A DNA stretch of 64,000 nucleotides. Origin: a virus. Location: the IMG/VR virus record IMGVR_UViG_3300045988_181996; one strand, given 5' to 3'. This document shows positions 1-64,000 of the stretch, one piece after another; positions within the stretch are counted from its first letter, which is position 1; each line of letters begins with the position of its first letter. The translations under genes and the position numbers were made by a program. The notes below the pieces were generated by a model. It saw only the letters and a list, made by a program, of their open reading frames with translations, was not told where the DNA came from and did no database searches.

Positions 1-37
1 TTTCCTCTAGTTTTCAAAGGCAATAAAACAAATCTAA

Positions 38-1276
38 TTAAGCTAGAATATAGTTGTCTGTTTTTGCAATATTCAACGCTGCATTGAGATCTCTGTCTAT
101 CTTTTCTTGACAAGTATTACAATGATAAACTCTTTGACTAAGTTTCAAATCCTTTCTATAACTTCCACAATTTGAACATGTTTTACTAGAGGGGTAGAAC
201 CTATCTACCAAACGAACTACTATAGAACGCTCTCTCGCCTTTCTAATAAGATGTTCTCTAATAGTGTAAAAAGAACAATTAGCAACATCTTTTGCAAGAT
301 GTTTATTCTTCATCATTCCTTTTACATTCAAGTCCTCGATTGCAATATATTGCGGTTGCTTTTTAACCAATTCTGAGACAAATTTACGAATATGATTAAT
401 ACGAATATTCCTTAGTGAACGATATATCAATTTAATTTGTCTTTCTAACTTAATAATATTCTTTGTTTTATTGTGTTTGTTACATCCATTTATAAGGTAC
501 TTTTTAGACACTTTACGTTGCAATCGTTTTAACCTTTTATTCAAGATACGTACTCTTCTAAAAGTCTTAATATTTGGCACAGTTGTACAATCAGAAACGG
601 TTGCAAGAGTCTTAATACCCAAATCTACCCCAACCCCACTTGTATATTCTGGTAAATCTAATTCTTGAAGTTCTACATCTTCGGTGTAGGACAAGTACCA
701 GTATTTACCATCAAAGGAAATGTTAGCTACTTGTTTCTTACAAGAAAGGTCAAACCCTTCTCGAACAGAACCATACTTCACATCTCCAAGGGTTGGTATT
801 TGGAGTTTCCCATTCTCTTTCAAATAGATACGACTAGGACGCTTTTTATCAGAAGACAGACAACAAGTTACATTGAAATTAGGTTGAACTTTATCAATGC
901 TCCTAAAATTCAATTTTCCTTTATTTCGTCTTCTAATTTTGACCAGTTCTCTAGCGAGAAAATTATAGATAAATGATTGGTTAGGTTTGTAATACCAAGA
1001 CCACTTCTCTTTATCTTCTTCATAATTCTTAGCGACAACAATTTTAGCAAGGTTTAGATAATCAGATTGATTAAGACTATAAATATCTCTATCATAAAAC
1101 TTTGAGTAATAGGTTTTATTCCCAGTTTTACTTAAGATATCATCAAAATCACCCTTATTGTTACGTTTGTCAATATCTACTAAAAGATTCCAATAATTTC
1201 GTGAAACTTTACTGTACCACCACATAAGACTTTCTTGCCTTTTGGTTGGCTTTAACCTAAGCTTCTGACTTCTCAT
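38..1276 (-). CDS. tnpB: IS200/IS605-family TnpB (OrfB) RNA-guided endonuclease-like transposase accessory protein, 412 aa
   Basis: C-terminal zinc-finger 'KTCSNCGSY...YHCNTCQEKIDRDLNAALNIA'. RuvC-like 'YIAIEDLNVKGM'. Overall TnpB/Cas12-ancestor architecture. No tnpA (Y1 transposase) adjacent. Confidence 0.85.
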   Translation of the reverse strand: MRSQKLRLKPTKRQESLMWWYSKVSRNYWNLLVDIDKRNNKGDFDDILSKTGNKTYYSKFYDRDIYSLNQSDYLNLAKIVVAKNYEEDKEKWSWYYKPNQSFIYNFLARELVKIRRRNKGKLNFRSIDKVQPNFNVTCCLSSDKKRPSRIYLKENGKLQIPTLGDVKYGSVREGFDLSCKKQVANISFDGKYWYLSYTEDVELQELDLPEYTSGVGVDLGIKTLATVSDCTTVPNIKTFRRVRILNKRLKRLQRKVSKKYLINGCNKHNKTKNIIKLERQIKLIYRSLRNIRINHIRKFVSELVKKQPQYIAIEDLNVKGMMKNKHLAKDVANCSFYTIREHLIRKARERSIVVRLVDRFYPSSKTCSNCGSYRKDLKLSQRVYHCNTCQEKIDRDLNAALNIAKTDNYILA

Positions 1277-1433
1277 CTCGCTCTACCTTTTCCAAAACAG
1301 CTCTATTTATGTAAGCTGACAGACTCATACCCAATTTATCAGCCATAACTTGTGCTCTTTCTTTATCACTTGGGTATATTTTGAAAGCTGTATGCACCTT
1401 AACACCTTTTTTAGATTTAGGTCTTCCTACCAT
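1257..1433 (-). CDS. small ribbon-helix-helix (CopG/Arc-like) protein, 58 aa (MVGRPKSKKGVKVHTAFKIYPSDKERAQVMADKLGMSLSAYINRAVLEKVERDEKSEA), overlaps tnpB start in another frame
   Basis: Hand translation of the minus strand. AAGGAGA RBS 7 nt upstream of the ATG. RHH-like beta-strand followed by two helices. Absent from the ORF track (<60 aa). Confidence 0.5.
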   Translation of the reverse strand: MVGRPKSKKGVKVHTAFKIYPSDKERAQVMADKLGMSLSAYINRAVLEKVERDEKSEA

Positions 1434-2150
1434 AATTTCATCTCCTTAATAATTCAATAAAATTATTGTAGCATATTGTATAATAAAATGCAACTATTTT
1501 TATCGTGTTATTCAATTTTCAATGTTCTTTTCACACTTTTGACAGTTTCCATTAAGTCGCAACCCTTAACAGCTAGGTCAATTCCTAGACACTTCCATTA
1601 CAGAACGTTTCGCAGACTATACGTCAATCTAACCACTCTAACACAAATTTCCTAAGTAGTCAGACCAAATATTTTTCTTCCGCCATTAGCTTGCGGCTTT
1701 ACTCACTGATAATTTATCAGCTTAGTGTTAATTCACTCCCCCATCAGGGGACAGTCGTTAGAGGTTATCCATATCTCTACTATTTGAGACTTAGGACATT
1801 CCTACCGAAATTTACCCTTGTTCACATTGACTTAGCACTAACGTTTTCTAGCATTCACTATTTTCCTTACTAGACACTAATTAGCTTTTATTTCAGCTTT
1901 ACAACCGTTCGCTCTTGTGTAAACTACTAAGCTGTATCAATATCCCGTTCCTTCTTTCTGCTTTCGCTACCATCACGCTTGGATTTTCATCCTACGTTGT
2001 GGCAAACAGGCTTTAAGGTAACTCCTCGGTTTAACTTTTGTAATGATACACACTCCTCACAGAATGTGCAGGGCTTTCTATTTGTCATTGTTACCTAAAT
2101 ATAGAAAATAAGGAAAAATTTTCATATATTCTCTACATTTGTGTAAACTA

Positions 2151-2357
2151 CTAGTTTACCCTAAAGTGATCAACAAACTCAGGACTAAATTCATCTAACG
2201 AATACGTATTATTCTCAGTTCTAAACACATTATTCTTAAAATCCATAATCGCAATAATATCTTTAGGCTCATATCCTACTTTTCGAAAATAAAGTTTATC
2301 TTTATCACTAAATGACGTATACTCATACTTCTCAATTTCTTCGTTAAAATTTTTCAT
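2151..2357 (-). CDS. hypothetical protein 68 aa, first gene of paralog array
   Basis: ORF co-oriented and tightly spaced with the downstream paralog genes. Confidence 0.4.
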   Translation of the reverse strand: MKNFNEEIEKYEYTSFSDKDKLYFRKVGYEPKDIIAIMDFKNNVFRTENNTYSLDEFSPEFVDHFRVN

Positions 2358-2374
2358 AAAATACCTTTCTTTAA

Positions 2375-2722
2375 TTATAATTTTATTTCATTATCATATT
2401 TTTTATTAATACTTTCATTAAGTTCATTCATTACATCTACAAATTCTTCTTCAGTTAGTTTACTACTTACTTCAGAGGATCTCTTATAATTTAAATCAAG
2501 AGAAGGGTTAAAACAATCATCTACATCACCATCTATATAACGAACATTAGACGTAGAACTATTAATATTATCCATACATAAAGCTTGTCTAAATAATTCT
2601 TGGTTTTTATTTATATTACCAGTCATTTTTGTATTAGCAATATTTTGTCTCATATCATCTAAATCAACCAAATCGTTAACGTCAACATTATTTTGATTAA
2701 ATATATTTTTTGCACGTAACAT
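2375..2722 (-). CDS. paralog-array protein (115 aa) carrying only the shared C-terminal 'EEFVDVMNELN' module
   Basis: C-terminal motif shared with the ORFs at 3780, 4612, 5838 and 7476. Confidence 0.5.
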   Translation of the reverse strand: MLRAKNIFNQNNVDVNDLVDLDDMRQNIANTKMTGNINKNQELFRQALCMDNINSSTSNVRYIDGDVDDCFNPSLDLNYKRSSEVSSKLTEEEFVDVMNELNESINKKYDNEIKL

Positions 2723-2738
2723 AAAATCACCCCTTTAA

Positions 2739-3773
2739 TTACCTTTCTAATCCATCATATTGTTTATTTTCTAACCCAAGCATCGGTTGTGATAATTTAC
2801 GAATAACAGCTTCAAAACGAGCTTGTTCTTCTGATATATCCACATCATCTTTATCTTCAATTTCCATACTAGCAGGTTTAGTTAACTCACGTACTTTTGA
2901 AACTCGTTCAGCATTAAACTCAAAATTAAAATTTTTATATTTACTATCAGATTTAATTGTTTGTAGATCCTCAACATAATTATAAAATTCAGAATTTTCA
3001 TCTTGTAAATATAAATCATAACCGTCAACTTTACCTTTTTTATCACAACTAATTATTTTATATTTTTCATCTTTATAATCTAATTTACGAGAATATAAAT
3101 CATAGTTACCAGTAGTATTATTATATTCATAATCAATATTATAGTCTTTAAATTTTTTTTGTACAAGTGGTTCATCTAAAACAACTTTAGATTCTTTTGC
3201 TCTTTTTTCATTAAATCTTTTATGATTCATAATCCACAGTTCTTTATCCATAGGAGCAAGACCTGTCTCTAATTTATCAATTAATGTAATATCACTATTC
3301 TTATCAATTAATAACGGTAATTTTAATCTATAACCAGGTAACCCACCAATTGTTGAAACATTTACATCATATTTTCGTATATTTTCATTGTCAGGTTGTA
3401 ATACTGAATCGCTAACATAAATATGTTTGCTATTTGTAGTTAAATTAAAACCATAACCATTAAAATTAACATCAGTTTTTTCTTTTTCATAAAAATCATT
3501 TTTTAAAAAACCATTATTATTTTTTATATGTTGCACGGTATTAACATAATCATAAAATATTGAATCACTATCTTCTAATTTAATATTTCGTCCTTTAAAC
3601 TTCCCTTCATCATCTACAGTAATTAAATTATAATATCCACCATATTTATCCATAGTACTAATTGCATATCCATCTAATTTTTTATCATAATCTATTGACA
3701 AATTATATTTTTTAAAATTTTCTTGAATTTTTTCATTATCAAAAAAATTTGATTTATTTCTAAAAATACTCAT
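2739..3773 (-). CDS. paralog-array protein, 344 aa, two copies of the Y-x-Y-D..YKxxxY..CDKKG module
   Basis: Internal duplication 'YDKKLDGYAISTMDKYGGYY' / 'YNNTTGNYDLYSRKLDYKDEKYKIISCDKKG'. C-terminal 'QYDGLER'. Confidence 0.6.
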   Translation of the reverse strand: MSIFRNKSNFFDNEKIQENFKKYNLSIDYDKKLDGYAISTMDKYGGYYNLITVDDEGKFKGRNIKLEDSDSIFYDYVNTVQHIKNNNGFLKNDFYEKEKTDVNFNGYGFNLTTNSKHIYVSDSVLQPDNENIRKYDVNVSTIGGLPGYRLKLPLLIDKNSDITLIDKLETGLAPMDKELWIMNHKRFNEKRAKESKVVLDEPLVQKKFKDYNIDYEYNNTTGNYDLYSRKLDYKDEKYKIISCDKKGKVDGYDLYLQDENSEFYNYVEDLQTIKSDSKYKNFNFEFNAERVSKVRELTKPASMEIEDKDDVDISEEQARFEAVIRKLSQPMLGLENKQYDGLER

Positions 3774-3779
3774 TTCAAA

Positions 3780-4520
3780 CTACCTTTCTAAACTTTCTTC
3801 TTGTTCAACTTTATTAAGCTCATTCATCACAGCAACAAATTCTTCTTCAGTTATTACTTCTTTAACTTCGTACTTATCATACATATCAATAAAATGTTGC
3901 ATATCACTTATTTCATTTATATCATTATTAAACGTATCAATATAATTAGTAATATTTTTAAATTTATGTTTATCATCACCCATATCTAAAGCGAATACAC
4001 AATACATAGCATCTTTATTATCATAAGCATTATATAAATCATATTCACCAAGTTTACCATTTGACGATCTAGCGTAATCATCCATATCCCAATCTATAGG
4101 TAACGTTTCAAAATCCATATTACCATAAGTTTCAACTCCGTAAACTTCAAAATTAACAGTATCCCCAGTATAACTTTGTTCAATTACCATTTTACGTTTG
4201 ATATCTTCATTTTCAGTTGGTAACTCAATTACAGTATTAAAACCATCAAAAGTTACTGTATTATCTTTATATTTTTCATCAGCTTTTAAAGACTGCAAAT
4301 TCACAACATAAGTATAAAAAGGTTCAGACTCATCATTAAAATCTATATGATTATCTATAAAAAACCCGTCTTCCTGACAACTTAAAACAGTATATTCATC
4401 ACCCTTATAATCAGGATATGTAGATATTATATCATAATTACGTGATTTTTCATTATATTCAGCTTTTAAATCAAATTCTTTTAATTTATCTTGTATATAT
4501 TTATCTTCAAAAATACTCAT
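3780..4520 (-). CDS. paralog-array protein, 246 aa
   Basis: 'YNEKSRNYDIISTYPDYKGDEYTVLSCQEDG' N-terminal module. 'KLGEYDLY...EEFVAVMNELNKVEQEESLER' C-terminal module shared with the 5838 ORF. Confidence 0.6.
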   Translation of the reverse strand: MSIFEDKYIQDKLKEFDLKAEYNEKSRNYDIISTYPDYKGDEYTVLSCQEDGFFIDNHIDFNDESEPFYTYVVNLQSLKADEKYKDNTVTFDGFNTVIELPTENEDIKRKMVIEQSYTGDTVNFEVYGVETYGNMDFETLPIDWDMDDYARSSNGKLGEYDLYNAYDNKDAMYCVFALDMGDDKHKFKNITNYIDTFNNDINEISDMQHFIDMYDKYEVKEVITEEEFVAVMNELNKVEQEESLER

Positions 4521-4611
4521 TATTTCACCTCACAAAATATTATATCAATATTATAACATAAAAAACCACATATACTAAATTAAAATAACATAAGATAAGT
4601 AGTTCTTATTA

Positions 4612-5745
4612 TTATCTTTCCATTCCTTGATTTTTTTCATCAATTTCAGATTGTGCTATTTGATATGCCATTTTCGACATTACAGCTCTAAAACGTCTAT
4701 CAATTTCTTCTTCTTCTAAACTCTTTTCACGTTTACCTTGAAAACGTTCATTAACCTCATTAATAGCATTAATAAAATCTTGTTCAGAAGGGTCTAATAA
4801 ATTATTTTCTTCTTTTATATATTCAGCTTGAAATTCCTTATATAACTTATTATCAAGTACATTTTCATCTAATAACATTTTGTTAATATCAATTTCTGAA
4901 ACTCTTTTATTTTTCTTATCAAATAATATCTCAAATTCCCTAGATTTACCATTTTCTTTAAAATAATCAAGTGATTTATTTAGAAAATTAGTATTTGCAT
5001 GCAGCAACCCTTTAATCGGTAGTTTTGTTGAATAAGTCGCAACTTCAGTTGTTTTAATTGTATCTACAGCTACTTTATTATTTAGATCATTAGCATATTC
5101 ATAACGTTCAAGACTAGTCATGTTAAACCATTTTTCACGATTTATAGCTGCATCCCATATTAAAGAACGTTCCATATCAATGCTATACTTTTGTTCATAA
5201 TTTCTACAATTTTCAATATTAAAATTATCTGTATTTATAGTTTTTTCAACATGTTTTTTTTCTTTAAAATATTCATCATTTGATACAACTTCTTTTGATA
5301 TATCATCATATAATTTACTTGCTTCACATGTACGTTGATTTTCTTTTTTTAACATAACATTAATATTTACTTCATTATCACTAATAGAAACTTTATCACA
5401 ATTTAATTCAATTTCATTTCCATTAGTTGAACCAGGTCGGTCAAATACTTTTATTGTACCAATCTTAAAGTCATAAAATGAACCAAATTCCTTAAACATT
5501 TCATCACCTTTAATATTTCGAAATATGTTAACAGACGATATGAACTGTGGAAATTCATTTTCGATTTTATTCTCTAATTTATCAGCATCTTTCTTATAAT
5601 GATAACAAACAACATATTCCTTACCTTCATAATTTGGATATGTTGAAATAAGTTGACCACTACCCCTTACATTGTTATATTCATAACGCAAATGACTTTT
5701 CTCTAATCTTTGCTTTGCTACATCTGACAAATTTAATCTTGCCAT
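4612..5745 (-). CDS. paralog-array protein, 377 aa
   Basis: 'YNNVRGSGQLISTYPNYEGKEYVV' module. Divergent C-terminal '...DFINAINEVNE...NQGMER'. Confidence 0.6.
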   Translation of the reverse strand: MARLNLSDVAKQRLEKSHLRYEYNNVRGSGQLISTYPNYEGKEYVVCYHYKKDADKLENKIENEFPQFISSVNIFRNIKGDEMFKEFGSFYDFKIGTIKVFDRPGSTNGNEIELNCDKVSISDNEVNINVMLKKENQRTCEASKLYDDISKEVVSNDEYFKEKKHVEKTINTDNFNIENCRNYEQKYSIDMERSLIWDAAINREKWFNMTSLERYEYANDLNNKVAVDTIKTTEVATYSTKLPIKGLLHANTNFLNKSLDYFKENGKSREFEILFDKKNKRVSEIDINKMLLDENVLDNKLYKEFQAEYIKEENNLLDPSEQDFINAINEVNERFQGKREKSLEEEEIDRRFRAVMSKMAYQIAQSEIDEKNQGMER

Positions 5746-5837
5746 TATTATTCACCACCTATTTTATATAAGATTATTATAACACAAAAAACCACATATC
5801 CCAAATTAAATTAACATGAGATATGCAGTTTACATTG

Positions 5838-7472
5838 TTATCGTTCTAATCCTTTATCTTGTTCTTTATTAGATACTAAATTAACAGCATTTATAAACTC
5901 TTGTTTGTTCTTAAGTTCACTAATATTATCCATATCCTCAATTAAATCATCAATATATGTAGTTACATTTTGATAATCAGTTTTATCTTTTAAAAAGTAT
6001 ACATCATAATCAGTTTTTGTTGTGTGATCATGATTTTTAAATTGAGAATATTCACCCAATTTACCACTTTTACTACCGTCAAACAATTTATTTCCATACA
6101 TACTAGCAATACCATTAAATGAACTTATTTCCTCATCACTTGGATATTCTAAAACATATTTATTCTGAACATCTTCCATCCCGTTCCATGTATATTCGAT
6201 TACTAATTTACGATTGAAATCTTTATTGTTTAAATCAATTTCCATCTTATCACAATAACCGCCATATAAGTTCAACTCAAAATCTTTATATTTCTCATTT
6301 GATTTCAAAGCCTGAAGGTTTTGAACATGACCATAGAAATTAGTATAATCACTCATTAAATCTAAATCCATATCATATGTATTAGTTTCAACAATTCCAT
6401 TTTTATCACATGATATTATTTTATATTCTTCACCTTTATAATCAGGGCAAGTTGAAATTATATCATAATTATCATTTTCTTCATTATAAACAGCTTTTAT
6501 ATTATTTTCATTAAACTCGTTTATCACACGAGATAGATTTACATACCCAATTTCTCTTTCACGACCTAATGTATTCATATATGCTTCATATTGTTTTTTT
6601 TGATTTTCAGGTTCACGTAATTGTTTTATATCTTCTTTAAACCTATAATCAGTTATTTCTTCATATAAATTATTATCAATTAATCCTAATTCTTTTAATT
6701 CATTTGCAACAAAGTAATCAGAATGAAAATTATTATCTTTAGTTAAACGGTTTACCGATTTCATTATATCACTTTTCTCATCACATTTAGTTATTAATTT
6801 ATCTAAATATTCATTAAACTTATTACTATCCTCAACGTCTTCAGTTATTTCAAACGTTTCTATAAAATTCACACCATAAACTTCAAAATCTTCATCATAA
6901 GTAAAATTCTTTATTGAATCATGATAATCATCAATTTGTTTTTCTAATATAACATCTTTCATATTCTCACTCTTAAACCCGTTAAATAACATTCTATCAA
7001 CATCTTGAACACAACCCCACTCATTAGTTAAACGCATTTTAACAGGTGATTTTTTTAAATCATTTCCATCAGTAATTAACTGAATAGTTCGTTCAAAACC
7101 AGTTTTATCCTCATCTTTTAATGTGATATTAATACTACCACCAAGATGCATCATCCAATTCATATTATCACTATATTTAGGATCTAATTCCAAAGAACGA
7201 ACTTTATTCATAGCTGGAATTACAGTATCAATATTATAATCAAAATGACCTAAAAACGATTCACCATATATACTGTCATTTTGAATTTCATAAGTTTGAA
7301 TATCTTTTCCATCAACATTAGAATAAACGCCAAAATTATCAAATTTAGTTAATTTCATAAAATAACCATTATCATCTAATTTTTTTAAAGTTTCTTCACT
7401 AATTATAGAATCAGTTAACTCACGCATTTTATTAATATTTTCGTTTGAATTAAACTTATTTTCACTACTCAT
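5838..7472 (-). CDS. paralog-array protein, 544 aa, unique ~300 aa N-terminal extension fused to shared modules
   Basis: 'YNEENDNYDIISTCPDYKGEEYKIISCDKNG' and 'KLGEYSQF...QEFINAVNLVSNKEQDKGLER'. Confidence 0.6.
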   Translation of the reverse strand: MSSENKFNSNENINKMRELTDSIISEETLKKLDDNGYFMKLTKFDNFGVYSNVDGKDIQTYEIQNDSIYGESFLGHFDYNIDTVIPAMNKVRSLELDPKYSDNMNWMMHLGGSINITLKDEDKTGFERTIQLITDGNDLKKSPVKMRLTNEWGCVQDVDRMLFNGFKSENMKDVILEKQIDDYHDSIKNFTYDEDFEVYGVNFIETFEITEDVEDSNKFNEYLDKLITKCDEKSDIMKSVNRLTKDNNFHSDYFVANELKELGLIDNNLYEEITDYRFKEDIKQLREPENQKKQYEAYMNTLGREREIGYVNLSRVINEFNENNIKAVYNEENDNYDIISTCPDYKGEEYKIISCDKNGIVETNTYDMDLDLMSDYTNFYGHVQNLQALKSNEKYKDFELNLYGGYCDKMEIDLNNKDFNRKLVIEYTWNGMEDVQNKYVLEYPSDEEISSFNGIASMYGNKLFDGSKSGKLGEYSQFKNHDHTTKTDYDVYFLKDKTDYQNVTTYIDDLIEDMDNISELKNKQEFINAVNLVSNKEQDKGLER

Positions 7473-7475
7473 AAT

Positions 7476-8183
7476 CTACAACTCCATCCCATTATCTTTT
7501 TCTTTATTAGTTACCGAATTAACAGCATTTATAAACTCTTGTTCTTTAAGTTTTTTATGTTTTTCAGCATCTAACATACGCTTTTCCTCCAGCAATACAT
7601 TTTTTTCATTTAAATATTCATAAGCGTTATCCATGTAATATTTAACATAATCATGTTCCATCTCCCAAACTTCTTTATCTAATAACTTTAATTCATAATC
7701 ATCAAAAGCACGTTCTAAGTCAGGATAATCAGTTAAATCAACCCCGCCACGCTTAATAGTTTCATTAACCTCGTTATAAACTTCACCAAAGTTATTACCT
7801 ATTGAATTAAGTTCTTCGTAATACACACCGTTAAAAGCTTCTAATAAGTCACCACGGTGAGTATATACATGGTGTCTTGCTGGATCCGTTTCTAAAGATT
7901 CACGTAATCCTAAATATTTCTCATTATCTAACTTTTCAAGAGTAGTTAAGAAATTCGTAAAGTCTTTTCCACCACGACCATTACCAAGTAAATAACTACG
8001 TCTGTCACTAACAACCATAGTGTATTTATGGTCAACTTGTGGTGAGAAGTTTCTACCAAACTCAGCTATCTCACCACTCTTATCAAGTTCTTCTAACTTA
8101 ATTTTATCATCAACATCACTTTTAGCATAAAATTCTCCGTAATATTGAAGTTTATCTAATTGTTCTCGAATATCATTTTTCAT
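7476..8183 (-). CDS. paralog-array protein, 235 aa
   Basis: C-terminal 'QEFINAVNSVTNKEKDNGMEL' module. Different N-terminal domain. Confidence 0.55.
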   Translation of the reverse strand: MKNDIREQLDKLQYYGEFYAKSDVDDKIKLEELDKSGEIAEFGRNFSPQVDHKYTMVVSDRRSYLLGNGRGGKDFTNFLTTLEKLDNEKYLGLRESLETDPARHHVYTHRGDLLEAFNGVYYEELNSIGNNFGEVYNEVNETIKRGGVDLTDYPDLERAFDDYELKLLDKEVWEMEHDYVKYYMDNAYEYLNEKNVLLEEKRMLDAEKHKKLKEQEFINAVNSVTNKEKDNGMEL

Positions 8184-8192
8184 AACTCACCT

Positions 8193-9503
8193 CTAATGCT
8201 CTATTGACCAATCACGTGTTAATTTACGTTTTTCAACATTATCATTTATTTCAGCAATTTGCTTTGTAAAATCTTCTTCATCAAACGTGTTTTCCTGTGT
8301 AATTTTCTTAGCTTTCTTTTCAATTTCCTCAAAGTCAATTTCTTCGGTAAATTCTTCTTCAATAACTTCACCTTCTTTTACTAAGTTGTCCTCAATAGTT
8401 TCTTCAAACTCTTTACGCAATCGTTCTTCACGCTCATCTTCTTCATAAAAATCAAACGGATTTCTGTTATTAACTTTAGCTGTTACCGAAGCTAATTCTT
8501 CCTGAGTTCTTCTTAAATTATCTTCTAATACAGAAGTATCATCTTTATAATAAATAGCATCATCTATTTGTGCTTTTATCATTTTCTCACTTGCTTGTAA
8601 GACCGATTTAAAGTTTTCTTCAATTCGTTGTTTAGGAGTTACTAAGAAATATTTATCTTCAATTTCTTCTTTTCTGTTCATTAATTCAGCTTTACGCTTT
8701 TCTAACTGAGCAAGTTCATTACCAACACGACTTAATTCATCAATATCACTCATAGTTTTAAACATATCACCACGAGAAAGTCTATCACCATCTCTTAATG
8801 TTTGCCAAAATACAGCAACCCCAGTACCAAATGCACCACCATGTTTTGCAATAAACATATTTTCTGATTCGTTTAATATTTCATCATACGATTTACCTTG
8901 GTTATAATTATTTATTACACTTTGTCGTTCTTTATGATTTAACGTACTATAAAACTTTGCAAATTCTGTTCTATCGTTTTCGATATATTCCGACTCAACA
9001 TTTTTATTTGTTTGTTTTTTTATGTCTTTTTCTTTTGGTTTAGTTGTTTTTGTTTGTGGTAGTTCTTCTTTTGTTTGATTACTTTGTAATTGTTGTTTCA
9101 TGATTTCGTTTTCTTTACGTAATCTTTCTAACTCTAATTTTACACTATTTCTTTGTGATTTACTATAATTAGGTGTACTTATTCGACTACCTTGTTTATC
9201 TAAATCACTTTTTCCTATAAATAAATTCTTAAAATCCTTTGGTGATTTTTGTGCAAATTCACGACCTTTACGGTAATATTCAAGGAATTTTTTTACCGTT
9301 TTACTTTCGCTTTGTTTTGCATAATCTTTTAATTTATCTTTTGAATTTTTTACAGTATTGATACCTGCTTTAACAGTCGTTTTAGAAATATCATATAACA
9401 TATCTGATAAAGTAGGACCAAATTGTTCACGTCTTAAATCACGAGCTATTTTATAAGAGTTATAACTAGCTTTAACTTCTTTAATATATGCCAATTTCAT
9501 CAT
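8193..9503 (-). CDS. hypothetical coiled-coil protein, 436 aa, acidic C-terminus
   Basis: Long ORF heading the array. No recognisable catalytic motif. Confidence 0.5.
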   Translation of the reverse strand: MMKLAYIKEVKASYNSYKIARDLRREQFGPTLSDMLYDISKTTVKAGINTVKNSKDKLKDYAKQSESKTVKKFLEYYRKGREFAQKSPKDFKNLFIGKSDLDKQGSRISTPNYSKSQRNSVKLELERLRKENEIMKQQLQSNQTKEELPQTKTTKPKEKDIKKQTNKNVESEYIENDRTEFAKFYSTLNHKERQSVINNYNQGKSYDEILNESENMFIAKHGGAFGTGVAVFWQTLRDGDRLSRGDMFKTMSDIDELSRVGNELAQLEKRKAELMNRKEEIEDKYFLVTPKQRIEENFKSVLQASEKMIKAQIDDAIYYKDDTSVLEDNLRRTQEELASVTAKVNNRNPFDFYEEDEREERLRKEFEETIEDNLVKEGEVIEEEFTEEIDFEEIEKKAKKITQENTFDEEDFTKQIAEINDNVEKRKLTRDWSIEH

Positions 9504-9565
9504 TTTCCTTTCATCATATTATGATAACATTATAACATACATTTAAATTTCAACAAAATAAAAAA

Positions 9566-9600
9566 AAACGAAGATTACCTAACAAATCTTCGTCAAAAAA
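9566..9600 (-). terminator. rho-independent terminator (GACGAAGATT...AATCTTCGT + T-run on minus strand)
   Basis: 8-bp perfect stem followed by T9 on the minus strand, downstream of the flotillin operon. Confidence 0.6.
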
Positions 9601-9809
9601 AAGAAAGAATTAATTTAATCTGCATAATCATAGCATACCTACGCACTAGCAGTTAATGTGGAAAATAATTACATTCCACCTTAAATTTATTATAACATAT
9701 TTTTTCAAAAATAACAAATAAAAAAAAAGGTGAATGTATCCTCCAGAAATAACTCACCTACGTAACAAATAATTATTAAATTATCTATTAATTATATCAT
9801 ATTTAATCA

Positions 9810-9852
9810 AAAAAAGTCAAAAAAAAGAAGGTAGTTAAACCACCTTCTTATA
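9810..9852 (-). terminator. rho-independent terminator (AGAAGGT..ACCTTCT + T-run)
   Basis: 7-bp stem plus T8 on the minus strand, 118 nt after the flotillin stop. Confidence 0.55.
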
Positions 9853-9969
9853 AAAGAGAAAAATATATTTGAAAATTAATTGCCTATGTTTACTTTAACA
9901 TAAACTATTAAAAAAATCAAGCAAAATCATTAAGCAGTTTAATGACTTACTTAGGTCAGTTTATTTTAA

Positions 9970-11463
9970 TTAATTTTCTGAATTATTTATTTCAGATTCA
10001 ACTTCACCAGTTTGTTCTACAACTTCAATCGTCTCAGCTTGTTTAATTCCACGAGCCATTGCACGTCCTTGAACAGTTCCAGTTAAAGTATCTTGAATTA
10101 GGTTTTGGATATTAAGTCCAAGACCTTTATTAATTTGTTCAGTTGTTGTCATAATATCACCAACTAGTTTAGATGAATTACCCTCACCAAACATAGTGAT
10201 TGAATCAATTCTACTAAGTGGTTCAGCAACTGCACGAGCAATTTCTGGTAATTTATCAAGAACCATTTCAAGCTTACCTGCGTCTTGTAATTTAAGCATT
10301 GCTTCTGCTTTTTTATTTAACCCTTCTGCTTCAGCTTCTAATGTTAATCTAATTCTTTCAGCTTCAGCACGACCTTCTTTTTCAATAGCGATTGCATTTT
10401 GTTCAGCCGCATATCTTTCAGCTTCTGCACGAGCTTTAATTGCATCAGCTTCTTTTTCAGCTTCAAATTTTTCAGCTTCAGCTTGGTTCATTCTTTCAAT
10501 TTTTTCAGCTTCTGCTTGTTGTTGCCTAGCATATTTTTCAGCGTCTGCTTGTTTTTTGATCTCAGCAGAAAGTTTTTCTTCCATTACTTTAACGTTACGG
10601 TTTTGAATTTCCGCTTCTTTTTCAGCTTTAACGATATTAGCTTCAGCAGTTTGTCGTTCAATTTCTTTACGTTGAGCTTGTTGTTCAATTTCATATGAAG
10701 CGTCTGCTTGAGCACGTTTAACCTCAGATGCAGTTTTTAACTGAGCTTTTTTAATCTCAAGTTCATTGTTTCGTTGTGCAATTTCTAAATCCGCATCAAC
10801 ACGAGCATCATTAGCAATTTTACTACTTTTAGCTTCTTGTTCAGCTACTTCTTGAAGTGCAATAGCTTTAGCAATAGCAGCATCTTTTCTAATTCTTTCA
10901 GTGTTATCGATACCTAAGTTTTTAATAACATCGTTTTTATCGATAACATTTTGAATGTTAAATGCAACTATTTCTAATCCCATTTCTTCTAAATCTTTGG
11001 TAGCATTTTCTTGAACTTGTGTTGAAAAAGTTACTTTATCTTGAACAATTTCTTTAATATCCATTCGACCAATAATAGCACGAAGGTGTCCTTCTAATGT
11101 ATCACGAACTTCATTTGAAATTTGTTCAGGATCTTTATATAAAAAGTTACGAATAGCTGATTTAAATAACTCAGGTCTTTCAACTCCGATTCTAACTTTA
11201 ATAGCAGCATCAACTTTAACTTCAATAAAGTCTTTTGTAGTAACAAAATCAGTTGTTTTAGCATCAATTGAAATCATTTCTGCTGTCATTGTATCAACTC
11301 GTTCTAAAATTGGTATTTTCCAACCTGTTCTACCATGTAATACCCTTTGTTTTCTCCATCCAGAAATAACCTTAATCTCACGTGGAGACGCAGAAACAAA
11401 ACCTGTTAGAAAAAGTAAACCAGCAAGGATTACTCCTAATAAAATTAAAATAATAGTAACCAT
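9970..11463 (-). CDS. flotillin-like SPFH/band-7 protein with Ala/Glu-rich coiled-coil repeats, 497 aa
   Basis: N-terminal TM helix. SPFH core. Long 'AEAEK' heptad-like repeat region. Length and layout like B. subtilis FloT/YuaG. Confidence 0.8.
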   Translation of the reverse strand: MVTIILILLGVILAGLLFLTGFVSASPREIKVISGWRKQRVLHGRTGWKIPILERVDTMTAEMISIDAKTTDFVTTKDFIEVKVDAAIKVRIGVERPELFKSAIRNFLYKDPEQISNEVRDTLEGHLRAIIGRMDIKEIVQDKVTFSTQVQENATKDLEEMGLEIVAFNIQNVIDKNDVIKNLGIDNTERIRKDAAIAKAIALQEVAEQEAKSSKIANDARVDADLEIAQRNNELEIKKAQLKTASEVKRAQADASYEIEQQAQRKEIERQTAEANIVKAEKEAEIQNRNVKVMEEKLSAEIKKQADAEKYARQQQAEAEKIERMNQAEAEKFEAEKEADAIKARAEAERYAAEQNAIAIEKEGRAEAERIRLTLEAEAEGLNKKAEAMLKLQDAGKLEMVLDKLPEIARAVAEPLSRIDSITMFGEGNSSKLVGDIMTTTEQINKGLGLNIQNLIQDTLTGTVQGRAMARGIKQAETIEVVEQTGEVESEINNSEN

Positions 11464-11547
11464 AATTAAAAATTCCTTTCTTTTTTTAAATTTTCATTAT
11501 ACATGTTTTAAGCAGTTTTATGACGTGCTTAGGTCAATTAATATTAA

Positions 11548-11814
11548 TTAAACCTTCAAATTAATTGATTCTAAAAATTCATAATCTTCTTTACTTAATT
11601 TAATTACTTCACCATTATCATTAACTAATGTCGCATTTTCATAAAAAGAATCATATTCTAATTTAAAAATTTGAGGTTTATATTTACTTATATTTTCATT
11701 TACATATTTATATTCTTTTGGAAGTTTATCAATTACAACTGCTACATAAAACATACTCAAATGTGTATATTTTATGATCCTATCATTAAATTTTTGAAAT
11801 TCTTTCTGCTTCAA
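11548..11814 (-). CDS. hypothetical 88-aa protein upstream of flotillin (possible short NfeD-like partner)
   Basis: Position immediately 5' of the SPFH gene. Weak similarity only. Confidence 0.35.
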   Translation of the reverse strand: MKQKEFQKFNDRIIKYTHLSMFYVAVVIDKLPKEYKYVNENISKYKPQIFKLEYDSFYENATLVNDNGEVIKLSKEDYEFLESINLKV

Positions 11815-11923
11815 CCCGTCTGATTTTGTCGTAAAAATGAATAATCATCATTACTGACTACTTTCATTTGATGTGACGATCCACAGACTTAACTTTCCGT
11901 ATAACCCACGGTAGTGACAATAT

Positions 11924-13102
11924 TTATACTGTAGTCAAAACAGTGTAGTTTTGACATTGTTCTAAGTTTAGAGATGCGTTTATATCTCGGTCGTGAACAA
12001 CGCTACATTTTGGACATGTCCAAGTACGTTCTTTTAATTTTAACTCTGTGTTTTTATACCCACAACAAGAACATAACTTGCTAGAAGGGTAGAAACGTGG
12101 AGCTAAACGTAGTTCAATCCCTAGTTTTTCACATTGGTTAGTTAAGAACAATCTTGACATATACCATTGTGCATTGGAAATTGTTTTAGATAAATGTTTA
12201 TTTTTCATTAGACTTTTTATATTCAAGTCTTCAATAGTTATAAAACTTGGTTTTTGTTTCATAATTGATTGTAGAGCTTTTTGATTATAATCAGTTCTAA
12301 TTCTTGTTATTCTTTCATAAAGTTTATTAACAAGTCTTTGATTTTTATTTAAATTTTTACATTCTCTCAAAGGGCGATTCCAATTAAAACTTTTTAATTG
12401 TCCTTTTTTCTTTCCTGTCTTGTAATAAACTTTATTAATCATGTTGTGTTCATATTTACGTGACAATGCACGTTGTTTTTGTTTTAACTTTTTCTCAAGT
12501 TTTATAACTCGTTTTGATTTGTTAATAGACGGTATCGTTTCATTTTTTGTAATGAATTGGTTTTTTATTCCAAAATCAATACCTATACCATGTGTAGAGG
12601 TAACGGTTTGTTTGATATTCACTTCATCAGTTAAACAAGAAACAAAGTAACGTCCATTTTTCATAGAAACAGTGACAGATTTAACATTATTCGGTATATA
12701 ACCAAATTCTTTTAATCGAACCCATTTTAGTTTAGGTAAAAAAATACGATGTCTTTCAACTTTTATTGTACCAATTAAATAGAAACTATTATTTTTTGAT
12801 TTCTTTTTAAAATTTGGTTTTCCTTTTTTACCATTTAAATAATCCCACATTGCTTTATGACCGTTCATTATTGCTTGTTTTATAGCTTTACTAGGTGACT
12901 TAATTAACCAATCAGGTCTATTTGGATCGTTATTTATCATCTTTGAATAATCATATCCTGAGATAATAGGTTGATTATTTTCTAAACGTTTAAAATTATA
13001 ACTGATAAATTGATTATAAATGTATCTAGTATTACCAAACGTTTGATGTATTAAATTAATTTGTTCTTTATTGGGTTTGATTTCTGTCTTGTAAGCTTTC
13101 AT
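11924..13102 (-). CDS. tnpB: second, divergent IS200/IS605-family TnpB, 392 aa
   Basis: 'RFYPSSKLCSCCGYKNTELKLKERTWTCPKCSVVHDRDINASLNL' zinc finger. 'ITIEDLNIKSLMKNKHLSK' RuvC-II-like. No tnpA. Confidence 0.85.
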   Translation of the reverse strand: MKAYKTEIKPNKEQINLIHQTFGNTRYIYNQFISYNFKRLENNQPIISGYDYSKMINNDPNRPDWLIKSPSKAIKQAIMNGHKAMWDYLNGKKGKPNFKKKSKNNSFYLIGTIKVERHRIFLPKLKWVRLKEFGYIPNNVKSVTVSMKNGRYFVSCLTDEVNIKQTVTSTHGIGIDFGIKNQFITKNETIPSINKSKRVIKLEKKLKQKQRALSRKYEHNMINKVYYKTGKKKGQLKSFNWNRPLRECKNLNKNQRLVNKLYERITRIRTDYNQKALQSIMKQKPSFITIEDLNIKSLMKNKHLSKTISNAQWYMSRLFLTNQCEKLGIELRLAPRFYPSSKLCSCCGYKNTELKLKERTWTCPKCSVVHDRDINASLNLEQCQNYTVLTTV

Positions 13103-13184
13103 TTAAATAACTGTCCTTTTTGTGTGTTTCTAATTACATATTAACATGTATTAATATATTTGTTAATAAAAATGTTAACTGTTT

Positions 13185-13778
13185 CTATTCTCTTAATTTT
13201 TTATTTTCATCTTTTAATTTATTATAGTTATCTTTAAGTTTTGTATTCTCACTTTGTAATTTACTATAATCTTCTTTTAATTTAATATTTTCATCTGTTA
13301 GTTTTTTTGAATCATCTTTTAAAGTATCTAATTTTTTTGTGTATTCATCAACAATTGTTTTTGTTTCTTTATCTAACTTTTCTTTATACTCTTTTTCAAG
13401 TTCTTCTTTAGCTTCTTTTTTCGAATTTTCTAATTCTTCTTTTTGTGCTTGTTTTTGTTTTTCTTCCATTTCTTTTTGTTTTTGTCGTCTTGTTTCAATT
13501 GTTTCTTTAGTTAATTCATTCTTACGATCTAATTCTTCTTGAGATAATCGTTTTTGTTCAATAGCATGTTGTTTTGCTAATTTTGTATTTTGCATATATT
13601 GCCCTATAATAACTCCAAAGGTTGTAACAGCAAATACAGAAACAATAATTATTTTCCATCTTTTTTTTCTAGCATCTTTTTCACGTTTTTTTATAAAATT
13701 TTCATCTGAATCATCTAAATGATCGTTATAAACATCTTTTAAGTGCTTATTTCTTTTAAATATATCTAAAAAACCCAT
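13185..13778 (-). CDS. membrane-anchored K/E-rich coiled-coil protein, 197 aa
   Basis: Single TM helix 'IIIVSVFAVTTFGVIIG' followed by charged coiled-coil. Confidence 0.5.
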   Translation of the reverse strand: MGFLDIFKRNKHLKDVYNDHLDDSDENFIKKREKDARKKRWKIIIVSVFAVTTFGVIIGQYMQNTKLAKQHAIEQKRLSQEELDRKNELTKETIETRRQKQKEMEEKQKQAQKEELENSKKEAKEELEKEYKEKLDKETKTIVDEYTKKLDTLKDDSKKLTDENIKLKEDYSKLQSENTKLKDNYNKLKDENKKLRE

Positions 13779-13800
13779 TAATCAAAAATTTCCTTTCTGT

Positions 13801-14388
13801 TTAAAATACTCGAACTCCCATTAATGAATCTTCAGTAAAATTACCTACTGCACGGGAGTCTTGACTTACATCTCTATTATCACCTAATACAAAATAATGT
13901 CCTTCTGGTACAATAGTATCAAAATTAACAGTTTTAAATAGATGAATATTATTTTCATCTAAATATTTTTCTTCATATTTTACATTATTTACATATAAAA
14001 CACCGTCTATTACTGTTACTCTATCTCCTGGTAACCCGATTACACGTTTAACAATGTTTTTACTCTCACCACCATCAACTAATCGTTCTTTAAATACTGC
14101 TATATCAAATCTATCCACTCGCTCTTTTTTTAATAACATGTACTCACCATCTTTTAATGTTGGTAACATTGACGGACCGTCTACTTTAACTAATGTAAAA
14201 TTTATTCTAAATAACATTACAATCATGATAATTACTAAAAATACTGTAACATCTTTAACAGGTGAATGTAATTTTTTATGGTTATATATACTAACTTCAC
14301 TTTCATCAACACCCATAGCTTCTGCTAATTCTTTATTACGCTTTTTTAAATATTCATCATCTTTTTTATATCTATCAAAAATACCCAA
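13801..14388 (-). CDS. lepB: type I signal peptidase (SipS/LepB family), 195 aa
   Basis: Boxes 'GPSMLPTL', 'KRVIGLPGDRV', 'YFVLGDNRDVSQDSR' with catalytic Ser/Lys context. Confidence 0.85.
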   Translation of the reverse strand: MGIFDRYKKDDEYLKKRNKELAEAMGVDESEVSIYNHKKLHSPVKDVTVFLVIIMIVMLFRINFTLVKVDGPSMLPTLKDGEYMLLKKERVDRFDIAVFKERLVDGGESKNIVKRVIGLPGDRVTVIDGVLYVNNVKYEEKYLDENNIHLFKTVNFDTIVPEGHYFVLGDNRDVSQDSRAVGNFTEDSLMGVRVF

Positions 14389-14402
14389 AATTTCACCCCT
14401 AA

Positions 14403-14684
14403 CTAATTATCACGGTCATAATTACCAGACAATTCATGATCAATTTTATCTGATAAACGGTTTATTGAACTAACAATATTCATTTGACTTTGTAAAATAG
14501 CATTCATTCTATCTATTACTTCATTTGGTTGTGAATAACTCATATCATAGTCATCTAAATAATTCTTGACAGCTAAATTTACAACATCATTCATAGACAT
14601 CGATTTATCTGTTGCAACACTTAGTAATCTTCTCTTTGTTCTATCAGTTAATCTAATCTGTAAACTTTCAGTTCTTTTTTTCAC
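14403..14684 (-). CDS. ribbon-helix-helix DNA-binding protein, 93 aa
   Basis: 'LQIRLTDRTKRRLLSVATDKSMSMNDVVNLAVKNYL' RHH fold signature. Confidence 0.5.
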   Translation of the reverse strand: MKKRTESLQIRLTDRTKRRLLSVATDKSMSMNDVVNLAVKNYLDDYDMSYSQPNEVIDRMNAILQSQMNIVSSINRLSDKIDHELSGNYDRDN

Positions 14685-14839
14685 TAAATTTCACACTTCT
14701 TTCTTTTATATTTATCACTATTATATCACATCTTTTGTTAATATACAAGTATTTTATTAAAAAATTGACATAAAAAAGAAGTAGTTTAACGACATACTTA
14801 GGTCTGATTTATAATTAATTTTTATTTAAGAGCATTGAA

Positions 14840-15775
14840 TTAAACTTTAGTTCTTTTTTCTTCATCTACTTGTTGTCCACGACCAGTTATAACAGGTGCA
14901 TCACCATAGTAGTTTTTAAGTTCAACTCCACCTGTTTCAACAAAATAGTTACCGTTCCATGTTATATCTGGTTGGTCTTTAGCTTTAAGTACCATTGTAA
15001 ATTGATAAACTTTATCAGTATTACTATCATATACTTTTATTTTATCTATTTTATAACCTAAAACTATCATATTATTTAATGAAGCAACTGAACCACGTTT
15101 TGTAACTGTTAATACATCTTTAATTGAACCTGGTTTAAAATCTCCATTTTTTTCAGCAACTGCATTAAATTGTTTTGTAAGCTCGTCCGTTACAGTTTTA
15201 GTTTCTTTTTCTGGTAAAGGAACATCACTTTTTTCTAAATCTGCTTTAGCTTGTTTTTCAGTATCTTCTTCTTTTGGTTTTTCTTTTTTAACTTCTTCTT
15301 TTGGTTTTTCGTTATTTTCTTCTTTTGGTTTTTCTTCTTGTTTTTGTTCTACTTGTGGTTGATTACCTTGCATTCGTTTTTCCGCTTCTTTTTGAGATGA
15401 TTTCAAAGCGTACACACCCCAAATAATACCAAGAACTATAGCAATAGGAACAATTATTTTAACAATTTTCATCCATTTGTCGATTCCGTTTTGTTTTTGT
15501 ATATCACTACTATTACTATCATCTCCGTTATACATATCATCATATCCGTCAAACTCAGGGTCGTACTCAGGATCAACTTCATCTACATTATAATTATCTT
15601 CTTCATCGTAAGTATCTTTGTCATCATAATCAACATCTTCATCAAATTCTTCTAATTGAGCTTTTTTCTTCTTAACTTTAACAGGAACATTTATATCGAT
15701 ATCCGATAATTTAATTCCTGTTTCTTCATTTGTTTTTTCAACTTCTTTATTTTTCTTACTAAATTTTCCAAACAT
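14840..15775 (-). CDS. membrane protein with acidic N-terminal tail and K/E-rich linker, 311 aa
   Basis: TM 'IVKIIVPIAIVLGIIWGVYAL'. Low-complexity 'EEKPKEE' repeats. Confidence 0.5.
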   Translation of the reverse strand: MFGKFSKKNKEVEKTNEETGIKLSDIDINVPVKVKKKKAQLEEFDEDVDYDDKDTYDEEDNYNVDEVDPEYDPEFDGYDDMYNGDDSNSSDIQKQNGIDKWMKIVKIIVPIAIVLGIIWGVYALKSSQKEAEKRMQGNQPQVEQKQEEKPKEENNEKPKEEVKKEKPKEEDTEKQAKADLEKSDVPLPEKETKTVTDELTKQFNAVAEKNGDFKPGSIKDVLTVTKRGSVASLNNMIVLGYKIDKIKVYDSNTDKVYQFTMVLKAKDQPDITWNGNYFVETGGVELKNYYGDAPVITGRGQQVDEEKRTKV

Positions 15776-15836
15776 TTATTTTCAACCTTTCAAATTATGT
15801 AATTAACTAATTTTAAGACTTAGTTAGGTCTAACAT

Positions 15837-16610
15837 CTAAAAGAAATCATTTAAATTAGCATTTGCTTTTATTTTTTTTAACTGTTTTTCAATTTTCTTA
15901 TCTTTTTGCTTTATCTCATTAATTTTATTTTTCAAATTACTTGAATGAATCTCTACATCACTTAAATTAACGGATTTAGCAGTTTTCTTTGTCGATGTTT
16001 GTTTTTCTTGTTTTTCTTCTACATCTTTTTTTTGTGGTTTTTTCTTAACAGTTTTTTCAGTATTCGTTGTTGAAACCACTTCGTTTGATTTTTTAGACTG
16101 CTTTTTAGCTGTTGTCTTCTTTGGTTTTTCTTCTTTTTTTACCGTTTCTTTTTTCTCAGTTGTTTCGCTAATTTTACCAAATTCATTATCGATTTTAATT
16201 TTTATTTTTATTAAATGTGCCAAGGCTATATTTGCATTCTCACTTTGATTTAATATTAACTTAAAAATTTCAGAATGTGTTAATTTTTTACGTACAGTAG
16301 AATCATTAATATAATTAATAATTTCATCAGGTATTCCTTTAAAACGATACGAAAATGGTTTATCTATTTCTATATAATTAAAATTATCAGAATAACTATT
16401 ATAAAGTGCAATTGTTTGATTAATTGTTAAACCATATGTTGTACCTGTATTATATAGTAATTTTAACACATCACAATAAAATGAACTCAATCCATAACGA
16501 CAACTTTTCTTTAGTTGATCAATTTGACCAAATTTCGTATTTATATTATAATATAATGTTTTGTTCATTATAAAGATCCTTTCTTTTTTACTATGTTCAT
16601 ATTTTAACAT
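15837..16610 (-). CDS. putative plasmid replication initiator (basic C-terminus) adjacent to iterons, 257 aa (true start may be Met15, 16568)
   Basis: Gene start abuts the 13-bp iteron array. Lys-rich DNA-binding tail. No family motif recognised, so the call is by context only. Confidence 0.4.
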   Translation of the reverse strand: MLKYEHSKKERIFIMNKTLYYNINTKFGQIDQLKKSCRYGLSSFYCDVLKLLYNTGTTYGLTINQTIALYNSYSDNFNYIEIDKPFSYRFKGIPDEIINYINDSTVRKKLTHSEIFKLILNQSENANIALAHLIKIKIKIDNEFGKISETTEKKETVKKEEKPKKTTAKKQSKKSNEVVSTTNTEKTVKKKPQKKDVEEKQEKQTSTKKTAKSVNLSDVEIHSSNLKNKINEIKQKDKKIEKQLKKIKANANLNDFF

Positions 16611-16644
16611 CTTCTTTCAAAGAAGTCAAGTAATATATTATAAT

Positions 16645-16962
16645 TTGTTACCCTTAGTTGTTCTCCCTAGTTGTTACTCTTAGTTGTTCTCCTTAGTTGT
16701 TACTCTTAGTTGTTCTCCTTAGTTGTTACCCTTAGTTGTTACCCTTAGTTGTTACCCTTAGTTGTTACCCTTAGTTGTTCTCCTTAGTTGTTCTACTTAG
16801 TTGTTCTCACTAGTTGTTCTCCCTAGTTGTTCTACTTAGTTGTTCTACTTAGTTGTTCTCACTAATTGTTCTCCCTAGTTGTTCTCACTAGTTGTTCTAC
16901 TTAGTTGTTCTCACTAGTTGTTCTCCCTAGTTGTTCTCACTAGTTGTTACCCTTAGTTGTTA
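16645..16962. repeat. iteron array 1: ~24 tandem copies of a 13-bp unit YTAGTTGTTMYYC
   Basis: Read directly from the sequence. No unique spacers between units, so not CRISPR. Confidence 0.9.
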
Positions 16963-17071
16963 CAAAAAATACAAAAAAGATACAAAAATACAACACAAAA
17001 TCATTGACATTTATACATCACAATGATACACTAGATATATCGATAAAAAAAAGAAAGGAATAGACTAGAGC

Positions 17072-18073
17072 ATGGAAAAGAAAAAATCAGTTAAATTATC
17101 TGATATTTCAATAGATCAAATTAAAAGAAGTAAAAAAATAAAGAAAACTCCTTTAATTGAAGAAAAAATAAATGAAGAAACTCAAACACCTACTACTCAA
17201 GCTGACAATGAAGAACTTGGTAAAGCTGGAGAATATGTACCAGTCGAAGACGATGCTATAATTGAGATGTTTGAAACTAACAATGAAGAAAGTTTTGAAG
17301 AAATAGAACATGCAGTTATAGAAGAAACTAAAACACCTAACAATGAAATAGTTAACCCTATGGAAAGTATAGAACTTATTGATGATATTACAGATGAAGA
17401 TATTAATGCAACAAATCAACCTAAAAATAGTTTCTTTAAAGAAATAATTAATGAGTTCAAATCATATTCATTAACATTTAAACTATTTACGTTTCTTTCA
17501 ATCATTCTTGTTGGAATATTAATTGCAATTAGTGTTTATTTTTACAAGAAAACACCGAAAAATGTTGAACAACAAGAACAACCTAAACAAGAAGTTAAAC
17601 AAGAAGTTAAACAAGAAGAAAAAACAGAAGATGATAGTAAATCAGAAAAAGAAAAACTTCAATCCAAACTTGAAGATAGTGTTAAATCAATTAACACACC
17701 TACTAAAGTTGCAACAGAAGATTTATTTGGTGGATATATATTAGGTAGTACTACTTATTATCCTGATGACCCACAAAAACTTTATATTGATTTCACTATC
17801 AAACCACCTAAAGAAAAACAACCACAAGCTGATGATGAAACTGCTCTGAAAATTCTAAAAACTTTAAAATCGACTTTACCTAAAATAAACGAAACTATTG
17901 AAGTTAAAGATAAATCTAAAGTTACTATGGAAATTTATAAACAAAAATCAGAATATCAAACTATTCTATTATATGACGGTAAACCATTTGCTTATGTTTC
18001 AACTGATAAAGACCTTGTTTCAACTAACCATGTTACTGGTGAATATGTCTCAAAAGTTGCTAAAGACGCTTAA
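17072..18073 (+). CDS. membrane-anchored protein, acidic N-terminus, single TM, extracytoplasmic C-domain, 333 aa
   Basis: TM 'FTFLSIILVGILIAISVYFY'. KQEVKQE repeats. Confidence 0.5.
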   Translation: MEKKKSVKLSDISIDQIKRSKKIKKTPLIEEKINEETQTPTTQADNEELGKAGEYVPVEDDAIIEMFETNNEESFEEIEHAVIEETKTPNNEIVNPMESIELIDDITDEDINATNQPKNSFFKEIINEFKSYSLTFKLFTFLSIILVGILIAISVYFYKKTPKNVEQQEQPKQEVKQEVKQEEKTEDDSKSEKEKLQSKLEDSVKSINTPTKVATEDLFGGYILGSTTYYPDDPQKLYIDFTIKPPKEKQPQADDETALKILKTLKSTLPKINETIEVKDKSKVTMEIYKQKSEYQTILLYDGKPFAYVSTDKDLVSTNHVTGEYVSKVAKDA

Positions 18074-18210
18074 TAATAAAAAGTACTACAAACACACTTG
18101 TAGTACTCTTTTTTTATATTAAAAAAGTCTCCAGAAAAACTCGTCTGTATTAATTTTTCGTGGTATCTTAGTCTCCACAAAAACTTATCCGAAGAATTTT
18201 ATCAAATTTT

Positions 18211-18320
18211 TTACCTGTGGTATTTTATATAAAAAATTACTACCTACGGTATTTTATTTAAAAATTTATTACATCACGTATTTTATTCAAAAAAATAACC
18301 TACAAATGTATTTTCATCAT
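18211..18320. repeat. four ~26-bp direct repeats ACCTRYGGTATTTTATWTAAAAAWTT
   Basis: Seen in sequence, in the non-coding 18.1-19.25 kb region. Confidence 0.7.
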
Positions 18321-18429
18321 ACACCCCTAACATACTTTGTATTTTTATTAGCAAGTCTATTACTTTGTATTATCATCATAATAATAAATTATACTAGTAT
18401 AATTATATTACTCATCAGGATATACTAAC

Positions 18430-18542
18430 TCGCTTAGAATATTATCATTCTAGGATTTACTTAATCAGTATTTAATATTATTATTCTAGGTAATATCTAA
18501 CTATCTAAGAATATTACCCTTCTAGGTAATACTTAATTAGGA
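18430..18542. repeat. three ~35-bp direct repeats (..AATATTAYYCTTCTAGGTAATACTTAA..)
   Basis: Seen in sequence. Confidence 0.7.
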
Positions 18543-19155
18543 AAAAATATACTGTACTATTTTTTACTCAAATCGCAAGGAATGTTGCTTCCTTATTTCA
18601 ATTTCTAATTAAGTAGAAATTATAAAACCCTATTAAAAACTTGAAGCGGCAAGATCATCAAAAAAAAAATAAAAAGATAAAAACATTTAAAAAAAATAAT
18701 GACTTAATATATCAAAAAATCTCCTGTTATTAAAATTTACCGATGCAATTTTATTAATTCGATCTTTTAAGTGAACCCCTACCTTTAAAATTCTCACAAC
18801 TAAATTTACCTTTAAAATAACTAATTAAAACATCATCAAAATAACATTTTAGCAAACTCCCTCACAAAAAAAATACAACTAAATAAAAAAATTCCATTCA
18901 AATAAAATTTTTAAGACGCATTTAAACACCCTTCTCGCTTTGATGAAATACTTTCTGGTATAATTGGTCCAAAAAATATTTTACGACGATTCTAGGGGTA
19001 TAGAAATAGCTCCTAGAGGGTGATTCATTATTTTTGTATATAGTATATTTCGGATAATGACATTTTAACAAAATTATTTAATAAACGTCTACATTTGTCG
19101 TTATCTATTTAACCTTCTTATCCTAATTGGTAATAATATATTTATCGCTGCAAAA

Positions 19156-19210
19156 CGTAATTCTACGAATTACTTAAAAATAAGTTAGGCATAGCCTAAA
19201 ACCCTTTAAC
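19156..19210 (+). promoter_or_regulatory. hairpin motif copy 1: CGTAATTCTACGAATTAC + TTAGGCATAGCCTAA + ACCCTTTAAC upstream of the 19252 gene
   Basis: Two palindromes plus a conserved ACCCTTTAA box. Recurs five times before plus-strand genes. Confidence 0.6.
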
Positions 19211-19251
19211 TCGAAAATATTAATTAAATAAATGTTTGGAGGGTTACCGCT

Positions 19252-19659
19252 ATGAGTTCTACTAAACCATGGATTAAATTCACGCAAGATTATAATAAAG
19301 GTAAATATTCTTACTACAAAAAATCTTATAAAAACCACGACTACTACGTTGTAATTAACCACTTATTCGCACTATGTGGTTATGTCGAAGACACTCTATC
19401 AAGACCTCAAGAACGTTATTTCTTTGATCCATATGAATACGACTTAGATGTTCACGGTGGTGTTACTTATAATGGTGAAGCTTATTTCAATAAAAAAGAT
19501 AAACGCTTATTTATCGGATTTGATTGTGCTCACGCTTGTGATAACGTACCTAAACTATCTTACATTGGTGAAAATCTACCATGGCGAAATGAAAAATATG
19601 TTGAACGTCAATGTAGAAAACTTATTAATCAACTAATAAAATTAAAAGGAGAGCTTTAA
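19252..19659 (+). CDS. hypothetical protein 135 aa (conserved His/Cys/Asp cluster 'HGGVTY..GFDCAHACD')
   Basis: GGAGGG RBS. First gene of the plus-strand cluster. Confidence 0.55.
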   Translation: MSSTKPWIKFTQDYNKGKYSYYKKSYKNHDYYVVINHLFALCGYVEDTLSRPQERYFFDPYEYDLDVHGGVTYNGEAYFNKKDKRLFIGFDCAHACDNVPKLSYIGENLPWRNEKYVERQCRKLINQLIKLKGEL

Positions 19660-19660
19660 T

Positions 19661-19846
19661 ATGACTACTACATACTACTTTATTCAACACCCTACTGAAA
19701 ACCTTTATCGTGAAGACTATACTCTATTTACTTCAATTGATAAATTAAAAAAAGCTAATTCAATTGAAGAAGACTCGAAAATATTCTCAGTTGAAATTAA
19801 TAACAAATATCAAATTATTGGTACTCCTACTGAAATAACTATTTAA
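19661..19846 (+). CDS. hypothetical 61 aa
   Basis: AAAGGAGAG RBS. Translationally coupled to the preceding gene. Confidence 0.45.
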   Translation: MTTTYYFIQHPTENLYREDYTLFTSIDKLKKANSIEEDSKIFSVEINNKYQIIGTPTEITI

Positions 19847-19860
19847 AAGGAGATTTAATC

Positions 19861-20115
19861 ATGAAAACATTTATGGACATAATTATCTACTTACTTGGTT
19901 CAATTATTATTCTTTTTGTGTTTGGATTCCCTTTATTTGTTGCTGCACACTACGGCTCACTAAAAGAAAAAATTAAAAAAATCAATGAAGAAAGTAAAAA
20001 ACTTGATGACGAAATCGCTAAAATTGATTCTTTCACTCGCTCTATTAAAGGTGCTACAAACACTGACTATATCAAGGAACAACAAAAAATGCATTTCCCT
20101 GATAAATTTAATTAA
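19861..20115 (+). CDS. small membrane protein 84 aa
   Basis: AAAGGAGA RBS. TM 'IIIYLLGSIIILFVFGFPLFVAA'. Confidence 0.5.
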   Translation: MKTFMDIIIYLLGSIIILFVFGFPLFVAAHYGSLKEKIKKINEESKKLDDEIAKIDSFTRSIKGATNTDYIKEQQKMHFPDKFN

Positions 20116-20138
20116 AATTAAAAAAAGGAGATTTTATT

Positions 20139-20246
20139 ATGCTTGAATTTATTAAAGCACTCGCTGGAGGTTTTATGTTACTCTTACTAATATTCATGGG
20201 TGGTTATGCCGCTGGTGGATTCTGGGAAGATAACGATAAAAAATAA
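20139..20246 (+). CDS. 35-aa hydrophobic peptide (MLEFIKALAGGFMLLLLIFMGGYAAGGFWEDNDKK)
   Basis: AAAAGGAGA RBS 8 nt upstream. Not in the ORF track. Confidence 0.3.
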   Translation: MLEFIKALAGGFMLLLLIFMGGYAAGGFWEDNDKK

Positions 20247-20404
20247 AAAATTATGAAAAAATTATTAAACATTTACTTAAAACGCTTTGTTAAATACTTT
20301 GTTGGAAGAATTCTTTACATAACTAACTTTAAGTTATTAGCTAAATTCTTCCAACTATTTAATATCTACAAACTATTTAAAATTCTACACAGGAGGTAAT
20401 TAAT

Positions 20405-20869
20405 ATGAGTAATACAATCAAACTATCTACAACTCACCAAACTCACGATTTCCTTAGTCGTTTGAATGAACAACAAAAACTTGAACATGAAATCTATCAG
20501 TTTGTTAGATCTATTGAAATGAAAAACCATACATTAGATAGATTCCGTTCAAAGTTTATTGAGCTTTATTGGAATAATAATTTCTACACACCTAATAAAA
20601 ATTCTTACTTGAAATTATTTGTTACTCTTATTAATCACCTTCAAAATGCTGAACTTGAGTGTCATATTAAAGACATTTCGTGGTTTAGTGATGTTATTAA
20701 ACAAGCTAAACTTAACCCTATTAATTACTCATCTAATTTCGATGAATATTATGAATTTACTTTCCTTGACTATAATAAAAGTTTATTCAACGAATCAACT
20801 AAAAACATCACATTAAAACTAACTTTAAGAGTTATTGATAACCACCTATATGGAATTATTTTACAATAA
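20405..20869 (+). CDS. hypothetical protein 154 aa
   Basis: CAGGAGG RBS. Confidence 0.55.
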   Translation: MSNTIKLSTTHQTHDFLSRLNEQQKLEHEIYQFVRSIEMKNHTLDRFRSKFIELYWNNNFYTPNKNSYLKLFVTLINHLQNAELECHIKDISWFSDVIKQAKLNPINYSSNFDEYYEFTFLDYNKSLFNESTKNITLKLTLRVIDNHLYGIILQ

Positions 20870-20888
20870 ACTAAAGGAGAAATAACAA

Positions 20889-21068
20889 TGGCTAAATTTA
20901 TTAAAATTGATGACAAAATTATTAATGTTGACCATATAGCTTTCATTGTTGAAAGTGAAAACATATATGATGAAAAATACACGAAATTTTTCTTAACTCA
21001 TGGTTTCGTTAATACTAAATTAAAATTAGATGAAGTCTATAAATTAATCGAAGATTGTTCTAGTTAAT
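20889..21068 (+). CDS. hypothetical 59 aa (MAKFIKIDDKIINVDHIAF...)
   Basis: AAAGGAGA RBS. Hand-translated. Below the ORF-track cut-off. Confidence 0.4.
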
Positions 21069-21096
21069 ACTTAACTCTTAATCTTTCGCTTATAAT

Positions 21097-21151
21097 CGTA
21101 ATTCTACGAATTACTCAAAAACCAATTAGGCTTCGCCTAATACCCCTTAAC
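21097..21151 (+). promoter_or_regulatory. hairpin motif copy 2: CGTAATTCTACGAATTAC + TTAGGCTTCGCCTAA + TACCCCTTAAC
   Basis: Near-identical to copy 1. Confidence 0.6.
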
Positions 21152-21187
21152 TTTTGAAATTTATTTTATTAATTGGAGGTTTTATAC

Positions 21188-21700
21188 ATGACTACTAAAT
21201 ACTTTATTGACGGTTCTTTCCAAACTATTAATGATCACGAAATCTGCGGATTTGCTTGTGCTGTTATAAACCCTGACGGTTCTATCGAAGAACTTAAAGG
21301 TGCTAAAGAATTCGAAAACCATTCTAATAACATCACTAGTGAATTACAAGCTTGTTACGTTGCTTTATATCACGCTATTACTAATAATATTAAAGATATC
21401 GAAATCTATCACGACTTACAAGGTACTAGTGCTTGGGCTAACGGTACTTGGAAAGCTAAAAAAGATGAAACTAAAAAATATGCTCAATACGTTAACGCTA
21501 TGAAACAACAATACGATTTAAATATCAAATTCATTAAAGTTGCTGGTCACTCTGGTGTTAAATACAATGATTTAGCTGACTCTTTAGCTGACCAAGCTGT
21601 AAAAGAATATGCTATGAAAAACAACATCTTACCAACTTTTGAATTTAACGAAGCTGATGAAGTTGAACAACCTATAGCTATGTTCAACCCATTAGCTTAA
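21188..21700 (+). CDS. RNase H (RNase HI-like fold), ~170 aa
   Basis: DEDD catalytic set aligned to E. coli RnhA: 'YFIDGS', 'SELQACYVAL', 'IYHDLQ', 'VAGHSGVKYNDLADSLA'. GGAGG RBS 8 nt before the 21188 ATG (the ORF track start at 21173 is less likely). Confidence 0.8.
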   Translation: MTTKYFIDGSFQTINDHEICGFACAVINPDGSIEELKGAKEFENHSNNITSELQACYVALYHAITNNIKDIEIYHDLQGTSAWANGTWKAKKDETKKYAQYVNAMKQQYDLNIKFIKVAGHSGVKYNDLADSLADQAVKEYAMKNNILPTFEFNEADEVEQPIAMFNPLA

Positions 21701-21718
21701 TATTAATAATTTATATCA

Positions 21719-21744
21719 AGGGGTTCTTATGAACCCCTTATTTT
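21719..21744 (+). terminator. rho-independent terminator GGGGTTCttatGAACCCC + T-run
   Basis: 7-bp GC stem followed by TTATTTT. Confidence 0.7.
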
Positions 21745-21754
21745 GGAGTTTATT

Positions 21755-22156
21755 ATGTACATCATACTACCTTTTAACGCAAATCATAACTCACACGCTG
21801 TAGAGGTTTATTCTAAAATTAAGGATATTCCTTTCCCAACCAACGTACCTGTACGTTGTTATCGTCTTAATAAAAAAATCTATAATGAGTTAGAGCTTAA
21901 TTATTACAATATCCACAAGGATTACTCTCACTCAGTTACTCTACCACGTTTTCAAATTGCTTATGAAGTACCTATCTATAAACACGAACTTCATAAAAAG
22001 TTTAACGTTTCTAAAACTGAACTTATCGCTATTTACGAAAATCACGTAAAAGAACTTAATTATCTATCAGATAACACTATTCTCTTACTTTGGAAACTTA
22101 AAATGCATCCTGAAATAATCGCTAATAGTAAATTAGCTCATTTGCTTAAATATTAA
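21755..22156 (+). CDS. hypothetical 133 aa
   Basis: GGAG 6 nt before the ATG at 21755 (the ORF track uses a TTG at 21743). Confidence 0.5.
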   Translation: MYIILPFNANHNSHAVEVYSKIKDIPFPTNVPVRCYRLNKKIYNELELNYYNIHKDYSHSVTLPRFQIAYEVPIYKHELHKKFNVSKTELIAIYENHVKELNYLSDNTILLLWKLKMHPEIIANSKLAHLLKY

Positions 22157-22166
22157 GGAGTTTATT

Positions 22167-22553
22167 ATGAATTACATTCTTAGAAATTACCCAAATAACA
22201 ATATTCGTAAACTACTTTGTCCTTATCAACATTCAAAACTTAAAAAAATAAACTATACTTACTACAACCGTTTACGTGAGTTTATTACTTCTAAAGATTT
22301 TAAATGTATATTTTATCTATCTATTAAAAACAACGAAATCATCGAACTTGATGTTGTAACTCACCACCAAGCACAAGTTCTAAACTTGTTTAATAACATT
22401 AAACAGGATTTAAAACCTATTAAAAAAGGTACTTGGTACGTTACTAAACTTGAATATGGTTATTTAGTTTTCCCTAAACTAAACATACCTTTCAACAACA
22501 ACCAATGCTTCTATTTTGAATGTAACTCATTCTACGATTCACTTATATTCTAG
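22167..22553 (+). CDS. hypothetical 128 aa
   Basis: AAGGAG RBS. Confidence 0.5.
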   Translation: MNYILRNYPNNNIRKLLCPYQHSKLKKINYTYYNRLREFITSKDFKCIFYLSIKNNEIIELDVVTHHQAQVLNLFNNIKQDLKPIKKGTWYVTKLEYGYLVFPKLNIPFNNNQCFYFECNSFYDSLIF

Positions 22554-22567
22554 GAGGTTTTCTAACC

Positions 22568-22939
22568 ATGAAATCTACTATCGCAAATCTATTACTTCAA
22601 ATTAATTCTATCAATGAAAAAATTAAAGTCATTGAAAAAGAGTTACAATCAAATATCAAAAATAACATTATTGATACTTTCCTTACAGATTTTATTGGTT
22701 TTAAATCATTCCAACCAAATTACGATTCTAAAATCTGTACGTTCAAATTAATTGATTTAAACACTCTTGATGTCGGTACGATTCTACCTACCGAAACTCT
22801 AGGGCTTTTCAATAATAACACTCTATTTTTTAACGTTTATACTGAAAATATTAATTTCTCACTTAATCTACATACTCTTTGGATTTATAAAAAAGATAAC
22901 GTTGTTACTGAAATTTTCTACACTAAACTTATAAACTAA
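22568..22939 (+). CDS. hypothetical 123 aa
   Basis: AGGAGG RBS. Confidence 0.5.
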   Translation: MKSTIANLLLQINSINEKIKVIEKELQSNIKNNIIDTFLTDFIGFKSFQPNYDSKICTFKLIDLNTLDVGTILPTETLGLFNNNTLFFNVYTENINFSLNLHTLWIYKKDNVVTEIFYTKLIN

Positions 22940-22949
22940 AAGTAACCAT

Positions 22950-23020
22950 TTAACTTGCACCCGCTAATACATACGTATTAGCTGGAAAACCAGTTAAGTT
23001 GCACCTAATACCCTTTAATC
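22950..23020 (+). promoter_or_regulatory. hairpin motif copy 3: TTAACTTGCACC ... GCTAATACATACGTATTAGC ... GTTAAGTTGCACC + TAATACCCTTTAATC
   Basis: 20-bp perfect palindrome flanked by 12-bp direct repeats, then the ACCCTTTAA box. Confidence 0.55.
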
Positions 23021-23057
23021 TATGAAAAAAAATTAAAACAAATTAAGGAGTCATATC

Positions 23058-23201
23058 ATGAAAATTAAAGTTAAACCATCTTATAAATACAAAATGTCTA
23101 ATGATGAATTACAAGATTACCTTAAAATGAAGAAGTCTGGTGCTTCTAAAACTAAAAATGGTCGTGCTTATTCACGTAAAAATTATAAAATCAATTATTA
23201 A
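23058..23201 (+). CDS. 47-aa basic peptide (MKIKVKPSYKYKMSNDELQDYLKMKKSGASKTKNGRAYSRKNYKINY)
   Basis: AAGGAG RBS. Hand-translated. Confidence 0.35.
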   Translation: MKIKVKPSYKYKMSNDELQDYLKMKKSGASKTKNGRAYSRKNYKINY

Positions 23202-23243
23202 AAAAAAAATATTAATTGATCTAAGTATTACATACTTATCATT

Positions 23244-23272
23244 TAGTTAGGTCACCCTAACACCCTTTAATC
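23244..23272 (+). promoter_or_regulatory. hairpin motif copy 4: TTAGTTAGGTCACCCTAA + CACCCTTTAATC
   Basis: Motif family, upstream of ssb1. Confidence 0.5.
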
Positions 23273-23310
23273 TAAAAAAAATAATAATCAAATAAAGAGA
23301 GGTTCTATTT

Positions 23311-23742
23311 ATGTTAAACAAATTTTTATTCACTGGAAGACTTACTGATAACGCTACACTTAAAAACACTTCTAAAAATGTCTTAGTTACTACTTTTTCT
23401 ATCGCTAATAACGAAAAAGTTAAAGATAAAGATATCACTACTTTCCTACCTGTTACGTTCTTCCCAAAAAGTACTAAACAAATGGAATTGCTTGCTAAAG
23501 GTAATTTAGTTACTGTTGAAGGACATTTTGCTACTAGTCAATTTACTGACCAATCTGGAAAAAATCAAGTTCGTACTGAATTTATCGTTGATAAATTTGA
23601 CTTACTTGCTCGTGTTAAATCTGTTGAACCTAAAAATGAATTCGTTAGTGCTGACAGTTACCAAGACGATTATGTTCCTGTTATGCCTGAATACATGGAA
23701 GATGATGCGTCTGTTGAATTATTCAACCCTATCGAAGATTAA
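23311..23742 (+). CDS. ssb: single-stranded DNA-binding protein (paralog 1), 143 aa, acidic C-tail ...DDASVELFNPIED
   Basis: Aligns with B. subtilis SSB: 'MLNKFLFTGRLTDNATLK..TTFSIANNE' and 'LAKGNLVTVEGHFATSQFTDQSGKNQVRTEFIVDKFDLL'. Confidence 0.85.
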   Translation: MLNKFLFTGRLTDNATLKNTSKNVLVTTFSIANNEKVKDKDITTFLPVTFFPKSTKQMELLAKGNLVTVEGHFATSQFTDQSGKNQVRTEFIVDKFDLLARVKSVEPKNEFVSADSYQDDYVPVMPEYMEDDASVELFNPIED

Positions 23743-23796
23743 TTTCTTTGACACTTATTCTTATATATGATATACTAGTTAAGTATAAAAGTCTAT

Positions 23797-23826
23797 GACG
23801 GGTGTTCTTTTAACACCCGTTATCTT
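23797..23826 (+). terminator. rho-independent terminator ACGGGTGTTcttttAACACCCGT + TATCTT
   Basis: 9-bp stem. Weak U-tract. Confidence 0.55.
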
Positions 23827-23857
23827 ATGTTGTTAGTTATAAAAGGAGGATATTCAT

Positions 23858-24097
23858 ATGTCAATTTTTAATGCAATTCAAAAGTTATTCACTAAATCTT
23901 TTGCTTCTGATAAATCTCTTACACAGCTTTACAAAGAAGAAAAAGATGTTATGCGTTTACTTCATTCTCTACCTGAAAATGAACGCAAATTCATTGTTGA
24001 ACGTGTTATGAAAAATTATCCAGGTGATAAAAATTTCAATAAAACACTTTTTAACGAAACTACTAAAATTCTTAAAAAAGATAAAGAGTTGAGCTAA
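23858..24097 (+). CDS. hypothetical 79 aa
   Basis: AAAGGAGG RBS. Confidence 0.5.
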   Translation: MSIFNAIQKLFTKSFASDKSLTQLYKEEKDVMRLLHSLPENERKFIVERVMKNYPGDKNFNKTLFNETTKILKKDKELS

Positions 24098-24173
24098 TCA
24101 TGGCTACAGCTCTTTTTTATTTAATCACAATATTAATCTGTATGCAAGATTAAATTTATTTCAAGGAGCTATT

Positions 24174-24506
24174 ATGGATAAATTCATTATTACTAACACC
24201 AATGACTTTAACTACCCTTATCTCATTACTCTTACTCATATAAAAAATAACAATGTTATTGATACACTAAAAGATTTAACTCTACCTAATCTAGCTAATA
24301 AAAAAATTATTATCGATACTCACCTAGTCTCAGATGATCATTCTAAAAGATTTTTATCTACTGTTGTTACTTACAACGAATCTATTAATACTGATAATTT
24401 AAATTATACTCTAGTTACTTATAATGACCCGTTAATGAAACTTGCCACTAATATTATTAATGATATTAAGTTGAAATTCTTTGTTTCATTTATTGATAAA
24501 TTATAA
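24174..24506 (+). CDS. hypothetical 110 aa
   Basis: CAAGGAG RBS. Confidence 0.45.
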   Translation: MDKFIITNTNDFNYPYLITLTHIKNNNVIDTLKDLTLPNLANKKIIIDTHLVSDDHSKRFLSTVVTYNESINTDNLNYTLVTYNDPLMKLATNIINDIKLKFFVSFIDKL

Positions 24507-24619
24507 CAAATTTTTCCTACCCTGAAAAAATCCCTTGTGTTTAATCCTTGACCTGAATACGTCTTTAAACTGTTCAATTTTTATTACGTGACAATTATAC
24601 TAATTGTCATAAAAACCAA

Positions 24620-24645
24620 TTAGGCTTTGCCTAACACCCTTTTAA
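24620..24645 (+). promoter_or_regulatory. hairpin motif copy 5: TTAGGCTTTGCCTAA + CACCCTTTTA, preceded by TTGACCTGAATACGTC box at 24549
   Basis: Motif family. TTGACCTGARTAYGTC is also present at 25611. Confidence 0.55.
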
Positions 24646-24685
24646 TTATGAAAAAATAAAAAAAATAAAGTGAGGTACAAAACTT

Positions 24686-25105
24686 ATGATTAAATTTAAT
24701 ACAATTACAACTACTGGTAACTTAGCAAGCAATATCCGTTTCTACGGAAAAGATAATTCAGCCGCTGAAATCGTTGTTTATGATTCAACTCGTAAAGAAA
24801 CACCTGTTCGTCATACGGCTTTCCTTAAAGACGCAGCACTTAAATCTATCGCTCCTAAATTAGTTAAAGGTGCTTTCGTTGCGATTGAAGGACATTTAGT
24901 TCCTAGACCGTCTACTAAAGAAAATCCTGATAATAACACTGATATTATCGTTGACTCTATCCGTTTCTTAAACAACCCTCTTAAAAATCGTAAACCAGCA
25001 GAAATTCCTGCTCTTAAAGTTGAAGACGACTTTGAAGTAGTTCAAGAAACTCCTGAAGTTCTTGATGAAAAACCTAAAAGAGGTCGTAAAAAAGCTACTA
25101 AATAA
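24686..25105 (+). CDS. ssb: SSB-like OB-fold protein (paralog 2), 139 aa, basic C-tail
   Basis: 'TGNLASN..' and 'LVKGAFVAIEGHLVPR' align to SSB strands. Lacks the acidic tip. Confidence 0.65.
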   Translation: MIKFNTITTTGNLASNIRFYGKDNSAAEIVVYDSTRKETPVRHTAFLKDAALKSIAPKLVKGAFVAIEGHLVPRPSTKENPDNNTDIIVDSIRFLNNPLKNRKPAEIPALKVEDDFEVVQETPEVLDEKPKRGRKKATK

Positions 25106-25286
25106 TAAATAATCTCTTAACAGTACTTAGACTGAGCTCTTACGCTTAGTCTTTGTACTGCACTTTGCTTGTGTGGGTTACTGTGATTTGCACAAGTTGG
25201 TTCAACTCCAACTACAAGCCAATCCTCCTCCTAATGAGGACTATTAACCAAATTAACTTTAACATTAAAAAAAGGTGGACAATTAT

Positions 25287-25598
25287 ATGATTATTAATCA
25301 ATTAACTGAAAATAACCATAAAAATAATATAGCGACTAATCTAAGACAAGTCATTTCTCATAAAAATAACGAATATCACATCGTCTTTGATTATCGTATC
25401 GGCAACCAAATTAAAAGTGCCAAGCTTACTTCTAATTTCTCTGATGAGGGTATCAAATACCTTTTACCTGATAACCCTACTCGTGAAGATATTCAGGCTC
25501 AAGCTAATGCTCTTGCCAATAAATACATTAAACAAGCTATATTATGCAAATCTCAAAAAGTTAAAAGTAATTACCATATAATTTTACCACCTAAATAA
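25287..25598 (+). CDS. hypothetical 103 aa
   Basis: AAAGGTGG RBS 7 nt before the ATG at 25287 (the ORF track GTG start at 25275 is unlikely). Confidence 0.45.
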   Translation: MIINQLTENNHKNNIATNLRQVISHKNNEYHIVFDYRIGNQIKSAKLTSNFSDEGIKYLLPDNPTREDIQAQANALANKYIKQAILCKSQKVKSNYHIILPPK

Positions 25599-25687
25599 TA
25601 AAAAAAAAACATTGACCTGAGTATGTCATTAAAAGACTTAAAATATAAAATAATAAATTAAAATATTAAGAAAAGAGGTATATATTT

Positions 25688-25999
25688 ATGACAATTTTAT
25701 TAACAGGACACATCTCAAGAAAAGAAACAGCAGTTGCTAAAACAGGGAAAGTTGCTTTCAACCAAGTTGCTTGTACTAACATCTATACTAAAAAAGACGG
25801 TACTCAAGTTGAAGATACTCAATTCATTAACTTCGCTATCCCTTCTAAATTCGAAAAACTTTGGAAACACCTTGATAAAGGTCAATTAGTTACTGTTGTT
25901 GCTCACATCGAACAATGGAAATCTACTAATGAAAAAGGTGAAAATCGCTATACTCAAATGGTTGTAGCTGACTCTATCGGGTTAGGCTCTGCTAAATAA
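25688..25999 (+). CDS. ssb: SSB-like OB-fold protein (paralog 3), 103 aa, no C-terminal tail
   Basis: 'TQFINFAIPSKFEKLWKHLDKGQLVTVVAHIEQ' vs SSB '[33 protein letters not shown]'. Confidence 0.7.
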   Translation: MTILLTGHISRKETAVAKTGKVAFNQVACTNIYTKKDGTQVEDTQFINFAIPSKFEKLWKHLDKGQLVTVVAHIEQWKSTNEKGENRYTQMVVADSIGLGSAK

Positions 26000-26005
26000 T
26001 TTATT

Positions 26006-26036
26006 AAAGACCACTATAAGTGGTCTTTTTTATTTT
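26006..26036 (+). terminator. rho-independent terminator AGACCACtataaGTGGTCT + T6
   Basis: 7-bp stem plus T-run directly after ssb3. Confidence 0.75.
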
Positions 26037-26233
26037 ACGGAAATCCTACGTATTTCCTACGGTGGTGACATGGCTTCGCATTAATGTCACGCTTAAAAAA
26101 AACAGTTACCCTTATCTTATTTATTTAATGGTGTAACTGTTTTTTTTATTTGTACAATTAACTCCGTTAATTGTTTTATTAAATTGCAATAGCCTACGCC
26201 TATTGCTATTATTTAAAATAATTATTCAAATTT

Positions 26234-26472
26234 GTTACCCTTAGTTGTTCTCCCTAGTTGTTACCACCAGTTGTTACCCTTAGTTGTTACCACTAGTTGT
26301 TACCACTAGTTGTTCTCCCTAGTTGTTCCCCCTAATTGTCACTCTTAGTTGTTCTCCCTAGTTGTTCCCCCTAATTGTTACTACTAGTTGTTACTACTAG
26401 TTGTTACCCTTAGTTGTTACCACTAGTTGTTACTACTAGTTGTTACCCTTAGTTGTTACCACTAGTTGTTAC
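26234..26472. repeat. iteron array 2: ~18 tandem copies of the same 13-bp YTAGTTGTTMYYC unit as array 1
   Basis: Seen in sequence. Same orientation as array 1, 9.3 kb away. Confidence 0.9.
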
Positions 26473-26564
26473 TTCACTTTGCTTTACCTATTAAAAAACT
26501 ATATTTGATTAAAAATATTTCGATCTCGATACCAAAATATACTTTATTATTAACATTAACTATA

Positions 26565-26690
26565 TCTCTTATATAAATCAATTATATTAATCTCTTATAT
26601 AAACACATTATATAAACACCTTATATAAAAACCTTATATAATCACTATATAAACACCTTATATTAACACCTTATATTAATCAAATTCATA
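26565..26690. repeat. second iteron family: ~9 copies of ~12-bp (C)ACCTTATATAAA(C) preceded by an AT-rich stretch
   Basis: Seen in sequence. Confidence 0.8.
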
Positions 26691-26824
26691 AACACCTTTA
26701 AAAAAAACGCAATTCCTACGTAATTGCTTATATTGGTTCGTGGCTTCGCATTAACTCACTTCCTGATTCATTACTTGAATCAGTCTTCGGTCAAACTCGT
26801 CTCAAACTCCTTTGACATAAGGAA

Positions 26825-27047
26825 CTCCCCCCCCTTTTTTGTTAATAATTATATGAAATTTATTTTGTTGAAAAGTATTAGTTGAGTGTTAGTTGAAATT
26901 ATTTGAAAAAATATTATATCGGGAAATTATATAGATGATTTCTAAAAATAATTTATGGGCAAATTTTATTTGAGGGAATTATTATATGAATATATTATGT
27001 CCATTATTTTTTATTCCCTCAATTTATTTTTTTAATAGGGGGGGAGT
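26825..27047. repeat. element bounded by inverted ACTC8 / G7AGT homopolymer repeats with an inner TTGAGGGAAT/ATTCCCTCAA inverted repeat
   Basis: C8 at 26827-26834 and G7 at 27038-27044, in ~27% GC DNA. Confidence 0.6.
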
Positions 27048-27250
27048 AAAAGAGCATAAGAGAAAATATAATTCAAATTAACTAAAATCCTTATTATAAA
27101 ACAAATATATTATATATCAAAAATCAACTATTTTTTTTAATATTTAAAATGAATTTTAATATAAATATAAAAAAATAACCTACACATTAAATATAATATG
27201 TAAGTTATTTTATAAATTTAATATTTATAATTTTTATGGTTTATAAATTT

Positions 27251-38294: not shown

Positions 38295-41200
38295 TTATTT
38301 AATTGCATTTAATAATTCAGTAATAAAATTATAAGATTTATTTTTCTTTAATTCAGTTGATTTTGTATCAATTTTTTCATCTTGTTTGATTTTTGGTTTG
38401 TCTTCTGATTTTATTTCTGTTTTAGTTTCAACTTTTTTATCTGTTAGTTTATAAACAATAGCTGTATAATATGTATCATTTTTAATAATTTCAACAGGGT
38501 TATTTTCAAAACCTAAATCTTTTAATTTCGCTTTTACTTCAGCTTCTGAATTTAATGTATAGAAATTATATTTTACTTTAACTTCTTTAACTTTATCAGT
38601 ATTTACTGCTGTTTGAGTTGCTTGTCCTTTTATATTATTGTACTTAACAATAAAATGATTATCGCTATCTAATGATACATTCACAATACTAGTTGGAGCA
38701 ATACCACGATTTACAGTATATTCAATAGCTTCAGCTTCTGTTGTAATAGTTGATTTGTAAATTTTAAGAGTACTAAATTTACTATCATCTAATTTATTCT
38801 CAACTTCTTTATCTGATTTTTCAATTAATGAAACAATTGCTTTTGAATGAGTTTCTTGTACTGATTTCAATTTATTTATATCGTTTGTAACATTACTAAA
38901 AGCTTTATTAGCTTCAACAACAATTTTTCTTATTGATAAAGTATTTTGCGAAATATTTTTGGAATTTGTTTCAATTGCTTTATCTTGTTCAGCATCTTTT
39001 TGTGCTTGTTTTTCTGTATTTTTATTATATTTCTCCACAAGCTCATTTAAACGTTTCTCAAGCAACGCTTTAGCATTTTCTGATGTATTAGTTGTTACTG
39101 TTGTTGAATCAAAATCTACACCATTAATAACCTCTTTAAACACATTTGTAACACCTTGTGTTTGTGTTAAACGCTTAGCTTGGAAAAATGTATCAACTTG
39201 AAATTCTGTATTTTCAAAATCTATTGAATCCATAAAATCTTGATCAAATTGTAATTTCACACGAGTTATTTTACTATCGTGACCTTCAGTAATACCTGTT
39301 TCAGTATTTACATCTTTTGAAACATTTCTTTCAATTACTTGTGTTGTATATTTTGTTATATCAGTATTAACAGGCATCACACCATTAGTACGTTTATATC
39401 GTTCATATAATGCTGTACCTTTTTTAAATTTAATTTCTTTACCTGATTCCACAAAATATTTACCATCATATTCATCAGCTTCATGGAATTCGTCTGTTAT
39501 TTCATATGTTTCAAGACGTACATTTTTTGGTAATGTAGTTCCTTTAGCTCTATATTGGAAATATGTACCTTCTTCAATACTTGATTTCTCATTAGCTTTT
39601 AAATCAAGAGAAGCTAAATTACTTCTTGAAATAACAGCATCTTTACGAGGATCGATTTTTGGAACATCATTTGTTACTTCATTTGATTTATAAATATTAC
39701 CAAAATCATCTTGATAAAACACATTGCTATACGTATTACCGTTATATCCCCCATTAGGATTTACAACTTTTTTAGTTGTCATTGGAATATTTATTTTTAA
39801 ATTCTTACCTTTTTCTACATATTCTTTATAATATGGGTGATCATATCCTTGAATAGATACTCTCACAGCTTTACCTTCACGTTCAATACCTTCCACTTTA
39901 TCTATTAAAGACCAAGTTAATCCTTCTATTACCTTATTATCTGTACCTTTAAATGTACCATCAGCTTGACCAGTAGCAATAACTTTATCACCATCTTTTA
40001 ATGTAACTGGACCAGTAAAGTCTACTGCTTCAAATGGTGCTAAATCATATGCATGTAAACCTTTTGCTTGCATTTCTTTATCAATGTTAACACCTTTATA
40101 TTGGTCAAAATCCCATGTTAACTCGAAATTATTAACTGTACCTGGTAATAATGTTTTACCATCAATTACAACACCTTTATTATCTTTATTATGTTTTTCA
40201 GGTTCAGGAGAAGTTGTTTTAATTGTTATTGATTTATTCTCAACAAGATATTCATCGTTGATAATAGTATCGAAACCTACTTGAACTTCTTTATTATCTT
40301 CTGTTAATTTAAACTTAATACTTGGTATTTCATATTTAAATTCATCTTTCATTGAACCACTAATATGACCATTATTAACATTTTGTTTTTTGTTAACTTC
40401 CACAAGATAACGTGATGTAGCAGAGTAAGTTAATTTACGAGTTTTTTCATTATAATCAACATTCCAATAATCTGTTGATTGAACTTGTTCTTTATTAAAT
40501 TCAACACCTTCAGGTAAAGTTATAGTTGAAATAATATTATGAATTTTATCAAATCTACCTTCTGGTAGCTTTTCATTATCAATATTTAATTTAATAATTT
40601 GATTTTTCATAGCCTGAACAGTTTTATAAGTTCCATTAGCTTGTATTTCAATTATTTCATCATCAACATTATTAACTTTACTAGTACTACTTGGAGTAGA
40701 ACGAATATCGTATAAATGATATGATACTGTCGGTTTTTCGATTACTTTGTTTTGTGACGCTTCATATGTGTAAATTTTTACTGGTTTAACAGCTTCTTCA
40801 ACTAATTTACTATCAACTGATAATGTATATAGTTTAAAAGTAGGTGTATCTGTAACCGTACCAGCTTTAACTGCTTCAACATGTTTTTGTAAAGCATCAT
40901 AAGATTTTTTAATTTGTTCTTTATATTTATTAATATCTTCAATTGAACTTACTCTAACTGTTTCTTTTTCTAATTTAATAGTTCCTTGACTAGCTTGTGT
41001 CTGAAACATAACATATGAATTTTGTAATCTATCAAAATCAGCAATCCCTGATTTAGTTTCACTATAAATTTTAGCAGTTTTAACTGCTGCATCTAATTTA
41101 GTTTTATCAGCTTCAAATTCAGATTTATCAAAAACTTTAGTTTCACTAATTGTAGTTGCACCATATGTTGATAAATTATTATTATAAGCTGTCATTACTG

Positions 41201-41573
41201 CATTAGCACTTGTAACATCAGACTGCGAAGATGAACCAGTTTTATTAGCCGATTCTAAATCCTTTTCATATTGATCCATTGCTTTAATGATTTCTTTTTG
41301 TTTACTTAAATAATATTCTTTAGCTTCAGCAATATTCTTTCTAGTTTCTTCAGCATTACCTGTTAAAATTTTAGTATCTTCTCTAGTTATTGTAATACCT
41401 TTAGCTGTAGCATTACGAATAGTATCATCTAAATGTGAATGATCAACATGAACATCTAAATGTCCAACACTTTCTTGGTCATAATTTTCAGTATCAGCAG
41501 ACGCTACACCAACTGATAAAGCTGACATAGGAGCTAATACACTTAATAATTGTTTTTTATTTAAAACTGTCAT
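38295..41573 (-). CDS. large secreted surface protein 1092 aa (signal peptide, no LPXTG)
   Basis: Signal peptide 'LLSVLAPMSALSVGVASA'. Ser/Thr/Asn-rich. C-terminal KxE repeats. Confidence 0.6.
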   Translation of the reverse strand: MTVLNKKQLLSVLAPMSALSVGVASADTENYDQESVGHLDVHVDHSHLDDTIRNATAKGITITREDTKILTGNAEETRKNIAEAKEYYLSKQKEIIKAMDQYEKDLESANKTGSSSQSDVTSANAVMTAYNNNLSTYGATTISETKVFDKSEFEADKTKLDAAVKTAKIYSETKSGIADFDRLQNSYVMFQTQASQGTIKLEKETVRVSSIEDINKYKEQIKKSYDALQKHVEAVKAGTVTDTPTFKLYTLSVDSKLVEEAVKPVKIYTYEASQNKVIEKPTVSYHLYDIRSTPSSTSKVNNVDDEIIEIQANGTYKTVQAMKNQIIKLNIDNEKLPEGRFDKIHNIISTITLPEGVEFNKEQVQSTDYWNVDYNEKTRKLTYSATSRYLVEVNKKQNVNNGHISGSMKDEFKYEIPSIKFKLTEDNKEVQVGFDTIINDEYLVENKSITIKTTSPEPEKHNKDNKGVVIDGKTLLPGTVNNFELTWDFDQYKGVNIDKEMQAKGLHAYDLAPFEAVDFTGPVTLKDGDKVIATGQADGTFKGTDNKVIEGLTWSLIDKVEGIEREGKAVRVSIQGYDHPYYKEYVEKGKNLKINIPMTTKKVVNPNGGYNGNTYSNVFYQDDFGNIYKSNEVTNDVPKIDPRKDAVISRSNLASLDLKANEKSSIEEGTYFQYRAKGTTLPKNVRLETYEITDEFHEADEYDGKYFVESGKEIKFKKGTALYERYKRTNGVMPVNTDITKYTTQVIERNVSKDVNTETGITEGHDSKITRVKLQFDQDFMDSIDFENTEFQVDTFFQAKRLTQTQGVTNVFKEVINGVDFDSTTVTTNTSENAKALLEKRLNELVEKYNKNTEKQAQKDAEQDKAIETNSKNISQNTLSIRKIVVEANKAFSNVTNDINKLKSVQETHSKAIVSLIEKSDKEVENKLDDSKFSTLKIYKSTITTEAEAIEYTVNRGIAPTSIVNVSLDSDNHFIVKYNNIKGQATQTAVNTDKVKEVKVKYNFYTLNSEAEVKAKLKDLGFENNPVEIIKNDTYYTAIVYKLTDKKVETKTEIKSEDKPKIKQDEKIDTKSTELKKNKSYNFITELLNAIK

Positions 41574-41683
41574 TATTTAAAATCTCCATTCTAAAATATA
41601 TATAAACTATTATAACATAAAAAAAGCTTAAAAACAAGGAAAATAAAAAAAAGTGATGTAAAAACATACATCACTTTAATATT

Positions 41684-44600
41684 TTAATTTTTTGCTTCCG
41701 ATTCACTATCTAATCTTCGTTTAATTTCATTAAATAATAATTTATGATTAACAACAATATCATTAAGTTCATCAGGTTTGACTAATACATCCGTTACAAA
41801 TATATCTAAATCACGATGTGTTTGTTTAGCTACAAGCTGTCCACCAATATATACATCTCGTTCTTTTGGATTTTTGACAACACAAGATAAATCTTGAATG
41901 TTAACACCTTTTTCAACAACATCTGTTACCATATCTTCTAATATTTGTAAATGATATGAATTTCTAAAATCATATTCTAATGGAATATTTGGTTTAAATG
42001 TACGTTTATATTCTTCAATTTTATCAGCTTCTTCATAAATATCTACGACTTTTAAATCTTCGATACGTTTTTCTTCTGGGAATTCACGTTTCATTGCTGT
42101 AATAAATTGGAAAACTTTACCAGGTGCATATATAAATGCTCCATTTTCTTTACTATTTGTATTACGGTAAATAGAAGTTAAATTCTCTAATTCTTCATCA
42201 TCTACCAAATCAAATAATAAATCACGTAATTCTAATACAACCAATTCTTTTTCTTCAGGTTTTACATTTGGATTCATTAAAATATTCATTTGTTTATCTA
42301 ACGTATTAGCTATTTCACTGTAAGATTTAACATTACCATCTTTCATTCTTAAATGTTCAGCTTGTTTATCAAATTCCTCATAAACCATATTCATCATATA
42401 ATTTGATAAATCACCATTATTTTCCTTAATTGATAAATTATAATCACTATGTAATTTTAATACTTCATCTTTAATTTTTAAAGAAATTTTCGCTTGTTCG
42501 ACTCTATCATAAACTAATTGTTCAGCATCTATTAAATTATCTTCCAATGTACCAAACGTAGTAGCACGAGTAGTTGGTAAGTTATTTTGTGAATACTGTC
42601 CATCTTTCGGGTTTGGTAATTTACTGTGTAATCGCCATGCACATGGTGTTATATGAGCACCTTTATTAACTATTGGCATATCATTACTTCTAAACACAAT
42701 TCCATTACCAGGTTTATCACCTGCTAAAAATAATAAATCATTTAAAACAAGTGTAGTACTTTCTTCCTGTTGTTTACCATAAGAGATTGTTGGTTCACCA
42801 ACAGTAATTAAATCTGTTGGTTTAACCTGATAGTTTGATGAATTTACTCGAATATTATGTTTAACTCCAGACAACCTAATCATTTCATCTAATAGATTTT
42901 TCTCATTAGATTTTAAGAAAATTGTAATAGCAGAGTTTGAACGTACAACATTCTCAACTTCTTCACCATATAATGAACGTAACTGTTCAAATGATTGTAA
43001 TACGAAAGTATTTTGAATATTTTGTCCTAAACCAATTGATACAATTTTATCTAAGTTCGGAATTCCTTTACCATTATCACTTATATTACCAAACTCATCA
43101 AATAACGTACGTGTTCCAACAATTGGTTTTGTTGTATTTTTAATAACGTATGATAAATCTAAACTTCCATTAAATAATTGGTCAATTATCATCAACGGGT
43201 GTTTTTGATAATGTTGTTTATTCGGAGGTACAATAAAGAATATAACTTTTGGACGTTCAGTATAAAACACTTGTGTAGATAAAATAATAGGTGATTTTAC
43301 AACATCAACTGTTTTTGTTTTAAAGTTTACTTGTTTTTCATTAAATTTTGATAATGATTCTTTACCTGTTTTTAGATCAATTTCAACTAAAAATCCATCT
43401 TTAATAACTTTAGAACCTGTAATTTCATCAATCGCATATGTTATATTATTAACTGTTTTAAAACCTTTAATAAATTTAAAATAAAATGTACGAGCAACTT
43501 TACCATTAGTTTTAATTTCTAATTTTGCATATGAAACAATATCATCTAAAATACCACCCCAATAACACCAAATCCAATTATTCTTTTTAATTTTTTCTTG
43601 GTGTTTGAAATCCTTACCTTCATACGGAACTGTAAATTTAGCATCTTTATAAAATGACCATTCAGCAATTTCACCATAATATTGATATTTTTCCATAAAT
43701 TGTTTATTTAATTCAATACCAAAACGTCTTGGGAAACCTAAACCACTAACATCAAAACTTTCCTCAATAGAACCTGATAATAAAGCTGACGTAGTAGGGT
43801 CAATATAAATAGACATATTTGTTAATAATGATGCATAAACACCTGCTAATGTTTGTTGTGCACCACCAATAGGTCTAATAGATTCATCGGCTTTAATTGC
43901 CAATTCACGCAATTTATTAGACGGTAACGTATTAACAGCATCAAATAATACTGATAATAAATCTTTTTCAGCAACAGGAACAGCTTTAGGATTTACTTTT
44001 AATAATTTATCATCTTTTGTTATTTTACCACATAAACTTGAAATTAATGAGTAAATATTAAACAGTGTAACTTTAGAATATAATTTATTAATTTGTGATG
44101 TTAAGACTTCATTAGGAATATTATTCTTTAATGCCATATAACGTAAATATTTTTCTTGCTCAATAACATAATCAAACAATGTATAAACAGCACGTTTAAA
44201 CATATTCCCAGCAGCTTTATTCCAAATCTCCCCATCATCAGGGAAAATTAAATTCGATAATGCATCAACAAGTGTAGAACCTTTTAACGTATCATTTTGT
44301 CTAAATAATAAAATAGAATTAATTAGTGGGTTAAATACGTTTGTTAAAGAATCTGATAATAAATTAAACTGTATAACTTCATAACCAGACTTTGTAAGAG
44401 AATAATAAAATTTATTTATTAATTCTCCTTTCGGGTCAGTAATAAGTAAATTCCATTTAATTTTACAACGTCTTTGTACATCAATCATAGGTTCAATGTA
44501 TGTTTGTCCTTTACCTGCACGTGTAATTGCTATTAAAATAGTATTTGAAGCAGTACTATCATAAAAATATAAACCAGCAGGTTGTTGTGTATCCGTATCT

Positions 44601-45466
44601 AAAGTATAAAATGTATTATTAATAACATCACTTAATTTATCATATGGACCACGCTCACGAGCAGAGAATTTACGTCTTTTACCATCTCCTCCATCTTTTC
44701 GCTTTATAATAGGGTTGTAATCAAATTCTGTTGTATCGTAATAAAAACGATCATCAACATGAACACCACTTGCATCATACAACGCTTCAGCAAATTCTTT
44801 ACAAAACATAGATGTTTTCTTATAAACAATATTTCCATTTTCATCACGTTTAACATATCCATCAATTCCACTATCATATACAGGTATATTTATTTTATTA
44901 ATACCTCTATTTAATGCAAACATATGTCCAACTAGAGCTGTTACACTATCACTTGGAGAAGGATCAAACCCTAAACCAGCATCAGGAGCAACATTAAAAT
45001 CACGTATCATATCCTCAATATCTTTGATAGATGCATCATTTTCAAATACATGTAAATCTCCTTGAATAAATGGAGCATTTCTTGTATTCCAAAAACCTTT
45101 CAATATATAATGTGATATTTTGTATACTGAAAACCAACCAAAAACCATAATAGCCACATAAACAAGAAAAGCTCCTGAATCAAAAAAGAAACCAACTTGA
45201 TTTTTAGGATTATTAAAATTATGTGACATCATCAAAATAAACTGTATAAAACAACATAGTGCAAGAGGTATAGAAATACCGAAAAATACAGCACCTGGTT
45301 TATAAAATTTCATATCTGGTTTCGTCTTACCATTTTTTTCGACTATCATATTATTGTTTTTTGGGGTTCGTTGTTTTCGTTTACGTTCAATTAATATTTT
45401 ACGCACTGGATTAATTTTATCAACGAAATTCGTGATTGATGATTTATTAAACATATTTATCACCAT
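41684..45466 (-). CDS. type IV coupling protein-like (VirD4/TraG family) ATPase, 1260 aa with long C-terminal extension
   Basis: Two N-terminal TM helices. Degenerate P-loop 'IAITRAGKGQTY'. 'LITDPKGELINKF' box typical of T4CPs. Canonical GxxGxGKT absent. Confidence 0.5.
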   Translation of the reverse strand: MVINMFNKSSITNFVDKINPVRKILIERKRKQRTPKNNNMIVEKNGKTKPDMKFYKPGAVFFGISIPLALCCFIQFILMMSHNFNNPKNQVGFFFDSGAFLVYVAIMVFGWFSVYKISHYILKGFWNTRNAPFIQGDLHVFENDASIKDIEDMIRDFNVAPDAGLGFDPSPSDSVTALVGHMFALNRGINKINIPVYDSGIDGYVKRDENGNIVYKKTSMFCKEFAEALYDASGVHVDDRFYYDTTEFDYNPIIKRKDGGDGKRRKFSARERGPYDKLSDVINNTFYTLDTDTQQPAGLYFYDSTASNTILIAITRAGKGQTYIEPMIDVQRRCKIKWNLLITDPKGELINKFYYSLTKSGYEVIQFNLLSDSLTNVFNPLINSILLFRQNDTLKGSTLVDALSNLIFPDDGEIWNKAAGNMFKRAVYTLFDYVIEQEKYLRYMALKNNIPNEVLTSQINKLYSKVTLFNIYSLISSLCGKITKDDKLLKVNPKAVPVAEKDLLSVLFDAVNTLPSNKLRELAIKADESIRPIGGAQQTLAGVYASLLTNMSIYIDPTTSALLSGSIEESFDVSGLGFPRRFGIELNKQFMEKYQYYGEIAEWSFYKDAKFTVPYEGKDFKHQEKIKKNNWIWCYWGGILDDIVSYAKLEIKTNGKVARTFYFKFIKGFKTVNNITYAIDEITGSKVIKDGFLVEIDLKTGKESLSKFNEKQVNFKTKTVDVVKSPIILSTQVFYTERPKVIFFIVPPNKQHYQKHPLMIIDQLFNGSLDLSYVIKNTTKPIVGTRTLFDEFGNISDNGKGIPNLDKIVSIGLGQNIQNTFVLQSFEQLRSLYGEEVENVVRSNSAITIFLKSNEKNLLDEMIRLSGVKHNIRVNSSNYQVKPTDLITVGEPTISYGKQQEESTTLVLNDLLFLAGDKPGNGIVFRSNDMPIVNKGAHITPCAWRLHSKLPNPKDGQYSQNNLPTTRATTFGTLEDNLIDAEQLVYDRVEQAKISLKIKDEVLKLHSDYNLSIKENNGDLSNYMMNMVYEEFDKQAEHLRMKDGNVKSYSEIANTLDKQMNILMNPNVKPEEKELVVLELRDLLFDLVDDEELENLTSIYRNTNSKENGAFIYAPGKVFQFITAMKREFPEEKRIEDLKVVDIYEEADKIEEYKRTFKPNIPLEYDFRNSYHLQILEDMVTDVVEKGVNIQDLSCVVKNPKERDVYIGGQLVAKQTHRDLDIFVTDVLVKPDELNDIVVNHKLLFNEIKRRLDSESEAKN

Positions 45467-45606
45467 AATTTTTTCTCATAATATCACCATATTAACCTTT
45501 CAATTTTTATAAATATATTATATCACATAATTCACCATAAAAAAAGTATTAAATTTAATGTCATAAGAAAAAGACTTACCGAAGTAAGTCTTTAACATTA
45601 ATATTA

Positions 45607-47739
45607 TTATTTTGATTCTTTTCTACGAGTTCTCGCTAAAGCAATACCTGTTGCAAGGGCAACTAATCCAGCTTCTACTGGTATATTTGAATCACCTGTT
45701 TGTGGTAATTGTTTACCTTGTGGTTTTTCAACTGGTTTTTCAGTTTTAGGTGTTTCAGCTTTAGGTGTTTCTTGTACATCATAGATGTAAGTTTTTGTTT
45801 TTCCATCTTTAGAAGTTTCCACACCTACAAGTTTTAATTTGCGTTTTTCAGGGTCTTTATCATTAGAGAAATCTAACTCTTTTGCAAATTCTTTACCTTC
45901 AACATCATCCACGATACGTTTACGGTCAGATTTTGTAATATATCTTGTCGTAACTTTTGCAGCATCTACTTCATAAATGTTTTTAATAACTTTATTACCA
46001 TCTTTGTCAGTTTCTTCAACAGTTTCTACAAATTTATAACCTTTAACATCATCGCCTTCTTTATCTGGGAAAGCACCTTCTTTAGGTTCGTGTCCTGGAA
46101 TATCTTTACCTGTAGCTTTATCAACCCATTTAGTTGTTACTTTTGTTTCAACTGGTTTTTTAGTATAAGTATTAACAACATTACCTTTATCATCTGTATG
46201 TGTTGATACTAATGTATATCCTGGAACGTCGTCACCTTCTTTATCAGGGAAACTTCCTTCTTTAGGTTCGTGTCCTGGAATATCTTTACCAGTAGCTTCA
46301 TCTACCCAACGAGTATTTGTTTTAGGTGCTTCTACTTTTTCATATAAGTTAACAGTATCACCAACTTTAAATGGTGAATCTTTGTCAAGACCTTTTGCAA
46401 TTTCTTCAGTAATTACAATTGGTTCACCTTTTAATTTATAACCTTTAATATCAGATTCACCGTCATTATCTGGGAAACTTCCTTCACGTGGTGCAAGTAA
46501 AGGTTCTTTTGGATTATTTGCATCATACCAGTGTGTTCTTACAACTTTTTTCTCAGGAGTTTTTACATATTCATGTACAATATTTCCATCTTTATCTTTT
46601 GTAGTAGTTACATAAGTATAACCTGGAACATCTTTACCTTTTTCATGAGTTCCTTCTTGAGGTGGTTTTACTTCTTTACCTGTATCTTTATCAATCCATT
46701 TTGTGATTATTTTTTTCTCAGGTGTTTTTTCTGGTGTTTTTTCGTAATAGTGTGTTCTTGTATTACCTTCAGTTTTTGTATCTACGTGAGTGTATTCTTT
46801 GATAGGGTGACTATCTACGAAATCATTACCTTCAACACTTTTATCTAATTCTTTACCAGTAGTTTTATCGATAAATTTAGTAACACGTTTTACTTCATTT
46901 TTATCAGTAGAACCATTATCAGCATTATTGTTTCCACCAGTGATTACTGCACTTTCAAAGAATGCAACAGCAGCTTCAGTAGTACCACTTTCAGCTAATA
47001 CTGATTTTCTAATGATAGAAGCACCGTCAGCATACATACCTTCGTATGAATCTAATACTGGTTTAATTGCTTCATAAGATGTTAATTTAGAAAGGTCAGC
47101 ACCTTGAGCTTTTAATTTAGCATCATATGAATCGAATGCTTTTTGATATTTATCAGAAATACCAGCTCCGTATGTGTCAATTGCTTTCATTACATCTCCA
47201 GTTGTTTTAACTGCTCCAAATTTACCTTGAATAGTAGTTGAAACTTTTTTATTACTAGCACTATCACCATTTGTAAATGCAACAGCAATTGTGTTAATTG
47301 GTTCATCTAAGTTTTCAACTGTGTATTTTTGACCACTTTGAGTAGTAATTTGAGTTCCACCTAAACTATTATAGAAATTAATTAATTTAACAATAGTTTC
47401 ACGAGCAGATTTATCACCATTCATTGCTTTATCTAATAATGAATTTACAATTGAAGGGTCTTTTAATTCAGGAACTTCCACAACTGCTTTTTTATATAAA
47501 TCAGAACTTGTTCCTAAATTTACAATTGCATTACCTAAAGCTGATGCATTAACACCAGTTGGTCTATCAAACATAACAGGGTAATCTGCTTTAGTAGCTT
47601 GTTTTGTTAAATCAAAATCTCCAGCTTTATACTCTTTAAATGTATCTGCACTTACATTTCCTACAGATAATACACTAGCTCCACCAGCTAGTAAACTTAA
47701 CACCATTAAATTTTTATTTTGTTTGCTAATATAACTCAC
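45607..47739 (-). CDS. LPXTG cell-wall-anchored repeat protein 710 aa
   Basis: Signal peptide. C-terminal 'LPQTGDSN' + hydrophobic stretch + 'RTRRKESK'. Three to four ~45-aa repeats 'TKWVDKATGKDIPGHEPKEGAFPDKEGDDVKGY'. Confidence 0.8.
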   Translation of the reverse strand: MSYISKQNKNLMVLSLLAGGASVLSVGNVSADTFKEYKAGDFDLTKQATKADYPVMFDRPTGVNASALGNAIVNLGTSSDLYKKAVVEVPELKDPSIVNSLLDKAMNGDKSARETIVKLINFYNSLGGTQITTQSGQKYTVENLDEPINTIAVAFTNGDSASNKKVSTTIQGKFGAVKTTGDVMKAIDTYGAGISDKYQKAFDSYDAKLKAQGADLSKLTSYEAIKPVLDSYEGMYADGASIIRKSVLAESGTTEAAVAFFESAVITGGNNNADNGSTDKNEVKRVTKFIDKTTGKELDKSVEGNDFVDSHPIKEYTHVDTKTEGNTRTHYYEKTPEKTPEKKIITKWIDKDTGKEVKPPQEGTHEKGKDVPGYTYVTTTKDKDGNIVHEYVKTPEKKVVRTHWYDANNPKEPLLAPREGSFPDNDGESDIKGYKLKGEPIVITEEIAKGLDKDSPFKVGDTVNLYEKVEAPKTNTRWVDEATGKDIPGHEPKEGSFPDKEGDDVPGYTLVSTHTDDKGNVVNTYTKKPVETKVTTKWVDKATGKDIPGHEPKEGAFPDKEGDDVKGYKFVETVEETDKDGNKVIKNIYEVDAAKVTTRYITKSDRKRIVDDVEGKEFAKELDFSNDKDPEKRKLKLVGVETSKDGKTKTYIYDVQETPKAETPKTEKPVEKPQGKQLPQTGDSNIPVEAGLVALATGIALARTRRKESK

Positions 47740-47756
47740 TTTAAATTCCTCCGAAA

Positions 47757-48266
47757 TTATTTATTATTTTGTAATGTCTTAATTGCTTGAGCTAATACAT
47801 AACGTTCTTGTTCATATTTTTGTATCAACTCATTTTTATTAGCCAATTCCTTAGTAATCTCACTATATTGTCTTTGTAACGTATCTAATTTTTCATTACT
47901 ATCAGCAATAAAATTATATAGTTCGATATCTTTTTCATTTAGTTTTTGTTCTAAAGAACTTACATCATCATTGTTTTCTAATTGTTCTTGAGCTAATTTT
48001 AATTCTTCACGAAGCTTTTGATTTTCTTCATTTACTAAGTCAAGATCAACACTTTTTTTATAACTCGCTTCTGATACATTTTGCAATATACCAATTATTT
48101 CATTACGAAGTCTATCTACATCCGTAACTTTAACATATTTACCTTTATGTAAATTTAGATTCATAAAACGAGCACGAACATCTTTAATAGAAATTCGACT
48201 ACCAGTACCAAGTAATTGGTCTTGCTCTAATGGAATTTCTGTTGTTGTAGTTGTTACAATTGTCAT
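47757..48266 (-). CDS. coiled-coil protein 169 aa
   Basis: Heptad-rich C-half. Confidence 0.5.
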   Translation of the reverse strand: MTIVTTTTTEIPLEQDQLLGTGSRISIKDVRARFMNLNLHKGKYVKVTDVDRLRNEIIGILQNVSEASYKKSVDLDLVNEENQKLREELKLAQEQLENNDDVSSLEQKLNEKDIELYNFIADSNEKLDTLQRQYSEITKELANKNELIQKYEQERYVLAQAIKTLQNNK

Positions 48267-48442
48267 TATTCTGTTTTCTCCTCATTATTTTCATTAGTAA
48301 TTGATTTTAAATCTTCACTAGGTAATAATTGTAGGATTTCATTTAATAACTGTTTTAAACGTTTGTTGTCAGTATTCTCTTTAACTTTATCTGTAAAAAC
48401 AACATTTGCTTGAAAAATCATTTACCAAATTCCTTTCATAGT

Positions 48443-48634
48443 TTATTCCGATAACTTTTCGTTCTCATTAGAACTTAATAATGTTCTCGGTGATTGATGA
48501 TCTACAGTCTTATGTGTATCCGTATTTCTAGTGAATATATAAATTGATGTTACAATTATAAGTGCAATACTTACAATTCCTAAAATAACATACTCCATAT
48601 AATATTTTTTTTCGTTCATAGATTTACCTTTCAT
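48443..48634 (-). CDS. 63-aa single-TM protein
   Basis: TM 'YVILGIVSIALIIVTSIYIF'. Confidence 0.35.
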   Translation of the reverse strand: MKGKSMNEKKYYMEYVILGIVSIALIIVTSIYIFTRNTDTHKTVDHQSPRTLLSSNENEKLSE

Positions 48635-48737
48635 TCATAAAACTATATTGTAAATAATACATACAACTATTTTAGCAAATAAACCTTAATAAGTCAAGTA
48701 CTAGATTACAATATAGTTATTTTTTTCAATTTTTTTA

Positions 48738-59141: not shown

Positions 59142-61267
59142 TATAATATACTATCTAAATAAATGTAATCTAAACTTGTATCAGTTTCAACATAAAATGC
59201 ACCTTTATCATTTGCTAATTCTTTTGCCCAAATTTGATTTAAATTAAAATAATCTGTTAATTTAGACACACGATTTTTATATAAATCAATCATTACAAAT
59301 TTAAGTTCATCTTCAGTTGCTGTTTTTCCATCAATTAAATCATCTGCAACATTTTTTGTTCTATTACGATATTGCGTTAATATATTAATTAAACGTTCAG
59401 CATTAACATTATTAGACTCTGTGAATACCACATCAATATTTGAACCTGAAGTAGCTATAGCATCAAAAATAGTAGGTGCTATTTGTTGCATTTTACTTAA
59501 TCCATGAAACATGATAACATCACCATTTTCTAAAGAGGGTAACAATACATTCAAATAAGCTAATCCCATTATATTTAATGACGGATTATTCTGTGTACCA
59601 GATGCACCAATAGCCATGTTTGATAAATCAACAACTTTATATTGTTTAGAAACTAAATCATCAATAATAGGATCTGTACGAACATTTAAAGCAGAAATTT
59701 CAATTAAAATATTATTTTTAATAATATGCTCAAGTTCTTGAATAACTTTTCGTTCTTCTAATGACTCAGCCGATAATTTAGCTTGTGAAACATATTGTGA
59801 AAAATCACTTATAGTTTTAATACTGTCATGATTTGCAAATAAACGTAAATCACTTAAATTAGACTTCGCATTTGTTTGCCAATAACGTTCTTTAATAAAA
59901 AATGATATTAAAATCTTTTTAGTAATTTGAGCAAATTCATCTGTGACATTGACATCAGATATATCCCTAAATTGAGATAATAAAATAATAATATTATTTA
60001 AATGTGTACTAAAAAAGTTAACCGTACGTTCATCATTATCTGAAAATGTACTTGGTTTAATAGCTTCAATAATATTTAATAAACCTTTTGCTACGTCAAC
60101 AGCACACATACGTTTATCTTTAATAGGCATTTTTGTTAAATCTGTTGCATTTTTTGAAGTATTAACCACAAAATGTAATACACGTTTACCTTGTAATAAG
60201 TAAGCACGACTAACAACTTTACTTAAATAAATTTCACTGCTTTCATCAAAAACACCATTACGAGTATAAGTTTTACCTAAAGTATCATTACCTACGAATA
60301 ATGATTTTGAATTAATAAAATTATAAGCAGCATGAGATTTAATAAGCTTACCTACAGAATAACCAACATATTCTGAACCTGGATTTCTATCACCACCTGA
60401 ATCAACATATAATGCAGACACAGCAGCTTCATCAGCAGTCATTTCATAAAATAAACCTTTATGACCACTAAGTTTATTTGGTCCATAAGCAATAAATGGA
60501 TAAAGTTGTTTGTTTACATCTAATCTCCATTGCATACCACGAGTTTCATCATTAACTTTTAAATAGTTTGAAACATCGTTAACAGCCTTTTCCAATTTAA
60601 TTTCAGTAGGGGCAGTTACAATTAATTCTGCACCAAAATTTAGAACTACATTACCTTCATCTAAAGAATTTAAAAGTGATGCATCGTGAGACAACGCTTT
60701 AGTACGATCTTTAACTTTACTTTCTTTATTTGAACCAAATATAGTAATTCGTTTACGTCCATTAATATCTTTTCTAGCTTGTGTTTCATCTTTTGCTTGG
60801 AAAGACCTAACACTTGTTATTTTAATATCTCTATCTAAAATATTACTTTGAGTAATATCCCATAATATTTTCGACCATGCAAGAGACATATCATTAGTTT
60901 GTGAAATTGTCATAACTAATTTTAAAATTGCACTATAGGCTTTTGCATGTGGACTTACTTCATATTTATTTCCACCTGCATGTCTCATATTATACATTGT
61001 TGTATGTGTAGACGAAGTTGCACTTAAAAAATTAGTTTTCCTAATCATTTTATGTTCAACTAATTTCTCAGCACTGTTTGTAGGTACAGTAATTAATTTG
61101 TTTTTTCTTTTTTTGTCTTTTAACTTAGAAAGTTGCCTTTTGTTTTGTCGTAAACTTTTTGTTGTTTTGTTTACAGGTTTTTTTGTTGTAGTTTTCTTTT
61201 TTATTTGAGTACTACTTTTAGGGCTAGTCTTTCTGTTTTTTGTATTTTGTTTAGACTTTTTCATCAA
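59141..61267 (-). CDS. hypothetical 708 aa with Lys-rich N-terminal tail, no P-loop
   Basis: Overlaps the downstream gene by 1 nt. No Walker A found. Confidence 0.5.
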   Translation of the reverse strand: MMKKSKQNTKNRKTSPKSSTQIKKKTTTKKPVNKTTKSLRQNKRQLSKLKDKKRKNKLITVPTNSAEKLVEHKMIRKTNFLSATSSTHTTMYNMRHAGGNKYEVSPHAKAYSAILKLVMTISQTNDMSLAWSKILWDITQSNILDRDIKITSVRSFQAKDETQARKDINGRKRITIFGSNKESKVKDRTKALSHDASLLNSLDEGNVVLNFGAELIVTAPTEIKLEKAVNDVSNYLKVNDETRGMQWRLDVNKQLYPFIAYGPNKLSGHKGLFYEMTADEAAVSALYVDSGGDRNPGSEYVGYSVGKLIKSHAAYNFINSKSLFVGNDTLGKTYTRNGVFDESSEIYLSKVVSRAYLLQGKRVLHFVVNTSKNATDLTKMPIKDKRMCAVDVAKGLLNIIEAIKPSTFSDNDERTVNFFSTHLNNIIILLSQFRDISDVNVTDEFAQITKKILISFFIKERYWQTNAKSNLSDLRLFANHDSIKTISDFSQYVSQAKLSAESLEERKVIQELEHIIKNNILIEISALNVRTDPIIDDLVSKQYKVVDLSNMAIGASGTQNNPSLNIMGLAYLNVLLPSLENGDVIMFHGLSKMQQIAPTIFDAIATSGSNIDVVFTESNNVNAERLINILTQYRNRTKNVADDLIDGKTATEDELKFVMIDLYKNRVSKLTDYFNLNQIWAKELANDKGAFYVETDTSLDYIYLDSIL

Positions 61268-61467
61268 GAAATGTTTTCCTTTCTCTATAATTAAATACCA
61301 TATATTAAATTATGGTTTTAAAAAATAATTTAACTATAATAACTAATATAGTTAATTAAATTACAACTTATTATAACATATTTTTTTAGATTAAACAAGT
61401 CAATAAAACAAAAAAGATAAGCTATATAACTATAACTTATCTTTTAAACTTTTTAATTTAAATGTGA

Positions 61468-62541
61468 CTAATCTTCAAACGAATCATCTTCATCACTTTC
61501 TTCTTTTAATGATTCAGCGTACATTTTACCTTCTTCATAAATAATCATTGCATTTTCATCTTTTTCAGCATTATTTGATAACACCGTACCAGATTCAAAC
61601 TCTAAACCAAATTCTTTAGCAGTTTCAACTTGTTGATCCAACATTTCACGAATATCTTTAGATAATAAATAATAGTAATATGATGCATATTTGAAGTTTT
61701 GATTCATACTAATTAATATCTCAGCATCATCATTTAATGCTTCCAATGTATCATCATCTAAACGATGAATTAATGGAATATATTTATCACGATTCATATC
61801 ATGAATTTCTTGTAAATCAATTGCAGAGTCTTGCATATCTCTTATTAACTCGATATGGTTTTTAGAAATTTTACTATATTTAAGTAATTCTGTTTCAATT
61901 TCTTCACCTTTTTCAGTTAATGATTTATTCATTTCTTCTAATATTGCATTACTATTTTCTAATTTATCTCTTGTTTCCTCAAGTTTAAGTTTATGGTTTT
62001 TCAATTCTTCAATTTCATGTGTCAAAGTATTAACTTGTTCTTGTAATGTAGCTTTTTCATCACTTAATTTTTTTAATGTCTCTGTATCTTTTCGTTGTTG
62101 TTCTTGTGCTTGTTTAATAACTAATTGCATTTCTTTTGCATTTTCATTTATTTCACTTAATTGTTTATCAACGTTATCAGTTCTTTGTGAAATTTGATTA
62201 TAATATTCATTAGCTGTATCTAATTCTTCAGATGCATAAATTAGTTTTTCTTTTAATATATTATTATTTTGATACAGCATATTAACATCAGCCACATACA
62301 TTGTTAAAATTTTATTAACATCATCTTCCGTCATAAAATTTAAAATTTCATCACGTTTTAATTTTGCATTTTTTATAACTGTTTTAACATCTTTATGTGT
62401 AACTAATGATTCTGAAACATTAGGTATAATACTACCATTTTCAATATCTTCAACATCTAATTCCAATGTATTACTAATATTTAAATCTTCAAAACTATCT
62501 AATTCTAGTTCACCTAAACTATTTAAATTTAATTCTTCCAT
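61468..62541 (-). CDS. acidic coiled-coil protein 357 aa
   Basis: Long heptad region. Confidence 0.5.
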   Translation of the reverse strand: MEELNLNSLGELELDSFEDLNISNTLELDVEDIENGSIIPNVSESLVTHKDVKTVIKNAKLKRDEILNFMTEDDVNKILTMYVADVNMLYQNNNILKEKLIYASEELDTANEYYNQISQRTDNVDKQLSEINENAKEMQLVIKQAQEQQRKDTETLKKLSDEKATLQEQVNTLTHEIEELKNHKLKLEETRDKLENSNAILEEMNKSLTEKGEEIETELLKYSKISKNHIELIRDMQDSAIDLQEIHDMNRDKYIPLIHRLDDDTLEALNDDAEILISMNQNFKYASYYYYLLSKDIREMLDQQVETAKEFGLEFESGTVLSNNAEKDENAMIIYEEGKMYAESLKEESDEDDSFED

Positions 62542-62553
62542 TTTTTGTCTATC

Positions 62554-63447
62554 CTATAACACATAACTATAACTATTAGTTAACGGTATCCTTTCATCAA
62601 TATTTTTTTCTTTGGCACTTTTTATTAAATTATTAATATAATTTTTAATAATCTCTTTTGTTTTTTCTTCAATTATTTTCTTTTCATTAATATCTTCTTC
62701 AATTGTTGTTACTTTTTCTTCAACATCTTCTTTTGTAACTGGTTCTTCAATTATTTTAGAAGTATCAACAACATCATTTTCAACAATTGTTTCTACAACA
62801 TCTTTATTTGGTGTTTTATTAACAACATTCTCAACAATAGTTTCTTTCGGTTTTTCTTGTACTATTGTTTCTTTTGTAATATTAGAAGATTTTACATCAT
62901 CTTTAATCTCAGTATCTTTTTCAATAACTTTAGATACTTCCTCAATTCTATCTTCTAATTGTTGATTAATTTTTAATTCATCTAATTTAGATTTGTGAGA
63001 TACAATTCTATTTTCTAATGCTGACAATTGTTCAATAAATGAAATATTTTTAATTTCATAATCACGAGTAGGGTTAATAGTTTCCACTAAATCAGAAACA
63101 ACCTCATGTACCATATCTTCTTTTGAAGTTTTATGTACTGTTTCAATTATATCAACTACAATATCTTTAAGCTCACCTTCAATATTTAATCCTGATGAAT
63201 TTTTAGAAAACATAACTTGTGTAGTACCTAATAAATACTGTCTATAATCGTCTGCTAATAATTCAGCTTTATCATCTTGATAACTTTCAAATACTTCTTT
63301 AAATTCTTTTTCAATAATATCTCTAGGAATATTATCGTTATTTACATATTTTATTAATTCACTATTTTCATTTTTTAATTTCTGTGAAATTGCATAAACT
63401 TTTAAATCCATTAATAATTTCCTTTCTGGGTTTACCCCTTTATACAT
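62554..63447 (-). CDS. coiled-coil / acidic repeat protein 297 aa
   Basis: ORF. Confidence 0.5.
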   Translation of the reverse strand: MYKGVNPERKLLMDLKVYAISQKLKNENSELIKYVNNDNIPRDIIEKEFKEVFESYQDDKAELLADDYRQYLLGTTQVMFSKNSSGLNIEGELKDIVVDIIETVHKTSKEDMVHEVVSDLVETINPTRDYEIKNISFIEQLSALENRIVSHKSKLDELKINQQLEDRIEEVSKVIEKDTEIKDDVKSSNITKETIVQEKPKETIVENVVNKTPNKDVVETIVENDVVDTSKIIEEPVTKEDVEEKVTTIEEDINEKKIIEEKTKEIIKNYINNLIKSAKEKNIDERIPLTNSYSYVL

Positions 63448-63511
63448 TATAGAACATATTATATCACATAATTACACTAAAAACAAGTAATATTAAAAAA
63501 AAAGTAAGAGA

Positions 63512-63910
63512 TTAACTCTTACTTTCTTCTGTTTTTATTTCTACACGTTTTTCTTCTGAAAATTTATCTAATGGTAATTCTTTGTTTAATATTTGGCTAT
63601 AATTATACAATTCGCTATATTTTGTAAATCTTAATTGATTTAATGTATTCAATTTACTAATTAAATCATTCGTATTTTGTAAAAGTATTGGGAACTCTTT
63701 AGCACCTATAGATGTATCTTTTGATTTTTCACTTTGATAATCTTTTACCGTATATTTTTTATTTTTGATGATTAAACCAACATCGATTTCTTCAATAGGT
63801 TTAACTTCTCTAATATATTTATCTGCAACAGTTACTAAAGAATCATCTTCAACATTTTTCAAGACCATATTATCATCAACAAATTTTTTCATATCGTTAT
63901 ATGTTTTCAT
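63512..63910 (-). CDS. hypothetical 132 aa
   Basis: ORF. Another minus-strand ORF continues past the window end. Confidence 0.45.
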   Translation of the reverse strand: MKTYNDMKKFVDDNMVLKNVEDDSLVTVADKYIREVKPIEEIDVGLIIKNKKYTVKDYQSEKSKDTSIGAKEFPILLQNTNDLISKLNTLNQLRFTKYSELYNYSQILNKELPLDKFSEEKRVEIKTEESKS

Positions 63911-64000
63911 TAATTTAATATCACTTACTTCTAATCGTTCCTCATTAATTTTATAAATATTTAATTCATCTTCTAAACTTTTCTTAGCTTGTTCTATTAC

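Follow-up and report, generated by a model that had tools for sequence, protein, structure and literature searches.

A predicted group I intron at the left end of a tnpB-bearing mobile element in phage contigs and its probable place in a new family of IS607-type IStrons

The window analysed here is a 64,000-nt stretch of viral DNA (IMG/VR record IMGVR_UViG_3300045988_181996). The genes at its left end are all encoded on the minus strand: a tnpB gene for a 412-aa RNA-guided nuclease (38-1276), a 58-aa Arc-like ribbon-helix-helix (RHH) gene (1257-1433), whose stop is overlapped by the tnpB start by 20 nt, and a 68-aa ORF (2151-2357). The block at 1434-2150, which a first-pass annotation had described as GC-rich non-coding DNA between RHH-tnpB and an array of paralogous ORFs, therefore lies 5' of RHH-tnpB and is no free-standing spacer. 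Its GC enrichment is real, with 35.7% over positions 1460-2150 (somewhat lower than the ~40% first given) and 37.4% over positions 1544-2158, against a window mean of 27.6% (sd 3.3%, 691-nt windows), and the block ranked 20th among 1267 such 691-nt windows. No ORF longer than 60 aa was present in 1434-2150, consistent with the earlier statement that none reaches 100 aa.

The minus strand from position 2158 down to position 1 belongs to a mobile element 2323 nt in length, of which it covers the first 2158 nt. The end of this element was read in a 170-kb metagenomic contig (L002), which was found via a look-up of the 68-aa ORF, matches the window in 2157 of 2158 nt, and extends beyond the window start to supply the last 165 nt, the predicted 3' splice site and the 3' exon. 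The element begins directly after ...AGGG inside the 68-aa ORF, with U2158 as its first nucleotide, and ends with ...TTACGG. Its left end and predicted 5' splice site (2144-2158) contain the palindrome TAAACTAGTAGTTTA, which forms the left-end hairpin, and the G-rich, TAM-like target site AGGG (2162-2159) makes up the last bases of the 5' exon. TnpB relatives with 74-84% identity were present on 30 viral contigs of 11-284 kb. Related large contigs of phages contain ~15 independent insertions. Their homology starts with TAAACTA immediately after GGG and stops at ...ACGG; the latter ending was found at 14 of the 15 sites, the exception being one insertion shared by L021 and L029, which ends in ACGT. 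These elements, here called family 1, are 2280-2327 nt long. GenBank phages gave no megablast match to a 12-kb portion of the window, and an exact-protein look-up of the window TnpB was likewise without result.

Uninterrupted homologs ("empty sites") exist for three insertion sites, namely those of L012 (empty in L059, 93% identity, and in L039), L015 (empty in L017, L030 and L032) and L017 (empty in L015 and L018). Since occupied and empty alleles have equal length in the junction alignments of the L012 and L015 sites, no target sequence was duplicated. The element is thus a discrete mobile DNA unit that inserts right after a GGG motif without target duplication. At the L012 site, the empty alleles (L059 5900-6012; L039 7700-7817) encode the glycine at the target with GGT, whereas the occupied allele uses GGG; because this synonymous difference removes the target motif NGGG, they could be escape or immune alleles, although chance may also be the explanation. 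The L021/L029 3' junction (5439-5443) reads ...TTACGT for ...TTACGG, and its flanking frames join only with a 1-nt shift; either the 3' splice site may be damaged or the host gene may have become a pseudogene. Deletion derivatives were seen in L008 (3700-3800), L016 (3930-4000), L019, L025 and L026 (upstream of 4001), all of which keep tnpB and the tail and are without most or all of the intron. The intergenic L016 derivative has kept only ~25 nt of the left end, joined to the last RHH codons. Those of L025 and L026 adjoin tRNA gene arrays.

The sequence upstream of the element (2159-2357, minus strand) is a 5' exon encoding the N-terminal part of an interrupted phage gene, and the apparent stop codon of the 68-aa ORF (TAG, 2153-2151) is part of the element. 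Once the element is taken out precisely in L002, this ORF continues in frame into a downstream 119-aa ORF, resulting in a 244-codon open frame in which ...DHFR is followed by VFASVEN... at the junction. The predicted exon-exon junction of the window element would read ...CACUUUAGGG joined to UAUUUGCUUC (also written ...GAUCACUUUAGGG joined to UAUUUGCUUCAGUUG). Of the 13 independent sites, 10 regained a long sense-strand ORF upon exact excision, a bias in orientation that may partly stem from the strongly co-oriented genes of these phages; two of the restored frames stay open for more than 1000 codons, up to the edge of the sequence read. The insertion at an 11th site lies 7 codons past a start codon, and the remaining two (L021 and L022) gave no clear restored ORF. 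A long antisense frame across the junction was found at none of the sites tested. The viral contigs contained no uninterrupted homolog of the spliced 234-aa host protein. This interrupted gene lies at the edge of the paralogous array, whose ORFs (2375-9503, minus strand) are without a Pfam match, measure 115-544 aa and mostly end with ...G(L/M)ER or ...SLER.

The structure of the block was analysed in a MAFFT alignment of 19 sequences, comprising the window copy, 14 other family-1 members and four sequences of a sister family (family 2). The resulting model is that of a group I intron ribozyme of ~615 nt (1544-2158, minus strand) with helices P1 to P9.2 and a P3/P7 pseudoknot. In this model, P1 would be formed by the exon GGG and U2158 with G2074-C2071, followed by P2 (2070-2047), P3 (2040-2033 with 1673-1666), P4 (2029-2024 with 1810-1805), P5 (2019-2015 with 1818-1814) and a P5 extension (about 2014-1819). 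The 3' half would consist of P6/6a/6b (1803-1762), P7 (1756-1751 with 1620-1615), P7.1 (1750-1739), an optional hairpin (1720-1706), P7.2 (1696-1680), P8 (1665-1627), P9 (about 1609-1590), P9.1 (1588-1573) and P9.2 (1572-1549), with a GAAAC motif at 1549-1545. The family-1 ribozyme is enlarged by a hairpin in the P1 loop, two extra hairpins in the P5 extension and the optional 34-nt hairpin after P7.1, and the motif after P9.2 is GGAAACU or GGAAACA.

RNAalifold independently returned P1, P2, the helices of the P5 extension, P6/6a/6b, P7, P7.1, P7.2, P8, P9 and P9.2, with compensatory changes in 42 of the 103 consensus pairs. The full model, to which P3, P4, P5 and the P3/P7 pseudoknot had been added (133 pairs), was pairing in 96.1% of cells versus 32-43% with slid partners, and had a covariation score of 0.266 versus 0.04-0.08. 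Double changes occurred in 43 of the 133 pairs; slid controls had 3-10 such pairs and shuffled ones 26.5±3, none of the 500 shuffles reaching 43. Here it should be noted that the covariation rests mainly on two sequence families, that most double changes separate these two, and that inherited changes are thus counted many times, so that cells overcount evolutionary events. Compensatory changes were also present within family 1 itself, in P2, P5b, P6b, P7.1, P7.2 and P9.2. In addition, P4 and P5 covary across six lineages: P4 is CCGAGG/UUUCGG in the window, family 2 has UGCU/AGCA, and phages c-st, Fnu1 and PMBT8 have UGCUGG/UCAGCA, AACUAGG/UUUAGUU and UGCUAGG/UUUAGCA, respectively, with the P5 pair adjoining P4 alternating between A-U and U-A; an apparent break of P4 in family 2 arose because MAFFT had misplaced one gap. 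The R/S-like elements AACGACU...AUAUAGUC are invariant, and each of the 19 aligned sequences has the guanosine-binding G418-C561 pair in P7. Inspection of the minus strand by eye also picks out R and S elements of group I type, as CUCUAACGACU ... GUAUAGUCUG, together with a P6/P6a segment similar to the Tetrahymena intron's, a likeness that served as a lead only. A long-range UAUCA/UGAUA pairing was dropped from the model, as it would cross P3 and never varies between copies. Judged by this comparative fold, the block is a complete group I intron with a P3-P8 core and pseudoknot plus P1, P2 and P9, and it is fused to the left end of an insertion sequence. The general idea of the first-pass annotation, a structured RNA belonging to a tnpB-linked mobile element, was borne out; its description as a remnant was not.

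Rfam scans of the window and L002 gave no significant match in the block, and weak matches to RT-18 and miRNA models were attributed to chance. The group I model RF00028 scored the window copy at 11.7 bits (E=4), short of its gathering score of 50 bits, and the family-2 intron of L039 at 42.3 bits (E=7.6e-8), and it did not match the published IStron of phage c-st at E<=1. Since that published element was missed as well, RF00028 is insensitive to the IStron clade. The first-pass annotation had named the lack of an Rfam hit combined with no conservation of pairing as what would refute its reading; for the window copy only the former was found, and pairing is strongly conserved and covaries.

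Downstream of the intron, a 41-nt arm of an AU-rich inverted repeat (1503-1543, minus strand) encloses the ORF region together with its 3' partner, which lies beyond window position 1, just before ...TTACGG (L002 12481-12517). Calculated energies of the duplex range from -34 to -48 kcal/mol for 15 of the 16 copies, with -25.4 kcal/mol for the hybrid copy L013, and compensatory changes occur here too, such as AAAGTG/CACTTT versus AAAATG/CATTTT. The arm is followed by a putative internal promoter (1465-1493, minus strand), consisting of TTGCAT (1493-1488), a 17-nt spacer and TGcTACAAT (1473-1465). A simple promoter consensus scan did not list it; the arrangement TTGCAT-17-TGnTACAAT is conserved in 17 of 17 aligned copies and would serve as the promoter for RHH-tnpB. 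A ribosome-binding site AGGAG (1446-1442) precedes the RHH gene, which takes the place of the IS607 transposase gene tnpA and is the sole ORF between intron and tnpB; a serine recombinase TnpA was not found in the window element. The RHH ORF is intact in every intron-bearing copy, with a dN/dS of ~0.09. Similarity of its product to Arc, NikA and CopG is weak: the Pfam NikA-like match (E=1.8e-4, 22 bits) is under the cut-off of 27, the PHROG Arc-like repressor match has E=5.7e-3, and a single-sequence AF2 monomer model with a disordered N-terminus and two helices (pLDDT 70) had NikA, CopG and Arc among its best Foldseek matches, all with E>1. A tblastn search of the RHH protein against phages gave no match, and its profile found only spurious prolactin matches among PDB sequences. 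The TnpB assignment is supported by Pfam (OrfB_IS605, 5e-14; Cas12f1-like TNB, 1e-19) and PHROG transposase (1e-80) matches, and inspection revealed the RuvC residues D (GVDLG), E (IAIEDL) and D (DRDLNA). The remaining positions 1-37 start the 3' tail (L002 12321-12522), which presumably comprises the guide-RNA scaffold and the right end. No RAGATH-18 (RF03064) match was obtained downstream of this tnpB at E<=1 (L002 9900-12700).

Family 2 elements occur on the same phage contigs, start with TAACAAACCTGTTA after GGG, and have the canonical IS607 layout of intron, MerR-HTH serine recombinase TnpA, tnpB and RAGATH-18 guide RNA. Their intron of about 495 nt is ~70% identical to the window intron in two core blocks, and the sequence after P9.2 is GUGAACAAG, with the published GAACAA motif. 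RAGATH-18 matches were obtained in L039, L070, L084 and at window positions 11803-11887. The published phage c-st IStron starts with TAACTAACAGTTA after GAGG, ends with CAACGG, and has a left-end hairpin nearly identical to that of the window element. A family-1 profile matched it in two collinear blocks (E=4.7e-6 and 2.5e-3, single-locus nhmmer), and a P6-P7' covariance model did not reach it. The latter model scored introns of Staphylococcus phage PMBT8 at 87, 77, 35 and 27 bits; in Fusobacterium phage Fnu1 it gave 66 bits for a locus upstream of tnpB. A 76-nt block that is 80% identical to PMBT8 forms the P5abc-like three-way junction. The core and this junction, with its GAAA tetraloops and A-rich bulge, are common to the window intron and the Twort-type (IA2) introns of Staphylococcus phages, but these introns are not fused to an insertion sequence, carry or neighbour ORFs other than tnpB, and have neither the left-end hairpin nor the inverted-repeat stem nor the GGG target.

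The closest described elements are the group B IStrons, such as CboIStron/CbISt1-4 (Clostridium botulinum, phage c-st) and BcISt1 (Bacillus cereus group). Group B IStrons insert after GG-ending sites, begin with U and have a CGG 3' end; they contain an IA2 intron with P7.1, P7.2 and P9.0-9.2 and have their IS genes placed behind P9.2, a long inverted repeat rich in A and U, an ORF A that is often missing, and, after P9.2, one of the five motifs GAACGA, GAACAA, GAACAC, GAAUAA and GAAUAU (PMC4227781). The window element shares the 5' position of the intron, the IS genes after P9.2 including tnpB, the sense-oriented insertion after a GG-ending site (NGGG here) without target duplication, U as the first nucleotide, the CGG end, the long AU-rich inverted repeat around the ORFs, and exons that can be restored. 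Every listed group B feature was thus found except the exact motif after P9.2, which is GAAACU or GAAACA and none of the five published variants. The window element further differs in having an RHH gene instead of a serine recombinase TnpA, an intron of about 615 nt versus about 495 nt in family 2 (the extra being the P1-loop, P5-extension and optional hairpins), a 3' tail without a RAGATH-18 match, a TnpB only ~35% identical to that of c-st, and hosts that are represented by 100-284-kb phage contigs from metagenomes. An Arc-like RHH ORF encoded by an IStron has been reported earlier (10.1101/2023.11.20.567912). As with the Arc-like RHH ORFs of IStrons and Arc of IS605 elements, a small RHH gene within the transposon lies beside tnpB with promoter-like intergenic sequence upstream; a point of difference is that the window arc and tnpB genes are co-directional with overlapping frames. 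The window TnpB also shares its IS607 context and G-rich target-adjacent motif with the IS607 TnpB proteins that use RAGATH-18-derived guide RNAs (PMC11061315). Altogether, we consider it highly probable (roughly 0.88) that the block constitutes the group I intron portion of a group B, IS607-type IStron that also carries an Arc-like RHH gene and tnpB. The window family is a new IStron family, of a kind that itself has already been described.

Of the competing explanations, the one that survives best, improbable as we hold it to be, is that the block derives from an IStron but no longer splices, with the host gene knocked out and the RNA decaying. Such an inactive relic would be in line with the failure of Rfam to recognise the window copy, the extra insertions in the family (in the P1 loop, the P5 extension and the optional 34-nt hairpin), the existence of the five intron-less deletion derivatives, and the lack of a transposase gene. 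It is difficult to reconcile with helices that are kept by compensatory changes within family 1, with invariant core junction sequences, and with a window copy that has no disruptive change in P3, P4, P6, P7 or P8. Moreover, 10 or 11 of the 13 insertions are sense-oriented and frame-preserving in long ORFs, and such insertions would not persist in dead host genes.

We give even less credence to the possibility that the block has no catalytic role and serves the RHH-tnpB operon as a structured regulatory RNA or long 5' leader, or is mere DNA of the IS left end. The block does lie directly upstream of RHH-tnpB and its first ~25 nt act as a transposon left end, as judged from L016. However, the conserved promoter-like element is situated downstream of both the block and the inverted-repeat arm, which would put the block outside the operon's own transcript; the intron-less derivatives keep tnpB; and the block folds like a group I ribozyme, in common with ordinary phage introns without tnpB, as in PMBT8. 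The group II intron fragment or retron-like RNA proposed in the first-pass annotation, for which a length of ~600 nt (suited to an ORF-less group II intron) and the supposedly domain VI-like string AATGTGAACAAGGG (minus strand, ~1826-1813) had spoken, is refuted by the covariation-supported group I fold with its R/S-like elements; the block had no Rfam match to group II Domain V/VI, Intron_gpII or D1-D4 even at E<=10, no domain V and no msr/msd match, no reverse transcriptase gene was present among the flanking ORFs examined, and, within the string, AATGTG differs between copies and AAGGG is the 3' strand of P5.

Other details noticed at first pass found a place in the group I fold. The hairpins CCCCATCAGGGG (1739-1750, plus strand) and GCCGCAAGCTAATGGCGG (minus strand, 1697-1680) are indeed present, corresponding on the minus strand to P7.1 and P7.2, and both have compensatory changes in homologs. 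The 14-nt direct repeat is exact as well, with copies at 2140-2153, overlapping the left-end hairpin, and at 1916-1929 (plus strand), in a family-1-specific hairpin of the P5 extension, 1-2 nt from the coordinates first given; 0.07 such matches would be expected by chance. It was first described as flanking the distal 220 bp; the intervening 220 nt are no inserted unit and belong to the conserved intron core, running from the loop of P1 into the P5 extension. Exact identity of the two repeats is confined to the window lineage, other copies reading TAACAGTTTACACA versus TAGTAGCTAACACA, and the second repeat is missing from family 2. A nested insertion or target duplication was rejected as its origin, given that it is not conserved and brackets core intron helices.

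Read as an IStron, the element runs from the left-end hairpin through the ~615-nt ribozyme, the AU-rich arm, the promoter, RHH and tnpB to a guide-RNA and right-end tail finishing in ...ACGG. Upon transcription of the host gene, P1 would pair the exon GGG and intron U1 with the internal guide GCCC, and the inverted-repeat stem would return the distant 3' end, with its terminal G, to the catalytic core. The intron could then excise the whole 2.3-kb element with rejoining of the exons, so that the interrupted phage gene would stay functional; the sense-oriented insertions whose removal restores reading frames are indirect evidence for such splicing. With a guide RNA that begins in the 3' tail and continues into the 3' flank, TnpB would cleave alleles that lack the intron and bear NGGG, and thereby drive retention or homing. 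In CboIStron, the TAM is TGGG, the guide scaffold ends with UCGG, and splicing and guide RNA are antagonistic (10.1101/2023.11.20.567912); by analogy, splicing and guide-RNA maturation may be mutually exclusive here as well. Arc represses IS605 promoters (10.64898/2026.09.24.754181), the repressor function being established only for Arc proteins of the IS605 family. For the RHH protein of the window element, repression of the internal promoter is the most likely role, with repeated ATTGAA motifs within 1434-1545 as a candidate operator. As the window copy has no transposase gene, new insertions would need TnpA in trans, for which family 2, which encodes one in the same phages, is a candidate donor, the alternative being TnpB-driven copying. 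We infer the splicing, guide-RNA and RHH functions of the window element from its sequence.

A more far-reaching and tentative view, which we regard as unlikely in its full form, is that of a transposase-less Arc-TnpB IStron lineage specialised for large phages, homing between co-infecting phages via TnpB cutting and recombinational copying, with a scaffold unrelated to RAGATH-18 and an enlarged P1/P5 region that couples splicing to the transposon end. If true, its spread would resemble that of a phage homing endonuclease, and the GGT empty alleles would be escape variants. IStrons join a ribozyme, a transposon and an RNA-guided nuclease in one element, and the few families described are mostly from Clostridia, Bacilli and Fusobacteria. 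The present locus adds a well-sampled family, for which ~15 sites of insertion, several empty alleles and a set of deletion derivatives are available, along with a sister family in the same large metagenomic phages that does encode a transposase. It offers natural material for studying the balance of splicing, guide RNA and Arc repression in an element without its own transposase, and TnpB as a possible homing nuclease between phages. It also raises an annotation issue, in that the two parts of an interrupted gene are annotated as short ORFs of their own and the Rfam group I model misses the ribozyme.

Several further loci came to light during the analysis. A second tnpB gene in the window (392 aa, 11924-13102, minus strand) is followed by the RAGATH-18 RNA at 11803-11887 (minus strand; 69 bits, above the gathering score) and looks like an intron-less IS607-type TnpB/guide-RNA unit; the upstream ORF (13185-13778) has no recombinase domain, and the intron profile found no second intron in the window. 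The family-1 copy in L013 (3150-3290) has a differing 5' end, with UUGGG followed by AUGACUUGAAGAGCAGCCCAAC, its own P1/P2 and no left-end hairpin, and shares sequence with the other copies only from the P4/P5 region on, which suggests recombination with an ordinary group I intron. In PMBT8 (L001, MK893987), up to four related group I cores (minus strand, 2343-2467, 3532-3719, 4299-4403 and 4619-4786) sit within about 2.5 kb of a tail-gene region; as this region is annotated as hypothetical proteins only, its genes appear to be split by unannotated introns. In Fnu1 (L070), finally, an intron (3364-3885), tnpB (4001-5101) and RAGATH-18 (5174-5237) lie in series, and this locus, annotated merely as "transposase", is an apparent IStron.

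What the first reader, a model, noticed from the sequence alone, without database searches (positions are those of the whole stretch)
9932..15836. Conserved ~35-nt motif immediately 3' of four minus-strand genes
AAGCAGTTTAATGACNTRCTTAGGTCAGTTTATTTTAATTAATTTT-like sequence, with core GACNTASTTAGGTC, abuts the stop codons of the flotillin gene (9932-9969), the 88-aa gene (11510-11547), the membrane-protein gene (14779-14826) and the Rep-like gene (15812-15836). It is not a canonical terminator. It could be a 3'-UTR processing or stability element, a REP-like repeat, or a protein-binding site. TTAGGTCA also appears in hairpin motif copy 4.
Basis: seen in the sequence. Interest (0 to 1): 0.5.

Follow-up and report, generated by a model that had tools for sequence, protein, structure and literature searches.

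The report
Widespread phage/plasmid intergenic RNA pseudoknot
The repeated motif is real and encodes a 27-base RNA pseudoknot that sits between genes in phages, prophages and plasmids of many bacterial phyla; it matches no family in the Rfam RNA catalogue and its function is still unknown.

Summary
The window holds six copies, not four: 9932, 11510, 14779 and 15805 on the minus strand, and 24549 and 25613 on the plus strand. All six are intergenic and all lie in the sense orientation of the flanking genes. On the transcribed strand the motif reads n-GAC-CU-GAGCA-n-GUC-n'-UUAAAC-UGCUC. This folds as an H-type pseudoknot: a 4-bp hairpin whose loop pairs with the 3' tail. Compensatory changes support 7 of 9 pairs in 125 sequences, and 6 of 9 pairs in a set chosen only by protein homology. 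G·U wobbles occur only on the sense strand. The same element occurs in over 120 viral contigs and over 120 genomes, from Firmicutes to CPR bacteria. It also occurs in Staphylococcus, Lactobacillus and crAss-like phages and in conjugative elements. No Rfam 15 family matches it. It starts at least 4-5 nt after the upstream stop codon. In 68 of 80 GP20-scaffold loci it sits 58-68 nt upstream of the scaffold gene. In about a third of contexts a U-tract follows it. My best guess, at about 40%, is a compact structural barrier that fixes RNA ends at gene boundaries. A ribozyme, a ligand or factor binder, or a pseudoknot-type terminator are not excluded.

The parts
9932..9958 (-). Pseudoknot copy 1. 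RNA: UGACCUAAGUAAGUCAUUAAACUGCUU. It starts 11 nt after the flotillin stop codon. About 83 nt downstream lies an intrinsic terminator.
   Evidence: Covariance model hit, 44.9 bits. Sequence. Terminator-like site at 9849-9825.
11510..11536 (-). Pseudoknot copy 2. RNA: UGACCUAAGCACGUCAUAAAACUGCUU. It starts 11 nt after the stop of the 88-aa ORF and ends 46 nt before the flotillin start.
   Evidence: 44.5 bits. This copy is absent at the equivalent junction of the related plasmid L327.
14779..14805 (-). Pseudoknot copy 3. RNA: AGACCUAAGUAUGUCGUUAAACUACUU. It starts 34 nt after the stop of the 311-aa membrane protein gene. It is followed directly by C-U6-AUGUC.
   Evidence: 36.8 bits. S2 is AAGUA/UACUU, a compensated variant. 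An identical copy sits at the same place in L327.
14772..14777 (-). U6 tract directly 3' of copy 3. The extension U6-AUG(U)CAA is shared with phage scaffold-gene leaders.
   Evidence: Sequence. U-tract statistics. GP20 leaders.
14720..14748 (-). Promoter-like site read by eye: TTGTAT, 17 nt, then TG-n-TATAAT. It lies between copy 3 and the 93-aa ribbon-helix-helix-like gene.
   Evidence: Read directly from the sequence. Not listed among the sites shown by the consensus scan (29 weaker sites were not shown); its -35 matches only 3 of 6 bases.
15805..15831 (-). Pseudoknot copy 4. RNA: AGACCUAACUAAGUCUUAAAAUUAGUU. It starts 5 nt after the stop of the 257-aa ORF and ends 29 nt before the start of the 311-aa ORF.
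   Evidence: 27.5 bits. S2 is AACUA/UAGUU, fully compensated. A degenerate copy lies at the same place in L327 (16 bits).
24549..24575 (+). Pseudoknot copy 5. RNA: UGACCUGAAUACGUCUUUAAACUGUUC. It starts 42 nt after the stop of the 110-aa ORF and ends 110 nt before an SSB gene.
   Evidence: 33.2 bits. S2 is GAAUA/UGUUC, with a U·G wobble. Sequence.
25613..25639 (+). Pseudoknot copy 6. RNA: UGACCUGAGUAUGUCAUUAAAAGACUU. It starts 14 nt after the stop of the 107-aa ORF and ends 48 nt before the second SSB-like gene.
   Evidence: 38.9 bits. Sequence.

Best explanation
**What it is.** The motif is the DNA template of a self-contained 27-nt H-type RNA pseudoknot with these parts:
- S1: nGAC/GUCn'
- L1: CU or CC
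- S2: GAGCA/UGCUC
- a one-base junction
- L3: UUAAAC

It is carried as a cis-acting 'punctuation' module in polycistronic transcripts of phages, prophages and conjugative elements.

**Proposed mechanism (inferred).**
- The knot folds just beyond the footprint of the ribosome that terminates on the upstream ORF.
- The invariant loop bases probably make groove triples, which would make the fold compact and hard to unwind.
- The knot then acts as a barrier to enzymes that travel along RNA. These include the 5'-to-3' exonuclease RNase J1, 5'-end-dependent RNase E, and 3'-to-5' exonucleases.
- Where a U-tract follows, the knot may also act on RNA polymerase as a leaky terminator stem.
- The result is a fixed RNA end at the gene boundary. 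This uncouples the stability and expression of the flanking cistrons.

**Direction.** In the best-sampled case the knot heads the leader of the highly expressed scaffold-capsid mRNA. I therefore lean towards protection of the downstream segment.

**In this window.** Six such boundaries lie in the two divergent operons next to the iteron arrays. They sit before the flotillin gene, the two SSB genes and a membrane-protein gene, and at two operon-internal unit ends.

**Shown versus inferred.** Shown here: the fold, its strand, its distribution and its positional rules. Inferred: the barrier function and its direction.
For: **Fold.**
- 94.8% of cells are paired, and 7 of 9 pairs show changes on both sides.
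- 0 of 500 shuffles reach these values, and shifted registers give only 26-55% pairing.
- A set chosen only by scaffold-protein homology gives the same result: 95.1% paired, 6 of 9 pairs compensated.

**RNA strand.**
- There are 37 U·G and 14 G·U wobbles on the sense strand.
- About 92% of copies are co-oriented with both neighbouring genes.

**Self-contained.** The flanks do not pair with each other beyond chance.

**Position.**
- 88% of copies are intergenic.
- The gap from stop codon to knot has a hard minimum of 4-5 nt and a mode of 5-6 nt.
- The knot-to-start distance is 16 nt at the 10th percentile and 60 nt at the median.
- So the knot sits just outside the footprints of the terminating and initiating ribosomes.

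**A plain hairpin can replace it.** In GP20-scaffold loci without the knot, a GC hairpin plus U6 occupies the same place before the same leader.

**Linked to highly expressed downstream units.**
- 57 of 234 downstream genes are scaffold genes.
- 68 of 80 GP20 loci carry the knot 58-68 nt upstream of the scaffold start. The upstream gene belongs to 15 unrelated families.
- tRNAs start 2-11 nt after the knot in five phage loci.
- SSB genes and the flotillin gene follow copies in the window.

**Established precedent (own knowledge).** 5'-terminal structures block RNase J1 and RNase E. Examples are ompA, aprE and the processed cggR-gapA transcript. REP elements and terminator hairpins block 3' exonucleases.
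Against: - No RNA-end or half-life data exist for any copy.
- A simple barrier does not obviously need near-invariant loop bases across more than ten phyla. By the published heuristic (several phyla, a pseudoknot, several bases at least 97% conserved; PMC5737381), such RNAs usually do something more sophisticated.
- The direction is unresolved. Copy 9932 is followed only by about 83 nt and a terminator. Copy 11510 is missing upstream of flotillin in the related plasmid.
- A knot ending 2-4 nt before a tRNA should hinder leader binding by RNase P.
- 7% of copies directly follow a canonical terminator.
- The six window copies cluster in 16 kb. None lies in the long conjugation operons.
Confidence: 0.4

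Rival explanations
1. A 'biochemically sophisticated' RNA. One option is a very small self-cleaving ribozyme that cuts polycistronic RNA at gene and tRNA boundaries. The other is an aptamer for a universal small molecule or for a universally conserved factor such as RNA polymerase, the ribosome or RNase P.
For: - It combines a pseudoknot, presence in many phyla and at least 8 (nearly) invariant unpaired or junction bases. Those are the criteria in PMC5737381 for riboswitch- or ribozyme-like RNAs.
- Its distribution resembles that of hammerhead, twister, pistol and theta ribozymes: phages, prophages, multi-copy, sense to the genes, and next to tRNAs (PMC10879173; PMC4604425).
- Its hairpin, loop-to-tail pseudoknot and A-rich linker resemble the P1-pseudoknot part of pistol (PMC4604425; pistol sequence from my own memory).
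Against: - At 27 nt it is far smaller than any known natural self-cleaving ribozyme.
- No extra helices or flank pairing are present to carry a cleavage site.
- A plain GC hairpin replaces it in homologous loci. That argues for a generic structural role.
- The junction base is not conserved.
- The downstream genes are too diverse for a metabolite riboswitch (119 protein clusters).
- No Rfam ribozyme or riboswitch model matches.
Confidence: 0.2
2. A pseudoknot-type intrinsic terminator or attenuator. S2 forms as its 3' strand leaves RNA polymerase, directly before a U-tract, and does the job of a terminator stem. Copies without a U-tract would be decayed or non-terminating relatives.
For: - A U-tract (at least 5 of 8 U) follows at once in 33% of independent contexts, against 3-9% in control windows. 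In GP20 leaders the figure is 95%.
- Canonical hairpin+U6 sites replace the knot at the same position.
- The knot sits right after stop codons and tRNA 3' ends, as terminators do.
- Window copy 14779 has a U6 tract and is followed by a promoter-like site.
Against: - Two thirds of independent copies have no U-tract. That includes four or five of the six window copies.
- Copies with a U-tract are as close to the next co-oriented gene as copies without one. Downstream genes must therefore be read through.
- Copy 9932 is followed by a separate canonical terminator.
- Tandem copies occur, and some copies end 2-4 nt before a tRNA.
Confidence: 0.15
3. A 3'-end stabiliser that belongs to the upstream gene. 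After endonuclease or RNase P cleavage downstream, 3' exonucleases trim back to the knot. This protects the upstream ORF, as REP elements do.
For: - The gap to the upstream stop is tight and has a lower bound (mode 5-6 nt), while the distance to the next start is broad.
- The 3' flank is G-poor and U/A-rich.
- A tRNA 5' end, which is an RNase P site, lies 2-4 nt after the knot in four loci.
- Copy 9932 follows flotillin in both related plasmids. Copy 11510 goes with the 88-aa gene variant and not with flotillin.
Against: - In the GP20 family the knot keeps a fixed distance to the downstream gene, while the upstream gene and the upstream gap vary (15 unrelated families, gaps of 4-79 nt).
- The typical upstream genes (portal, minor head) need less expression than the downstream ones, not more.
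- Genome compaction alone can explain the tight upstream gap.
Confidence: 0.15
4. A DNA-level signal: a promoter, an operator for a dimeric protein, or a recombination or cassette boundary site.
For: - GAC-N8-GTC looks like an imperfect palindrome.
- 25% of copies begin with TTGACC.
- One Staphylococcus phage record annotates a predicted promoter over it, from BPROM only.
- Some copies lie between a terminator and the next gene.
Against: - Two interleaved helices covary.
- G·U but not A·C pairs are tolerated, which points to RNA on one strand.
- No -10 element lies at a fixed distance.
- The hosts span phyla with different sigma factors, plus one archaeal MAG.
- Phages that carry it encode no RNA polymerase of their own.
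Confidence: 0.04
5. A recoding stimulator for -1 frameshifting or stop-codon readthrough on the upstream ORF. The size and spacing resemble luteovirus frameshift pseudoknots.
For: - It is a compact H-type pseudoknot.
- It begins 5-8 nt after the last codon of the upstream ORF in many cases.
Against: - Slippery heptamers are not enriched: 9 of 261, against 6-10 in control positions.
- The spacing shows no 3-nt periodicity.
- The knot itself carries UGA or UAA, plus a second UAA, in one frame.
- Copies occur next to tRNAs and after terminators.
Confidence: 0.02

Closest known systems
Pistol self-cleaving ribozyme (Rfam RF02679), P1 plus pseudoknot part
   Same: - A short hairpin whose loop pairs with a downstream strand.
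- An A-rich linker (UUAAA) directly after the hairpin.
- Frequent in phages of Firmicutes and in metagenomes (PMC4604425).
   Different: - Pistol has P2 and P3 helices and a G-U cleavage site. Its pseudoknot strand lies between P2 and P3.
- Here the tail pairs right after a 6-nt linker, and no further helices exist.
- The Pistol model gives no hit.
Luteovirus-type frameshift pseudoknots (e.g. BWYV, about 28 nt)
   Same: It has the same size and layout: a 4-5-bp S1, a 2-nt L1, a one-base junction and an A-rich 6-7-nt L3. Such loops are known to form groove triples (own knowledge).
   Different: - It is intergenic and lies after stop codons.
- No slippery site is present.
- It is found in DNA phages and plasmids and next to tRNAs.
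preQ1-I riboswitch (RF00522)
   Same: It is a minimal H-type pseudoknot of about 30 nt, with a UUAA(C/A)-type A-rich tail after P1.
   Different: - There is no conserved C in the junction loop. The junction is a single variable base.
- It is not upstream of queuosine genes.
- S2 does not cover the ribosome-binding site.
- Rfam gives no hit.
Theta / minimal HDV-like ribozymes of gut phages (PMC10879173)
   Same: - Small and carried by phages.
- Sense to the neighbouring genes and in non-coding gaps.
- Sometimes directly next to tRNA ends.
   Different: - HDV-like ribozymes are nested double pseudoknots of about 50 nt or more, with a P1 strand at the cleavage site and a catalytic C.
- The complement of the conserved UUAAAC is absent in the upstream flanks I inspected by eye.
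- Rfam gives no hit.
REP/BIME intercistronic stabilisers, terminator hairpins and 5'-terminal stabiliser stem-loops (ompA, aprE, cggR-gapA)
   Same: - A repeated extragenic structure between co-transcribed genes.
- Positionally interchangeable with a GC hairpin+U6.
- A plausible means of differential expression within operons.
   Different: - It is a pseudoknot, not a palindrome.
- It is conserved across phyla, not species-specific.
- It is carried by mobile elements.
Plant-virus exoribonuclease-resistant RNAs (xrRNA)
   Same: - A hairpin loop pairs with a downstream strand.
- Conserved loop bases.
- Intergenic, at the head of a stable downstream RNA.
   Different: - xrRNAs are about 44 nt or longer, with a ring around the 5' end.
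- None is known from phages.
- Resistance was not tested here.
GP20-a / GP20-b RNA motifs (Rfam RF02991, RF03003) and predicted 'csRNAs' upstream of GP20 genes (PMC10690425)
   Same: They lie in the same leader, upstream of phage scaffold (GP20) genes.
   Different: - GP20-b covers the two hairpins downstream of the knot or hairpin and does not include it.
- The knot also occurs in over 100 unrelated gene contexts.

Membership tests
Pistol ribozyme | P2 and P3 helices that flank the pseudoknot strand and carry the G-U cleavage site | tested here: not met
   No complementarity between or within the flanks beyond permuted controls. The downstream sequences are unrelated across contexts.
Pistol ribozyme | Match to the Rfam covariance model | tested here: not met
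   No hit at E<=10 in 1.7 kb holding two copies. No hit at E<=1 in 40 loci.
HDV-like / theta ribozyme | Nested double pseudoknot with a 5' P1 strand that pairs with the segment after P3 | tested here: not met
   By-eye inspection of upstream flanks (listing, e.g. L005, L013, and the window copies): the complement of the conserved UUAAAC is absent. No Rfam HDV-family hit.
preQ1-I riboswitch | Conserved ligand-pairing C in the junction loop, and location in 5' UTRs of queuosine genes | tested here: not met
   The junction is one variable base: T 78, A 67, C 16, G 4. Downstream genes fall in 119 clusters, and none of the leading ones is a que gene.
-1 frameshift stimulatory pseudoknot | Slippery heptamer 5-9 nt upstream, inside overlapping ORFs | tested here: not met
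   9 of 261 copies, against 6-10 at control offsets. 88% of copies are intergenic.
Intrinsic (Rho-independent) terminator | Stable structure followed at once by a U-tract | tested here: inconclusive
   A U-tract follows in 33% of independent contexts, against 3-9% in controls. The structure is a pseudoknot, not a GC hairpin. Most window copies lack a U-tract.
Intrinsic (Rho-independent) terminator | Ends transcription units, so the next gene needs its own promoter | tested here: not met
   Copies with a U-tract are as close to the next co-oriented start as copies without one (25th percentile 32 against 28 nt).
REP-like repeat | Species-restricted extragenic palindromic hairpin found in both orientations | tested here: not met
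   It is cross-phylum, about 92% sense-oriented, and a pseudoknot rather than a palindrome.
Exoribonuclease-resistant RNA (xrRNA) | Halts a processive 5'-to-3' exonuclease in vitro without protein | not testable with these tools
   This needs an RNase J1 or Xrn1 assay.
Structured RNA with an H-type pseudoknot (the claim made here) | Two interleaved helices, each supported by compensatory changes in sequences not selected for them | tested here: met
   - Pair 5-20 shows all four Watson-Crick types.
- Pair 11-31 is GC 72, AU 32, GU 14. Neither 3' partner was in the search pattern.
- The protein-anchored set gives 6 of 9 pairs compensated.

The most novel reading that the evidence does not exclude
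The 27-nt pseudoknot is a new class of catalytic or factor-binding RNA. For example, it could be the smallest natural self-cleaving 'punctuation' ribozyme, or an RNA that acts directly on a universal machine such as RNA polymerase, the ribosome or RNase P. Phages and plasmids across the bacterial domain would use it to cut or re-programme polycistronic transcripts at gene and tRNA boundaries.
Probability: 0.15. Interest if true: 0.95.

Novelty: new variant of a known kind. Interest (0 to 1): 0.8.

Why it matters
- **A missing family.** If this holds, one of the most widespread structured RNA elements of the bacterial mobilome is absent from the RNA family catalogues. It has hundreds of copies at least. 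It occurs in Staphylococcus, Lactobacillus and crAss-like phages, in conjugative elements, and in prophages of more than ten phyla. It also occurs in MAG contigs assigned to CPR bacteria and to one DPANN archaeon.
- **Gene-expression control.** It marks the point in phage head modules where expression must rise from a few copies (portal, minor head) to hundreds (scaffold, capsid). It could therefore explain how that step is set after transcription.
- **A possible tool.** A host-independent 27-nt module that fixes RNA ends or insulates cistrons would be useful in synthetic biology.
- **Upside.** If it proves catalytic or binds a universal factor, it would be a new RNA class.
- **Annotation.** It offers a simple marker for cistron boundaries in phage and plasmid genomes.

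Tried and rejected
- **Sigma-70 promoter.** TTGACC occurs at the start of only 25% of copies, and no -10 element lies at a fixed distance. Promoter-like sites in the region are not above shuffled expectation.
- **Palindromic operator.** Rejected because the second, interleaved helix covaries and wobble pairs are strand-specific.
- **Nested alternative fold.** RNAfold proposes S2 plus G17-C26 and U18-A25. This is not supported: A25 stays A when base 18 changes.
- **Rfam.** No family matches the motif at gathering score or at E<=10 or E<=1. The only nearby hits are RAGATH-18 (the TnpB guide RNA) and GP20-b.
- **HDV-like, hammerhead and pistol mappings by hand.** Each fails on a defining element. 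CUGAGCA is not CUGANGA, and CUAAG variants exist.
- **boxA / NusB-E site.** UGCUC-UUU resembles boxA, but S2 covaries freely (UGUCC, UACUC, UGUUU). Only the Streptococcus mitis-group copies have a true boxA-like TTGTTCTTTGAAAA after the knot.
- **Frameshift or readthrough.** Rejected.
- **Long-range pairing of flanks.** None found.
- **Sequence-string literature searches.** These returned only chance matches. Keyword searches found no description of the element.
- **E. coli genomes.** No match with one variant.
- **Wider protein alignment.** The 17-sequence scaffold alignment was too diverse for locus retrieval.
- **Metagenome scan.** The 311-aa protein gave only one relative.

Full report
**1. 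The observation**

The core GACNTASTTAGGTC occurs on the + strand at 9944, 11522, 14791 and 15817. A fifth near-match lies on the other strand. Shuffled sequence gives 0.06 matches on average. A position matrix built from the copies found a sixth copy.

A covariance model built later finds exactly six copies in the 64-kb window. They score 27.5-44.9 bits and the next hit scores 10 bits. Four copies lie on the minus strand among minus-strand genes (9932, 11510, 14779, 15805). Two lie on the plus strand among plus-strand genes (24549, 25613).

All six copies are outside ORFs, in a window that is 86% coding. The chance of that placement and orientation is about 5e-8. The TTAGGTCA in the other 'hairpin motif' is at chance level.

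**2. What the window is**

The window is AT-rich, at about 27% G+C. It encodes:
- a MobL relaxase, a type IV coupling protein and a topoisomerase III-like protein;
- a SecA2-like ATPase and an antigen I/II-type adhesin;
- three SSB-like genes and two TnpB elements.

It also carries iteron arrays. This is a Gram-positive-type conjugative plasmid or ICE. The same DNA lies on a 170-kb human-gut metagenome scaffold. The plasmid and phage collections hold no close relative.

**3. The motif is an RNA pseudoknot**

I scanned viral contigs with a degenerate pattern that covered only the hairpin part. It returned more than 120 loci. In nearly all of them the 3' segment AAACUGCUY, which was not in the search pattern, was also present. 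These are therefore homologues and not chance hits.

On the sense strand the consensus is n-GAC-CU-GAGCA-n-GUC-n'-UUAAAC-UGCUC. Two helices interleave:
- S1 pairs nGAC with GUCn'.
- S2 pairs the hairpin loop GAGCA with the tail UGCUC.

On 125 distinct sequences, 94.8% of cells are paired. Seven of nine pairs have changes on both sides, and no shuffle in 500 reaches these values. Shifted registers give 26-55% pairing.

Pair 5-20 shows all four Watson-Crick types. Pair 11-31 is GC 72, AU 32 and GU 14. Neither 3' partner was constrained by the search pattern. Variants with S1 flipped (GUC/GAC, AUC/GAU, CUC/GAG) and with S2 changed (GGACA/UGUCC, GAACA/UGUUC, AAACA/UGUUU) were found with a structure-based scan. 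That scan gives 6-8 hits on reversed or shuffled controls, against 165 on real sequence.

A sample chosen only by homology of the downstream scaffold protein gives the same answer: 95.1% paired, with six of nine pairs compensated.

U·G and G·U pairs occur on the sense strand, where the opposite strand would have A·C. About 92% of copies share the orientation of both neighbours. The structure is therefore formed by the transcript.

All six window copies fit the fold, including compensated S2 variants: AACUA/UAGUU, AAGUA/UACUU and GAAUA/UGUUC. Ordinary minimum-free-energy folding cannot represent the pseudoknot and gives weak, non-significant hairpins.

The bases C8, C9, A15, G17 and A23-A25 are invariant. 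U10 is replaced only by C.

**4. Not a catalogued family**

Rfam 15 gives no match to the motif in any of four searches:
- the window at gathering score;
- 1.7 kb with two copies at E<=10;
- 40 phage loci at E<=1.

The nearby hits are RAGATH-18, which is the TnpB guide RNA at 11803-11887, and GP20-b. GP20-b covers the hairpins downstream of the knot in scaffold-gene leaders and does not include the knot. Literature searches by sequence string and by keyword found no description. The library lacks most subscription journals, so I cannot exclude prior description.

**5. Distribution**

A stricter 26-nt pattern is expected to occur less than once by chance in the genome collection. The hits include:
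- Streptococcus, Staphylococcus, many Lactobacillaceae and Clostridia;
- Bacteroidota and Cyanobacteria;
- Alpha- and Epsilonproteobacteria and Deltaproteobacteria-type MAGs;
- Chloroflexota, Planctomycetota and Acidobacteriota;
- several CPR lineages and one DPANN archaeal MAG.

Mis-binned phage contigs may explain some MAG hits.

In annotated records the motif lies in Staphylococcus phietaviruses, Lactobacillus phages, crAss-like phages and an Anoxybacillus phage. It also lies in the L. salivarius megaplasmid (in a prophage remnant), in phage-plasmids, in a Macrococcoides plasmid and in the L. lactis MG1363 sex factor. One variant found nothing in E. coli genomes.

**6. Positional rules**

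Of 150 copies, 88% are intergenic by a crude ORF call.

The gap from the upstream stop codon to the first paired base has a hard lower bound. No gap of 0-3 nt occurs. The mode is 5-6 nt and the median is 15 nt. A stop codon in the ribosomal A site leaves about 12-13 nt of downstream mRNA inside the ribosome. A 5-nt gap therefore puts the knot just at the entrance. I infer that compaction pushes the knot against the stop codon while selection keeps it outside the terminating ribosome.

The distance to the next start is 16 nt at the 10th percentile and 60 nt at the median. The shortest spacings lie at the edge of an initiating ribosome. The flanks are G-poor. The two flanks do not pair with each other, so the 27 nt are self-contained.

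**7. Gene context**

Downstream genes fall into 119 clusters, but 57 of 234 are phage scaffold proteins. Among 80 loci retrieved only by GP20-scaffold homology, 68 carry the knot 58-68 nt upstream of the scaffold start. The gene upstream of the knot belongs to 15 unrelated families, with gaps of 4-79 nt. In this family the knot therefore travels with the downstream leader.

The members without a knot have a GC-rich hairpin followed by U6 at the same place, before the same GP20-b-type leader. A plain hairpin can thus stand in for the knot. This argues for a generic structural role.

Across one representative per downstream protein cluster, a third of knots are followed at once by a U-tract, against 3-9% in control windows. 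These copies are no further from the next gene than the others.

In phage tRNA arrays a tRNA starts 2-4 nt after the knot in four loci. A tRNA ends 1 nt before it in one locus. Seven per cent of knots directly follow a canonical terminator. Slippery heptamers are not enriched.

**8. The window copies in this light**

Leftward operon, in order:
- 257-aa ORF
- knot, then 29 nt
- 311-aa membrane protein
- 34 nt, then knot, then U6
- promoter-like site (by eye)
- RHH-like gene, signal peptidase and 197-aa ORF
- TnpB insertion
- 88-aa ORF
- knot, then 46 nt
- flotillin
- knot, then about 83 nt
- terminator

Rightward operon, in order:
- 110-aa ORF
- knot
- a second, unrelated repeated leader element
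- SSB gene
- 107-aa ORF
- knot
- SSB-like gene
- terminator
- iterons

A related plasmid, at 91% protein identity, keeps the copies after the 243-aa ORF (the counterpart of the window's 257-aa ORF; a degenerate copy), after the 311-aa orthologue (called there as 315 aa) and after the flotillin gene. It lacks the copy before flotillin. There, two intact 172-aa genes replace the TnpB-truncated 88-aa gene and run straight into flotillin. Copies are therefore gained and lost at individual junctions.

**9. Mechanism**

Shown here: the fold, the strand, the distribution, the positional rules and the interchangeability with a hairpin.

Inferred: the knot is a compact barrier that fixes RNA ends at cistron boundaries and uncouples the fate of neighbouring cistrons. 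I lean towards protection of the downstream, highly expressed segment for three reasons:
- the scaffold-leader linkage;
- the SSB, flotillin and tRNA contexts;
- the known behaviour of 5'-terminal structures against RNase J1 and RNase E (own knowledge).

My confidence is about 0.4. The extreme conservation of unpaired bases across phyla is not explained by this model. It keeps a ribozyme or factor-binding role alive at about 0.2. A pseudoknot-type terminator (0.15) and a 3' stabiliser of the upstream gene (0.15) are the other serious rivals. DNA-level signals and recoding are disfavoured.

**10. Verdict**

This is a real and ordered feature. It is a member of a very widespread pseudoknot RNA family of mobile elements that is uncatalogued in Rfam 15 and in the searchable literature. 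Its function is open. It is easy to test in vitro and in model lysogens.

Noticed in passing
window 11803-13180 and 38-1276: There are two TnpB (IS605 OrfB-type) elements. The first carries an Rfam RAGATH-18 match (69 bits) at 11803-11887, just 3' of the ORF, which is its guide-RNA scaffold. Compared with the related plasmid, this insertion appears to have truncated a 172-aa-type gene to the 88-aa ORF.
   Followed up: partly
window 16532-17039, 26119-26500 and 26544-26708: Two arrays of about 13-bp iterons (AGTTGTTACC-type) lie 9.3 kb apart and bracket the plus-strand operon. A third array of 11-13-bp CTTATATAAACAC repeats follows. These are probably replication-origin iterons.
   Followed up: no
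window 19140-19234, 21081-21175, 22971-23038, ~23223-23285, 24597-24664: A second repeated intergenic element of 70-95 nt lies just upstream of five gene starts, two of them SSB genes. It has a hairpin TTAGGCnnnGCCTAA followed by ACCC-TTTAA. On the opposite strand it reads as a terminator-like site.
   Followed up: partly
window 26037-26084 and 26707-26754: A 48-nt direct repeat (…CCTACG…GGCTTCGCATTAA, 73% identity) flanks the iteron block.
   Followed up: no
window 25108-25260: About 150 nt of relatively GC-rich non-coding sequence, with several possible hairpins, lies between the SSB gene and the next ORF. It has no Rfam match.
   Followed up: no
window 18204-18290 and 18474-18545: Short tandem repeats (29 nt x3 and 36 nt x2) lie in a non-coding stretch downstream of the 333-aa ORF.
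   Followed up: no
window 14766-14778; GP20 leaders such as L279 ~1131-1145: The extension U6-AUG(U)CAA directly 3' of the pseudoknot is shared between window copy 14779 and many phage scaffold-gene leaders. In some of those leaders the AUG is in frame with the scaffold ORF. Its meaning is unknown.
   Followed up: partly
L129, L151, L155, L170 and about 10 other Streptococcus mitis-group loci: The pseudoknot here has a C·A mismatch in S2. It is followed at once by TTGTTCTTTGAAAA, which looks like a Gram-positive rRNA-operon boxA. A ~250-nt leader then precedes a 105-aa gene. This hints at Nus-factor antitermination in these elements.
   Followed up: no
L125 1958-2026 (crAss-like phage cr124_1); also L010 and L068: Two pseudoknots lie in tandem, 12 nt apart. 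The first has S1 GAG/CUC and S2 UAGCA/UGCUA. The second ends 4 nt before a tRNA-Val.
   Followed up: partly
L317, L324, L288, L314, L316, L326 (GP20-scaffold loci without the pseudoknot): A canonical GC hairpin plus U6 sits where the pseudoknot lies in related phages, directly before the Rfam GP20-b leader.
   Followed up: yes

What the first reader, a model, noticed from the sequence alone, without database searches (positions are those of the whole stretch)
16645..26472. Two co-oriented arrays of the same 13-bp iteron bracket the leading-like region
About 24 and about 18 tandem copies of YTAGTTGTTMYYC lie 9.3 kb apart in the same orientation. Array 1 abuts a putative Rep gene (15837-16610). 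Array 2 abuts a second iteron family and an AT-rich stretch. Duplicated iteron blocks can mean an origin plus an incompatibility/handcuffing locus, or a centromere-like site. Their direct-repeat arrangement could also promote deletion or inversion of the intervening 9 kb.
Basis: seen in the sequence. Interest (0 to 1): 0.6.

Follow-up and report, generated by a model that had tools for sequence, protein, structure and literature searches.

The report
Paired 13-bp arrays for TraY-like protein
Two long runs of the same 13-base repeat on a conjugative DNA element from uncultured gut bacteria are most likely docking tracks for a newly recognised DNA-binding protein encoded next to one of them, not a replication origin with its Rep gene.

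Summary
There are 25 phased 13-bp units at 16645-16969 and 19 at 26232-26478, on the same strand, 9.26 kb apart. Each unit has an almost invariant 8-bp core (TAGTTGTT) and a variable 5-bp spacer. Both arrays recur in more than 10 independent metagenome assemblies, with copy numbers that short reads do not resolve.

X belongs to a tiny family (6 clusters among 1.84 billion proteins). In all six lineages a 13-bp-period array sits 7-16 bp upstream of X's promoter, and the core sequence is lineage-specific. In four lineages a second array of the same type closes the far end of the SSB/RNase H gene island. It lies 0.25-0.6 kb from a conserved inverted repeat plus AAAGAGCATAAGRGA, a candidate oriT nick region.

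Best reading: X coats both arrays as long TraY-like "trains", one at its own operon's promoter and one beside oriT. A centromere role is the main rival. A replication-iteron role is unlikely. This is a new variant of a known kind, of moderate interest.

The parts
16645..16969 (+). Array 1: 25 phased 13-bp units (TTGTT-MYNNY-TAG; core TAGTTGTT across unit junctions). It lies between the divergent promoters of gene X and of the 333-aa gene.
26232..26478 (+). Array 2: 19 phased units with the same core and orientation. Its first two units are identical to those of array 1, and it has some private spacer variants.
15837..16568 (-). Gene X (243 aa; the mechanical ORF runs to 16610). N-domain (residues ~4-130) predicted as a single-chain double RHH. 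Then a Lys-rich disordered linker and a conserved C-terminal helix ending NxxLxxF[FLM]. Proposed array-binding protein.
16601..16629 (-). Promoter-like site of gene X (TTGACT-17-TAAAAT, TG-extended). Array 1 ends 16 bp upstream of its -35 hexamer. The same juxtaposition (7-16 bp) is seen in the other lineages.
17004..17032 (+). Divergent promoter-like site (TTGACA-17-TACACT), 35 bp from the other end of array 1. It would drive the 333-aa membrane-protein gene (17072-18073).
26569..26698 (+). Second 13-bp repeat family (CTTATATAAACAC, about 10 units) between array 2 and the candidate oriT. A counterpart with a different unit (CTTACCTTAATCC) sits at the same place in lineage P0001 (L225 13849-13952).
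26824..27063 (+). Candidate oriT core: C-rich arm ACTCCCCCCC (26824-26833) and G-rich arm GGGGGGGAGT (27038-27047) around about 200 bp of AT-rich DNA, followed one base later by the invariant AAAGAGCATAAGAGA (27049-27063). The arms change in a compensatory way in two other lineages while the motif stays. Calling this oriT is inference only.
19252..25999 (+). Gene island bracketed by the arrays: three SSB-like genes (23311-23742, 24686-25105, 25688-25999), an RNase H-like gene (21185-21700), a weak RnlB-antitoxin-like gene and many small unknown ORFs, all on the + strand.

Best explanation
The two arrays are cooperative binding tracks for protein X. X is a previously undescribed single-chain (pseudo-dimeric) ribbon-helix-helix protein encoded next to array 1. 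One X monomer would read one 8-bp core through its two-stranded beta-ribbon, and neighbouring monomers would touch across the 13-bp step. This would give a long protein 'train' of 19-30 or more monomers, analogous to the three-TraY train on F-plasmid oriT. Array 1 sits just upstream of the -35 of X's own long minus-strand operon and next to a divergent promoter, so there X would regulate those promoters. Array 2 sits 0.25-0.6 kb from a conserved inverted repeat plus AAAGAGCATAAGRGA, which I take as the candidate oriT nick region. There the X train would act as an oriT-proximal accessory platform. The conserved C-terminal helix, on a long basic tether, would recruit a partner such as the relaxase, the coupling protein or another factor. 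Shown: the arrays, their conservation, their co-variation with X, and the predicted fold. Inferred: DNA binding by X, one monomer per unit, the oriT assignment, and the two roles.
Confidence: 0.45

Rival explanations
1. Centromere-like partition sites. X would be an RHH-type centromere-binding protein (like omega, ParG or ParR) that coats both arrays into segrosomes. Its conserved C-terminal helix would engage a segregation motor encoded elsewhere or by the host. Array 1 would double as the operator of X's operon.
For: Long contiguous arrays of short non-palindromic direct repeats next to a promoter, bound by RHH proteins, define omega-parS of pSM19035, which has six sites of 7-10 contiguous 7-bp repeats overlapping promoters (PMC9499535). 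Two sets of short repeats flanking stability genes occur in pBMB165, pXO2 and pAW63 (PMC1626470). X's layout (DNA-binding domain, disordered tether, conserved terminal helix) resembles partner-recruiting centromere-binding proteins. The contigs are 50-248 kb, so the element is probably low-copy and would need partition.
Against: No ParA, ParM or TubZ-type NTPase was found next to X in any of the six lineages or anywhere in the 64-kb window. In known par loci the NTPase gene is adjacent to the gene of the centromere-binding protein. X's conserved neighbours are a membrane protein, a small RHH protein, a signal peptidase and cell-wall hydrolase or transfer-type genes. Array 2 keeps a conserved position beside the candidate oriT rather than beside any par gene.
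Confidence: 0.25
2. Looping or insulation of the establishment island. X trains on the two arrays would pair and enclose the 8-12 kb SSB/RNase H island in a loop. The loop would silence or time the expression of these genes in established hosts, or would couple oriT to the promoter of X's operon.
For: The arrays always bracket the same kind of island, in four lineages and in the same orientation. Each island operon is preceded by a conserved hairpin element. This recalls the repeated regulatory sequences upstream of establishment operons in pLS20-family plasmids (PMC8708921).
Against: There is no evidence that X trains pair. The island operons have their own repeated upstream elements, which could regulate them without any loop. 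The idea overlaps with the best explanation and is not exclusive of it.
Confidence: 0.12
3. Replication iterons. Array 2 plus the AT-rich DNA would be oriV, X the initiator, and array 1 an incompatibility or handcuffing and autoregulation locus.
For: Two arrays of one repeat, one at the promoter of the adjacent gene and the other next to AT-rich DNA and a second repeat family, resemble P1 incC/incA or F incB/incC. That comparison is from my own knowledge.
Against: X has no Rep family hit and no winged-helix Rep fold; it is predicted to be a tandem RHH. The units are 13 bp, contiguous and in 19-45 copies. A distinct TGGACA/TGTCCA cluster (10 copies in 270 bp, out of 23 in the whole window) lies close to the DUF5906 helicase-like gene.
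Confidence: 0.07
4. Functionless slippage-prone satellites that matter only as recombination substrates, for deletion or amplification of the island.
For: Copy number differs between assemblies: 5-31 units, an N-gap inside array 2, and contigs that break at arrays.
Against: The core is invariant while the spacer varies. Position, 13-bp period and orientation are conserved in lineages whose X proteins are only 27-41% identical and whose unit sequences have diverged. No deletion junction was seen.
Confidence: 0.05

Closest known systems
F-plasmid TraY on oriT (sbyA/sbyC; 'train' of three TraY monomers; PDB 9f0x)
   Different: No detectable sequence similarity. X adds extra helices, a Lys-rich tether and a C-terminal helix. 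There are 19-45 contiguous 13-bp units instead of about 3 subsites in about 30 bp. The two loci are 8-12 kb apart with a gene island between them. The host is an uncultured low-GC Gram-positive bacterium with a MobL relaxase.
Omega (RHH ParB) and parS arrays of pSM19035
   Same: Arrays of contiguous, non-palindromic short repeats at several places on one plasmid, next to promoters, coated cooperatively by an RHH protein (PMC9499535).
   Different: The repeats are 7 bp, in 7-10 copies, each bound by a homodimer, and they overlap promoters. The ParA (delta) gene is adjacent. Here the unit is 13 bp, the protein is single-chain, the array stops 7-16 bp short of the -35 hexamer, and no ParA is present.
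ParR-parC (type II) and ParG-parH (type Ib) segrosomes
   Same: An RHH protein with a flexible partner-binding tail binds tandem direct repeats beside its operon's promoter.
   Different: Those repeats are phased with the DNA helix (10-11 bp or 20 bp) and number 4-10 (my own knowledge). The motor gene is adjacent. Neither holds here.
pAD1 / pXO2 / pBMB165 repB-repC regions with two sets of 8-bp repeats
   Same: Two sets of one short repeat flank a gene block on a Gram-positive plasmid (PMC1626470).
   Different: There the flanked genes are a ParA-like ATPase and a small stability protein, about 1.5 kb in all. Here they are a 9-kb SSB/RNase H island.
AvtR (archaeal lipothrixvirus) and VirC2 (Ti plasmid)
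   Different: They have no long tandem arrays, and the biological contexts are unrelated.

Membership tests
Iteron-controlled theta replicon (Rep + iterons + DUE) | Adjacent gene encodes a recognisable initiator (Rep_3/RepA winged-helix type or another Rep family) | tested here: not met
   No Pfam or NCBIfam Rep hit for X. The predicted fold is a tandem RHH.
Iteron-controlled theta replicon (Rep + iterons + DUE) | Iterons of about 17-22 bp, usually spaced in helical phase, a few to about 10 copies | tested here: not met
   Contiguous 13-bp units, 19-45 copies.
Iteron-controlled theta replicon (Rep + iterons + DUE) | AT-rich unwinding element next to the iterons | tested here: inconclusive
   AT-rich DNA and a second AT-rich repeat family follow array 2, but the whole element is 27% GC.
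Iteron-controlled theta replicon (Rep + iterons + DUE) | The fragment supports autonomous replication | not testable with these tools
   Needs cloning.
RHH-type partition locus (type Ib/II: ParG-parH, omega-parS, ParR-parC) | At least 4 contiguous short direct repeats forming the centromere | tested here: met
RHH-type partition locus (type Ib/II: ParG-parH, omega-parS, ParR-parC) | RHH DNA-binding protein encoded beside the repeats | tested here: met
RHH-type partition locus (type Ib/II: ParG-parH, omega-parS, ParR-parC) | Partition NTPase (ParA/ParM) gene adjacent to the gene of the binding protein | tested here: not met
   None in the window or next to X in the six lineages.
RHH-type partition locus (type Ib/II: ParG-parH, omega-parS, ParR-parC) | The locus stabilises an unstable replicon | not testable with these tools
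   Needs an experiment.
TraY/VirC2-type relaxosome accessory proteins | Single polypeptide with two RHH motifs | tested here: met
TraY/VirC2-type relaxosome accessory proteins | Sequence membership in the TraY or VirC2 families | tested here: not met
   No Pfam hit at E <= 0.01. A profile search against PDB sequences found nothing.
TraY/VirC2-type relaxosome accessory proteins | Binding sites lie within oriT near nic | tested here: inconclusive
   Array 2 is 0.25-0.6 kb from a conserved inverted repeat plus AAAGAGCATAAGRGA in three lineages, but oriT and nic are not mapped.
TraY/VirC2-type relaxosome accessory proteins | Stimulates relaxase nicking or transfer | not testable with these tools
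   Needs an experiment.
pAD1/pXO2-type stability region with two repeat sets | The repeat sets flank a ParA-like gene and a small stability gene | tested here: not met
   The flanked genes are SSB-like, RNase H-like and unknown small ORFs.
CRISPR array | Repeats separated by unique spacers of similar length | tested here: not met
   Head-to-tail 13-bp units without spacers. No Rfam CRISPR repeat hit falls in either array.

The most novel reading that the evidence does not exclude
X defines a new class of filament-forming, TraY-like single-chain RHH proteins. Two trains, each hundreds of base pairs long, would pair across 8-12 kb. This would physically couple oriT to the promoter of the X-led operon and enclose the establishment-gene island in a regulated loop. 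It would be a chromatin-like switch that sets when a Gram-positive conjugative element expresses establishment genes and when it fires transfer.
Probability: 0.12. Interest if true: 0.7.

Novelty: new variant of a known kind. Interest (0 to 1): 0.5.

Why it matters
RHH proteins that coat short tandem repeats are a recurrent way for plasmids to build centromeres, operators and relaxosomes. This case extends that idea in three ways. It uses a new single-chain RHH family. It has an unusual non-helical 13-bp step with 19-45 units. And it has a conserved two-locus layout that ties a putative oriT to the head of a long operon across an establishment-gene island. The elements are large (50-248 kb contigs), recurrent in human gut metagenomes and distant from any sequenced plasmid, so their transfer and maintenance biology is unknown. 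The arrays and X give a concrete, cheap entry point through EMSA, ChIP and array deletions. Practically, the arrays also explain why these elements fragment in short-read assemblies.

Tried and rejected
(1) Megablast of 15800-27300 against plasmids and phages, and tblastn of X against plasmids, found no match. The coupling protein finds only 24-32% identical relatives, so no annotated relative could be used.

(2) The first AF2 run, with a shallow 10-sequence alignment (at least 68% identity in the N-domain), failed with pLDDT 40. It succeeded only after distant homologues from the representative-library search were added.

(3) Foldseek against PDB gave nothing significant. afdb50 was unavailable. 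A profile search against PDB sequences gave nothing.

(4) The genome-contig scan with AGTTGTT-N6 x3 was too loose. The same pattern in viral contigs gave 14 single matches that I did not pursue.

(5) The metagenome scan with CGAACTA-N6 x4 returned 61 unrelated 13-bp arrays from environmental samples with GC 30-73%. By my rough estimate that number is what any 7-mer would give among all period-13 tandem repeats. It says nothing about this system, and the collection did not hold the gut assemblies.

(6) Rfam found no RNA family in or near the arrays.

(7) I searched for deletion variants through the topoisomerase and SSB look-ups and found none.

(8) I considered a P4 ori/crr-like two-site origin for the DUF5906 protein. 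I rejected it for the 13-bp arrays because that gene has its own nearby repeat cluster and because the arrays track X, not that gene.

(9) The hairpin elements cannot be F-type ssDNA promoters if the transferred strand is the + strand, as the pLS20 rule would imply. They could be if it is the - strand. I left this open.
Full report
OBSERVATION. TRF reports a period-13 array at 16652-16961 (23.8 copies, score 385) and another at 26232-26472 (18.5 copies, score 279). Cut in strict phase, array 1 holds 25 units (16645-16969) and array 2 holds 19 (26232-26478). There is no indel, both are on the + strand, and 9,263 bp separate them. The core TAGTTGTT occurs 49 times in the window against 6.4 +/- 2.5 expected, and 38 of the hits are inside the arrays. 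Information content is about 2 bits at the eight core positions and 0.8-1.2 bits at the five spacer positions. The spacer has at least six variants, and some are private to one array. That pattern points to selection on the core rather than mere slippage. TAG or TAA recurs in all three frames, so the arrays cannot be coding. A second 13-bp family (CTTATATAAACAC, about 10 units, 26569-26698) and AT-rich DNA follow array 2.

NOT AN ASSEMBLY ARTEFACT, BUT COPY NUMBER IS SOFT. The window matches contigs from human-gut metagenomes. Ten independent assemblies of the same element (L142-L151, contigs 50-248 kb) all carry array 2. Those that reach far enough also carry array 1, with the unique island between them. 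Unit counts vary from at least 18 to 31 for array 1 and from 5 to 30 for array 2. One scaffold has an N-gap inside array 2. Several contigs end inside an array. Short reads do not resolve the true lengths.

CONTEXT. The window is 27% GC and has no tRNA. It encodes a MobL-family relaxase domain (33191-34048), a coupling protein (41684-45466), a topoisomerase (27251-29695), a ClpB-like AAA+ protein, a SecA paralogue, an AgI/II-type adhesin, a DUF5906 helicase-like protein (36050-37900) and two TnpB genes. It is a conjugative or mobilisable element of a low-GC Gram-positive host and is distant from sequenced plasmids. Between the arrays, all on the + strand, lie three SSB-like genes, an RNase H-like gene and many small unknown ORFs. 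The operons are preceded by a repeated bipartite hairpin element.

THE ARRAY GOES WITH X. In every one of the six lineages a 13-bp-period array sits directly upstream of X's promoter. It ends 7-16 bp before the -35 hexamer and has the same orientation relative to X. Lag-13 autocorrelation is 0.52-0.91 in all of them. The units differ by lineage. In window orientation the cores are: window TAGTTGTT; P0001/P0016 TAGTTGTTCT or TATCGTTCT (about 45 units in two blocks); P0022 TAGTTCG (29 units); P0023 CTAGTTTG (contig end); P0021 TAGATTAC; P0024 TAACTT. The residues of the two predicted beta-strands, which are the base-reading elements of RHH proteins, change in step with the cores. A conserved period, a conserved position and co-varying sequence make X the most likely binder. 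I put that general claim at about 0.7.

THE SECOND ARRAY IS CONSERVED TOO. A second array with the same core and orientation closes the far end of the island in four lineages. These are the window; P0001 (L225 13332-13764, about 33 units, 12.0 kb from array 1 including a 2-kb IS); P0022 (L158 1-161, 8.2 kb away); and P0021 (L152 34-209, L154 498-756, 8.9 kb away). For P0023 and P0024 the contigs end too early to tell.

Beyond array 2 a further block is conserved. It starts with a hairpin whose loop carries GCTTCGCATTAA (window 26065-26090 and again at 26743; also in L158 and L225). Next come a C-rich and a G-rich arm that change in a compensatory way: window ACTCCCCCCC/GGGGGGGAGT, L225 ACACCCCTCCC/GGGAGGGGTGT, L154 TATCCCCCT/AGGGGGATA. 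At or one base after the G-rich arm comes the invariant AAAGAGCATAAGRGA (window 27049-27063). An inverted repeat abutting an invariant motif is the usual look of an oriT nick region, and I propose it as such by inference only. [quoted passage not shown] Here that rule would make the + strand the transferred strand. That fits the inverted repeat lying 5' of the motif on the + strand. It would also mean the island is not physically 'leading'.

MECHANISM. F TraY is a monomer with a complete RHH-dimer fold. It binds as a train of three molecules with extensive protein-protein contacts, and two TraY sites are mapped in F (PMC12117103). I propose that X does the same on a much larger scale, with one monomer per 13-bp unit. 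Thirteen bp gives about an 86-degree rotation per step, so the train would spiral around the DNA. Array 1 would control X's operon and the divergent promoter at 17004-17032. Array 2 would form an oriT-proximal platform, and the tethered C-terminal helix would recruit a partner. My confidence in this specific dual role is 0.45.

RIVALS. A centromere role (0.25) fits the size and contiguity of the arrays and the omega-parS precedent (PMC9499535). It also fits the pBMB165/pXO2 layout with two repeat sets (PMC1626470). However, no partition NTPase accompanies X in any lineage or in the window. A looping or insulation role for the island (0.12) is compatible with the best explanation and is untested. 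It also faces a better origin candidate, the TGGACA/TGTCCA cluster at 35001-35269 close to the DUF5906 gene. A functionless satellite (0.05) is contradicted by the core/spacer contrast and by conservation across lineages that are only 27-41% identical. Direct repeats could delete the island but cannot invert it. No deletion junction was seen in the contigs read.

VERDICT. The system is a new variant of a known kind, RHH protein plus tandem-repeat track. It has a new protein family, a 13-bp step, very long arrays and a conserved two-locus layout. Interest is moderate (0.5).

Noticed in passing
window 19140-19234, 21081-21175, 22962-23027, 24588-24653, 26034-26095, 26704-26765; L225 13170-13232, 13955-14015: A bipartite hairpin element. 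Hairpin 1 has a (C)TAC(G) loop, and 5 of its 7 pairs show compensatory changes. It is followed by TTAGGCTTCGCCTAA or GGCTTCGCATTAA. One copy precedes each operon of the island, and two copies flank array 2 plus the second repeat family. It resembles in role the repeated regulatory sequences (EGeRS) upstream of establishment operons in pLS20-family plasmids (PMC8708921).
   Followed up: partly
window 26824-27063; L225 ~14064-14323; L154 ~240-300 (minus strand): GC-rich inverted-repeat arms that co-vary between lineages, followed at once by the invariant AAAGAGCATAAGRGA. This is a candidate oriT nick region between array 2 and the topoisomerase gene.
   Followed up: partly
window 35001-35269: A cluster of about 10 TGGACA/TGTCCA repeats in both orientations (10 of the 23 copies in the window), in the 745-bp gap between the relaxase operon and the 147-aa gene that precedes the DUF5906 helicase-like gene. 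Candidate replication origin or operator.
   Followed up: no
window 18108-19251: A 1.1-kb non-coding stretch with four 29-bp repeats (TACCTACGGTATTTTATTTAAAAAATTAC) and three 36-bp repeats containing TTCTAGG. TTCTAGG/TTCTTAGG motifs also recur at the equivalent place in L158 (7690-8360). This is an alternative oriT or regulatory region.
   Followed up: no
window 26569-26698; L225 13849-13952: A second 13-bp repeat family next to array 2, with a lineage-specific unit (CTTATATAAACAC in the window, CTTACCTTAATCC in L225). It implies a second repeat-reading protein, possibly the small RHH protein at 14403-14684 (a weak 'ORF56 copy control' RHH hit).
   Followed up: no
window X residues ~205-212 (gene 15837-16568), 14840-15775 (residues 20-29), 17072-18073 (residues 6-15): A short motif [IV][KN]LSD[IV]x[IV] occurs in the C-terminal part of X and at the N-termini of both membrane proteins near array 1 (the 333-aa gene beside it and the 311-aa gene just downstream of X). 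It may be a shared docking peptide. The BLAST support is weak (E 0.69).
   Followed up: partly
window 33191-34048 and 30916-33213: The MobL relaxase ORF is only 285 aa. It overlaps by about 20 nt the GTG start of a 765-aa ClpB-like double AAA+ protein. The same pair occurs in all related loci. This is an unusual relaxase partner.
   Followed up: no
window 2375-8183: A series of unknown minus-strand genes with near-identical 3' ends and upstream regions (repeat families D12, D15 and D18; 80-91% identity). This looks like a paralogous gene cassette family in the same long minus-strand gene block downstream of X.
   Followed up: no
window 11924-13102 and 38-1276; L225 2843-4814: IS605-family TnpB genes are inserted in or near the X operon. 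In lineage P0001 a resolvase plus TnpB unit sits inside the island. Island gene content also differs between samples (L144 lacks several genes).
   Followed up: no
L164-L224 (metagenome scan): 61 unrelated loci from environmental metagenomes (GC 30-73%) carry at least 4 units of CGAACTA at a 13-bp period, often at contig ends. By my rough estimate this is what chance gives among all period-13 tandem repeats. Their gene neighbourhoods were not examined.
   Followed up: partly

What the first reader, a model, noticed from the sequence alone, without database searches (positions are those of the whole stretch)
19156..24645. Recurring hairpin motif upstream of leading-region-like genes (possible ssDNA promoters / common operator)
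Five plus-strand genes or gene groups are preceded by a composite motif. Those with a preceding copy include the first gene, RNase H, ssb1 and ssb2. The motif has a perfect palindrome TTAGGC(TTC/ATA/TTT)GCCTAA, or the variant TTAGGTCACCCTAA, followed by an ACCCTTTAA box. Copies 1 and 2 add a second palindrome CGTAATTCTACGAATTAC. Copy 3 has a 20-bp palindrome GCTAATACATACGTATTAGC between 12-bp direct repeats. The cluster carries three ssb paralogs, an RNase H and many tiny genes. This fits the early-expressed leading region of a conjugative plasmid, where hairpin-forming Frpo-type promoters fire on the entering single strand. Alternatively the palindromes are operators for one of the RHH proteins.
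Basis: partly seen in the sequence, partly recalled or inferred. Interest (0 to 1): 0.7.

Follow-up and report, generated by a model that had tools for sequence, protein, structure and literature searches.

The report
Hairpin start signals before plasmid establishment genes
Five copies of a compact two-hairpin DNA signal sit just upstream of the ssb, RNase H and other early genes of an uncultured Gram-positive conjugative element. Their conservation pattern suggests that they work as folded single-stranded DNA, probably as start signals for RNA synthesis on the incoming strand, a kind of signal not yet described for Gram-positive plasmids.

Summary
Exactly five copies exist in 64 kb, all on the gene strand.

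Each copy has this layout:
- hairpin A: 7-9 bp stem of variable sequence, conserved TAC/ATAC loop
- a 7-11 nt spacer
- hairpin B: TTAGG..CCTAA
- an invariant ACCC box, 46-51 nt before the start codon

The module is conserved at syntenic positions in about 15 related metagenomic loci, where a longer three-hairpin version also occurs. All 8 hairpin A pairs covary. The hairpin B half-sites are 4-7 nt apart, which rules out a rigid dimer operator. G·T wobbles fall on the template strand only, which argues against a sense RNA. No long Frpo-like stem with duplex -35/-10 forms.

TAC-loop hairpins also flank an invariant 12-mer at two origin-like sites just past the last ssb gene.

Best reading (about 0.4): a compact hairpin-defined initiation signal (promoter and/or primer site) on the single-stranded template strand. 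It is analogous to Frpo and to pLS20 EGeRS1 but belongs to neither. The transferred strand and the polymerase are unproven. Interest is moderately high.

The parts
19157..19209 (+). Composite c1: hairpin A GTAATTC-TAC-GAATTAC (19157-19173), 11-nt spacer, hairpin B TTAGGC-ATA-GCCTAA (19185-19199), box ACCCTTTAA (19201-19209). It lies 51 nt upstream of the ATG at 19252.
   Evidence: 79 bits, E=7e-15
21098..21150 (+). Composite c2: hairpin A GTAATTC-TAC-GAATTAC (21098-21114), hairpin B ATTAGGC-TTC-GCCTAAT (21125-21141), box ACCCCTTAA (21142-21150). It lies 46 nt upstream of the RNase H ATG at 21188.
   Evidence: 84 bits
22963..23018 (+). Composite c3: hairpin A GCTAATAC-ATAC-GTATTAGC (22963-22982), hairpin B TTAAGT-TGC-ACCTAA (22994-23008; one A.C on this strand, G.T on the other), box ACCCTTTAA (23010-23018). 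It lies 48 nt upstream of the 47-aa gene ATG at 23058.
   Evidence: 63 bits
23222..23270 (+). Composite c4: hairpin A TAAGTAT-TAC-ATACTTA (23222-23238), 7-nt spacer, hairpin B GTTAGG-TCAC-CCTAAC (23246-23261), box ACCCTTTAA (23262-23270). It lies 49 nt upstream of the ssb1 ATG at 23311.
   Evidence: found by model R1 although it was left out of the seed (E=4e-5)
24589..24645 (+). Composite c5: hairpin A TGACAATTA-TAC-TAATTGTCA (24589-24609), hairpin B TTAGGC-TTT-GCCTAA (24620-24634), box ACCCTTTTAA (24636-24645). It lies 50 nt upstream of the SSB-like gene ATG at 24686.
   Evidence: 73 bits
19252..21067 (+). Transcription unit served by c1: eight small genes. The first is a 135-aa protein of phrog_2164, with homologs in siphophage early regions.
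21188..21700 (+). RNase H-like gene served by c2, followed by a terminator-like hairpin at about 21719-21740.
   Evidence: phrog_531, E=2e-27
23058..23201 (+). 47-aa basic protein gene served by c3. It is syntenic in all relatives and preceded there by the same motif.
23311..23742 (+). ssb1, served by c4.
   Evidence: PF00436, E=5e-17
24686..25105 (+). Divergent SSB-like (OB-core) gene, served by c5.
26039..26090 (+). Related 'site 1', just past the ssb3 terminator: a TAC-loop hairpin GGAAATcC-TAC-GtATTTCC (26039-26057) followed by hairpin GTGACAT-[GGCTTCGCATTA]-ATGTCAC (26065-26090). The 12-nt loop is invariant in all relatives while the stem changes (GTGGTAC/GTACCAC). The middle hairpin of the long composite version resembles this hairpin.
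   Evidence: weak hit of model R1 (E about 0.9)
26709..26759 (+). Related 'site 2': a TAC-loop hairpin GCAATTcC-TAC-GtAATTGC (26709-26727) followed by the block GGTTCGTGGCTTCGCATTAACTCAC (26735-26759). The window and L021 share the whole block, and L032 shares it from GTTCG onwards.

Best explanation
The five composites are strand-specific, hairpin-defined initiation signals that act when the template (minus) strand of the ssb/RNase H cluster is single-stranded. The most plausible setting is the conjugatively transferred strand in a new recipient.

In this model the template strand folds into hairpin B' and hairpin A' (loop GTA), plus a middle hairpin in the longer version. SSB-coated DNA leaves these hairpins exposed. 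A polymerase, either host RNA polymerase or a primase, is positioned by them. It starts RNA synthesis at or just after the invariant A of ACCC, which lies 0-1 nt past the hairpin B stem. The product is an mRNA with a 46-51 nt A-rich leader and a strong SD. After processing by the element's own RNase H, it could also prime complementary-strand synthesis.

Shown here: the anatomy, exclusivity, synteny, covariation and strand polarity of the structure, the absence of a sigma-A promoter at most copies, and the kinship with the origin-like sites 1 and 2.

Inferred: that the minus strand is the transferred strand, that RNA synthesis starts at ACCC, and which polymerase is involved.
For: 1. Exactly five copies exist, all on one strand and all 46-51 nt upstream of a start codon with an SD.
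2. The module is conserved at the same five syntenic positions in window-type relatives (L020, L026) and in L018-type relatives with RNase H about 50% identical (L018, L021, L027-L033). It is never found on the other strand.
3. Hairpin A: 8 of 8 pairs change on both sides and 93.8% of cells are paired, against 59.7% in shuffles (0 of 500 reach the observed value) and 21-41% when partners are slid. The TAC loop is invariant. This indicates a folded single strand.
4. Hairpin B: the TAGG/CCTA core is invariant, the inner and outer pairs show compensatory changes, and the half-site spacing is 4-7 nt. This does not fit a duplex dimer site.
5. Polarity: on the template strand, consensus folding gives 22 pairs in three hairpins at -21.4 kcal/mol. 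On the gene strand it gives 14 pairs at -12.7 kcal/mol. G.T wobbles occur at about 7 pair positions on the template strand and at none on the gene strand. With DNA parameters the template strand is more stable in 40 of 42 unique copies. A neighbouring structured element (25105-25270) shows the opposite, sense-RNA polarity, which serves as an internal control.
6. Canonical sigma-A promoters (TTGACA-17-TAnACT with TG) occur only at the units that lack the motif, at 17004 and 23748.
7. In relatives, a GACCT-box segment that begins with a -35-like TTGACC lies downstream of the motif. In c5 the same box lies upstream. The module is therefore positioned independently of that element and is not an obligatory mRNA leader.
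8. TAC-loop hairpins recur at two origin-like sites with an invariant 12-mer, which points to a shared single-strand recognition system.
9. A small hairpin with two compensatory pairs lies 5' of a 20-nt conserved block on the minus strand upstream of the relaxase operon. This fits a minus-strand nick.
10. The cluster encodes SSBs and an RNase H, a toolkit for ssDNA and RNA primers.
Against: - No polymerase or primase that would read such hairpins was found in the element. The host sigma-A holoenzyme is not known to use 6-9 bp hairpins without duplex -35/-10 elements.
- The transferred strand is not established. In pLS20, the only MobL plasmid with a mapped nick, the transferred strand is the non-template strand of the establishment genes (PMC8708921, PMC5313138).
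- At sites 1 and 2 the hairpin lies 5' of the conserved core on the plus strand. If these sites are oriT, the plus strand is the one nicked.
- The wobble polarity rests on few independent events. A C<->T excess on the plus strand raises the null expectation to about 0.6, giving p of about 0.03-0.08.
- In the window-type copies the stems are perfect and both strands fold equally well.
- Whole-intergenic fold z-scores are modest, from -0.5 to -2.6.
- There are no expression data.
Confidence: 0.4

Rival explanations
1. The module is a duplex-DNA promoter or regulatory site. The box after ACCC would be a weak -10 (TATAAT, TATACT or TTTAAT in some copies). Hairpin B would be a site for an activator, repressor or alternative sigma factor. 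Hairpin A would be incidental, or would be extruded as a template-strand hairpin from supercoiled duplex DNA as in phage N4 early promoters.
For: - The hexamer following ACCC is TATAAT, TATACT or TATAGT in several L018-type copies and TTTAAT in c3-c5.
- A conserved purine run (GAAAA) lies 9-11 nt after ACCC, where a start site would be.
- The motif occupies the place of the missing promoter.
- Hairpin B has an invariant stem sequence.
Against: - The -10-like hexamer shifts register by 1 nt between copies, and it lacks the key A2/T6 positions in c1, c2 and the TTTCAT copies.
- No -35 match exists at any spacing from 16 to 21 nt (read directly from the sequence).
- The half-site spacing of 4-7 nt does not fit a rigid dimer.
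- Covariation in hairpin A within a single element has no explanation on duplex DNA.
- No sigma factor or T7/N4-like RNAP was detected.
Confidence: 0.15
2. The module is a sense-RNA leader element. It could be a 5' stabiliser, an attenuator or a read-through insulator, like the orientation-dependent transcription block reported for pLS20 EGeRS1. In that case it acts on transcripts arriving from upstream.
For: - The position immediately upstream of the RBS of several establishment operons is the same as for EGeRS1, which blocks read-through only in its native orientation (PMC8708921).
- Four of the five copies follow an upstream gene closely.
- In c5 a -35-like hexamer (TTGACC, at the start of a GACCT-box) lies upstream of the module, so if that is a promoter the module would be transcribed.
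Against: - The imperfect stem positions are A.C on the sense strand (7 positions) and never G.U. A neighbouring sense-type structure does use G.U.
- The middle hairpin does not form on the sense strand.
- In relatives, the GACCT-box segment with its -35-like TTGACC, a possible promoter, lies between the module and the gene it precedes.
- No U-tract directly follows either hairpin on the + strand, and the terminator scan does not flag them.
- There is no Rfam match.
Confidence: 0.15
3. The modules are priming-only single-strand initiation sites (ssi/sso-like). In this reading they are landing sites for a primase or RNAP that starts discontinuous complementary-strand synthesis on the entering strand, and they are not promoters. 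Site 1 would serve the last transcription unit. This works with either strand as the transferred strand.
For: - There is one TAC-hairpin element per interval between transcription units, including site 1 after the last gene, where no gene follows.
- The element carries RNase H and SSB genes.
- Signals of this kind must be strand-specific, which matches the all-one-strand distribution.
- Precedents from established knowledge: the G4 and M13 complementary-strand origins, RSF1010 ssiA/ssiB, and ssoA.
Against: - The ACCC-to-ATG distance is tightly conserved at 46-53 nt in most copies, and the leader/SD is conserved as part of the module. This couples the module to the downstream gene.
- Five sites within 5.5 kb is dense for priming alone.
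- The motif-bearing units lack any other promoter.
Confidence: 0.12
4. The modules are targets of an HUH relaxase/Rep or a recombinase. They would be pseudo-oriT sites (branched hairpins 5' of a nick-like core ACCCTT) or attC-like recombination sites (GTTAGGY/RCCTAAC resemble integron core and inverse-core sites) that shuffle establishment-gene cassettes.
For: - The layout, with hairpins 5' of a short invariant core, is the general oriT layout. Branched hairpins next to a conserved core are described for Gram-positive oriTs (PMC4652767).
- The pLS20 nick abuts a hairpin and is followed by a C-rich run (PMC5313138).
- The composites are related to sites 1 and 2.
- Gene content between modules varies among relatives.
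Against: - Same-strand oriT copies are expected to cause relaxase-mediated deletions (PMC4652767), yet five copies are stably syntenic.
- Gene gains and losses between relatives occur inside units, not at module boundaries.
- No tyrosine recombinase or integrase was found in the window.
- The order of core-like and inverse-core-like sequences and the lack of L boxes do not match attC (read from the sequence).
- An ACCCTTATGC string upstream of the relaxase operon is not conserved in L038.
- The hairpin-5'-of-core layout is on the strand opposite to the one on which the hairpins fold best.
Confidence: 0.08
5. The modules encode cis-antisense RNAs, one per module, transcribed from the minus strand across each 5' UTR/RBS and ending at hairpin B' plus a U-run. 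These would act like FinP to silence the establishment genes in donors.
For: - The structure is best on the minus strand.
- In c1, c2 and c5, hairpin B' is followed by a T-run and is flagged as terminator-like on the minus strand.
Against: - The T-run is absent in c4 and in all L018-type copies.
- No consistent minus-strand promoter lies downstream of the modules, and promoter-like hits there are at chance level.
- Hairpin A' would lie beyond the putative terminator.
Confidence: 0.05

Closest known systems
Frpo / ssi single-stranded DNA promoters of F and ColIb-P9 (Masai & Arai 1997; as summarised in PMC11541004)
   Same: Both are repeated, structured, strand-specific elements upstream of ssb-type leading-region genes of a conjugative element. 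Both are proposed to act on the entering single strand and to give both mRNA and primer RNA.
   Different: Frpo is a long imperfect stem-loop that rebuilds duplex -35, -10 and UP elements for the sigma-70 holoenzyme. Here there are two or three separate 6-9 bp hairpins, no duplex hexamers, a conserved 3-nt loop and an invariant ACCC. There is no sequence similarity, and the host is Gram-positive.
EGeRS1 of the pLS20 family and pBS72 (PMC8708921)
   Same: Both are multi-copy sequences rich in inverted repeats, immediately upstream of the RBS of several establishment operons. Both occur in elements with MobL-type relaxases, show no recognisable sigma-A promoter, and have an unknown mechanism.
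   Different: EGeRS1 is 420-750 bp and GC-rich (51% against 38% for the plasmid). It is transferred as the non-template strand. Here the module is 49-57 nt in the window (about 80-95 nt in the three-hairpin version of the relatives) with 30-37% GC. There is no sequence similarity, and the structure polarity favours the template strand.
Phage N4 virion-RNAP early promoters
   Same: Both have a template-strand DNA hairpin with a 5-7 bp stem and a 3-nt loop, with initiation a fixed short distance downstream. SSB is involved in N4. Here the A of ACCC lies 9-10 nt from the centre of the hairpin B loop.
   Different: N4 promoters need a dedicated T7-like RNAP and specific loop and stem bases. Here the hairpin B loop is variable, a second hairpin carries the conserved loop, and no such RNAP was found.
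Filamentous-phage (M13/f1) and G4 complementary-strand origins; ssoA-type origins of rolling-circle plasmids
   Same: Two or three adjacent hairpins on SSB-coated ssDNA direct host RNAP or primase to a defined start. They function in one orientation only.
   Different: Those origins occur once per replicon and are not coupled to genes. M13 and ssoA rely on promoter-like duplex hexamers in the stems. There is no sequence similarity.
Gram-positive oriT regions with branched hairpins next to a conserved core (pWBG749 family, PMC4652767; pLS20 oriT, PMC5313138)
   Same: Hairpins of variable sequence lie 5' of a short invariant core. TAC-loop hairpins here also flank the invariant 12-mer at sites 1 and 2.
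   Different: Five same-strand copies are coupled to start codons. The core differs (ACCCTT against CTTATGCTCTT). The fold polarity favours the opposite strand.

Membership tests
Frpo/ssi ssDNA promoters | A long imperfect stem-loop that reconstitutes duplex -35 and -10 hexamers with about 17-bp spacing | tested here: not met
   ssDNA folds of the whole intergenic regions on both strands show only the local 6-9 bp hairpins, with z-scores from -0.5 to -2.6. Hairpin A stems vary in sequence.
Frpo/ssi ssDNA promoters | Sequence similarity to known Frpo/ssi elements of enterobacterial plasmids | tested here: not met
   Megablast of 17000-27000 against PLSDB, which holds F- and I-type plasmids, gave no match. 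Blastn of 26000-26830 also gave no match. The composites themselves were not searched in distant mode.
Frpo/ssi ssDNA promoters | The transferred strand is the template strand of the downstream genes | tested here: inconclusive
   The structure polarity favours the template strand, and a hairpin lies 5' of a conserved block on the minus strand upstream of the relaxase. The nick itself is unmapped, and pLS20 is a counter-example.
Frpo/ssi ssDNA promoters | Located upstream of ssb or other establishment genes in a conjugative element | tested here: met
EGeRS1 (pLS20 family) | A conserved multi-copy sequence immediately upstream of the RBS of several establishment operons, containing inverted repeats | tested here: met
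   Five copies lie 46-51 nt from a start codon, each with 2-3 hairpins.
EGeRS1 (pLS20 family) | Length 400-750 bp, markedly GC-rich, more than 60% identical to pLS20 EGeRS1 | tested here: not met
   The module is 49-57 nt in the window and about 80-95 nt in the longer relatives' version, with GC of 0.30-0.37. Nothing in PLSDB, which includes Bacillus plasmids, matched it.
EGeRS1 (pLS20 family) | Blocks read-through in the native orientation and has no promoter activity as duplex DNA | not testable with these tools
   This needs reporter fusions.
N4-type hairpin promoters | A template-strand hairpin with a 5-7 bp stem and a 3-nt loop, a fixed short distance upstream of +1 | tested here: inconclusive
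   The hairpin B geometry fits (6-7 bp stem, 3-4 nt loop, ACCC 0-1 nt after the stem). The start site is unknown.
N4-type hairpin promoters | A dedicated single-subunit RNAP encoded by or delivered with the element | tested here: not met
   There are no RNAP domains or signatures in Pfam, NCBIfam or PHROGs, in PDB sequence searches of three large ORFs, or in motif scans. Many large ORFs remain unassigned, so absence is not proven.
Palindromic duplex operator of a dimeric (e.g. RHH) repressor (EGeRS2-type) | Fixed half-site sequence and spacing, shared by all sites of one element, next to a sigma-A promoter | tested here: not met
   Hairpin A arms differ between copies in one element. The hairpin B half-site spacing is 4-7 nt. 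There is no sigma-A promoter at c1-c4.
Integron attC sites | R''-L''...L'-R' imperfect hairpin (RYYYAAC ... GTTRRRY), cassette boundaries at the site, and an integron integrase | tested here: not met
   Only the 7-mers resemble attC (GTTAGGY/RCCTAAC). The order and L boxes are absent (sequence). Gene gains and losses fall inside units. No integrase was found.
Intrinsic terminators | A GC-rich hairpin directly followed by a U-tract on the transcribed strand | tested here: not met
   The hairpins are not flagged on the + strand. Three of the five are flagged on the - strand, but the T-run is missing in c4 and in all L018-type copies.
Known RNA families (Rfam 15) | A match to a curated covariance model | tested here: not met
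   There are no hits at the composites at gathering thresholds or at E<=1.

The most novel reading that the evidence does not exclude
A new class of compact hairpin-defined single-stranded-DNA promoters in Gram-positive conjugative elements, about 50 nt long and about 80-95 nt in the three-hairpin version. Two or three small template-strand hairpins (one with an invariant GTA loop) would position a polymerase to start at a fixed ACCC. This would fire the ssb, RNase H and establishment genes directly from the entering strand. The same hairpin-recognition system would be reused at the element's origin-like sites, possibly through a still unrecognised element-encoded or co-transferred factor.
Probability: 0.3. 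Interest if true: 0.85.

Novelty: new variant of a known kind. Interest (0 to 1): 0.62.

Why it matters
It is an open question how Gram-positive conjugative elements switch on their establishment and anti-defence genes in the first minutes after entry. Frpo-type promoters have only been found in Proteobacteria, and a survey found none in its Gram-positive example (PMC11541004). The mechanism of the pLS20 EGeRS1 elements is unknown (PMC8708921).

This module is small, about 50 nt. It has clear covariation, an invariant loop and an invariant putative start site. It can therefore be tested directly with oligonucleotides, purified RNAP or primase, and SSB.

If it is an ssDNA promoter or primer signal, three things follow:
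- It would define a new minimal architecture for strand-specific initiation.
- It would give a sequence and structure signature for finding leading regions in uncultured Firmicutes elements.
- It would offer a portable part that is active only on single-stranded DNA.

Tried and rejected
- Exact-pattern scan of 185,579 species genomes. It returned only chance hits and an unrelated repeat family in a 55-58% GC Eubacteriales MAG that lacks hairpin A and the TTTAA box. The viral contig scan found nothing.
- Megablast of the cluster against plasmids and phages, and blastn of the site 1-2 region against plasmids. No match.
- Distant homologs of the first gene. They lie in siphophage early regions without the motif. 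The RNase H relatives below 40% identity (L034-L037) also lack it. A GCCCG-C-TAC-G-CGGGC hairpin in L037 (56% GC) is judged coincidental.
- Alternative promoter types. Sigma-54, sigma-H, sigma-B, ECF (CCTAAC-N16-CGTA on the minus strand of c1-c3) and an SPO1-late-like CGTTAGG -35 were compared by eye. None keeps its spacing across the two module types. These are inferences, not tool tests.
- SD sequestration by the ACCC box. It works only in c1.
- RNase III-type processing sites. The stems are too short.
- A search for an element-encoded RNAP or primase. No DxDGD motif, no T7-like or AEP hits, and no PDB sequence relatives.
- The lead that ACCCTTATGC upstream of the relaxase operon is the true nick core related to the box. 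It is not conserved in L038.
- Similarity of the 12-mer region to the MOBQ oriT (TTCGCATAAGTGCGCC). This was recalled from memory only and is weak.
- A joint MAFFT alignment of the short and long module types. It was not usable.

Full report
CONTEXT

The window is AT-rich (27.6% GC) and is a Gram-positive conjugative element. On the minus strand it carries these genes:
- a VirD4/TraG-type coupling protein (41684-45466)
- a MobL-type relaxase (33191-34048)
- a Toprim/Topo-IA protein (27251-29695)
- LPXTG/AgI-II adhesins
- a ClpB-like ATPase
- a DUF5906 (D5-like) NTPase

Its nearest annotated relatives are very distant. The coupling protein is at most 32% identical and the relaxase about 26% identical, to large lactococcal, staphylococcal and actinobacterial plasmids.

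The finding lies in the only long plus-strand cluster (17-26 kb). That cluster encodes two Pfam-recognisable SSBs, a divergent SSB-like protein, an RNase H and many orphans. It converges on the end of the minus-strand conjugation genes.

THE OBSERVATION

All five copies are present as described. The hairpin B plus ACCC pattern occurs 4 times against 0.18 expected.

The stems are GTAATTC, GTAATTC, GCTAATAC, TAAGTAT and TGACAATTA. The window contains exactly five such TAC/ATAC-loop hairpins against 0.33 expected, and all five are adjacent to a hairpin B.

A covariance model built from the window-type copies without c4 finds c4 at E=4e-5. It finds nothing else in 64 kb on either strand.

The architecture is:
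- hairpin A
- a 7-11 nt spacer, often AAAACCAR
- hairpin B: TTAGG, 4-5 intervening nt, CCTAA
- 0-1 nt
- ACCC(T/C)TT
- an A-rich leader with an SD
- ATG, with ACCC to ATG 46-51 nt

CONSERVATION ELSEWHERE

An exact-pattern scan of species genomes and viral contigs gave only chance or unrelated hits.

Protein-anchored retrieval worked better. The first gene and the RNase H gene gave about 15 related metagenomic loci.
- Window-type relatives (L020, L026) keep all five copies, with loop substitutions.
- L018-type relatives (L018, L021, L027-L033; RNase H about 50% identical) carry the module at the same syntenic positions: first gene, RNase H, the small basic protein gene, ssb1 and the SSB-like gene.

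The L018-type module is a longer version. It has hairpin A (for example GCAAATTC-TAC-GAATTTGC or GCAAAACC-TAC-GGTTTTGC), a variable middle hairpin, hairpin B (GTTAGGT-TAGC-ACCTAAC), then ACCC. The module is never found on the opposite strand.

IS IT A STRUCTURE?

For hairpin A, all 8 stem pairs show changes on both sides. 93.8% of cells are paired, against 59.7% in shuffles (0 of 500 reach the observed value) and 21-41% when partners are slid. The TAC loop is invariant and the closing C-G pair is present in 18 of 20 sequences.

For hairpin B, the TAGG/CCTA core is invariant. The inner pair switches between C-G and T-A, and the outer pair between T-A and C-G. The two halves are 4, 5, 6 or 7 nt apart.

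A single dimeric duplex-binding protein cannot explain arms that differ between sites within one element, or variable half-site spacing. A folded single strand can.

WHICH STRAND?

Consensus folding of the long modules gives different results on the two strands:
- gene strand: 14 pairs at -12.7 kcal/mol, with no middle hairpin
- template strand: 22 pairs in three hairpins at -21.4 kcal/mol

On the template strand 97.9% of cells pair. G.T wobbles occupy about seven pair positions that would be A.C on the gene strand. The gene-strand alignments contain no G.U-type pairs at all.

With DNA energy parameters the template strand is more stable in 40 of 42 unique copies. The same polarity appears at c3 hairpin B and in the TAC-hairpins and the 12-mer hairpin beyond ssb3.

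There are two caveats:
- Between close relatives, C<->T differences on the plus strand are 1.5-1.75 times as frequent as A<->G. Roughly 60% A.C is therefore expected by mutation alone, giving p of about 0.03-0.08 depending on how many events are independent.
- In the window itself the stems are perfect and fold equally well on both strands.

One control supports the inference. A separate conserved structured element at 25105-25270 (T-loop-like GTTGG-TTCAACT-CCAAC) has its wobbles as G.T on the gene strand, as a sense RNA would.

WHAT IT IS NOT

- Frpo. No long stem-loop with duplex -35/-10 elements forms, and there is no similarity to any PLSDB plasmid.
- An intrinsic terminator on the gene strand.
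- A known RNA family.
- A sigma-A promoter. The hexamer after ACCC resembles a -10 in some copies, but it shifts register and lacks key bases in others, and no -35 exists.

Canonical sigma-A promoters occur in the cluster only at the two units that lack the module, at 17004 and 23748. In relatives a GACCT-box segment that starts with a -35-like TTGACC lies between the module and the gene. In c5 the same box lies upstream of the module. The module is therefore positioned independently of that element.

RELATION TO ORIGIN-LIKE SITES

Just past the ssb3 terminator, and again about 670 nt further on, a TAC-loop hairpin precedes the invariant 12-mer GGCTTCGCATTA. These are site 1 (26039-26090) and site 2 (26709-26759). 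At site 1 the 12-mer forms the loop of a hairpin whose stem changes between element types.

The middle hairpin of the long modules (GGTAC-GCCTTC..., GGCTC-GCTTCCACCT-GAGCC) resembles the site-1 hairpin. The gene-upstream modules and these sites therefore seem to be related, and presumably share a recognition factor.

Between the two sites lie an 18.5-copy 13-bp iteron array and a second 13-bp repeat. A 24-copy array of the same iteron lies at the other end of the cluster.

WHICH STRAND IS TRANSFERRED?

This is unresolved. Four points bear on it:
- Here the region upstream of the relaxase operon (35.0-35.5 kb) is a repeat-rich candidate oriT. It is conserved in L038, including a 20-nt identical block that is preceded on the minus strand by a small hairpin with two compensatory pairs. 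That layout, with the hairpin 5' of the core, is the general oriT layout (PMC4652767). It would make the minus strand the transferred strand, and the ssb cluster would enter as template 9-18 kb behind the nick.
- If sites 1 and 2 were the oriT instead, the same rule would point to the plus strand.
- The survey of leading regions found SSB and anti-defence genes placed so that they can be transcribed from the transferred strand (PMC11541004). That favours the minus strand here.

MECHANISM PROPOSED (about 0.4)

The modules are hairpin-defined initiation signals on the single-stranded template strand. Exposed hairpins on SSB-coated DNA position a polymerase. RNA synthesis starts at or near the invariant A of ACCC, next to hairpin B. 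The transcript carries the conserved A-rich leader and SD. RNase H could convert such transcripts into primers.

This is the Frpo concept with a different and much smaller architecture. Its geometric parallels are the N4 hairpin promoters and the M13/G4 complementary-strand origins. The position and multiplicity parallel EGeRS1.

Shown: anatomy, exclusivity, synteny, covariation, polarity and complementarity with sigma-A promoters. Inferred: the transferred strand, the start site and the enzyme. No candidate polymerase was found.

The rivals are listed separately with evidence and refutation tests: a duplex promoter or regulator, a sense-RNA leader or insulator, priming-only ssi sites, pseudo-oriT or attC-like sites, and antisense RNAs.

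VERDICT

The feature is real, strongly non-random and evolutionarily conserved. It is best described as a new compact variant of the structured, strand-specific regulatory elements of conjugative leading regions. It is a member of neither Frpo nor EGeRS1. Its function is inferred, not shown. Interest 0.62.

Noticed in passing
window 16652-16961 and 26232-26472: Two long tandem arrays of the same 13-bp iteron (TAGTTGTTMYCCY; 24 and 18.5 copies), in the same orientation, bracket the whole ssb/RNase H cluster. Relatives have arrays of a diverged iteron in the same place after ssb3. The layout recalls the phage P4 ori/crr pair, which is served by a primase-helicase, and the element has a D5-like DUF5906 protein (36050-37900). 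They could equally be centromere arrays.
   Followed up: partly
window 26039-26090 (site 1) and 26709-26759 (site 2); L018 19336-19400; L021 9000-9060 and 9633-9740: The 12-mer GGCTTCGCATTA is invariant. At site 2 it sits inside the 25-nt block GGTTCGTGGCTTCGCATTAACTCAC, identical in the window and L021. It occurs twice per element on the same strand, and each copy is preceded by a TAC-loop hairpin. At site 1 it is the loop of a hairpin whose stems show compensatory changes. It is a candidate nick site, ssi or origin signal. Site 1 is followed by two more conserved hairpins (26097-26145 and 26154-26174).
   Followed up: partly
window 24550-24577 and 25614-25641; many copies in L018 17182-17501 and 18900-18981 and in L021 6892-7164: A second recurring motif, the 'GACCT-box' (GACCTRAGYAWGTCNNTAAACTRCT). 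It sometimes starts with a -35-like TTGACC. It occurs in tandem runs of 3-4 in the 5' UTR of the 79-aa gene in relatives and upstream of ssb3. It may be an operator array for a repressor (an EGeRS2-like system) or an RNA element.
   Followed up: no
window 25105-25270 (also L018 18422-18560 and L028 about 7470-7610): A conserved structured element between the SSB-like gene and the 107-aa gene. It has nested stems with compensatory changes and a T-loop-like arm (GTTGG-TTCAACT-CCAAC, against GTTCG-TTCAACT-CGAAC in relatives). Its wobbles are G.T on the gene strand, so it is probably a sense RNA. ARAGORN and Rfam find nothing.
   Followed up: partly
window 34950-35540 (minus strand); L038 1413-2224: The region upstream of the 264-aa plus relaxase operon is repeat-rich and is the conventional oriT candidate. 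It contains TGGACACTT x3, many TTGTCCA repeats and a duplicated CTTGGTACATCTAT. It also has a 20-nt block AAAAGCCTATTTGTCGTGG that is identical in L038 and is preceded by a small hairpin with compensatory changes.
   Followed up: partly
window 11803-11887 (-) next to 11924-13102 (-): A RAGATH-18 RNA (69 bits, E=9e-12) lies directly beside an IS605-type TnpB (OrfB_IS605 plus a Cas12f1-like TNB domain). This is probably its omega/guide RNA. A second transposase lies at 38-1276. L018 has a TnpB inserted right after its RNase H gene.
   Followed up: no
window 26569-26698, 18212-18294 and 18438-18550: Further tandem repeats around the cluster: 13-bp TTATATAAACACM x10 between the iterons and site 2, a 29-bp unit x3, and a 36-bp unit x3 (TTCTAGGTAATA core). 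The 29-bp and 36-bp repeats lie in the 1.1-kb gap upstream of c1.
   Followed up: no
window 48738-51074 (-), 9970-11463 (-), 13801-14388 (-): Unusual cargo for a conjugative element: a SecA-like DEAD/preprotein-binding protein (PF07517, E=1e-72), a flotillin/SPFH protein and a type I signal peptidase. Several very large ORFs have no detectable family (55461-59141, 1226 aa; 59141-61267, 708 aa).
   Followed up: no
L021 1020-1345 and 5890-6200: A structured-looking segment of about 250 nt (GTGGCAGGTTGACAAACTCCAC ... CACGGTATTTCAATTCYGTGAGGATGTCAA) occurs twice in this relative's cluster, upstream of genes. It is absent from the window.
   Followed up: no
window 1-64000: GC skew is negative on the plus strand throughout the window, whichever way the genes point. 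This suggests one replication or mutational polarity across the whole 64 kb.
   Followed up: partly

Follow-up and report, generated by a model that had tools for sequence, protein, structure and literature searches.

Three divergent SSB-family paralogs with different C-termini are clustered on a conjugative plasmid-like element

Introduction

Several SSBs can coexist in one Gram-positive cell. S. aureus has three, of which SaSsbB and SaSsbC lack an acidic tip and fail to stimulate PriA, and B. subtilis SsbB is a tail-less protein of 113 aa (PMC5945547). The locus described here resembles these Firmicute SsbA/SsbB/SsbC sets in that several PF00436 SSBs occur per cell or replicon, one of them acidic-tailed and the others tip-less. 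Unlike the Firmicute sets, the trio occupies 2.7 kb of a conjugative plasmid-like element, its acidic member (SSB1) has no canonical tip, and none of the three proteins reaches the NCBIfam equivalog cut-offs of the SsbA or SsbB types. Moreover, a basic C-terminus such as that of SSB2 is undescribed for the B. subtilis and S. aureus paralogs, and SSB3 resembles B. subtilis SsbB in architecture only (a bare OB domain).

SSBs are also a recurrent gene class in the leading regions of conjugative plasmids (PMC11541004), plasmid SSBs act in conjugation (PMC11541004, PMC8406263), and a type IV secretion system (T4SS) can translocate a plasmid-encoded SSB (PMC8406263). The Ssb proteins of F and ColIb-P9 are likewise encoded by conjugative elements and plausibly serve the transferred single strand. 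However, the SSBs of F-type plasmids carry the canonical tip and are closely related to E. coli SSB, whereas the trio is divergent and comes as three copies instead of one, and a leading-region location like that of such plasmid SSBs is disfavoured here by analogy with pLS20. In Gram-positive bacteria, PrgE from the Enterococcus plasmid pCF10 is an OB-fold protein of 144 aa that forms bead-on-a-string filaments and binds dsDNA and ssDNA with equal affinity, showing that DNA binding by plasmid 'SSBs' can be non-classical (PMC11137577). As a small OB-fold protein with an acidic C-terminus from a Gram-positive conjugative plasmid, PrgE is our working analogy for SSB2, but it sits inside the T4SS operon, whereas the SSB trio lies in a separate accessory block, and no relationship to PrgE was detected for any of the three SSB families (hhalign 0.1%; hmmsearch E >=0.025). 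PriB is known only from some Proteobacteria. This SSB-derived, tail-less OB dimer of about 104 aa compares with SSB3 (103 aa) in that both are bare OB domains (PMC8509808). VirE2 of Agrobacterium provides a functional analogy only: it coats DNA in a conjugation-type system and carries a positively charged C-terminal export signal, but it is large, does not have an SSB-type OB fold and shows no sequence relationship to SSB2.

Results

Organization and conservation of the SSB block

A sequence-only reading of the window (the whole stretch of 64,000 nucleotides that was analysed) had placed three divergent SSB paralogs within 2.7 kb, and three mutually divergent ORFs are found exactly there, each preceded by a Shine-Dalgarno site (Table 1). 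When the three family HMMs were run against all window ORFs, each of them found only the other two, so that the window contains no SSB-like ORF besides SSB1, SSB2 and SSB3.

Table 1. Features of the SSB block and its surroundings (window coordinates)
Feature	Position	Strand	Description
Upstream 13-bp tandem array	16652..16961	+	about 24 copies, core TAGTTGTT; bounds small-ORF block
RNase H-like gene	21173..21700	+	Pfam RVT_3 3e-7; PHROG 531 'Rnase H' 1e-27
SSB1 upstream module	23231..23272	+	hairpin TTAGG-TCAC-CCTAA, then CACCCTTTAATC, A-rich stretch, RBS
SSB1	23311..23742	+	143 aa; OB domain and acidic tail
orfA79 promoter	23748-23776		strong sigma-A-type, TTGACA-17-TATACT with TG
12-bp-stem hairpin	23795..23823	+	3' of SSB1; terminator-like, also orfA79 leader
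orfA79	23858..24097	+	conserved small gene between SSB1 and SSB2; without family match
orfB110	24174..24506	+	small gene, clade 1 only; absent at clade-2 loci
SSB2 upstream module	24590..24648	+	hairpin GACAATT-ATAC-TAATTGTC, A-run, hairpin TTAGGC-TTT-GCCTAA, then CACCCTTTTAATT
SSB2	24686..25105	+	139 aa; remote SSB-like OB domain and basic C-terminal end
orfC	25287..25598	+	103 aa; conserved, always between SSB2 and SSB3
SSB3	25688..25999	+	103 aa; bare SSB OB domain
Intrinsic terminator	26006..26028	+	closes SSB block after SSB3; conserved in both clades
Four-hairpin cluster	26037..26190	+	just 3' of SSB3; conserved loops CTACG and GGCTTCGCATTA; covarying stems
Downstream 13-bp tandem array	26232..26472	+	about 18 copies, core and orientation as upstream array; bounds block
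Type IA topoisomerase	27251..29695	-	Toprim and Topoisom_bac; convergent with SSB block
MobL-family relaxase domain protein	33191..34048	-	Pfam PF18555 53.2 bits, cut-off 28.5
Best oriT candidate	34846..35590	.	non-coding gap upstream of relaxase operon

The trio was found in identical order at at least 15 related loci, which fall into two clades of metagenomic elements of 130-250 kb (contigs of 134-247 kb), and the three C-termini are conserved in both clades along with the genes and their order. The adjacent topoisomerase is also present at the clade-1 loci and at those clade-2 loci that reach that far. Unrelated small genes lie between the SSB genes, which do not form a tight operon; a functional link among them may be drawn from their co-conservation only. 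Among the intervening genes, orfA79 and orfC are found at equivalent positions in clade 2 with 45% and 65% identity, respectively; orfC has a dN/dS of 0.04-0.07 and gave no family match in Pfam, PHROG and NCBIfam profile searches, and orfB110 has a weak, sub-threshold RnlB-antitoxin match (E 0.0024). The RNase H-like gene shares the one-directional, 9-kb small-gene block with the trio.

SSB1, SSB2 and SSB3 are probably separately regulated. A double-hairpin/ACCCTTTAAYT module lies upstream of SSB1 and SSB2, whereas SSB3 has a TTGACC... element instead. The SSB1-type module also precedes o135, the RNase H-like gene, o47 and SSB2, and TTAGGCNNNGCCTAA occurs three times, always within the SSB block, against 0.05 occurrences expected. 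In the hairpin cluster that follows the terminator, 98% of cells are paired compared to 32-49% when the pairing is slid, and four pairs show compensatory changes between clades, with no G-U pairs; no Rfam family was matched by this cluster. The 13-bp tandem arrays are conserved in the relatives with a clade-specific consensus.

A conjugative element and its predicted direction of transfer

The element is low in GC (27%), plasmid-like and from uncultured sources. From its gene content it is classified as a MobL (pLS20-type) relaxase/VirD4 conjugative plasmid: besides the relaxase domain protein it encodes a large VirD4-type coupling protein (T4SS-DNA_transf, 68.4 bits; TraG-D_C, 47.2 bits), and its type IA topoisomerase shares 29% identity with those of Firmicute conjugative plasmids. 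Because these three components mark the element as conjugative, a role of the trio with transferred ssDNA, one of the specialised roles that had been suggested for it, is plausible. Size and GC content also resemble those of Inocle-delta (245 kb, 24% GC), one of the Inocle giant oral extrachromosomal elements, whose marker gene InoC encodes a protein of about 454 aa with a PF13814 replication-relaxation domain (PMC12340149). We take this resemblance as a lead only; the InoC domain is absent among the ORFs scanned in the window, which covers at most one third of the element.

The best oriT candidate is packed with TTGTCCA/TGGACA repeats and contains two copies of CTTGGTACATCTAT, and its position upstream of auxiliary-protein and MobL-relaxase genes is that of the pLS20 oriT (PMC5313138). 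Combined with the polarity of pLS20, this candidate would make the T-strand the plus strand of the window, on which the SSB genes read in sense, and by the same analogy the SSB block would be transferred last. A location at the trailing end argues against a leading-region or anti-restriction role. A second site, at 26037-26700, was noted as an alternative oriT that would favour a leading-region location of the block.

If the block were a leading region, it would enter the recipient first, and its SSBs would serve in establishment and anti-defence, protecting the incoming strand and blunting host SOS and defence responses; the recurrent hairpins would act as ssDNA promoters for early transcription from the single-stranded T-strand, and the proteins would resemble Ssb of F and ColIb-P9 in function. 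Several properties of the block fit such a role. Leading regions are enriched in SSBs, which adjoin ssDNA promoters, with the T-strand as the template (PMC11541004), and the block is one-directional, made up of small, mostly unknown genes with a content that varies between relatives, and rich in orientation-conserved hairpins upstream of genes. Its fast divergence between clades would fit an arms race, and the hairpin cluster and repeat arrays 3' of SSB3 might represent an oriT, with the genes pointing towards it. We nevertheless consider a leading-region location unlikely, since the repeat-rich gap upstream of the relaxase genes is the better oriT candidate and the block would then enter last. 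Moreover, no ArdA, PsiB, Acr or methyltransferase was found among those proteins of the block that were scanned, and no Frpo-like long hairpin was seen. In any case, nothing supports the anti-restriction role that the sequence-only reading had also put forward.

SSB1 and SSB3 are SSBs by family models, SSB2 is a probable remote homolog

All three proteins had been called OB-fold SSB homologs. For SSB1 and SSB3 this agrees with Pfam PF00436 (cut-off 26), which scores them at 62.3 and 33.0 bits, and with PHROG 44 (6e-24 and 8e-11, respectively). SSB1 alone reaches the canonical bacterial SSB model TIGR00621 (63.9 bits, cut-off 53.95; SSB3, 30.1 bits) and matches 25 solved SSBs with E down to 2e-8, the S. 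aureus and B. subtilis SSB paralogs being its best solved-structure matches. The SSB3 family aligns with that of SSB1 at 97.5% in hhalign (E 6e-12). More specific assignments were rejected. SSB1 scores 15 bits against a cut-off of 265 for the F/IncI-type plasmid SSB (NF010292 / PRK13732), a model that SSB2 and SSB3 do not match at all. SSB3, encoded on a conjugative element and not in a com regulon, scores 16 bits against a cut-off of 189 for NF005242, a 112-residue SSB model that we take to represent the SsbB type. No PriB family or structure was found among the matches of SSB3, the best solved ones being SSBs.

For SSB2 the claim holds in a weaker form, as a probable, remote homolog of the SSB family, a placement that relies on profile-profile comparison. 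The alternative, that SSB2 is an unrelated small basic protein with chance or compositional matches and that only two SSB paralogs are present, draws on the results with individual sequences: SSB2 scores 13.2 bits with Pfam SSB (E 0.09; threshold 26), no better than with the tRNA_anti-codon OB family, and it has no NCBIfam match in profile searches that included TIGR00621, no PDB match as a single sequence and no BLASTP hit to SSB3. Its profile matches SSBs in the PDB at a marginal E of 0.04-1.4, hhalign with the single S. aureus SsbA sequence gives 4% (P 0.0098; 90 columns across the OB domain), both AF2 runs ended at low confidence (pLDDT 47.9 and 44.4), and Foldseek on one of these models returned noise only. 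On the other hand, the SSB2 family aligns with the co-resident SSB1 family at 94.7% (E 6e-8; 99 columns, the whole OB domain) and with the SSB3 family at 88% (E 3e-6), whereas five unrelated neighbouring families used as controls gave 0.8% or less. One member of the SSB2 family reaches Pfam SSB at E 4e-4, and P0004 reaches PHROG 44 at 2e-4; the marginal PDB matches are nearly all SSBs (7/8 and 8/9 of the top matches) aligned end to end; the SSB hallmark KG-x-V-x-(V/I/L)-(E/D)-G-x-L is kept; and both low-confidence models contain a beta-rich domain whose single helix lies between beta3 and beta4, an order compatible with the five-stranded barrel of the SSB OB fold. With these results at hand, a chance resemblance is improbable. 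As an orphan family, SSB2 comprises only two clusters in a set of 1.84 billion representative proteins.

Three C-termini and the aromatic positions

As had been proposed, the three C-termini are different. In SSB1, a classical OB domain (residues 1-100) is followed by a 43-residue acidic tail with a net charge of -9. The acidic character of this tail stands, but the "tip" does not: the protein ends in ...EDDASVELFNPIED (SVELFNPIED), its clade-2 counterpart in ...FAPVDPFVEA, and the canonical DDD[IL]PF-COOH tip is absent from the C-terminus. In SSB2, the putative OB domain (about residues 4-97) is followed by an acidic linker and then by the basic end EKPKRGRKKATK (...KRGRKKATK), the last 10 residues of which have a net charge of +6; its motif, EKPKRxRK, is kept at 46% overall identity. 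SSB3 has neither linker nor tail and stops 3-5 residues past the OB domain (...SIGLGSAK). As argued before from the sequence, SSB2 and SSB3 do not have the canonical acidic tip, which excludes classical SSB-Ct docking for both.

Positions equivalent to the stacking aromatic residues W40, W54, F60 and W88 of E. coli (F37, F48, F54 and Y82 of S. aureus) were compared by alignment only. By this measure SSB1 has V/F/F/F (3/4), SSB3 has Y/F/P/S with F50 and W78 nearby (2-3/4), and SSB2 has gap/P/F/S (1/4), its clade-2 counterpart retaining 2/4 plus a Tyr two residues away. The L23 loop of SSB2 is also shortened by 11 residues. Since SSB2 is a remote homolog with 1-2/4 aromatic positions and a shortened loop, its binding to ssDNA should not be assumed.

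Selection on the three genes

Within clades, dN/dS was 0.05-0.15 for SSB1, 0.10-0.28 for SSB3 and 0.30-0.34 for SSB2, the latter being under the most relaxed constraint of the three. This range (0.05-0.34) corresponds to purifying selection and indicates that all three genes are maintained. Between clades, pN was 0.34-0.46 for the SSBs and 0.13 for the topoisomerase, that is, 3-4 times more change in the SSBs. Conservation of the tails across two clades, together with purifying selection, favours specialisation over redundancy.

Discussion

On balance, we think it probable that the three are genuine, separately regulated SSB OB-fold (PF00436) paralogs and constitute a sub-functionalised set for the element's own ssDNA. 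The trio would act on the strand that conjugation produces and during its conversion to duplex, and probably on replication intermediates as well. SSB1 would be the conventional ssDNA coat; for partner recruitment its long acidic tail probably relies on a non-canonical motif, E-x-F-x-P-[IV]-[DE], as defined from two clades only. SSB2 appears to be a derived OB domain in which most stacking aromatics and some of the L23 loop are gone, and to which an acidic linker and, after it, a basic end have been added; the protein may bind nucleic acid mainly electrostatically through this end, and the linker could fold back as an internal brake. Like B. subtilis SsbB, SSB3 could cover ssDNA while neither recruiting host partners nor competing for them. 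From these comparisons we infer that the proteins bind ssDNA, how they share the work and how their tails act. The fast divergence of the SSBs between clades is not predicted by simple housekeeping and hints at an arms-race or partner-switching component.

In a different arrangement, the three paralogs would be subunits of a single hetero-oligomeric, RPA-like SSB: SSB1 would supply an acidic recruiting tail, SSB3 a bare OB domain, and SSB2 a basic tail whose partner would be either DNA or the acidic tail of SSB1. Strict co-occurrence in a fixed order in two clades, complementary tail charges and a similarly raised between-clade divergence, as for co-evolving partners, are in line with such a complex. 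However, the genes are not translationally coupled, and unrelated genes, a terminator and different upstream elements intervene between them; moreover, we know of no bacterial heteromeric SSB. We hold the complex, its assignment of tails and the proposed pairing of SSB2 to be quite improbable. If true, the hetero-oligomer would give the plasmid an ssDNA platform of its own, kept apart from the interactome of the host SSB and from host sensors of foreign SSB.

The basic C-terminus of SSB2 could also be read as a type IV secretion signal, by which SSB2 would be exported together with the DNA to coat the T-strand in the recipient like VirE2. Positively charged C-termini are a recognised signal of VirB/D4 substrates such as VirE2, and the basic end is the best-conserved part of the SSB2 tail. 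An F-type T4SS moves plasmid-encoded SSB, PsiB and other proteins into recipients (PMC8406263), and the large coupling protein is encoded near the trio. However, a short Lys/Arg patch is equally explained by DNA binding, and the tail is frameshifted in one relative (L015). To our knowledge, translocation signals of Gram-positive T4SSs are also undefined for substrates other than relaxases. Export of SSB2 is pure conjecture, and a very improbable one. Finally, that the three genes are redundant duplicates drifting apart, with tail differences reflecting neutral decay, is hardly credible, because all three are intact at every related locus spanning them, within-clade dN/dS is well under 1 and each tail type is preserved across clades at only 32-46% overall identity, even though plasmid SSBs can often be dispensed with, as PrgE can in pCF10 conjugation (PMC11137577), and the loss of aromatic residues and relaxed constraint in SSB2 would agree with drift.

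The trio, as a set of sub-functionalised paralogs, makes an interesting variant within a familiar protein family and not a new type of system; should its members prove to be ordinary coats, it would simply be a well-documented new paralog set. SSB is commonly regarded as a single protein with a single docking tip, whereas here three C-termini have been kept under selection across deep divergence in one mobile element, and SSB2, whose family has no annotated relatives, would, if it binds DNA, be an SSB of new architecture. The biology of SSBs in Gram-positive plasmids is almost unstudied, PrgE being the only characterised case, and the trio offers a natural system in which the roles of tail and OB domain in plasmid transfer and establishment can be compared. 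That the SSBs have diverged 3-4-fold faster than their neighbours suggests that they encounter host-specific partners or sensors of the host, which would bear on the spread of giant plasmids in the human microbiome.

Conservation of three SSB genes in two clades of related elements

The three SSB-like open reading frames placed here by the sequence-only reading, SSB1 (acidic tail), SSB2 (basic end) and SSB3 (tail-less), were confirmed at their positions, all on the + strand and each with a Shine-Dalgarno site, within a 9-kb block of small + strand genes that includes an RNase H-like gene and whose content differs among relatives. By its family scores SSB1 is an unambiguous SSB, with 62.3 bits against Pfam PF00436 (cut-off 26), 63.9 bits against TIGR00621 (cut-off 53.95), a match to PHROG 44 at 6e-24 and matches to 25 solved SSBs, the best being SsbA/SsbB-type chains of S. 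aureus and B. subtilis (E 2e-8). SSB3 also lay above the Pfam SSB cut-off (33 bits) and matched PHROG 44 at 8e-11; it did not reach the TIGR00621 threshold, and in tblastn searches it had no match in plasmids and a single SSB, at 32%, in phages. Membership of the SsbB and PriB families was ruled out by family scores.

Features of the window and identity of gene products between the two clades
Feature	Position	Strand	Between-clade identity	Remarks
TnpB gene	38-1276	-		OrfB_IS605/Cas12f-like
RAGATH-18 RNA	11803-11887	-		69 bits (gathering score 44.9)
TnpB gene	11924-13102	-		OrfB_IS605/Cas12f-like; RAGATH-18 RNA directly downstream
13-bp tandem array	16652-16961			about 24 copies, core TAGTTGTT[AC]C
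Small-gene block	17072-25999	+
Upstream module copies	19159-19211, 21100-21152, 22960-23020, 23231-23272, 24590-24648			ahead of five block genes
o137	21743-22156	+	96%
RNase H			50%
SSB1	23311-23742	+	32%	143 aa
orfA79			45%
SSB2	24686-25105	+	46%	139 aa
orfC			65%
SSB3	25688-25999	+	35%	103 aa
Four-hairpin cluster	26037-26190			just behind SSB3 terminator; partial second copy 26707-26754
13-bp tandem array	26232-26472			about 18 copies, core TAGTTGTT[AC]C, same orientation as 16652-16961
AT-rich 13-bp tandem array	26569-26695			about 10 copies of TTATATAAACACC
AT-rich segment	26822-27052			promoter at 27120-27093 (-)
Type IA topoisomerase	27251-29695	-	80%
MobL relaxase domain	33191-34048	-
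Non-coding gap	34846-35590			750 bp
VirD4-type coupling protein	41684-45466	-
Surface/secretion set	38295-41573, 48738-51074, 51193-54903, 13801-14388, 9970-11463	-

The gene order SSB1, orfA79, (orfB110), SSB2, orfC, SSB3, terminator, hairpins, 13-bp array and convergent topoisomerase, in which the orf names denote small genes between the SSBs, is shared by at least nine loci of clade 1, the group of metagenomic elements to which the window's element belongs, on contigs of 134-247 kb, and by eight loci of a second group, clade 2. Within clades dN/dS was low (0.05 and 0.15 for SSB1, 0.30 and 0.34 for SSB2, 0.10 and 0.28 for SSB3), and all three SSBs are therefore maintained. Between clades dN/dS was left aside because synonymous sites are near saturation, and pN was compared at similar, near-saturated synonymous divergence (pS about 0.5), giving 0.46, 0.34 and 0.46 for SSB1, SSB2 and SSB3, 0.13 for the topoisomerase and 0.03 for o137, another gene of the block. 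The SSBs are the fastest-diverging genes of the neighbourhood, yet conserved inside lineages. Diverging this fast and in parallel, the SSBs may be adapting to partners in the host or evading host sensors that detect foreign SSB; an interaction among the three SSB proteins would lead to the same expectation.

Set against the SSB genes, o137 reveals an extreme mosaic divergence of the clades inside 5 kb. In one related locus (L013) a TnpB element lies just upstream of orfA79, at the expected place of SSB1. In another (L014, 12687-14848) the topoisomerase is split into many short ORFs, and in a third (L015, 2449-2892) a frameshifted sequence (NLNVLVNLLKKAK) takes the place of the SSB2 basic tail; the broken topoisomerase and the frameshift stem either from faulty assembly or from the decay of single copies.

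SSB2 as a remote SSB-type protein

On its own, SSB2 scored 13.2 bits (E 0.09) against the Pfam SSB family, had no NCBIfam match and, as a single-sequence query, found no solved structure. Word-indexed and exhaustive HMMER searches of 1.84 billion representative proteins yielded a family of two clusters, a 96% twin and P0004, a homologue with 48% identity, beyond which the exhaustive search with SSB2 returned one spurious match of 1860 aa. In the word-indexed homologue search, the relatives of each protein all had more than 90% identity, with none further off, and tblastn with SSB2 and P0004 gave no matches in plasmids and phages. One member of the family reached Pfam SSB at E 4e-4, P0004 matched PHROG 44 at 2e-4, and a PDB search with the family profile returned almost only SSBs, in end-to-end alignments with marginal E values of 0.04-1.4.

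Once clade 2 had been recovered from metagenomes, the three SSB families were compared profile to profile. The SSB2 family matched that of SSB1 with 94.7% probability (E 6e-8) over 99 columns, that is, the whole OB domain, and that of SSB3 with 88% (E 3e-6), while the SSB1 and SSB3 families matched each other with 97.5% and five unrelated neighbouring gene families used as controls gave at most 0.8%. Moreover, when all window ORFs were searched with each SSB family HMM, the other two SSBs were the sole matches. Against a single S. aureus SsbA sequence SSB2 reached only 4% probability (P 0.0098), with 90 columns aligned. AlphaFold2 models of SSB2 were of low confidence (pLDDT 47.9 from the single sequence, 44.4 from a 3-sequence alignment), and Foldseek with the first of them returned only noise. 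Taken together, SSB2 very probably carries a genuine SSB-type OB domain, though a remote one. The earlier count of three SSB homologues holds for SSB1 and SSB3, which pass the Pfam SSB threshold; SSB2, below that threshold, is very probably a remote homologue, linked to SSB1 and SSB3 by profile comparison.

Tails and ssDNA-binding residues

The tail of SSB1 has 43 residues with a net charge of -9 and ends in SVELFNPIED, and its clade-2 ortholog ends in EAFAPVDPFVEA; an F-x-P-[IV] element is found, along with acidic residues, in both clades, and the canonical DDD[IL]PF-COOH is absent from both. Of the acidic C-terminal tip attributed to SSB1, the acidic tail stands and the canonical tip does not. 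The basic tail and the tail-less form proposed for the other two paralogs were borne out. SSB2 ends in an acidic linker followed by EKPKRGRKKATK, its last ten residues having a net charge of +6, and all clade-2 copies but a frameshifted one keep the EKPKR-x-RK end unchanged; SSB3 terminates directly after the OB domain (...IGLG(S)AK) in both clades. An AT-hook in the SSB2 tail was ruled out because the GRP core is missing; clade 1 has RGRK at the core, clade 2 RTRK.

Four aromatic stacking positions were scored on an alignment to E. coli SSB and S. aureus SsbA. They are occupied by V/F/F/F in SSB1, by Y/F/P/S in SSB3, with F50 and W78 close by, and by gap/P/F/S in SSB2, in which the L23 loop is about 11 residues shorter. 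On these residues SSB1 and SSB3 look fit for classical ssDNA binding, whereas SSB2 is not obviously so.

Regulatory elements and repeats around the SSB genes

SSB1, SSB2, the RNase H gene, o135 (another ORF of the block) and a 47-codon ORF have a common upstream module, laid out as a hairpin with a CTACG-type loop, an A-run, a TTAGG(C)-nnn-(G)CCTAA hairpin (TTAGGCnnnGCCTAA), (C/T)ACCCTTTAAYT, an A-rich stretch and the RBS. The asymmetric loop of the module follows gene orientation in both clades, and the CTACG-loop hairpin, present in 4-5 copies per clade-2 locus, is always gene-oriented, which suggests that it acts strand-specifically, as RNA or ssDNA, and not as a symmetric operator. SSB3 is preceded by a different conserved element (TTGACC...), which in clade 2 precedes SSB2; orfA79 has a near-consensus sigma-A promoter, and terminator-like hairpins lie behind SSB1 and behind SSB3. 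Given these differing upstream elements and terminator-like hairpins, the three SSB genes are separately controlled.

Two 13-bp tandem arrays flank the entire small-ORF block. Both are kept in related elements, where they number 14-32 copies and the consensus depends on the clade (TAGTTGTTACCCT vs TAGTCGTTCTACA), implying a DNA-binding protein that co-evolves with them, so that the arrays could serve as a centromere-like or iteron-like site. The window yielded no Par or Rep protein. The AT-rich array, which resembles a DNA-unwinding element, adjoins the first 13-bp array met behind SSB3, inside a 1.25-kb non-coding gap between convergent gene blocks. A replication origin in this gap (26-27.2 kb) was unsupported, as GC skew does not change sign anywhere in the window. 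In the four-hairpin cluster the loops (CTACG, GGCTTCGCATTA) are conserved, four compensatory changes distinguish the stems of the two clades, 98% of cells are paired and G-U pairs are absent. It matched no Rfam family and may form a structure in ssDNA (sso/ssi or an alternative oriT) or be a structured RNA. Farther on, a 200-bp AT-rich segment with an internal 19-nt hairpin and a near-consensus promoter is closed off by a C-run and a G-run (ACTCCCCCCC ... GGGGGGGAGT), which form a 10-nt inverted repeat, and is possibly a small RNA gene or miniature mobile element.

Genomic context and position of a candidate oriT

By its gene content, with the relaxase, coupling protein and topoisomerase genes, a ClpB-like AAA+ protein, a DUF5906 protein and two TnpB genes, the window belongs to a large, conjugative plasmid-like element whose host is a low-GC Gram-positive bacterium. 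Its GC content is 23-34% and it has no tRNA genes. No close match to it was found in PLSDB, INPHARED, GTDB representatives or IMG/VR, region megablast against plasmids and phages gave none, and neither the SSB2 profile nor the topoisomerase found a match in GTDB species representatives. The recently described oral Inocle elements, whose delta group is about 245 kb with 24% GC (PMC12340149), are a plausible home. A surface/secretion set, comprising an antigen I/II-type adhesin, a SecA-like ATPase, a 1236-aa protein with a C-terminal metallopeptidase motif, an S26 signal peptidase and a flotillin-like protein, is encoded on the - strand; it calls to mind reports on the giant Inocle elements (PMC12340149), whose marker InoC, however, did not turn up in the 64-kb window. 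The RAGATH-18 RNA and its adjoining TnpB gene are consistent with an IS605-type TnpB with its guide RNA.

In plasmid leading regions SSBs are enriched and encoded with the T-strand as template (PMC11541004), and an oriT might conceivably lie in the hairpin cluster and arrays directly after SSB3; the block points towards them, as would suit a block of leading-region or anti-defence genes. However, a better oriT candidate is the non-coding gap immediately upstream of the genes for an auxiliary protein (264-aa ORF) and the MobL relaxase, which is dense in TTGTCCA/TGGACA direct and inverted repeats, contains CTTGGTACATCTAT in two copies and, by its position as in pLS20, is the likeliest oriT candidate. 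On this analogy the T-strand would be the window + strand and the SSB block would be transferred last, as the sense strand, which makes a leading-region or anti-defence function unlikely. As to the anti-restriction role suggested by the sequence-only reading, none of the block proteins scanned matched known anti-restriction, anti-CRISPR, PsiB or methyltransferase families, and it was not upheld.

Proposed roles of the three SSBs

The closest known cases include the SsbA/SsbB(/SsbC) paralog sets of Firmicutes (PMC5945547) and the plasmid SSBs of conjugative elements (PMC11541004, PMC8406263). PrgE, an OB-fold protein from the Enterococcus plasmid pCF10, provides a functional precedent for plasmid OB-fold proteins that are atypical; its sequence is unrelated, and kinship was ruled out at that level. 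New are the tight, conserved SSB trio on one mobile element, an acidic-tailed SSB that lacks the canonical tip, and an SSB-like orphan family whose tail joins an acidic linker to a basic end.

We infer that the three proteins form a sub-functionalised plasmid SSB set. SSB1 would be a coat whose acidic tail recruits partners with non-canonical specificity, and SSB3 a bare coat that, like SsbB, would neither recruit nor titrate partners. SSB2 would be a derived, mainly electrostatic nucleic-acid binder with the basic end as its functional element and a possibly auto-inhibitory acidic linker. The RNase H in the block, the convergent topoisomerase IA and the many strand-specific hairpins fit a module that would serve in priming, coating and finishing complementary-strand synthesis.

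What the first reader, a model, noticed from the sequence alone, without database searches (positions are those of the whole stretch)
26000..26770. Candidate oriV/oriT: paired palindromes with CCTACGT core flanking iterons
GGAAATCCTACGTATTTCC (26042-26060) and GCAATTCCTACGTAATTGC (26711-26729) are both perfect 6-bp-arm palindromes around the same core. Each is followed ~15 bp later by TGGCTTCGCATTAA. They bracket iteron array 2, the ACCTTATATAAA iterons and an AT-rich putative unwinding element. The core ATCCTAC resembles the MOBP nic consensus YATCCTG|Y. The CGTAATTCTACGAATTACG palindromes in the leading region share the AATTC(C)TACG(T)AATT theme.
Basis: partly seen in the sequence, partly recalled or inferred. 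Interest (0 to 1): 0.6.

Follow-up and report, generated by a model that had tools for sequence, protein, structure and literature searches.

The report
Transfer-origin end with strand-specific hairpin signals
The gene-free stretch does belong to the transfer origin of a large, uncharacterised gut Clostridia conjugative element. The likely cutting site is a known 11-base motif 280 bases outside the flagged interval, and the flagged palindromes are copies of a repeated hairpin signal of unknown function.

Summary
The palindromes, the TGGCTTCGCATTAA boxes and the repeat arrays are real and far above chance.

They are not the nick site. The same intergenic region holds one exact copy of 5'-CTTATGCTCTT-3' (27050-27060, minus strand). 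This is the published oriT core of MOB_MG/MOBL plasmids (pWBG749, pHTbeta), and I also found it in pLS20. It is conserved in 33 related loci, and the window encodes a MobL relaxase. The rival site at 34.9-35.3 kb lacks it.

The palindromes are 3 of at least 7 copies of a strand-specific hairpin with variable stem and invariant CTACG loop. The copies are spread through the SSB-rich block at 17-26 kb, mostly about 85 nt upstream of genes. Two are followed, after 13 nt, by a box that reads GCGAAGC on the minus strand. GCGAAGC is a stable DNA mini-hairpin known at single-strand priming sites.

Inferred: the minus strand is transferred, so the flagged interval enters the recipient first. The hairpins would then be single-strand priming or early-expression signals. 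The 13-bp arrays look like protein-binding sites, not Rep iterons. An oriV reading has no support. The polarity and the hairpin function remain untested.

The parts
26006..26028 (+). Intrinsic terminator of the last SSB gene (25688-25999)
   Evidence: 10-bp stem followed by a T run. Conserved in L014, L016 and L017.
26039..26057 (-). Hairpin A copy 1. GGAAAT-CCTACGT-ATTTCC on the plus strand; the loop reads ACGTAGG on the minus strand.
   Evidence: The homologous hairpin in L014 is GGAAATT-CTACG-AATTTCC.
26065..26090 (-). 7-bp stem (GTGACAT/ATGTCAC) enclosing box 1. GGCTTCGCATTA on plus equals TAATGCGAAGCC on minus, which contains the GCGAAGC mini-hairpin.
   Evidence: The stem covaries in L014 and L017 (GTGGTAC/GTACCAC) while the loop is kept. 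GCGAAGC is found only on the minus strand.
26095..26147 (.). Long inverted repeat AAAAAAAACAGTTAC...GTAACTGTTTTTTTT. It looks like a bidirectional terminator.
   Evidence: The counterpart in L014 is AAAACCAGTTAC...GTAACTGGTTTT.
26154..26174 (.). Hairpin ACAATTAAC-tcc-GTTAATTGT
   Evidence: Conserved in L014, L016 and L017.
26186..26206 (-). Hairpin A copy 2, GCAATAG-CCTACGC-CTATTGC.
26232..26472 (.). Array 2: 18.5 tandem 13-bp units, TAGTTGTT plus 5 variable nt
   Evidence: It has the same unit as array 1. The unit differs between related elements. Related contigs break at this array.
26569..26698 (.). About 10 AT-rich 13-bp repeats (CACCTTATATAAA-like), extremely G-poor
   Evidence: GC skew is -0.83.
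26709..26727 (-). Hairpin A copy 3, GCAATT-CCTACGT-AATTGC
   Evidence: The counterpart in L001 and L016 is CGGGCATG-CTACG-CATACCCG, with a changed stem and the same loop.
26741..26760 (-). Box 1 copy 2, TGGCTTCGCATTAACTCAC. The minus strand contains GCGAAGC.
   Evidence: Conserved in L001-3, L008 and L013-19, always in the same orientation.
26824..26833 (.). C-run arm ACTCCCCCCC of a long-range inverted repeat. Its partner is 27038-27047.
   Evidence: The arms covary in L014 (CACCCCTCCC/GGGAGGGGTG) and in L008 (22-nt arms).
27038..27047 (.). G-run arm GGGGGGGAGT, abutting the core. On the minus strand this is the C-rich tract 3' of the core.
   Evidence: A C-rich tract after the core is conserved in all clade members and in pLS20.
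27050..27060 (-). Exact oriT core 5'-CTTATGCTCTT-3' of MOB_MG/MOBL plasmids; presumed nick region
   Evidence: the single exact hit in the window, against 0.02-0.05 expected. Conserved in 33 loci. Published as the oriT core and nic region of pWBG749, pHTbeta and others (PMC4652767).
27093..27120 (-). Near-consensus promoter TTGATA-16-TATAAT pointing through the core
   Evidence: 11 of 12 matches. Equivalent promoters sit 30-70 nt 5' of the core in L043, L047 and L081 (read by eye).
16652..16961 (.). Array 1: 24 tandem 13-bp units of the same family, at the far end of the SSB-rich block, immediately upstream of ORF 15837-16568
   Evidence: The homologous arrangement occurs in L094.
19157..19199 (-). 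Module upstream of ORF 19252: hairpin A (GTAATT-CTACG-AATTAC) plus hairpin B (TTAGGC-ata-GCCTAA)
21098..21141 (-). Module upstream of ORF 21173/21188: hairpin A plus hairpin B. Hairpin B is TTAGGCTTCGCCTAA on plus; the minus strand contains GCGAAGC.
22963..22982 (-). Variant hairpin A, GCTAATAC-ATAC-GTATTAGC (ATACG type)
24585..24635 (-). Variant module upstream of the SSB gene at 24686: GACAATTA-tac-TAATTGTC plus TTAGGC-ttt-GCCTAA
33191..34048 (-). MobL-family relaxase, the presumed enzyme acting on the core
   Evidence: PF18555, E=3e-14. (BLASTP E=1e-7 against the pHTbeta relaxase, including the His triad)..

Best explanation
The 1.25-kb gene-free stretch between the last SSB gene and the topoisomerase gene is the transfer-origin end of a large conjugative element of uncultured Clostridia.

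Shown:
- The stretch contains one exact copy of CTTATGCTCTT (27050-27060, minus strand). This is the oriT core of the relaxase family that the window itself encodes (MobL/MOB_MG).
- The core is conserved in place across relatives whose topoisomerases are only 37-81% identical.
The stem sequence is free and the pentaloop is fixed: CTACG on the plus strand, CGTAG on the minus strand.
- Two copies carry, 13 nt away, a box that reads GCGAAGC on the minus strand.

Inferred:
- The relaxase nicks the minus strand in the core, and that strand is transferred 5' to 3' leftwards.
- The flagged interval (26000-26770) is then the first ~1 kb to enter the recipient, followed by the SSB-rich block at 26-17 kb. 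The transferred strand is the template strand of the genes in that block.
- On the incoming single strand, the CGTAG hairpins and GCGAAGC mini-hairpins resist SSB coating. They would serve as entry points for primer synthesis and/or early transcription. Synthesis from them would run rightwards across the adjacent promoter and gene.
- The three gene-less copies would convert the repeat array and the origin-proximal DNA to duplex.
- The 13-bp arrays, one at each end of the block, are binding sites for an element-specific protein. The candidate is the product of 15837-16568. They are not Rep iterons.
For: Core:
- One exact hit in the window against 0.02-0.05 expected.
- Present in 33 fetched loci.
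- Published as the conserved oriT core, with nic delimited to CCTTATGCTCTTACGG.
- Present in pHTbeta upstream of its relaxase operon and in pLS20 oriT.

Relaxase and coupling protein:
- PF18555 MobL, homologous to the pHTbeta relaxase.
- MOBL explicitly includes the pHTbeta and pGL5 relaxases.
- The coupling protein is of the same CD1115 family as in pHTbeta.

Hairpins:
- 5 in the window against 0.12 expected, all in one orientation.
- 29 distinct instances against 3 weak ones on the other strand across the clade.
- Every hairpin in L004, L014-L023 and L094 has the same orientation relative to the core and the genes.
- All 7 stem pairs show compensatory changes while the loop is invariant.
- Stem mismatches are A.C on the plus strand, equal to G.T on the minus strand, 6 times against 1. 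This suggests the minus strand folds.

GCGAAGC:
- 3 of 3 on the minus strand in the window, and 3 of 3 on the core strand in each L014-lineage locus.
- This motif occurs at the G4 origin, RSF1010 ssiA and N4 promoters.

Leading-region character:
- 3 SSB paralogues in the window and 5 in L004, plus many small ORFs, all pointing at the core.
Against: - No nicking or transfer data exist for this element.
- The branched hairpin that precedes the core in pHTbeta (z=-5.5) and pLS20 (z=-2.5) is absent here (z=+1.3).
- The core lies 6 kb from the relaxase gene rather than in its upstream region.
- In pLS20 the only biochemical nick mapping in the family placed the nick 40 nt from the core on the opposite strand. 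That would make the plus strand the transferred one.
- Genes converge on the core from both sides, so the 'template strand' argument fits either polarity.
- The hairpin loop matches no known primase or ssoA consensus.
- The hairpins could act in RNA or as part of ordinary promoters.
- The covariation set was selected for pairing, so its pairing percentage is circular.
- The array-binding protein is unidentified. The structure model was unusable (pLDDT 40.6).
Confidence: 0.6

Rival explanations
1. The CCTACGT palindromes with the downstream box are the relaxase recognition hairpin and nick site, so oriT lies inside 26000-26770.
For: A hairpin followed at a fixed 13-nt distance by a conserved box resembles the usual arrangement of an inverted repeat 5' of nic. 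The box is conserved in relatives with 52-81% topoisomerase identity. CTACG also occurs in the nick loop of pMV158-type rolling-circle origins (my own recollection, not checked).
Against: - The same hairpin recurs upstream of genes at 19.1, 21.1, 22.9 and 24.6 kb, and dozens of times in relatives.
- Box 1 is confined to the close clade, whereas the family core CTTATGCTCTT is conserved far more widely and matches the encoded relaxase family.
- ATCCTAC is not conserved.
- pHTbeta has no such hairpins.
Confidence: 0.07
2. Iteron-type vegetative origin (oriV). The 13-bp arrays are Rep-binding iterons and the AT-rich block is the unwinding element.
For: There are tandem direct repeats next to an AT-rich, strongly strand-skewed segment. 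The repeat unit is element-specific. A second array sits upstream of an uncharacterised, probably autoregulated gene, which could be a copy-control arrangement.
Against: - No recognisable rep gene lies beside the interval. Pfam and NCBIfam scans of the ORFs tested gave none, but many stayed unassigned.
- No DnaA box with up to 1 mismatch occurs in 26000-27250.
- GC skew keeps one sign over all 64 kb.
- Arrays of 18-47 copies of 13 bp are unlike typical iterons, which are a few copies of 17-22 bp (general knowledge).
- In distant relatives, short repeats directly abut the oriT core (L021, L053).
Confidence: 0.08
3. Opposite polarity. The plus strand (AAGAGCATAAG strand) is nicked, as mapped in pLS20. 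The topoisomerase-relaxase block then enters first and the flagged interval is the trailing end. Its hairpins and arrays would serve relaxosome assembly or termination.
For: [quoted passage not shown]
- In all loci the genes on that side point towards the core, so that strand would always be their template.
- Sequence conservation extends from the core into the G-rich tract on that strand.
Against: - In pWBG749, DNA downstream of the core is dispensable and recombination junctions fall inside the core. The pLS20 nick position therefore cannot be general.
- pHTbeta and pLS20 have their hairpins 5' of CTTATGCTCTT on that strand.
- The hairpin mismatches and the GCGAAGC motifs point to the minus strand being the folded one.
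- The SSB-rich small-ORF block is typical leading-region content (PMC11541004, listed, abstract only).
Confidence: 0.25
4. The hairpin modules act in transcription rather than on transferred single-stranded DNA. They could be 5'-leader or intercistronic RNA structures, or terminators of antisense transcripts. The arrays would be a partition centromere or a silencer of the block.
For: - Modules sit about 85 nt upstream of start codons, next to a -10-like hexamer.
- Hairpin B plus a T run scores as an intrinsic terminator on the minus strand.
- A strong minus-strand promoter reads through the core into this region.
- pLS20-family plasmids have repeated regulatory sequences upstream of establishment genes.
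- Array 1 lies on the promoter of its neighbouring operon.
Against: - Three copies, those of the finding, have no gene downstream.
- The mismatch pattern disfavours folding of the sense RNA.
- A fixed loop with free stems is not how a double-stranded operator evolves.
- No partition NTPase was detected in the window.
Confidence: 0.25

Closest known systems
oriT of pWBG749 / pHTbeta / pMG2200 / pGL5 / pMC189 (MOB_MG relaxases; O'Brien et al. 2015, PMC4652767)
   Same: The 11-bp core CTTATGCTCTT is identical. The relaxase is of the same Pfam family (MobL). The coupling protein is of the same CD1115 family. Element-specific repeats lie near the core.
   Different: The core is 6 kb from the relaxase gene, behind a topoisomerase gene, not in the relaxase operon's upstream region. 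No branched hairpin lies 5' of the core. No RHH accessory protein was identified. The long repeat arrays lie 3' of the core, not 5'.
oriT of pLS20 (MOBL prototype; Ramachandran et al. 2017, PMC5313138)
   Same: pLS20 carries the same core, followed by a C-rich tract as in the window clade. The relaxase family is the same.
   Different: pLS20 oriT lies directly upstream of aux1-aux2-rel and is strongly structured on both sides of the core. Its published nick is 40 nt from the core on the other strand.
Single-strand initiation signals and single-strand promoters of leading regions (F Frpo/ssi, ColIb-P9; G4-type origins; RSF1010 ssiA)
   Same: Orientation-dependent hairpins sit on the presumed transferred strand, upstream of leading-region genes. 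A GCGNAGC-type mini-hairpin is present, as at the G4 origin and ssiA.
   Different: The hairpins are much shorter than Frpo (which I recall, unchecked, as a stem-loop of roughly 300 nt). No -35/-10 pair is rebuilt in a stem. The loop sequence CGTAG matches no described signal. There is no functional evidence.
Establishment-gene regulatory sequences (EGeRS1/2) of pLS20-family plasmids (PMC8708921, PMC6294495)
   Same: Repeated non-coding modules precede each establishment or anti-defence operon in MOBL-type Gram-positive conjugative plasmids.
   Different: EGeRS1 elements are 325-600 nt with many inverted repeats. Here the module is about 45-80 nt with one fixed pentaloop. No sequence similarity was tested.
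Plasmid-specific direct repeats beside oriT (pAD1/pAM373 oriT2 short direct repeats; R388 stbDRs bound by StbA). From my own knowledge, not checked here.
   Same: Arrays of short, element-specific direct repeats lie next to a conserved nick region or at the start of the leading region.
   Different: The repeat numbers (18-47) and the paired arrays 9.5 kb apart are unusual. The binding protein is unknown.

Membership tests
MOB_MG/MOBL-type oriT (pWBG749, pHTbeta) | 11-bp core 5'-CTTATGCTCTT-3' | tested here: met
   Exact match at 27050-27060 (minus strand), the only one in the window. Expected 0.02-0.05. Definition.
MOB_MG/MOBL-type oriT (pWBG749, pHTbeta) | Cognate relaxase of the MobL/MOB_MG family encoded on the same element | tested here: met
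   ORF 33191-34048 is PF18555, E=3e-14. BLASTP against the pHTbeta relaxase gives E=1e-7 with the His triad aligned. The pHTbeta relaxase is PF18555, E=1e-48.
MOB_MG/MOBL-type oriT (pWBG749, pHTbeta) | Branched hairpin (IR1-IR3) immediately 5' of the core on the core strand | tested here: not met
   For the 70 nt 5' of the core: window MFE -0.2 kcal/mol, z=+1.3. pHTbeta z=-5.5 and pLS20 z=-2.5. A longer 216-nt fold gave z=-1.3.
MOB_MG/MOBL-type oriT (pWBG749, pHTbeta) | Located in the nearest non-coding DNA upstream of the accessory-factor and relaxase genes | tested here: not met
   The core is 6.1 kb from the relaxase gene, downstream of the topoisomerase gene. The region upstream of the relaxase operon (34846-35590) has TGGACA repeats but no core.
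MOB_MG/MOBL-type oriT (pWBG749, pHTbeta) | Ribbon-helix-helix specificity factor (SmpO-like) binding 5' of the core | not tested
   Neither the 264-aa ORF upstream of the relaxase gene (34051-34845) nor the 147-aa ORF at 35591-36034 has a significant family hit. No binding sites were identified.
MOB_MG/MOBL-type oriT (pWBG749, pHTbeta) | Confers mobilisation; nicked by the relaxase | not testable with these tools
   Needs mating assays and in vitro cleavage.
MOBP-type nic site (YATCCTG|Y) | Conserved nick consensus next to an inverted repeat | tested here: not met
   Only 26039-26057 contains ATCCTAC (5 of 7 positions). The other copies and the relatives have TTCCTAC, AGCCTAC, TTCTACG, TGCTACG or GTCTACG.
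Iteron-type oriV | rep gene adjacent to the iterons | tested here: not met
   The neighbours are an SSB gene and a topoisomerase gene. Pfam and NCBIfam scans of the window ORFs tested gave no Rep family, though many ORFs stayed unassigned.
Iteron-type oriV | DnaA boxes / strand-asymmetry switch at the origin | tested here: not met
   No TTATCCACA with up to 1 mismatch in 26000-27250. GC skew is negative in every 2-kb bin of the window. The only sign change is a local 250-bp one next to the core.
Single-strand origin / ssi / single-strand promoter | Orientation-specific hairpin structures maintained by compensatory change | tested here: met
   29 instances against 3 by orientation. All 7 stem pairs show double changes and the loop is invariant (instances were pre-selected for pairing). 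5 observed against 0.12 expected.
Single-strand origin / ssi / single-strand promoter | Known consensus elements (ssoA RSB/CS-6; -35/-10 rebuilt in the Frpo stem) | tested here: not met
   The loops read CGTAG or CTACG, not the CS-6 sequence as I recall it (TAGCGT, unchecked). Stems of 6-8 bp cannot hold a -35/-10 pair. No Rfam family matches.
Single-strand origin / ssi / single-strand promoter | Primer or transcript synthesis on single-stranded template | not testable with these tools
   Needs in vitro priming or transcription on single-stranded clones.
Partition centromere (parC/tubC-like array) | Tandem repeats on the promoter of an operon encoding the binding protein and a partition NTPase | tested here: inconclusive
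   Array 1 abuts the promoter of ORF 15837-16568, and its homologue in L094 has the same arrangement. No ParA, ParM or TubZ was found in the window. The structure model of the candidate binder was unusable.

The most novel reading that the evidence does not exclude
The stem-CGTAG-stem hairpins, with or without the GCGAAGC mini-hairpin, are a new class of signal read on the transferred single strand of Gram-positive conjugative elements. Placed upstream of each leading-region gene and beside the nick site, they would recruit a primase or RNA polymerase. Each gene would then be made double-stranded, or transcribed, within moments of entry. This would be a compact functional counterpart of Frpo/ssi, which has not been described in Firmicutes as far as my literature searches showed.
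Probability: 0.3. Interest if true: 0.75.

Novelty: new variant of a known kind. Interest (0 to 1): 0.5.

Why it matters
The element belongs to a large family of 90-320 kb conjugative elements of uncultured gut Clostridia. The family has no counterpart in the plasmid database searched.

Recognising the MOB_MG/MOBL core gives a testable nick site and an inferred direction of transfer for the whole family. The same core also turns out to be present in pLS20. The nick published for pLS20 lies elsewhere and on the other strand, so the polarity of MOBL transfer deserves a direct test.

How Gram-positive elements start complementary-strand synthesis and early gene expression after entry is poorly understood. 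A short hairpin with a fixed pentaloop, repeated in one orientation upstream of each leading-region gene, is a concrete and easily mutated candidate signal.

Tried and rejected
- DNA similarity to PLSDB plasmids (near and distant modes): no match.
- The first GTDB genome scan with the single topoisomerase protein found nothing. The second, with an alignment, found one rabbit-gut Clostridia MAG.
- Rfam: nothing real in the region. No tRNA genes.
- MOBP-like nick idea (ATCCTAC): rejected because it is not conserved.
- dif/Xer-like reading of the core region: rejected. Only the TTATG half-site resembles dif, and the other arm is not conserved.
- oriT at 34.9-35.3 kb: the TGGACA repeats are conserved in L001 and L008, but there is no core. 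This is more likely an operator/promoter region of the relaxase operon.
- Small ORFs in 26000-27250: none credible.
- Firmicute DnaG 'CTA' start-site idea (recalled, unchecked): CTA lies on the plus strand, not on the strand inferred to be single-stranded, so it is not used.
- Array-binding protein: the homologue search found only clade-internal relatives without domains. The PDB sequence search found nothing. The AlphaFold model had pLDDT 40.6, so no fold search was run.
- Local hairpins flanking the core on either strand in the window clade: not significant.
Full report
**Setting**

The window is AT-rich (about 27% GC) and encodes a Gram-positive conjugation system.
- A MobL relaxase lies at 33191-34048 on the minus strand (PF18555).
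- A VirD4-like coupling protein of the CD1115 family lies at 41684-45466.
- Other genes include a type IA topoisomerase (27251-29695), a ClpB-like ATPase, a DUF5906 primase/helicase-like protein, LPXTG and antigen I/II adhesins, and a SecA paralogue.
- From 17 to 26 kb all genes are on the plus strand. They are small and mostly unknown, and include three SSB paralogues and an RNase H-like protein.
- The flagged interval lies in the 1.25-kb gap where this block meets the minus-strand topoisomerase gene head to tail. The genes converge on it.
- Nothing similar exists in PLSDB.
- The topoisomerase has hundreds of metagenomic relatives on contigs of 90-320 kb.
- The only hit in GTDB species genomes is an uncultured Clostridia MAG from rabbit gut.

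**Checking the observation**

Both palindromes, both boxes and the arrays exist.
- The true coordinates are 26039-26057 and 26709-26727 for the palindromes, and 26071-26084 and 26741-26754 for the boxes. The gap between palindrome and box is 13 nt in both cases.
- A third palindrome of the same kind, GCAATAG-CCTACGC-CTATTGC, lies at 26186-26206.
- The left box sits in the loop of a 7-bp stem (26065-26090).
- The leading-region palindrome is CGTAATTCTACGAATTACT at 19155 and 21096.
- CCTACG occurs 9 times on the plus strand and never on the minus strand.
- Strict stem-CTACG-stem hairpins number 5 on the plus strand and 0 on the minus strand. A simulation gives a mean of 0.12.

**Related elements**

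I fetched 92 related loci through the topoisomerase.
- In relatives with 80-82% topoisomerase identity (L014-L019), 52% (L008) and 47% (L004, L020, L023), the same architecture recurs. It runs: SSB gene(s), terminator, hairpins, a 13-bp tandem array, more hairpins, topoisomerase gene.
- The array unit changes between elements: TAGTTGTTACCCT here, CGTTCTACCCTAT-like in L014, TAGTTCGTTATCT x47 in L008, and TATACTT-based in L004.
- Several contigs end inside the array, which is an assembly break.
- The hairpin stems also change, but the loop does not. GCAATT-CCTACGT-AATTGC here corresponds to CGGGCATG-CTACG-CATACCCG in L001 and L016.
- The stem around the left box changes from GTGACAT/ATGTCAC to GTGGTAC/GTACCAC, while the loop GCTTCGCATTA is kept.

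**The conserved core**

Searching all loci for conserved words showed two different depths of conservation.
- A second word, AAGAGCATAAG preceded by a G-rich tract (window 27038-27060), is conserved much more deeply. It occurs in loci whose topoisomerases are only 37-44% identical and whose gene order differs.
- A full-text search for this word and its complement returned O'Brien et al. 2015. In that paper 5'-CTTATGCTCTT-3' is the 'oriT core' shared by pWBG749, pMG2200, pMC189, pHTbeta and pGL5.
- Clones lacking the core are not mobilised. DNA downstream of the core is dispensable. Relaxase-mediated recombination junctions delimit nic to CCTTATGCTCTTACGG.
- The relaxases of pHTbeta and pGL5 are listed as MOBL members by Ramachandran et al..
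- pHTbeta's relaxase is a strong PF18555 hit and aligns with the window relaxase across the histidine triad.
- I confirmed the core in pHTbeta at 30574, 115 nt upstream of its relaxosome operon.
- In the window the core occurs once, on the minus strand at 27050-27060. It does not occur in the 34.9-35.3 kb region. The expected number of exact hits is 0.02-0.05.
- This is the strongest single piece of evidence.

**How this oriT departs from the known ones**

- The 70 nt 5' of the core fold into a branched double hairpin in pHTbeta (z=-5.5) and pLS20 (z=-2.5). In the window (z=+1.3) and most clade members they do not. The other flank is not significantly structured either.
- The core is 6 kb from the relaxase gene.
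- What the clade does have is a C-rich tract directly 3' of the core on the core strand. This tract pairs with a G-run 120-330 nt further on, and the arms covary: ACTCCCCCCC/GGGGGGGAGT here, CACCCCTCCC/GGGAGGGGTG in L014, and 22-nt arms in L008.
- A near-consensus promoter on the core strand reads through the core.

**pLS20 and the polarity problem**

- pLS20 itself turned out to carry the exact core followed by a similar C-rich tract (L096 2464-2474).
- Its published nick, after GAATCGGGGGCCGG, lies 40 nt further on and on the opposite strand.
- The two literature data sets therefore disagree about the nicked strand. In the pWBG749 work the strand was inferred, not measured.
- In the window the genes converge on the core from both sides. 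Either polarity therefore makes the transferred strand a template strand.
- I favour the minus strand, at about 65%, for four reasons. The hairpin-then-core geometry holds in pHTbeta and pLS20. Sequence downstream of the core is dispensable in pWBG749. The SSB-rich small-ORF content of the 17-26 kb block is typical of a leading region. The evidence below suggests that the minus strand is the one that folds.

**What the palindromes are**

- A scan for hairpins with (C/A)TACG at the tip found them at 19157, 21098, 22963, 26039, 26186 and 26709, all in the same orientation.
- In relatives there are 9 in L004, 6-7 in L014, 5 in L020 and 8 in L023. Every one is on the same strand as the core, and the same holds in L094.
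- Across the clade there are 29 distinct instances, against 3 weak ones on the other strand.
- Stems differ freely (AAATT, CTAAGT, ATAGTT, GATTTTC and others) while the pentaloop is invariant. All seven stem positions show compensatory double changes. The instances were chosen for pairing, so the pairing percentage itself is circular.
- Stem mismatches are A.C or C.A on the plus strand six times, which equals G.T on the minus strand. G.T on the plus strand occurs once. This is weak evidence that the minus strand is the folding strand.
- A fixed loop with free stems is the signature of a folded single strand, not of a double-stranded operator.

**The module around each hairpin**

- Most copies belong to a composite module upstream of a gene (a variant at 24585-24635). 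It runs: hairpin A, 5-25 nt, a second hairpin (TTAGGC...GCCTAA or TTAAGG...CCTTAA), ACCC, a TATAAT-like hexamer, TTTTGAAAA, ribosome-binding site, ATG.
- The three copies in the finding have no gene downstream.
That heptamer occurs three times in the window, all on the minus strand. It occurs three times in each L014-lineage locus, all on the core strand.
- GCGNAGC is the 'extraordinarily stable' DNA mini-hairpin. A 2026 review places such motifs at the G4 complementary-strand origin, in RSF1010 ssiA and in N4 virion-polymerase promoters, and reports poor SSB binding to them.
- pHTbeta has no CGTAG hairpins. The module is therefore a feature of this uncultured clade, not of MOBL plasmids in general.

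**Mechanism proposed (inferred)**

- The relaxase nicks the minus strand in the core.
- The strand enters 5' first, so 27050 to 26000 arrives first, then the SSB block.
- Complementary-strand synthesis and transcription both read this strand rightwards.
- A start signal at each hairpin A would therefore convert, or transcribe, exactly the promoter and gene that follow it.
- The gene-less copies would do the same for array 2 and for the origin-proximal DNA.
The loop matches no consensus I know.

**Arrays**

- Array 2 (26232-26472) and array 1 (16652-16961) share the TAGTTGTT unit and bracket the plus-strand block.
- Array 1 abuts the promoter of ORF 15837-16568. The homologue of that ORF in L094 has the same arrangement, with a TTGACA-17-TATAAT promoter.
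- That protein has relatives only in this clade, no domain hits and no usable structure model.
- In distant relatives, short repeats abut the core directly (L021, L053).
- This points to an element-specific DNA-binding protein acting as an accessory or specificity factor, a positioning protein, or a silencer of the block.
- It does not point to Rep iterons. There is no rep gene among the recognisable ORFs, no DnaA box, and no skew switch beyond a 250-bp local one next to the core.

**Verdict**

The oriT reading is right for the region but wrong for the motifs. The oriV reading is unsupported. The oriT is a new variant of a known kind. The repeated pentaloop hairpin is the part that would interest a specialist, and it remains unproven.

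Noticed in passing
L096 (pLS20, NC_015148) 2464-2474; published nick at about 2514: pLS20 oriT carries the exact CTTATGCTCTT core plus a C-rich tract. The published nick lies 40 nt away on the opposite strand. The full-text search found the core word in only one bacterial-plasmid (oriT) paper, on pWBG749 (the other hits were unrelated); the pLS20 papers did not come up.
   Followed up: partly
window 34980-35270: TGGACA(A) repeats lie upstream of the 264-aa + relaxase operon. There are three direct copies and three inverted copies, plus a duplicated ATAGATGTACCAAG. They are conserved in L001 and L008. This is probably an operator/promoter region. It has no oriT core.
   Followed up: partly
window 11803-11887 (minus) and 11924-13102; 38-1276: A RAGATH-18 RNA (69 bits) lies beside an IS605-family TnpB gene. 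A second TnpB gene sits at the window start. No TnpA is present.
   Followed up: no
L055 8477 and 17937; L084 8664 and 19015: Two same-strand oriT cores lie 9.5-10 kb apart and bracket the topoisomerase and coupling-protein genes. Same-strand pairs were reported to be absent from staphylococcal plasmids because the relaxase deletes the DNA between them.
   Followed up: no
L004, about 12880 (window orientation: ...CACCCCCTCCTCTTATGCTCAC...): A 9-of-11 copy of the core lies in inverted orientation about 330 bp from the main core. The window has only a vestige at 26811-26834.
   Followed up: no
window 27093-27120 (minus); L043, L047, L081 equivalents: A strong sigma-A-type promoter on the core strand, 30-70 nt upstream, reads through the oriT core. 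It is conserved across distant lineages.
   Followed up: partly
window 25190-25215; L004 near the module at rc 8082: tRNA-like T-arm fragments (GGTTCAACTCC; GGGTTCAAATCCCAC) occur in intergenic DNA of the SSB block. ARAGORN finds no tRNA.
   Followed up: no
window 18212-18294 and 18438-18550: Two repeat sets occur in a 1.1-kb gene-free stretch at the far end of the block. One has 29-bp units containing mini TACC-TAC-GGTA hairpins. The other has 36-bp units (TTCTAGG).
   Followed up: no
window 23311, 24686, 25688; L004 13833-18415: There are three SSB paralogues in the window and five in L004. Most copies seen are preceded by a hairpin module.
   Followed up: partly
L091 1858-5116: The coupling-protein gene is interrupted by a group II intron-type reverse transcriptase.
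   Followed up: no
window 48738-51074, 13801-14388, 38295-41573, 45607-47739: The element carries its own SecA paralogue, a signal peptidase, an antigen I/II-type adhesin and an LPXTG protein. This may be an accessory secretion route for its surface proteins.
   Followed up: no
L010/L011 12697-14288: In another lineage an actin-like (ALP/ParM) partition operon lies directly behind the topoisomerase gene, followed by a 1.2-kb gene-free region.
   Followed up: no
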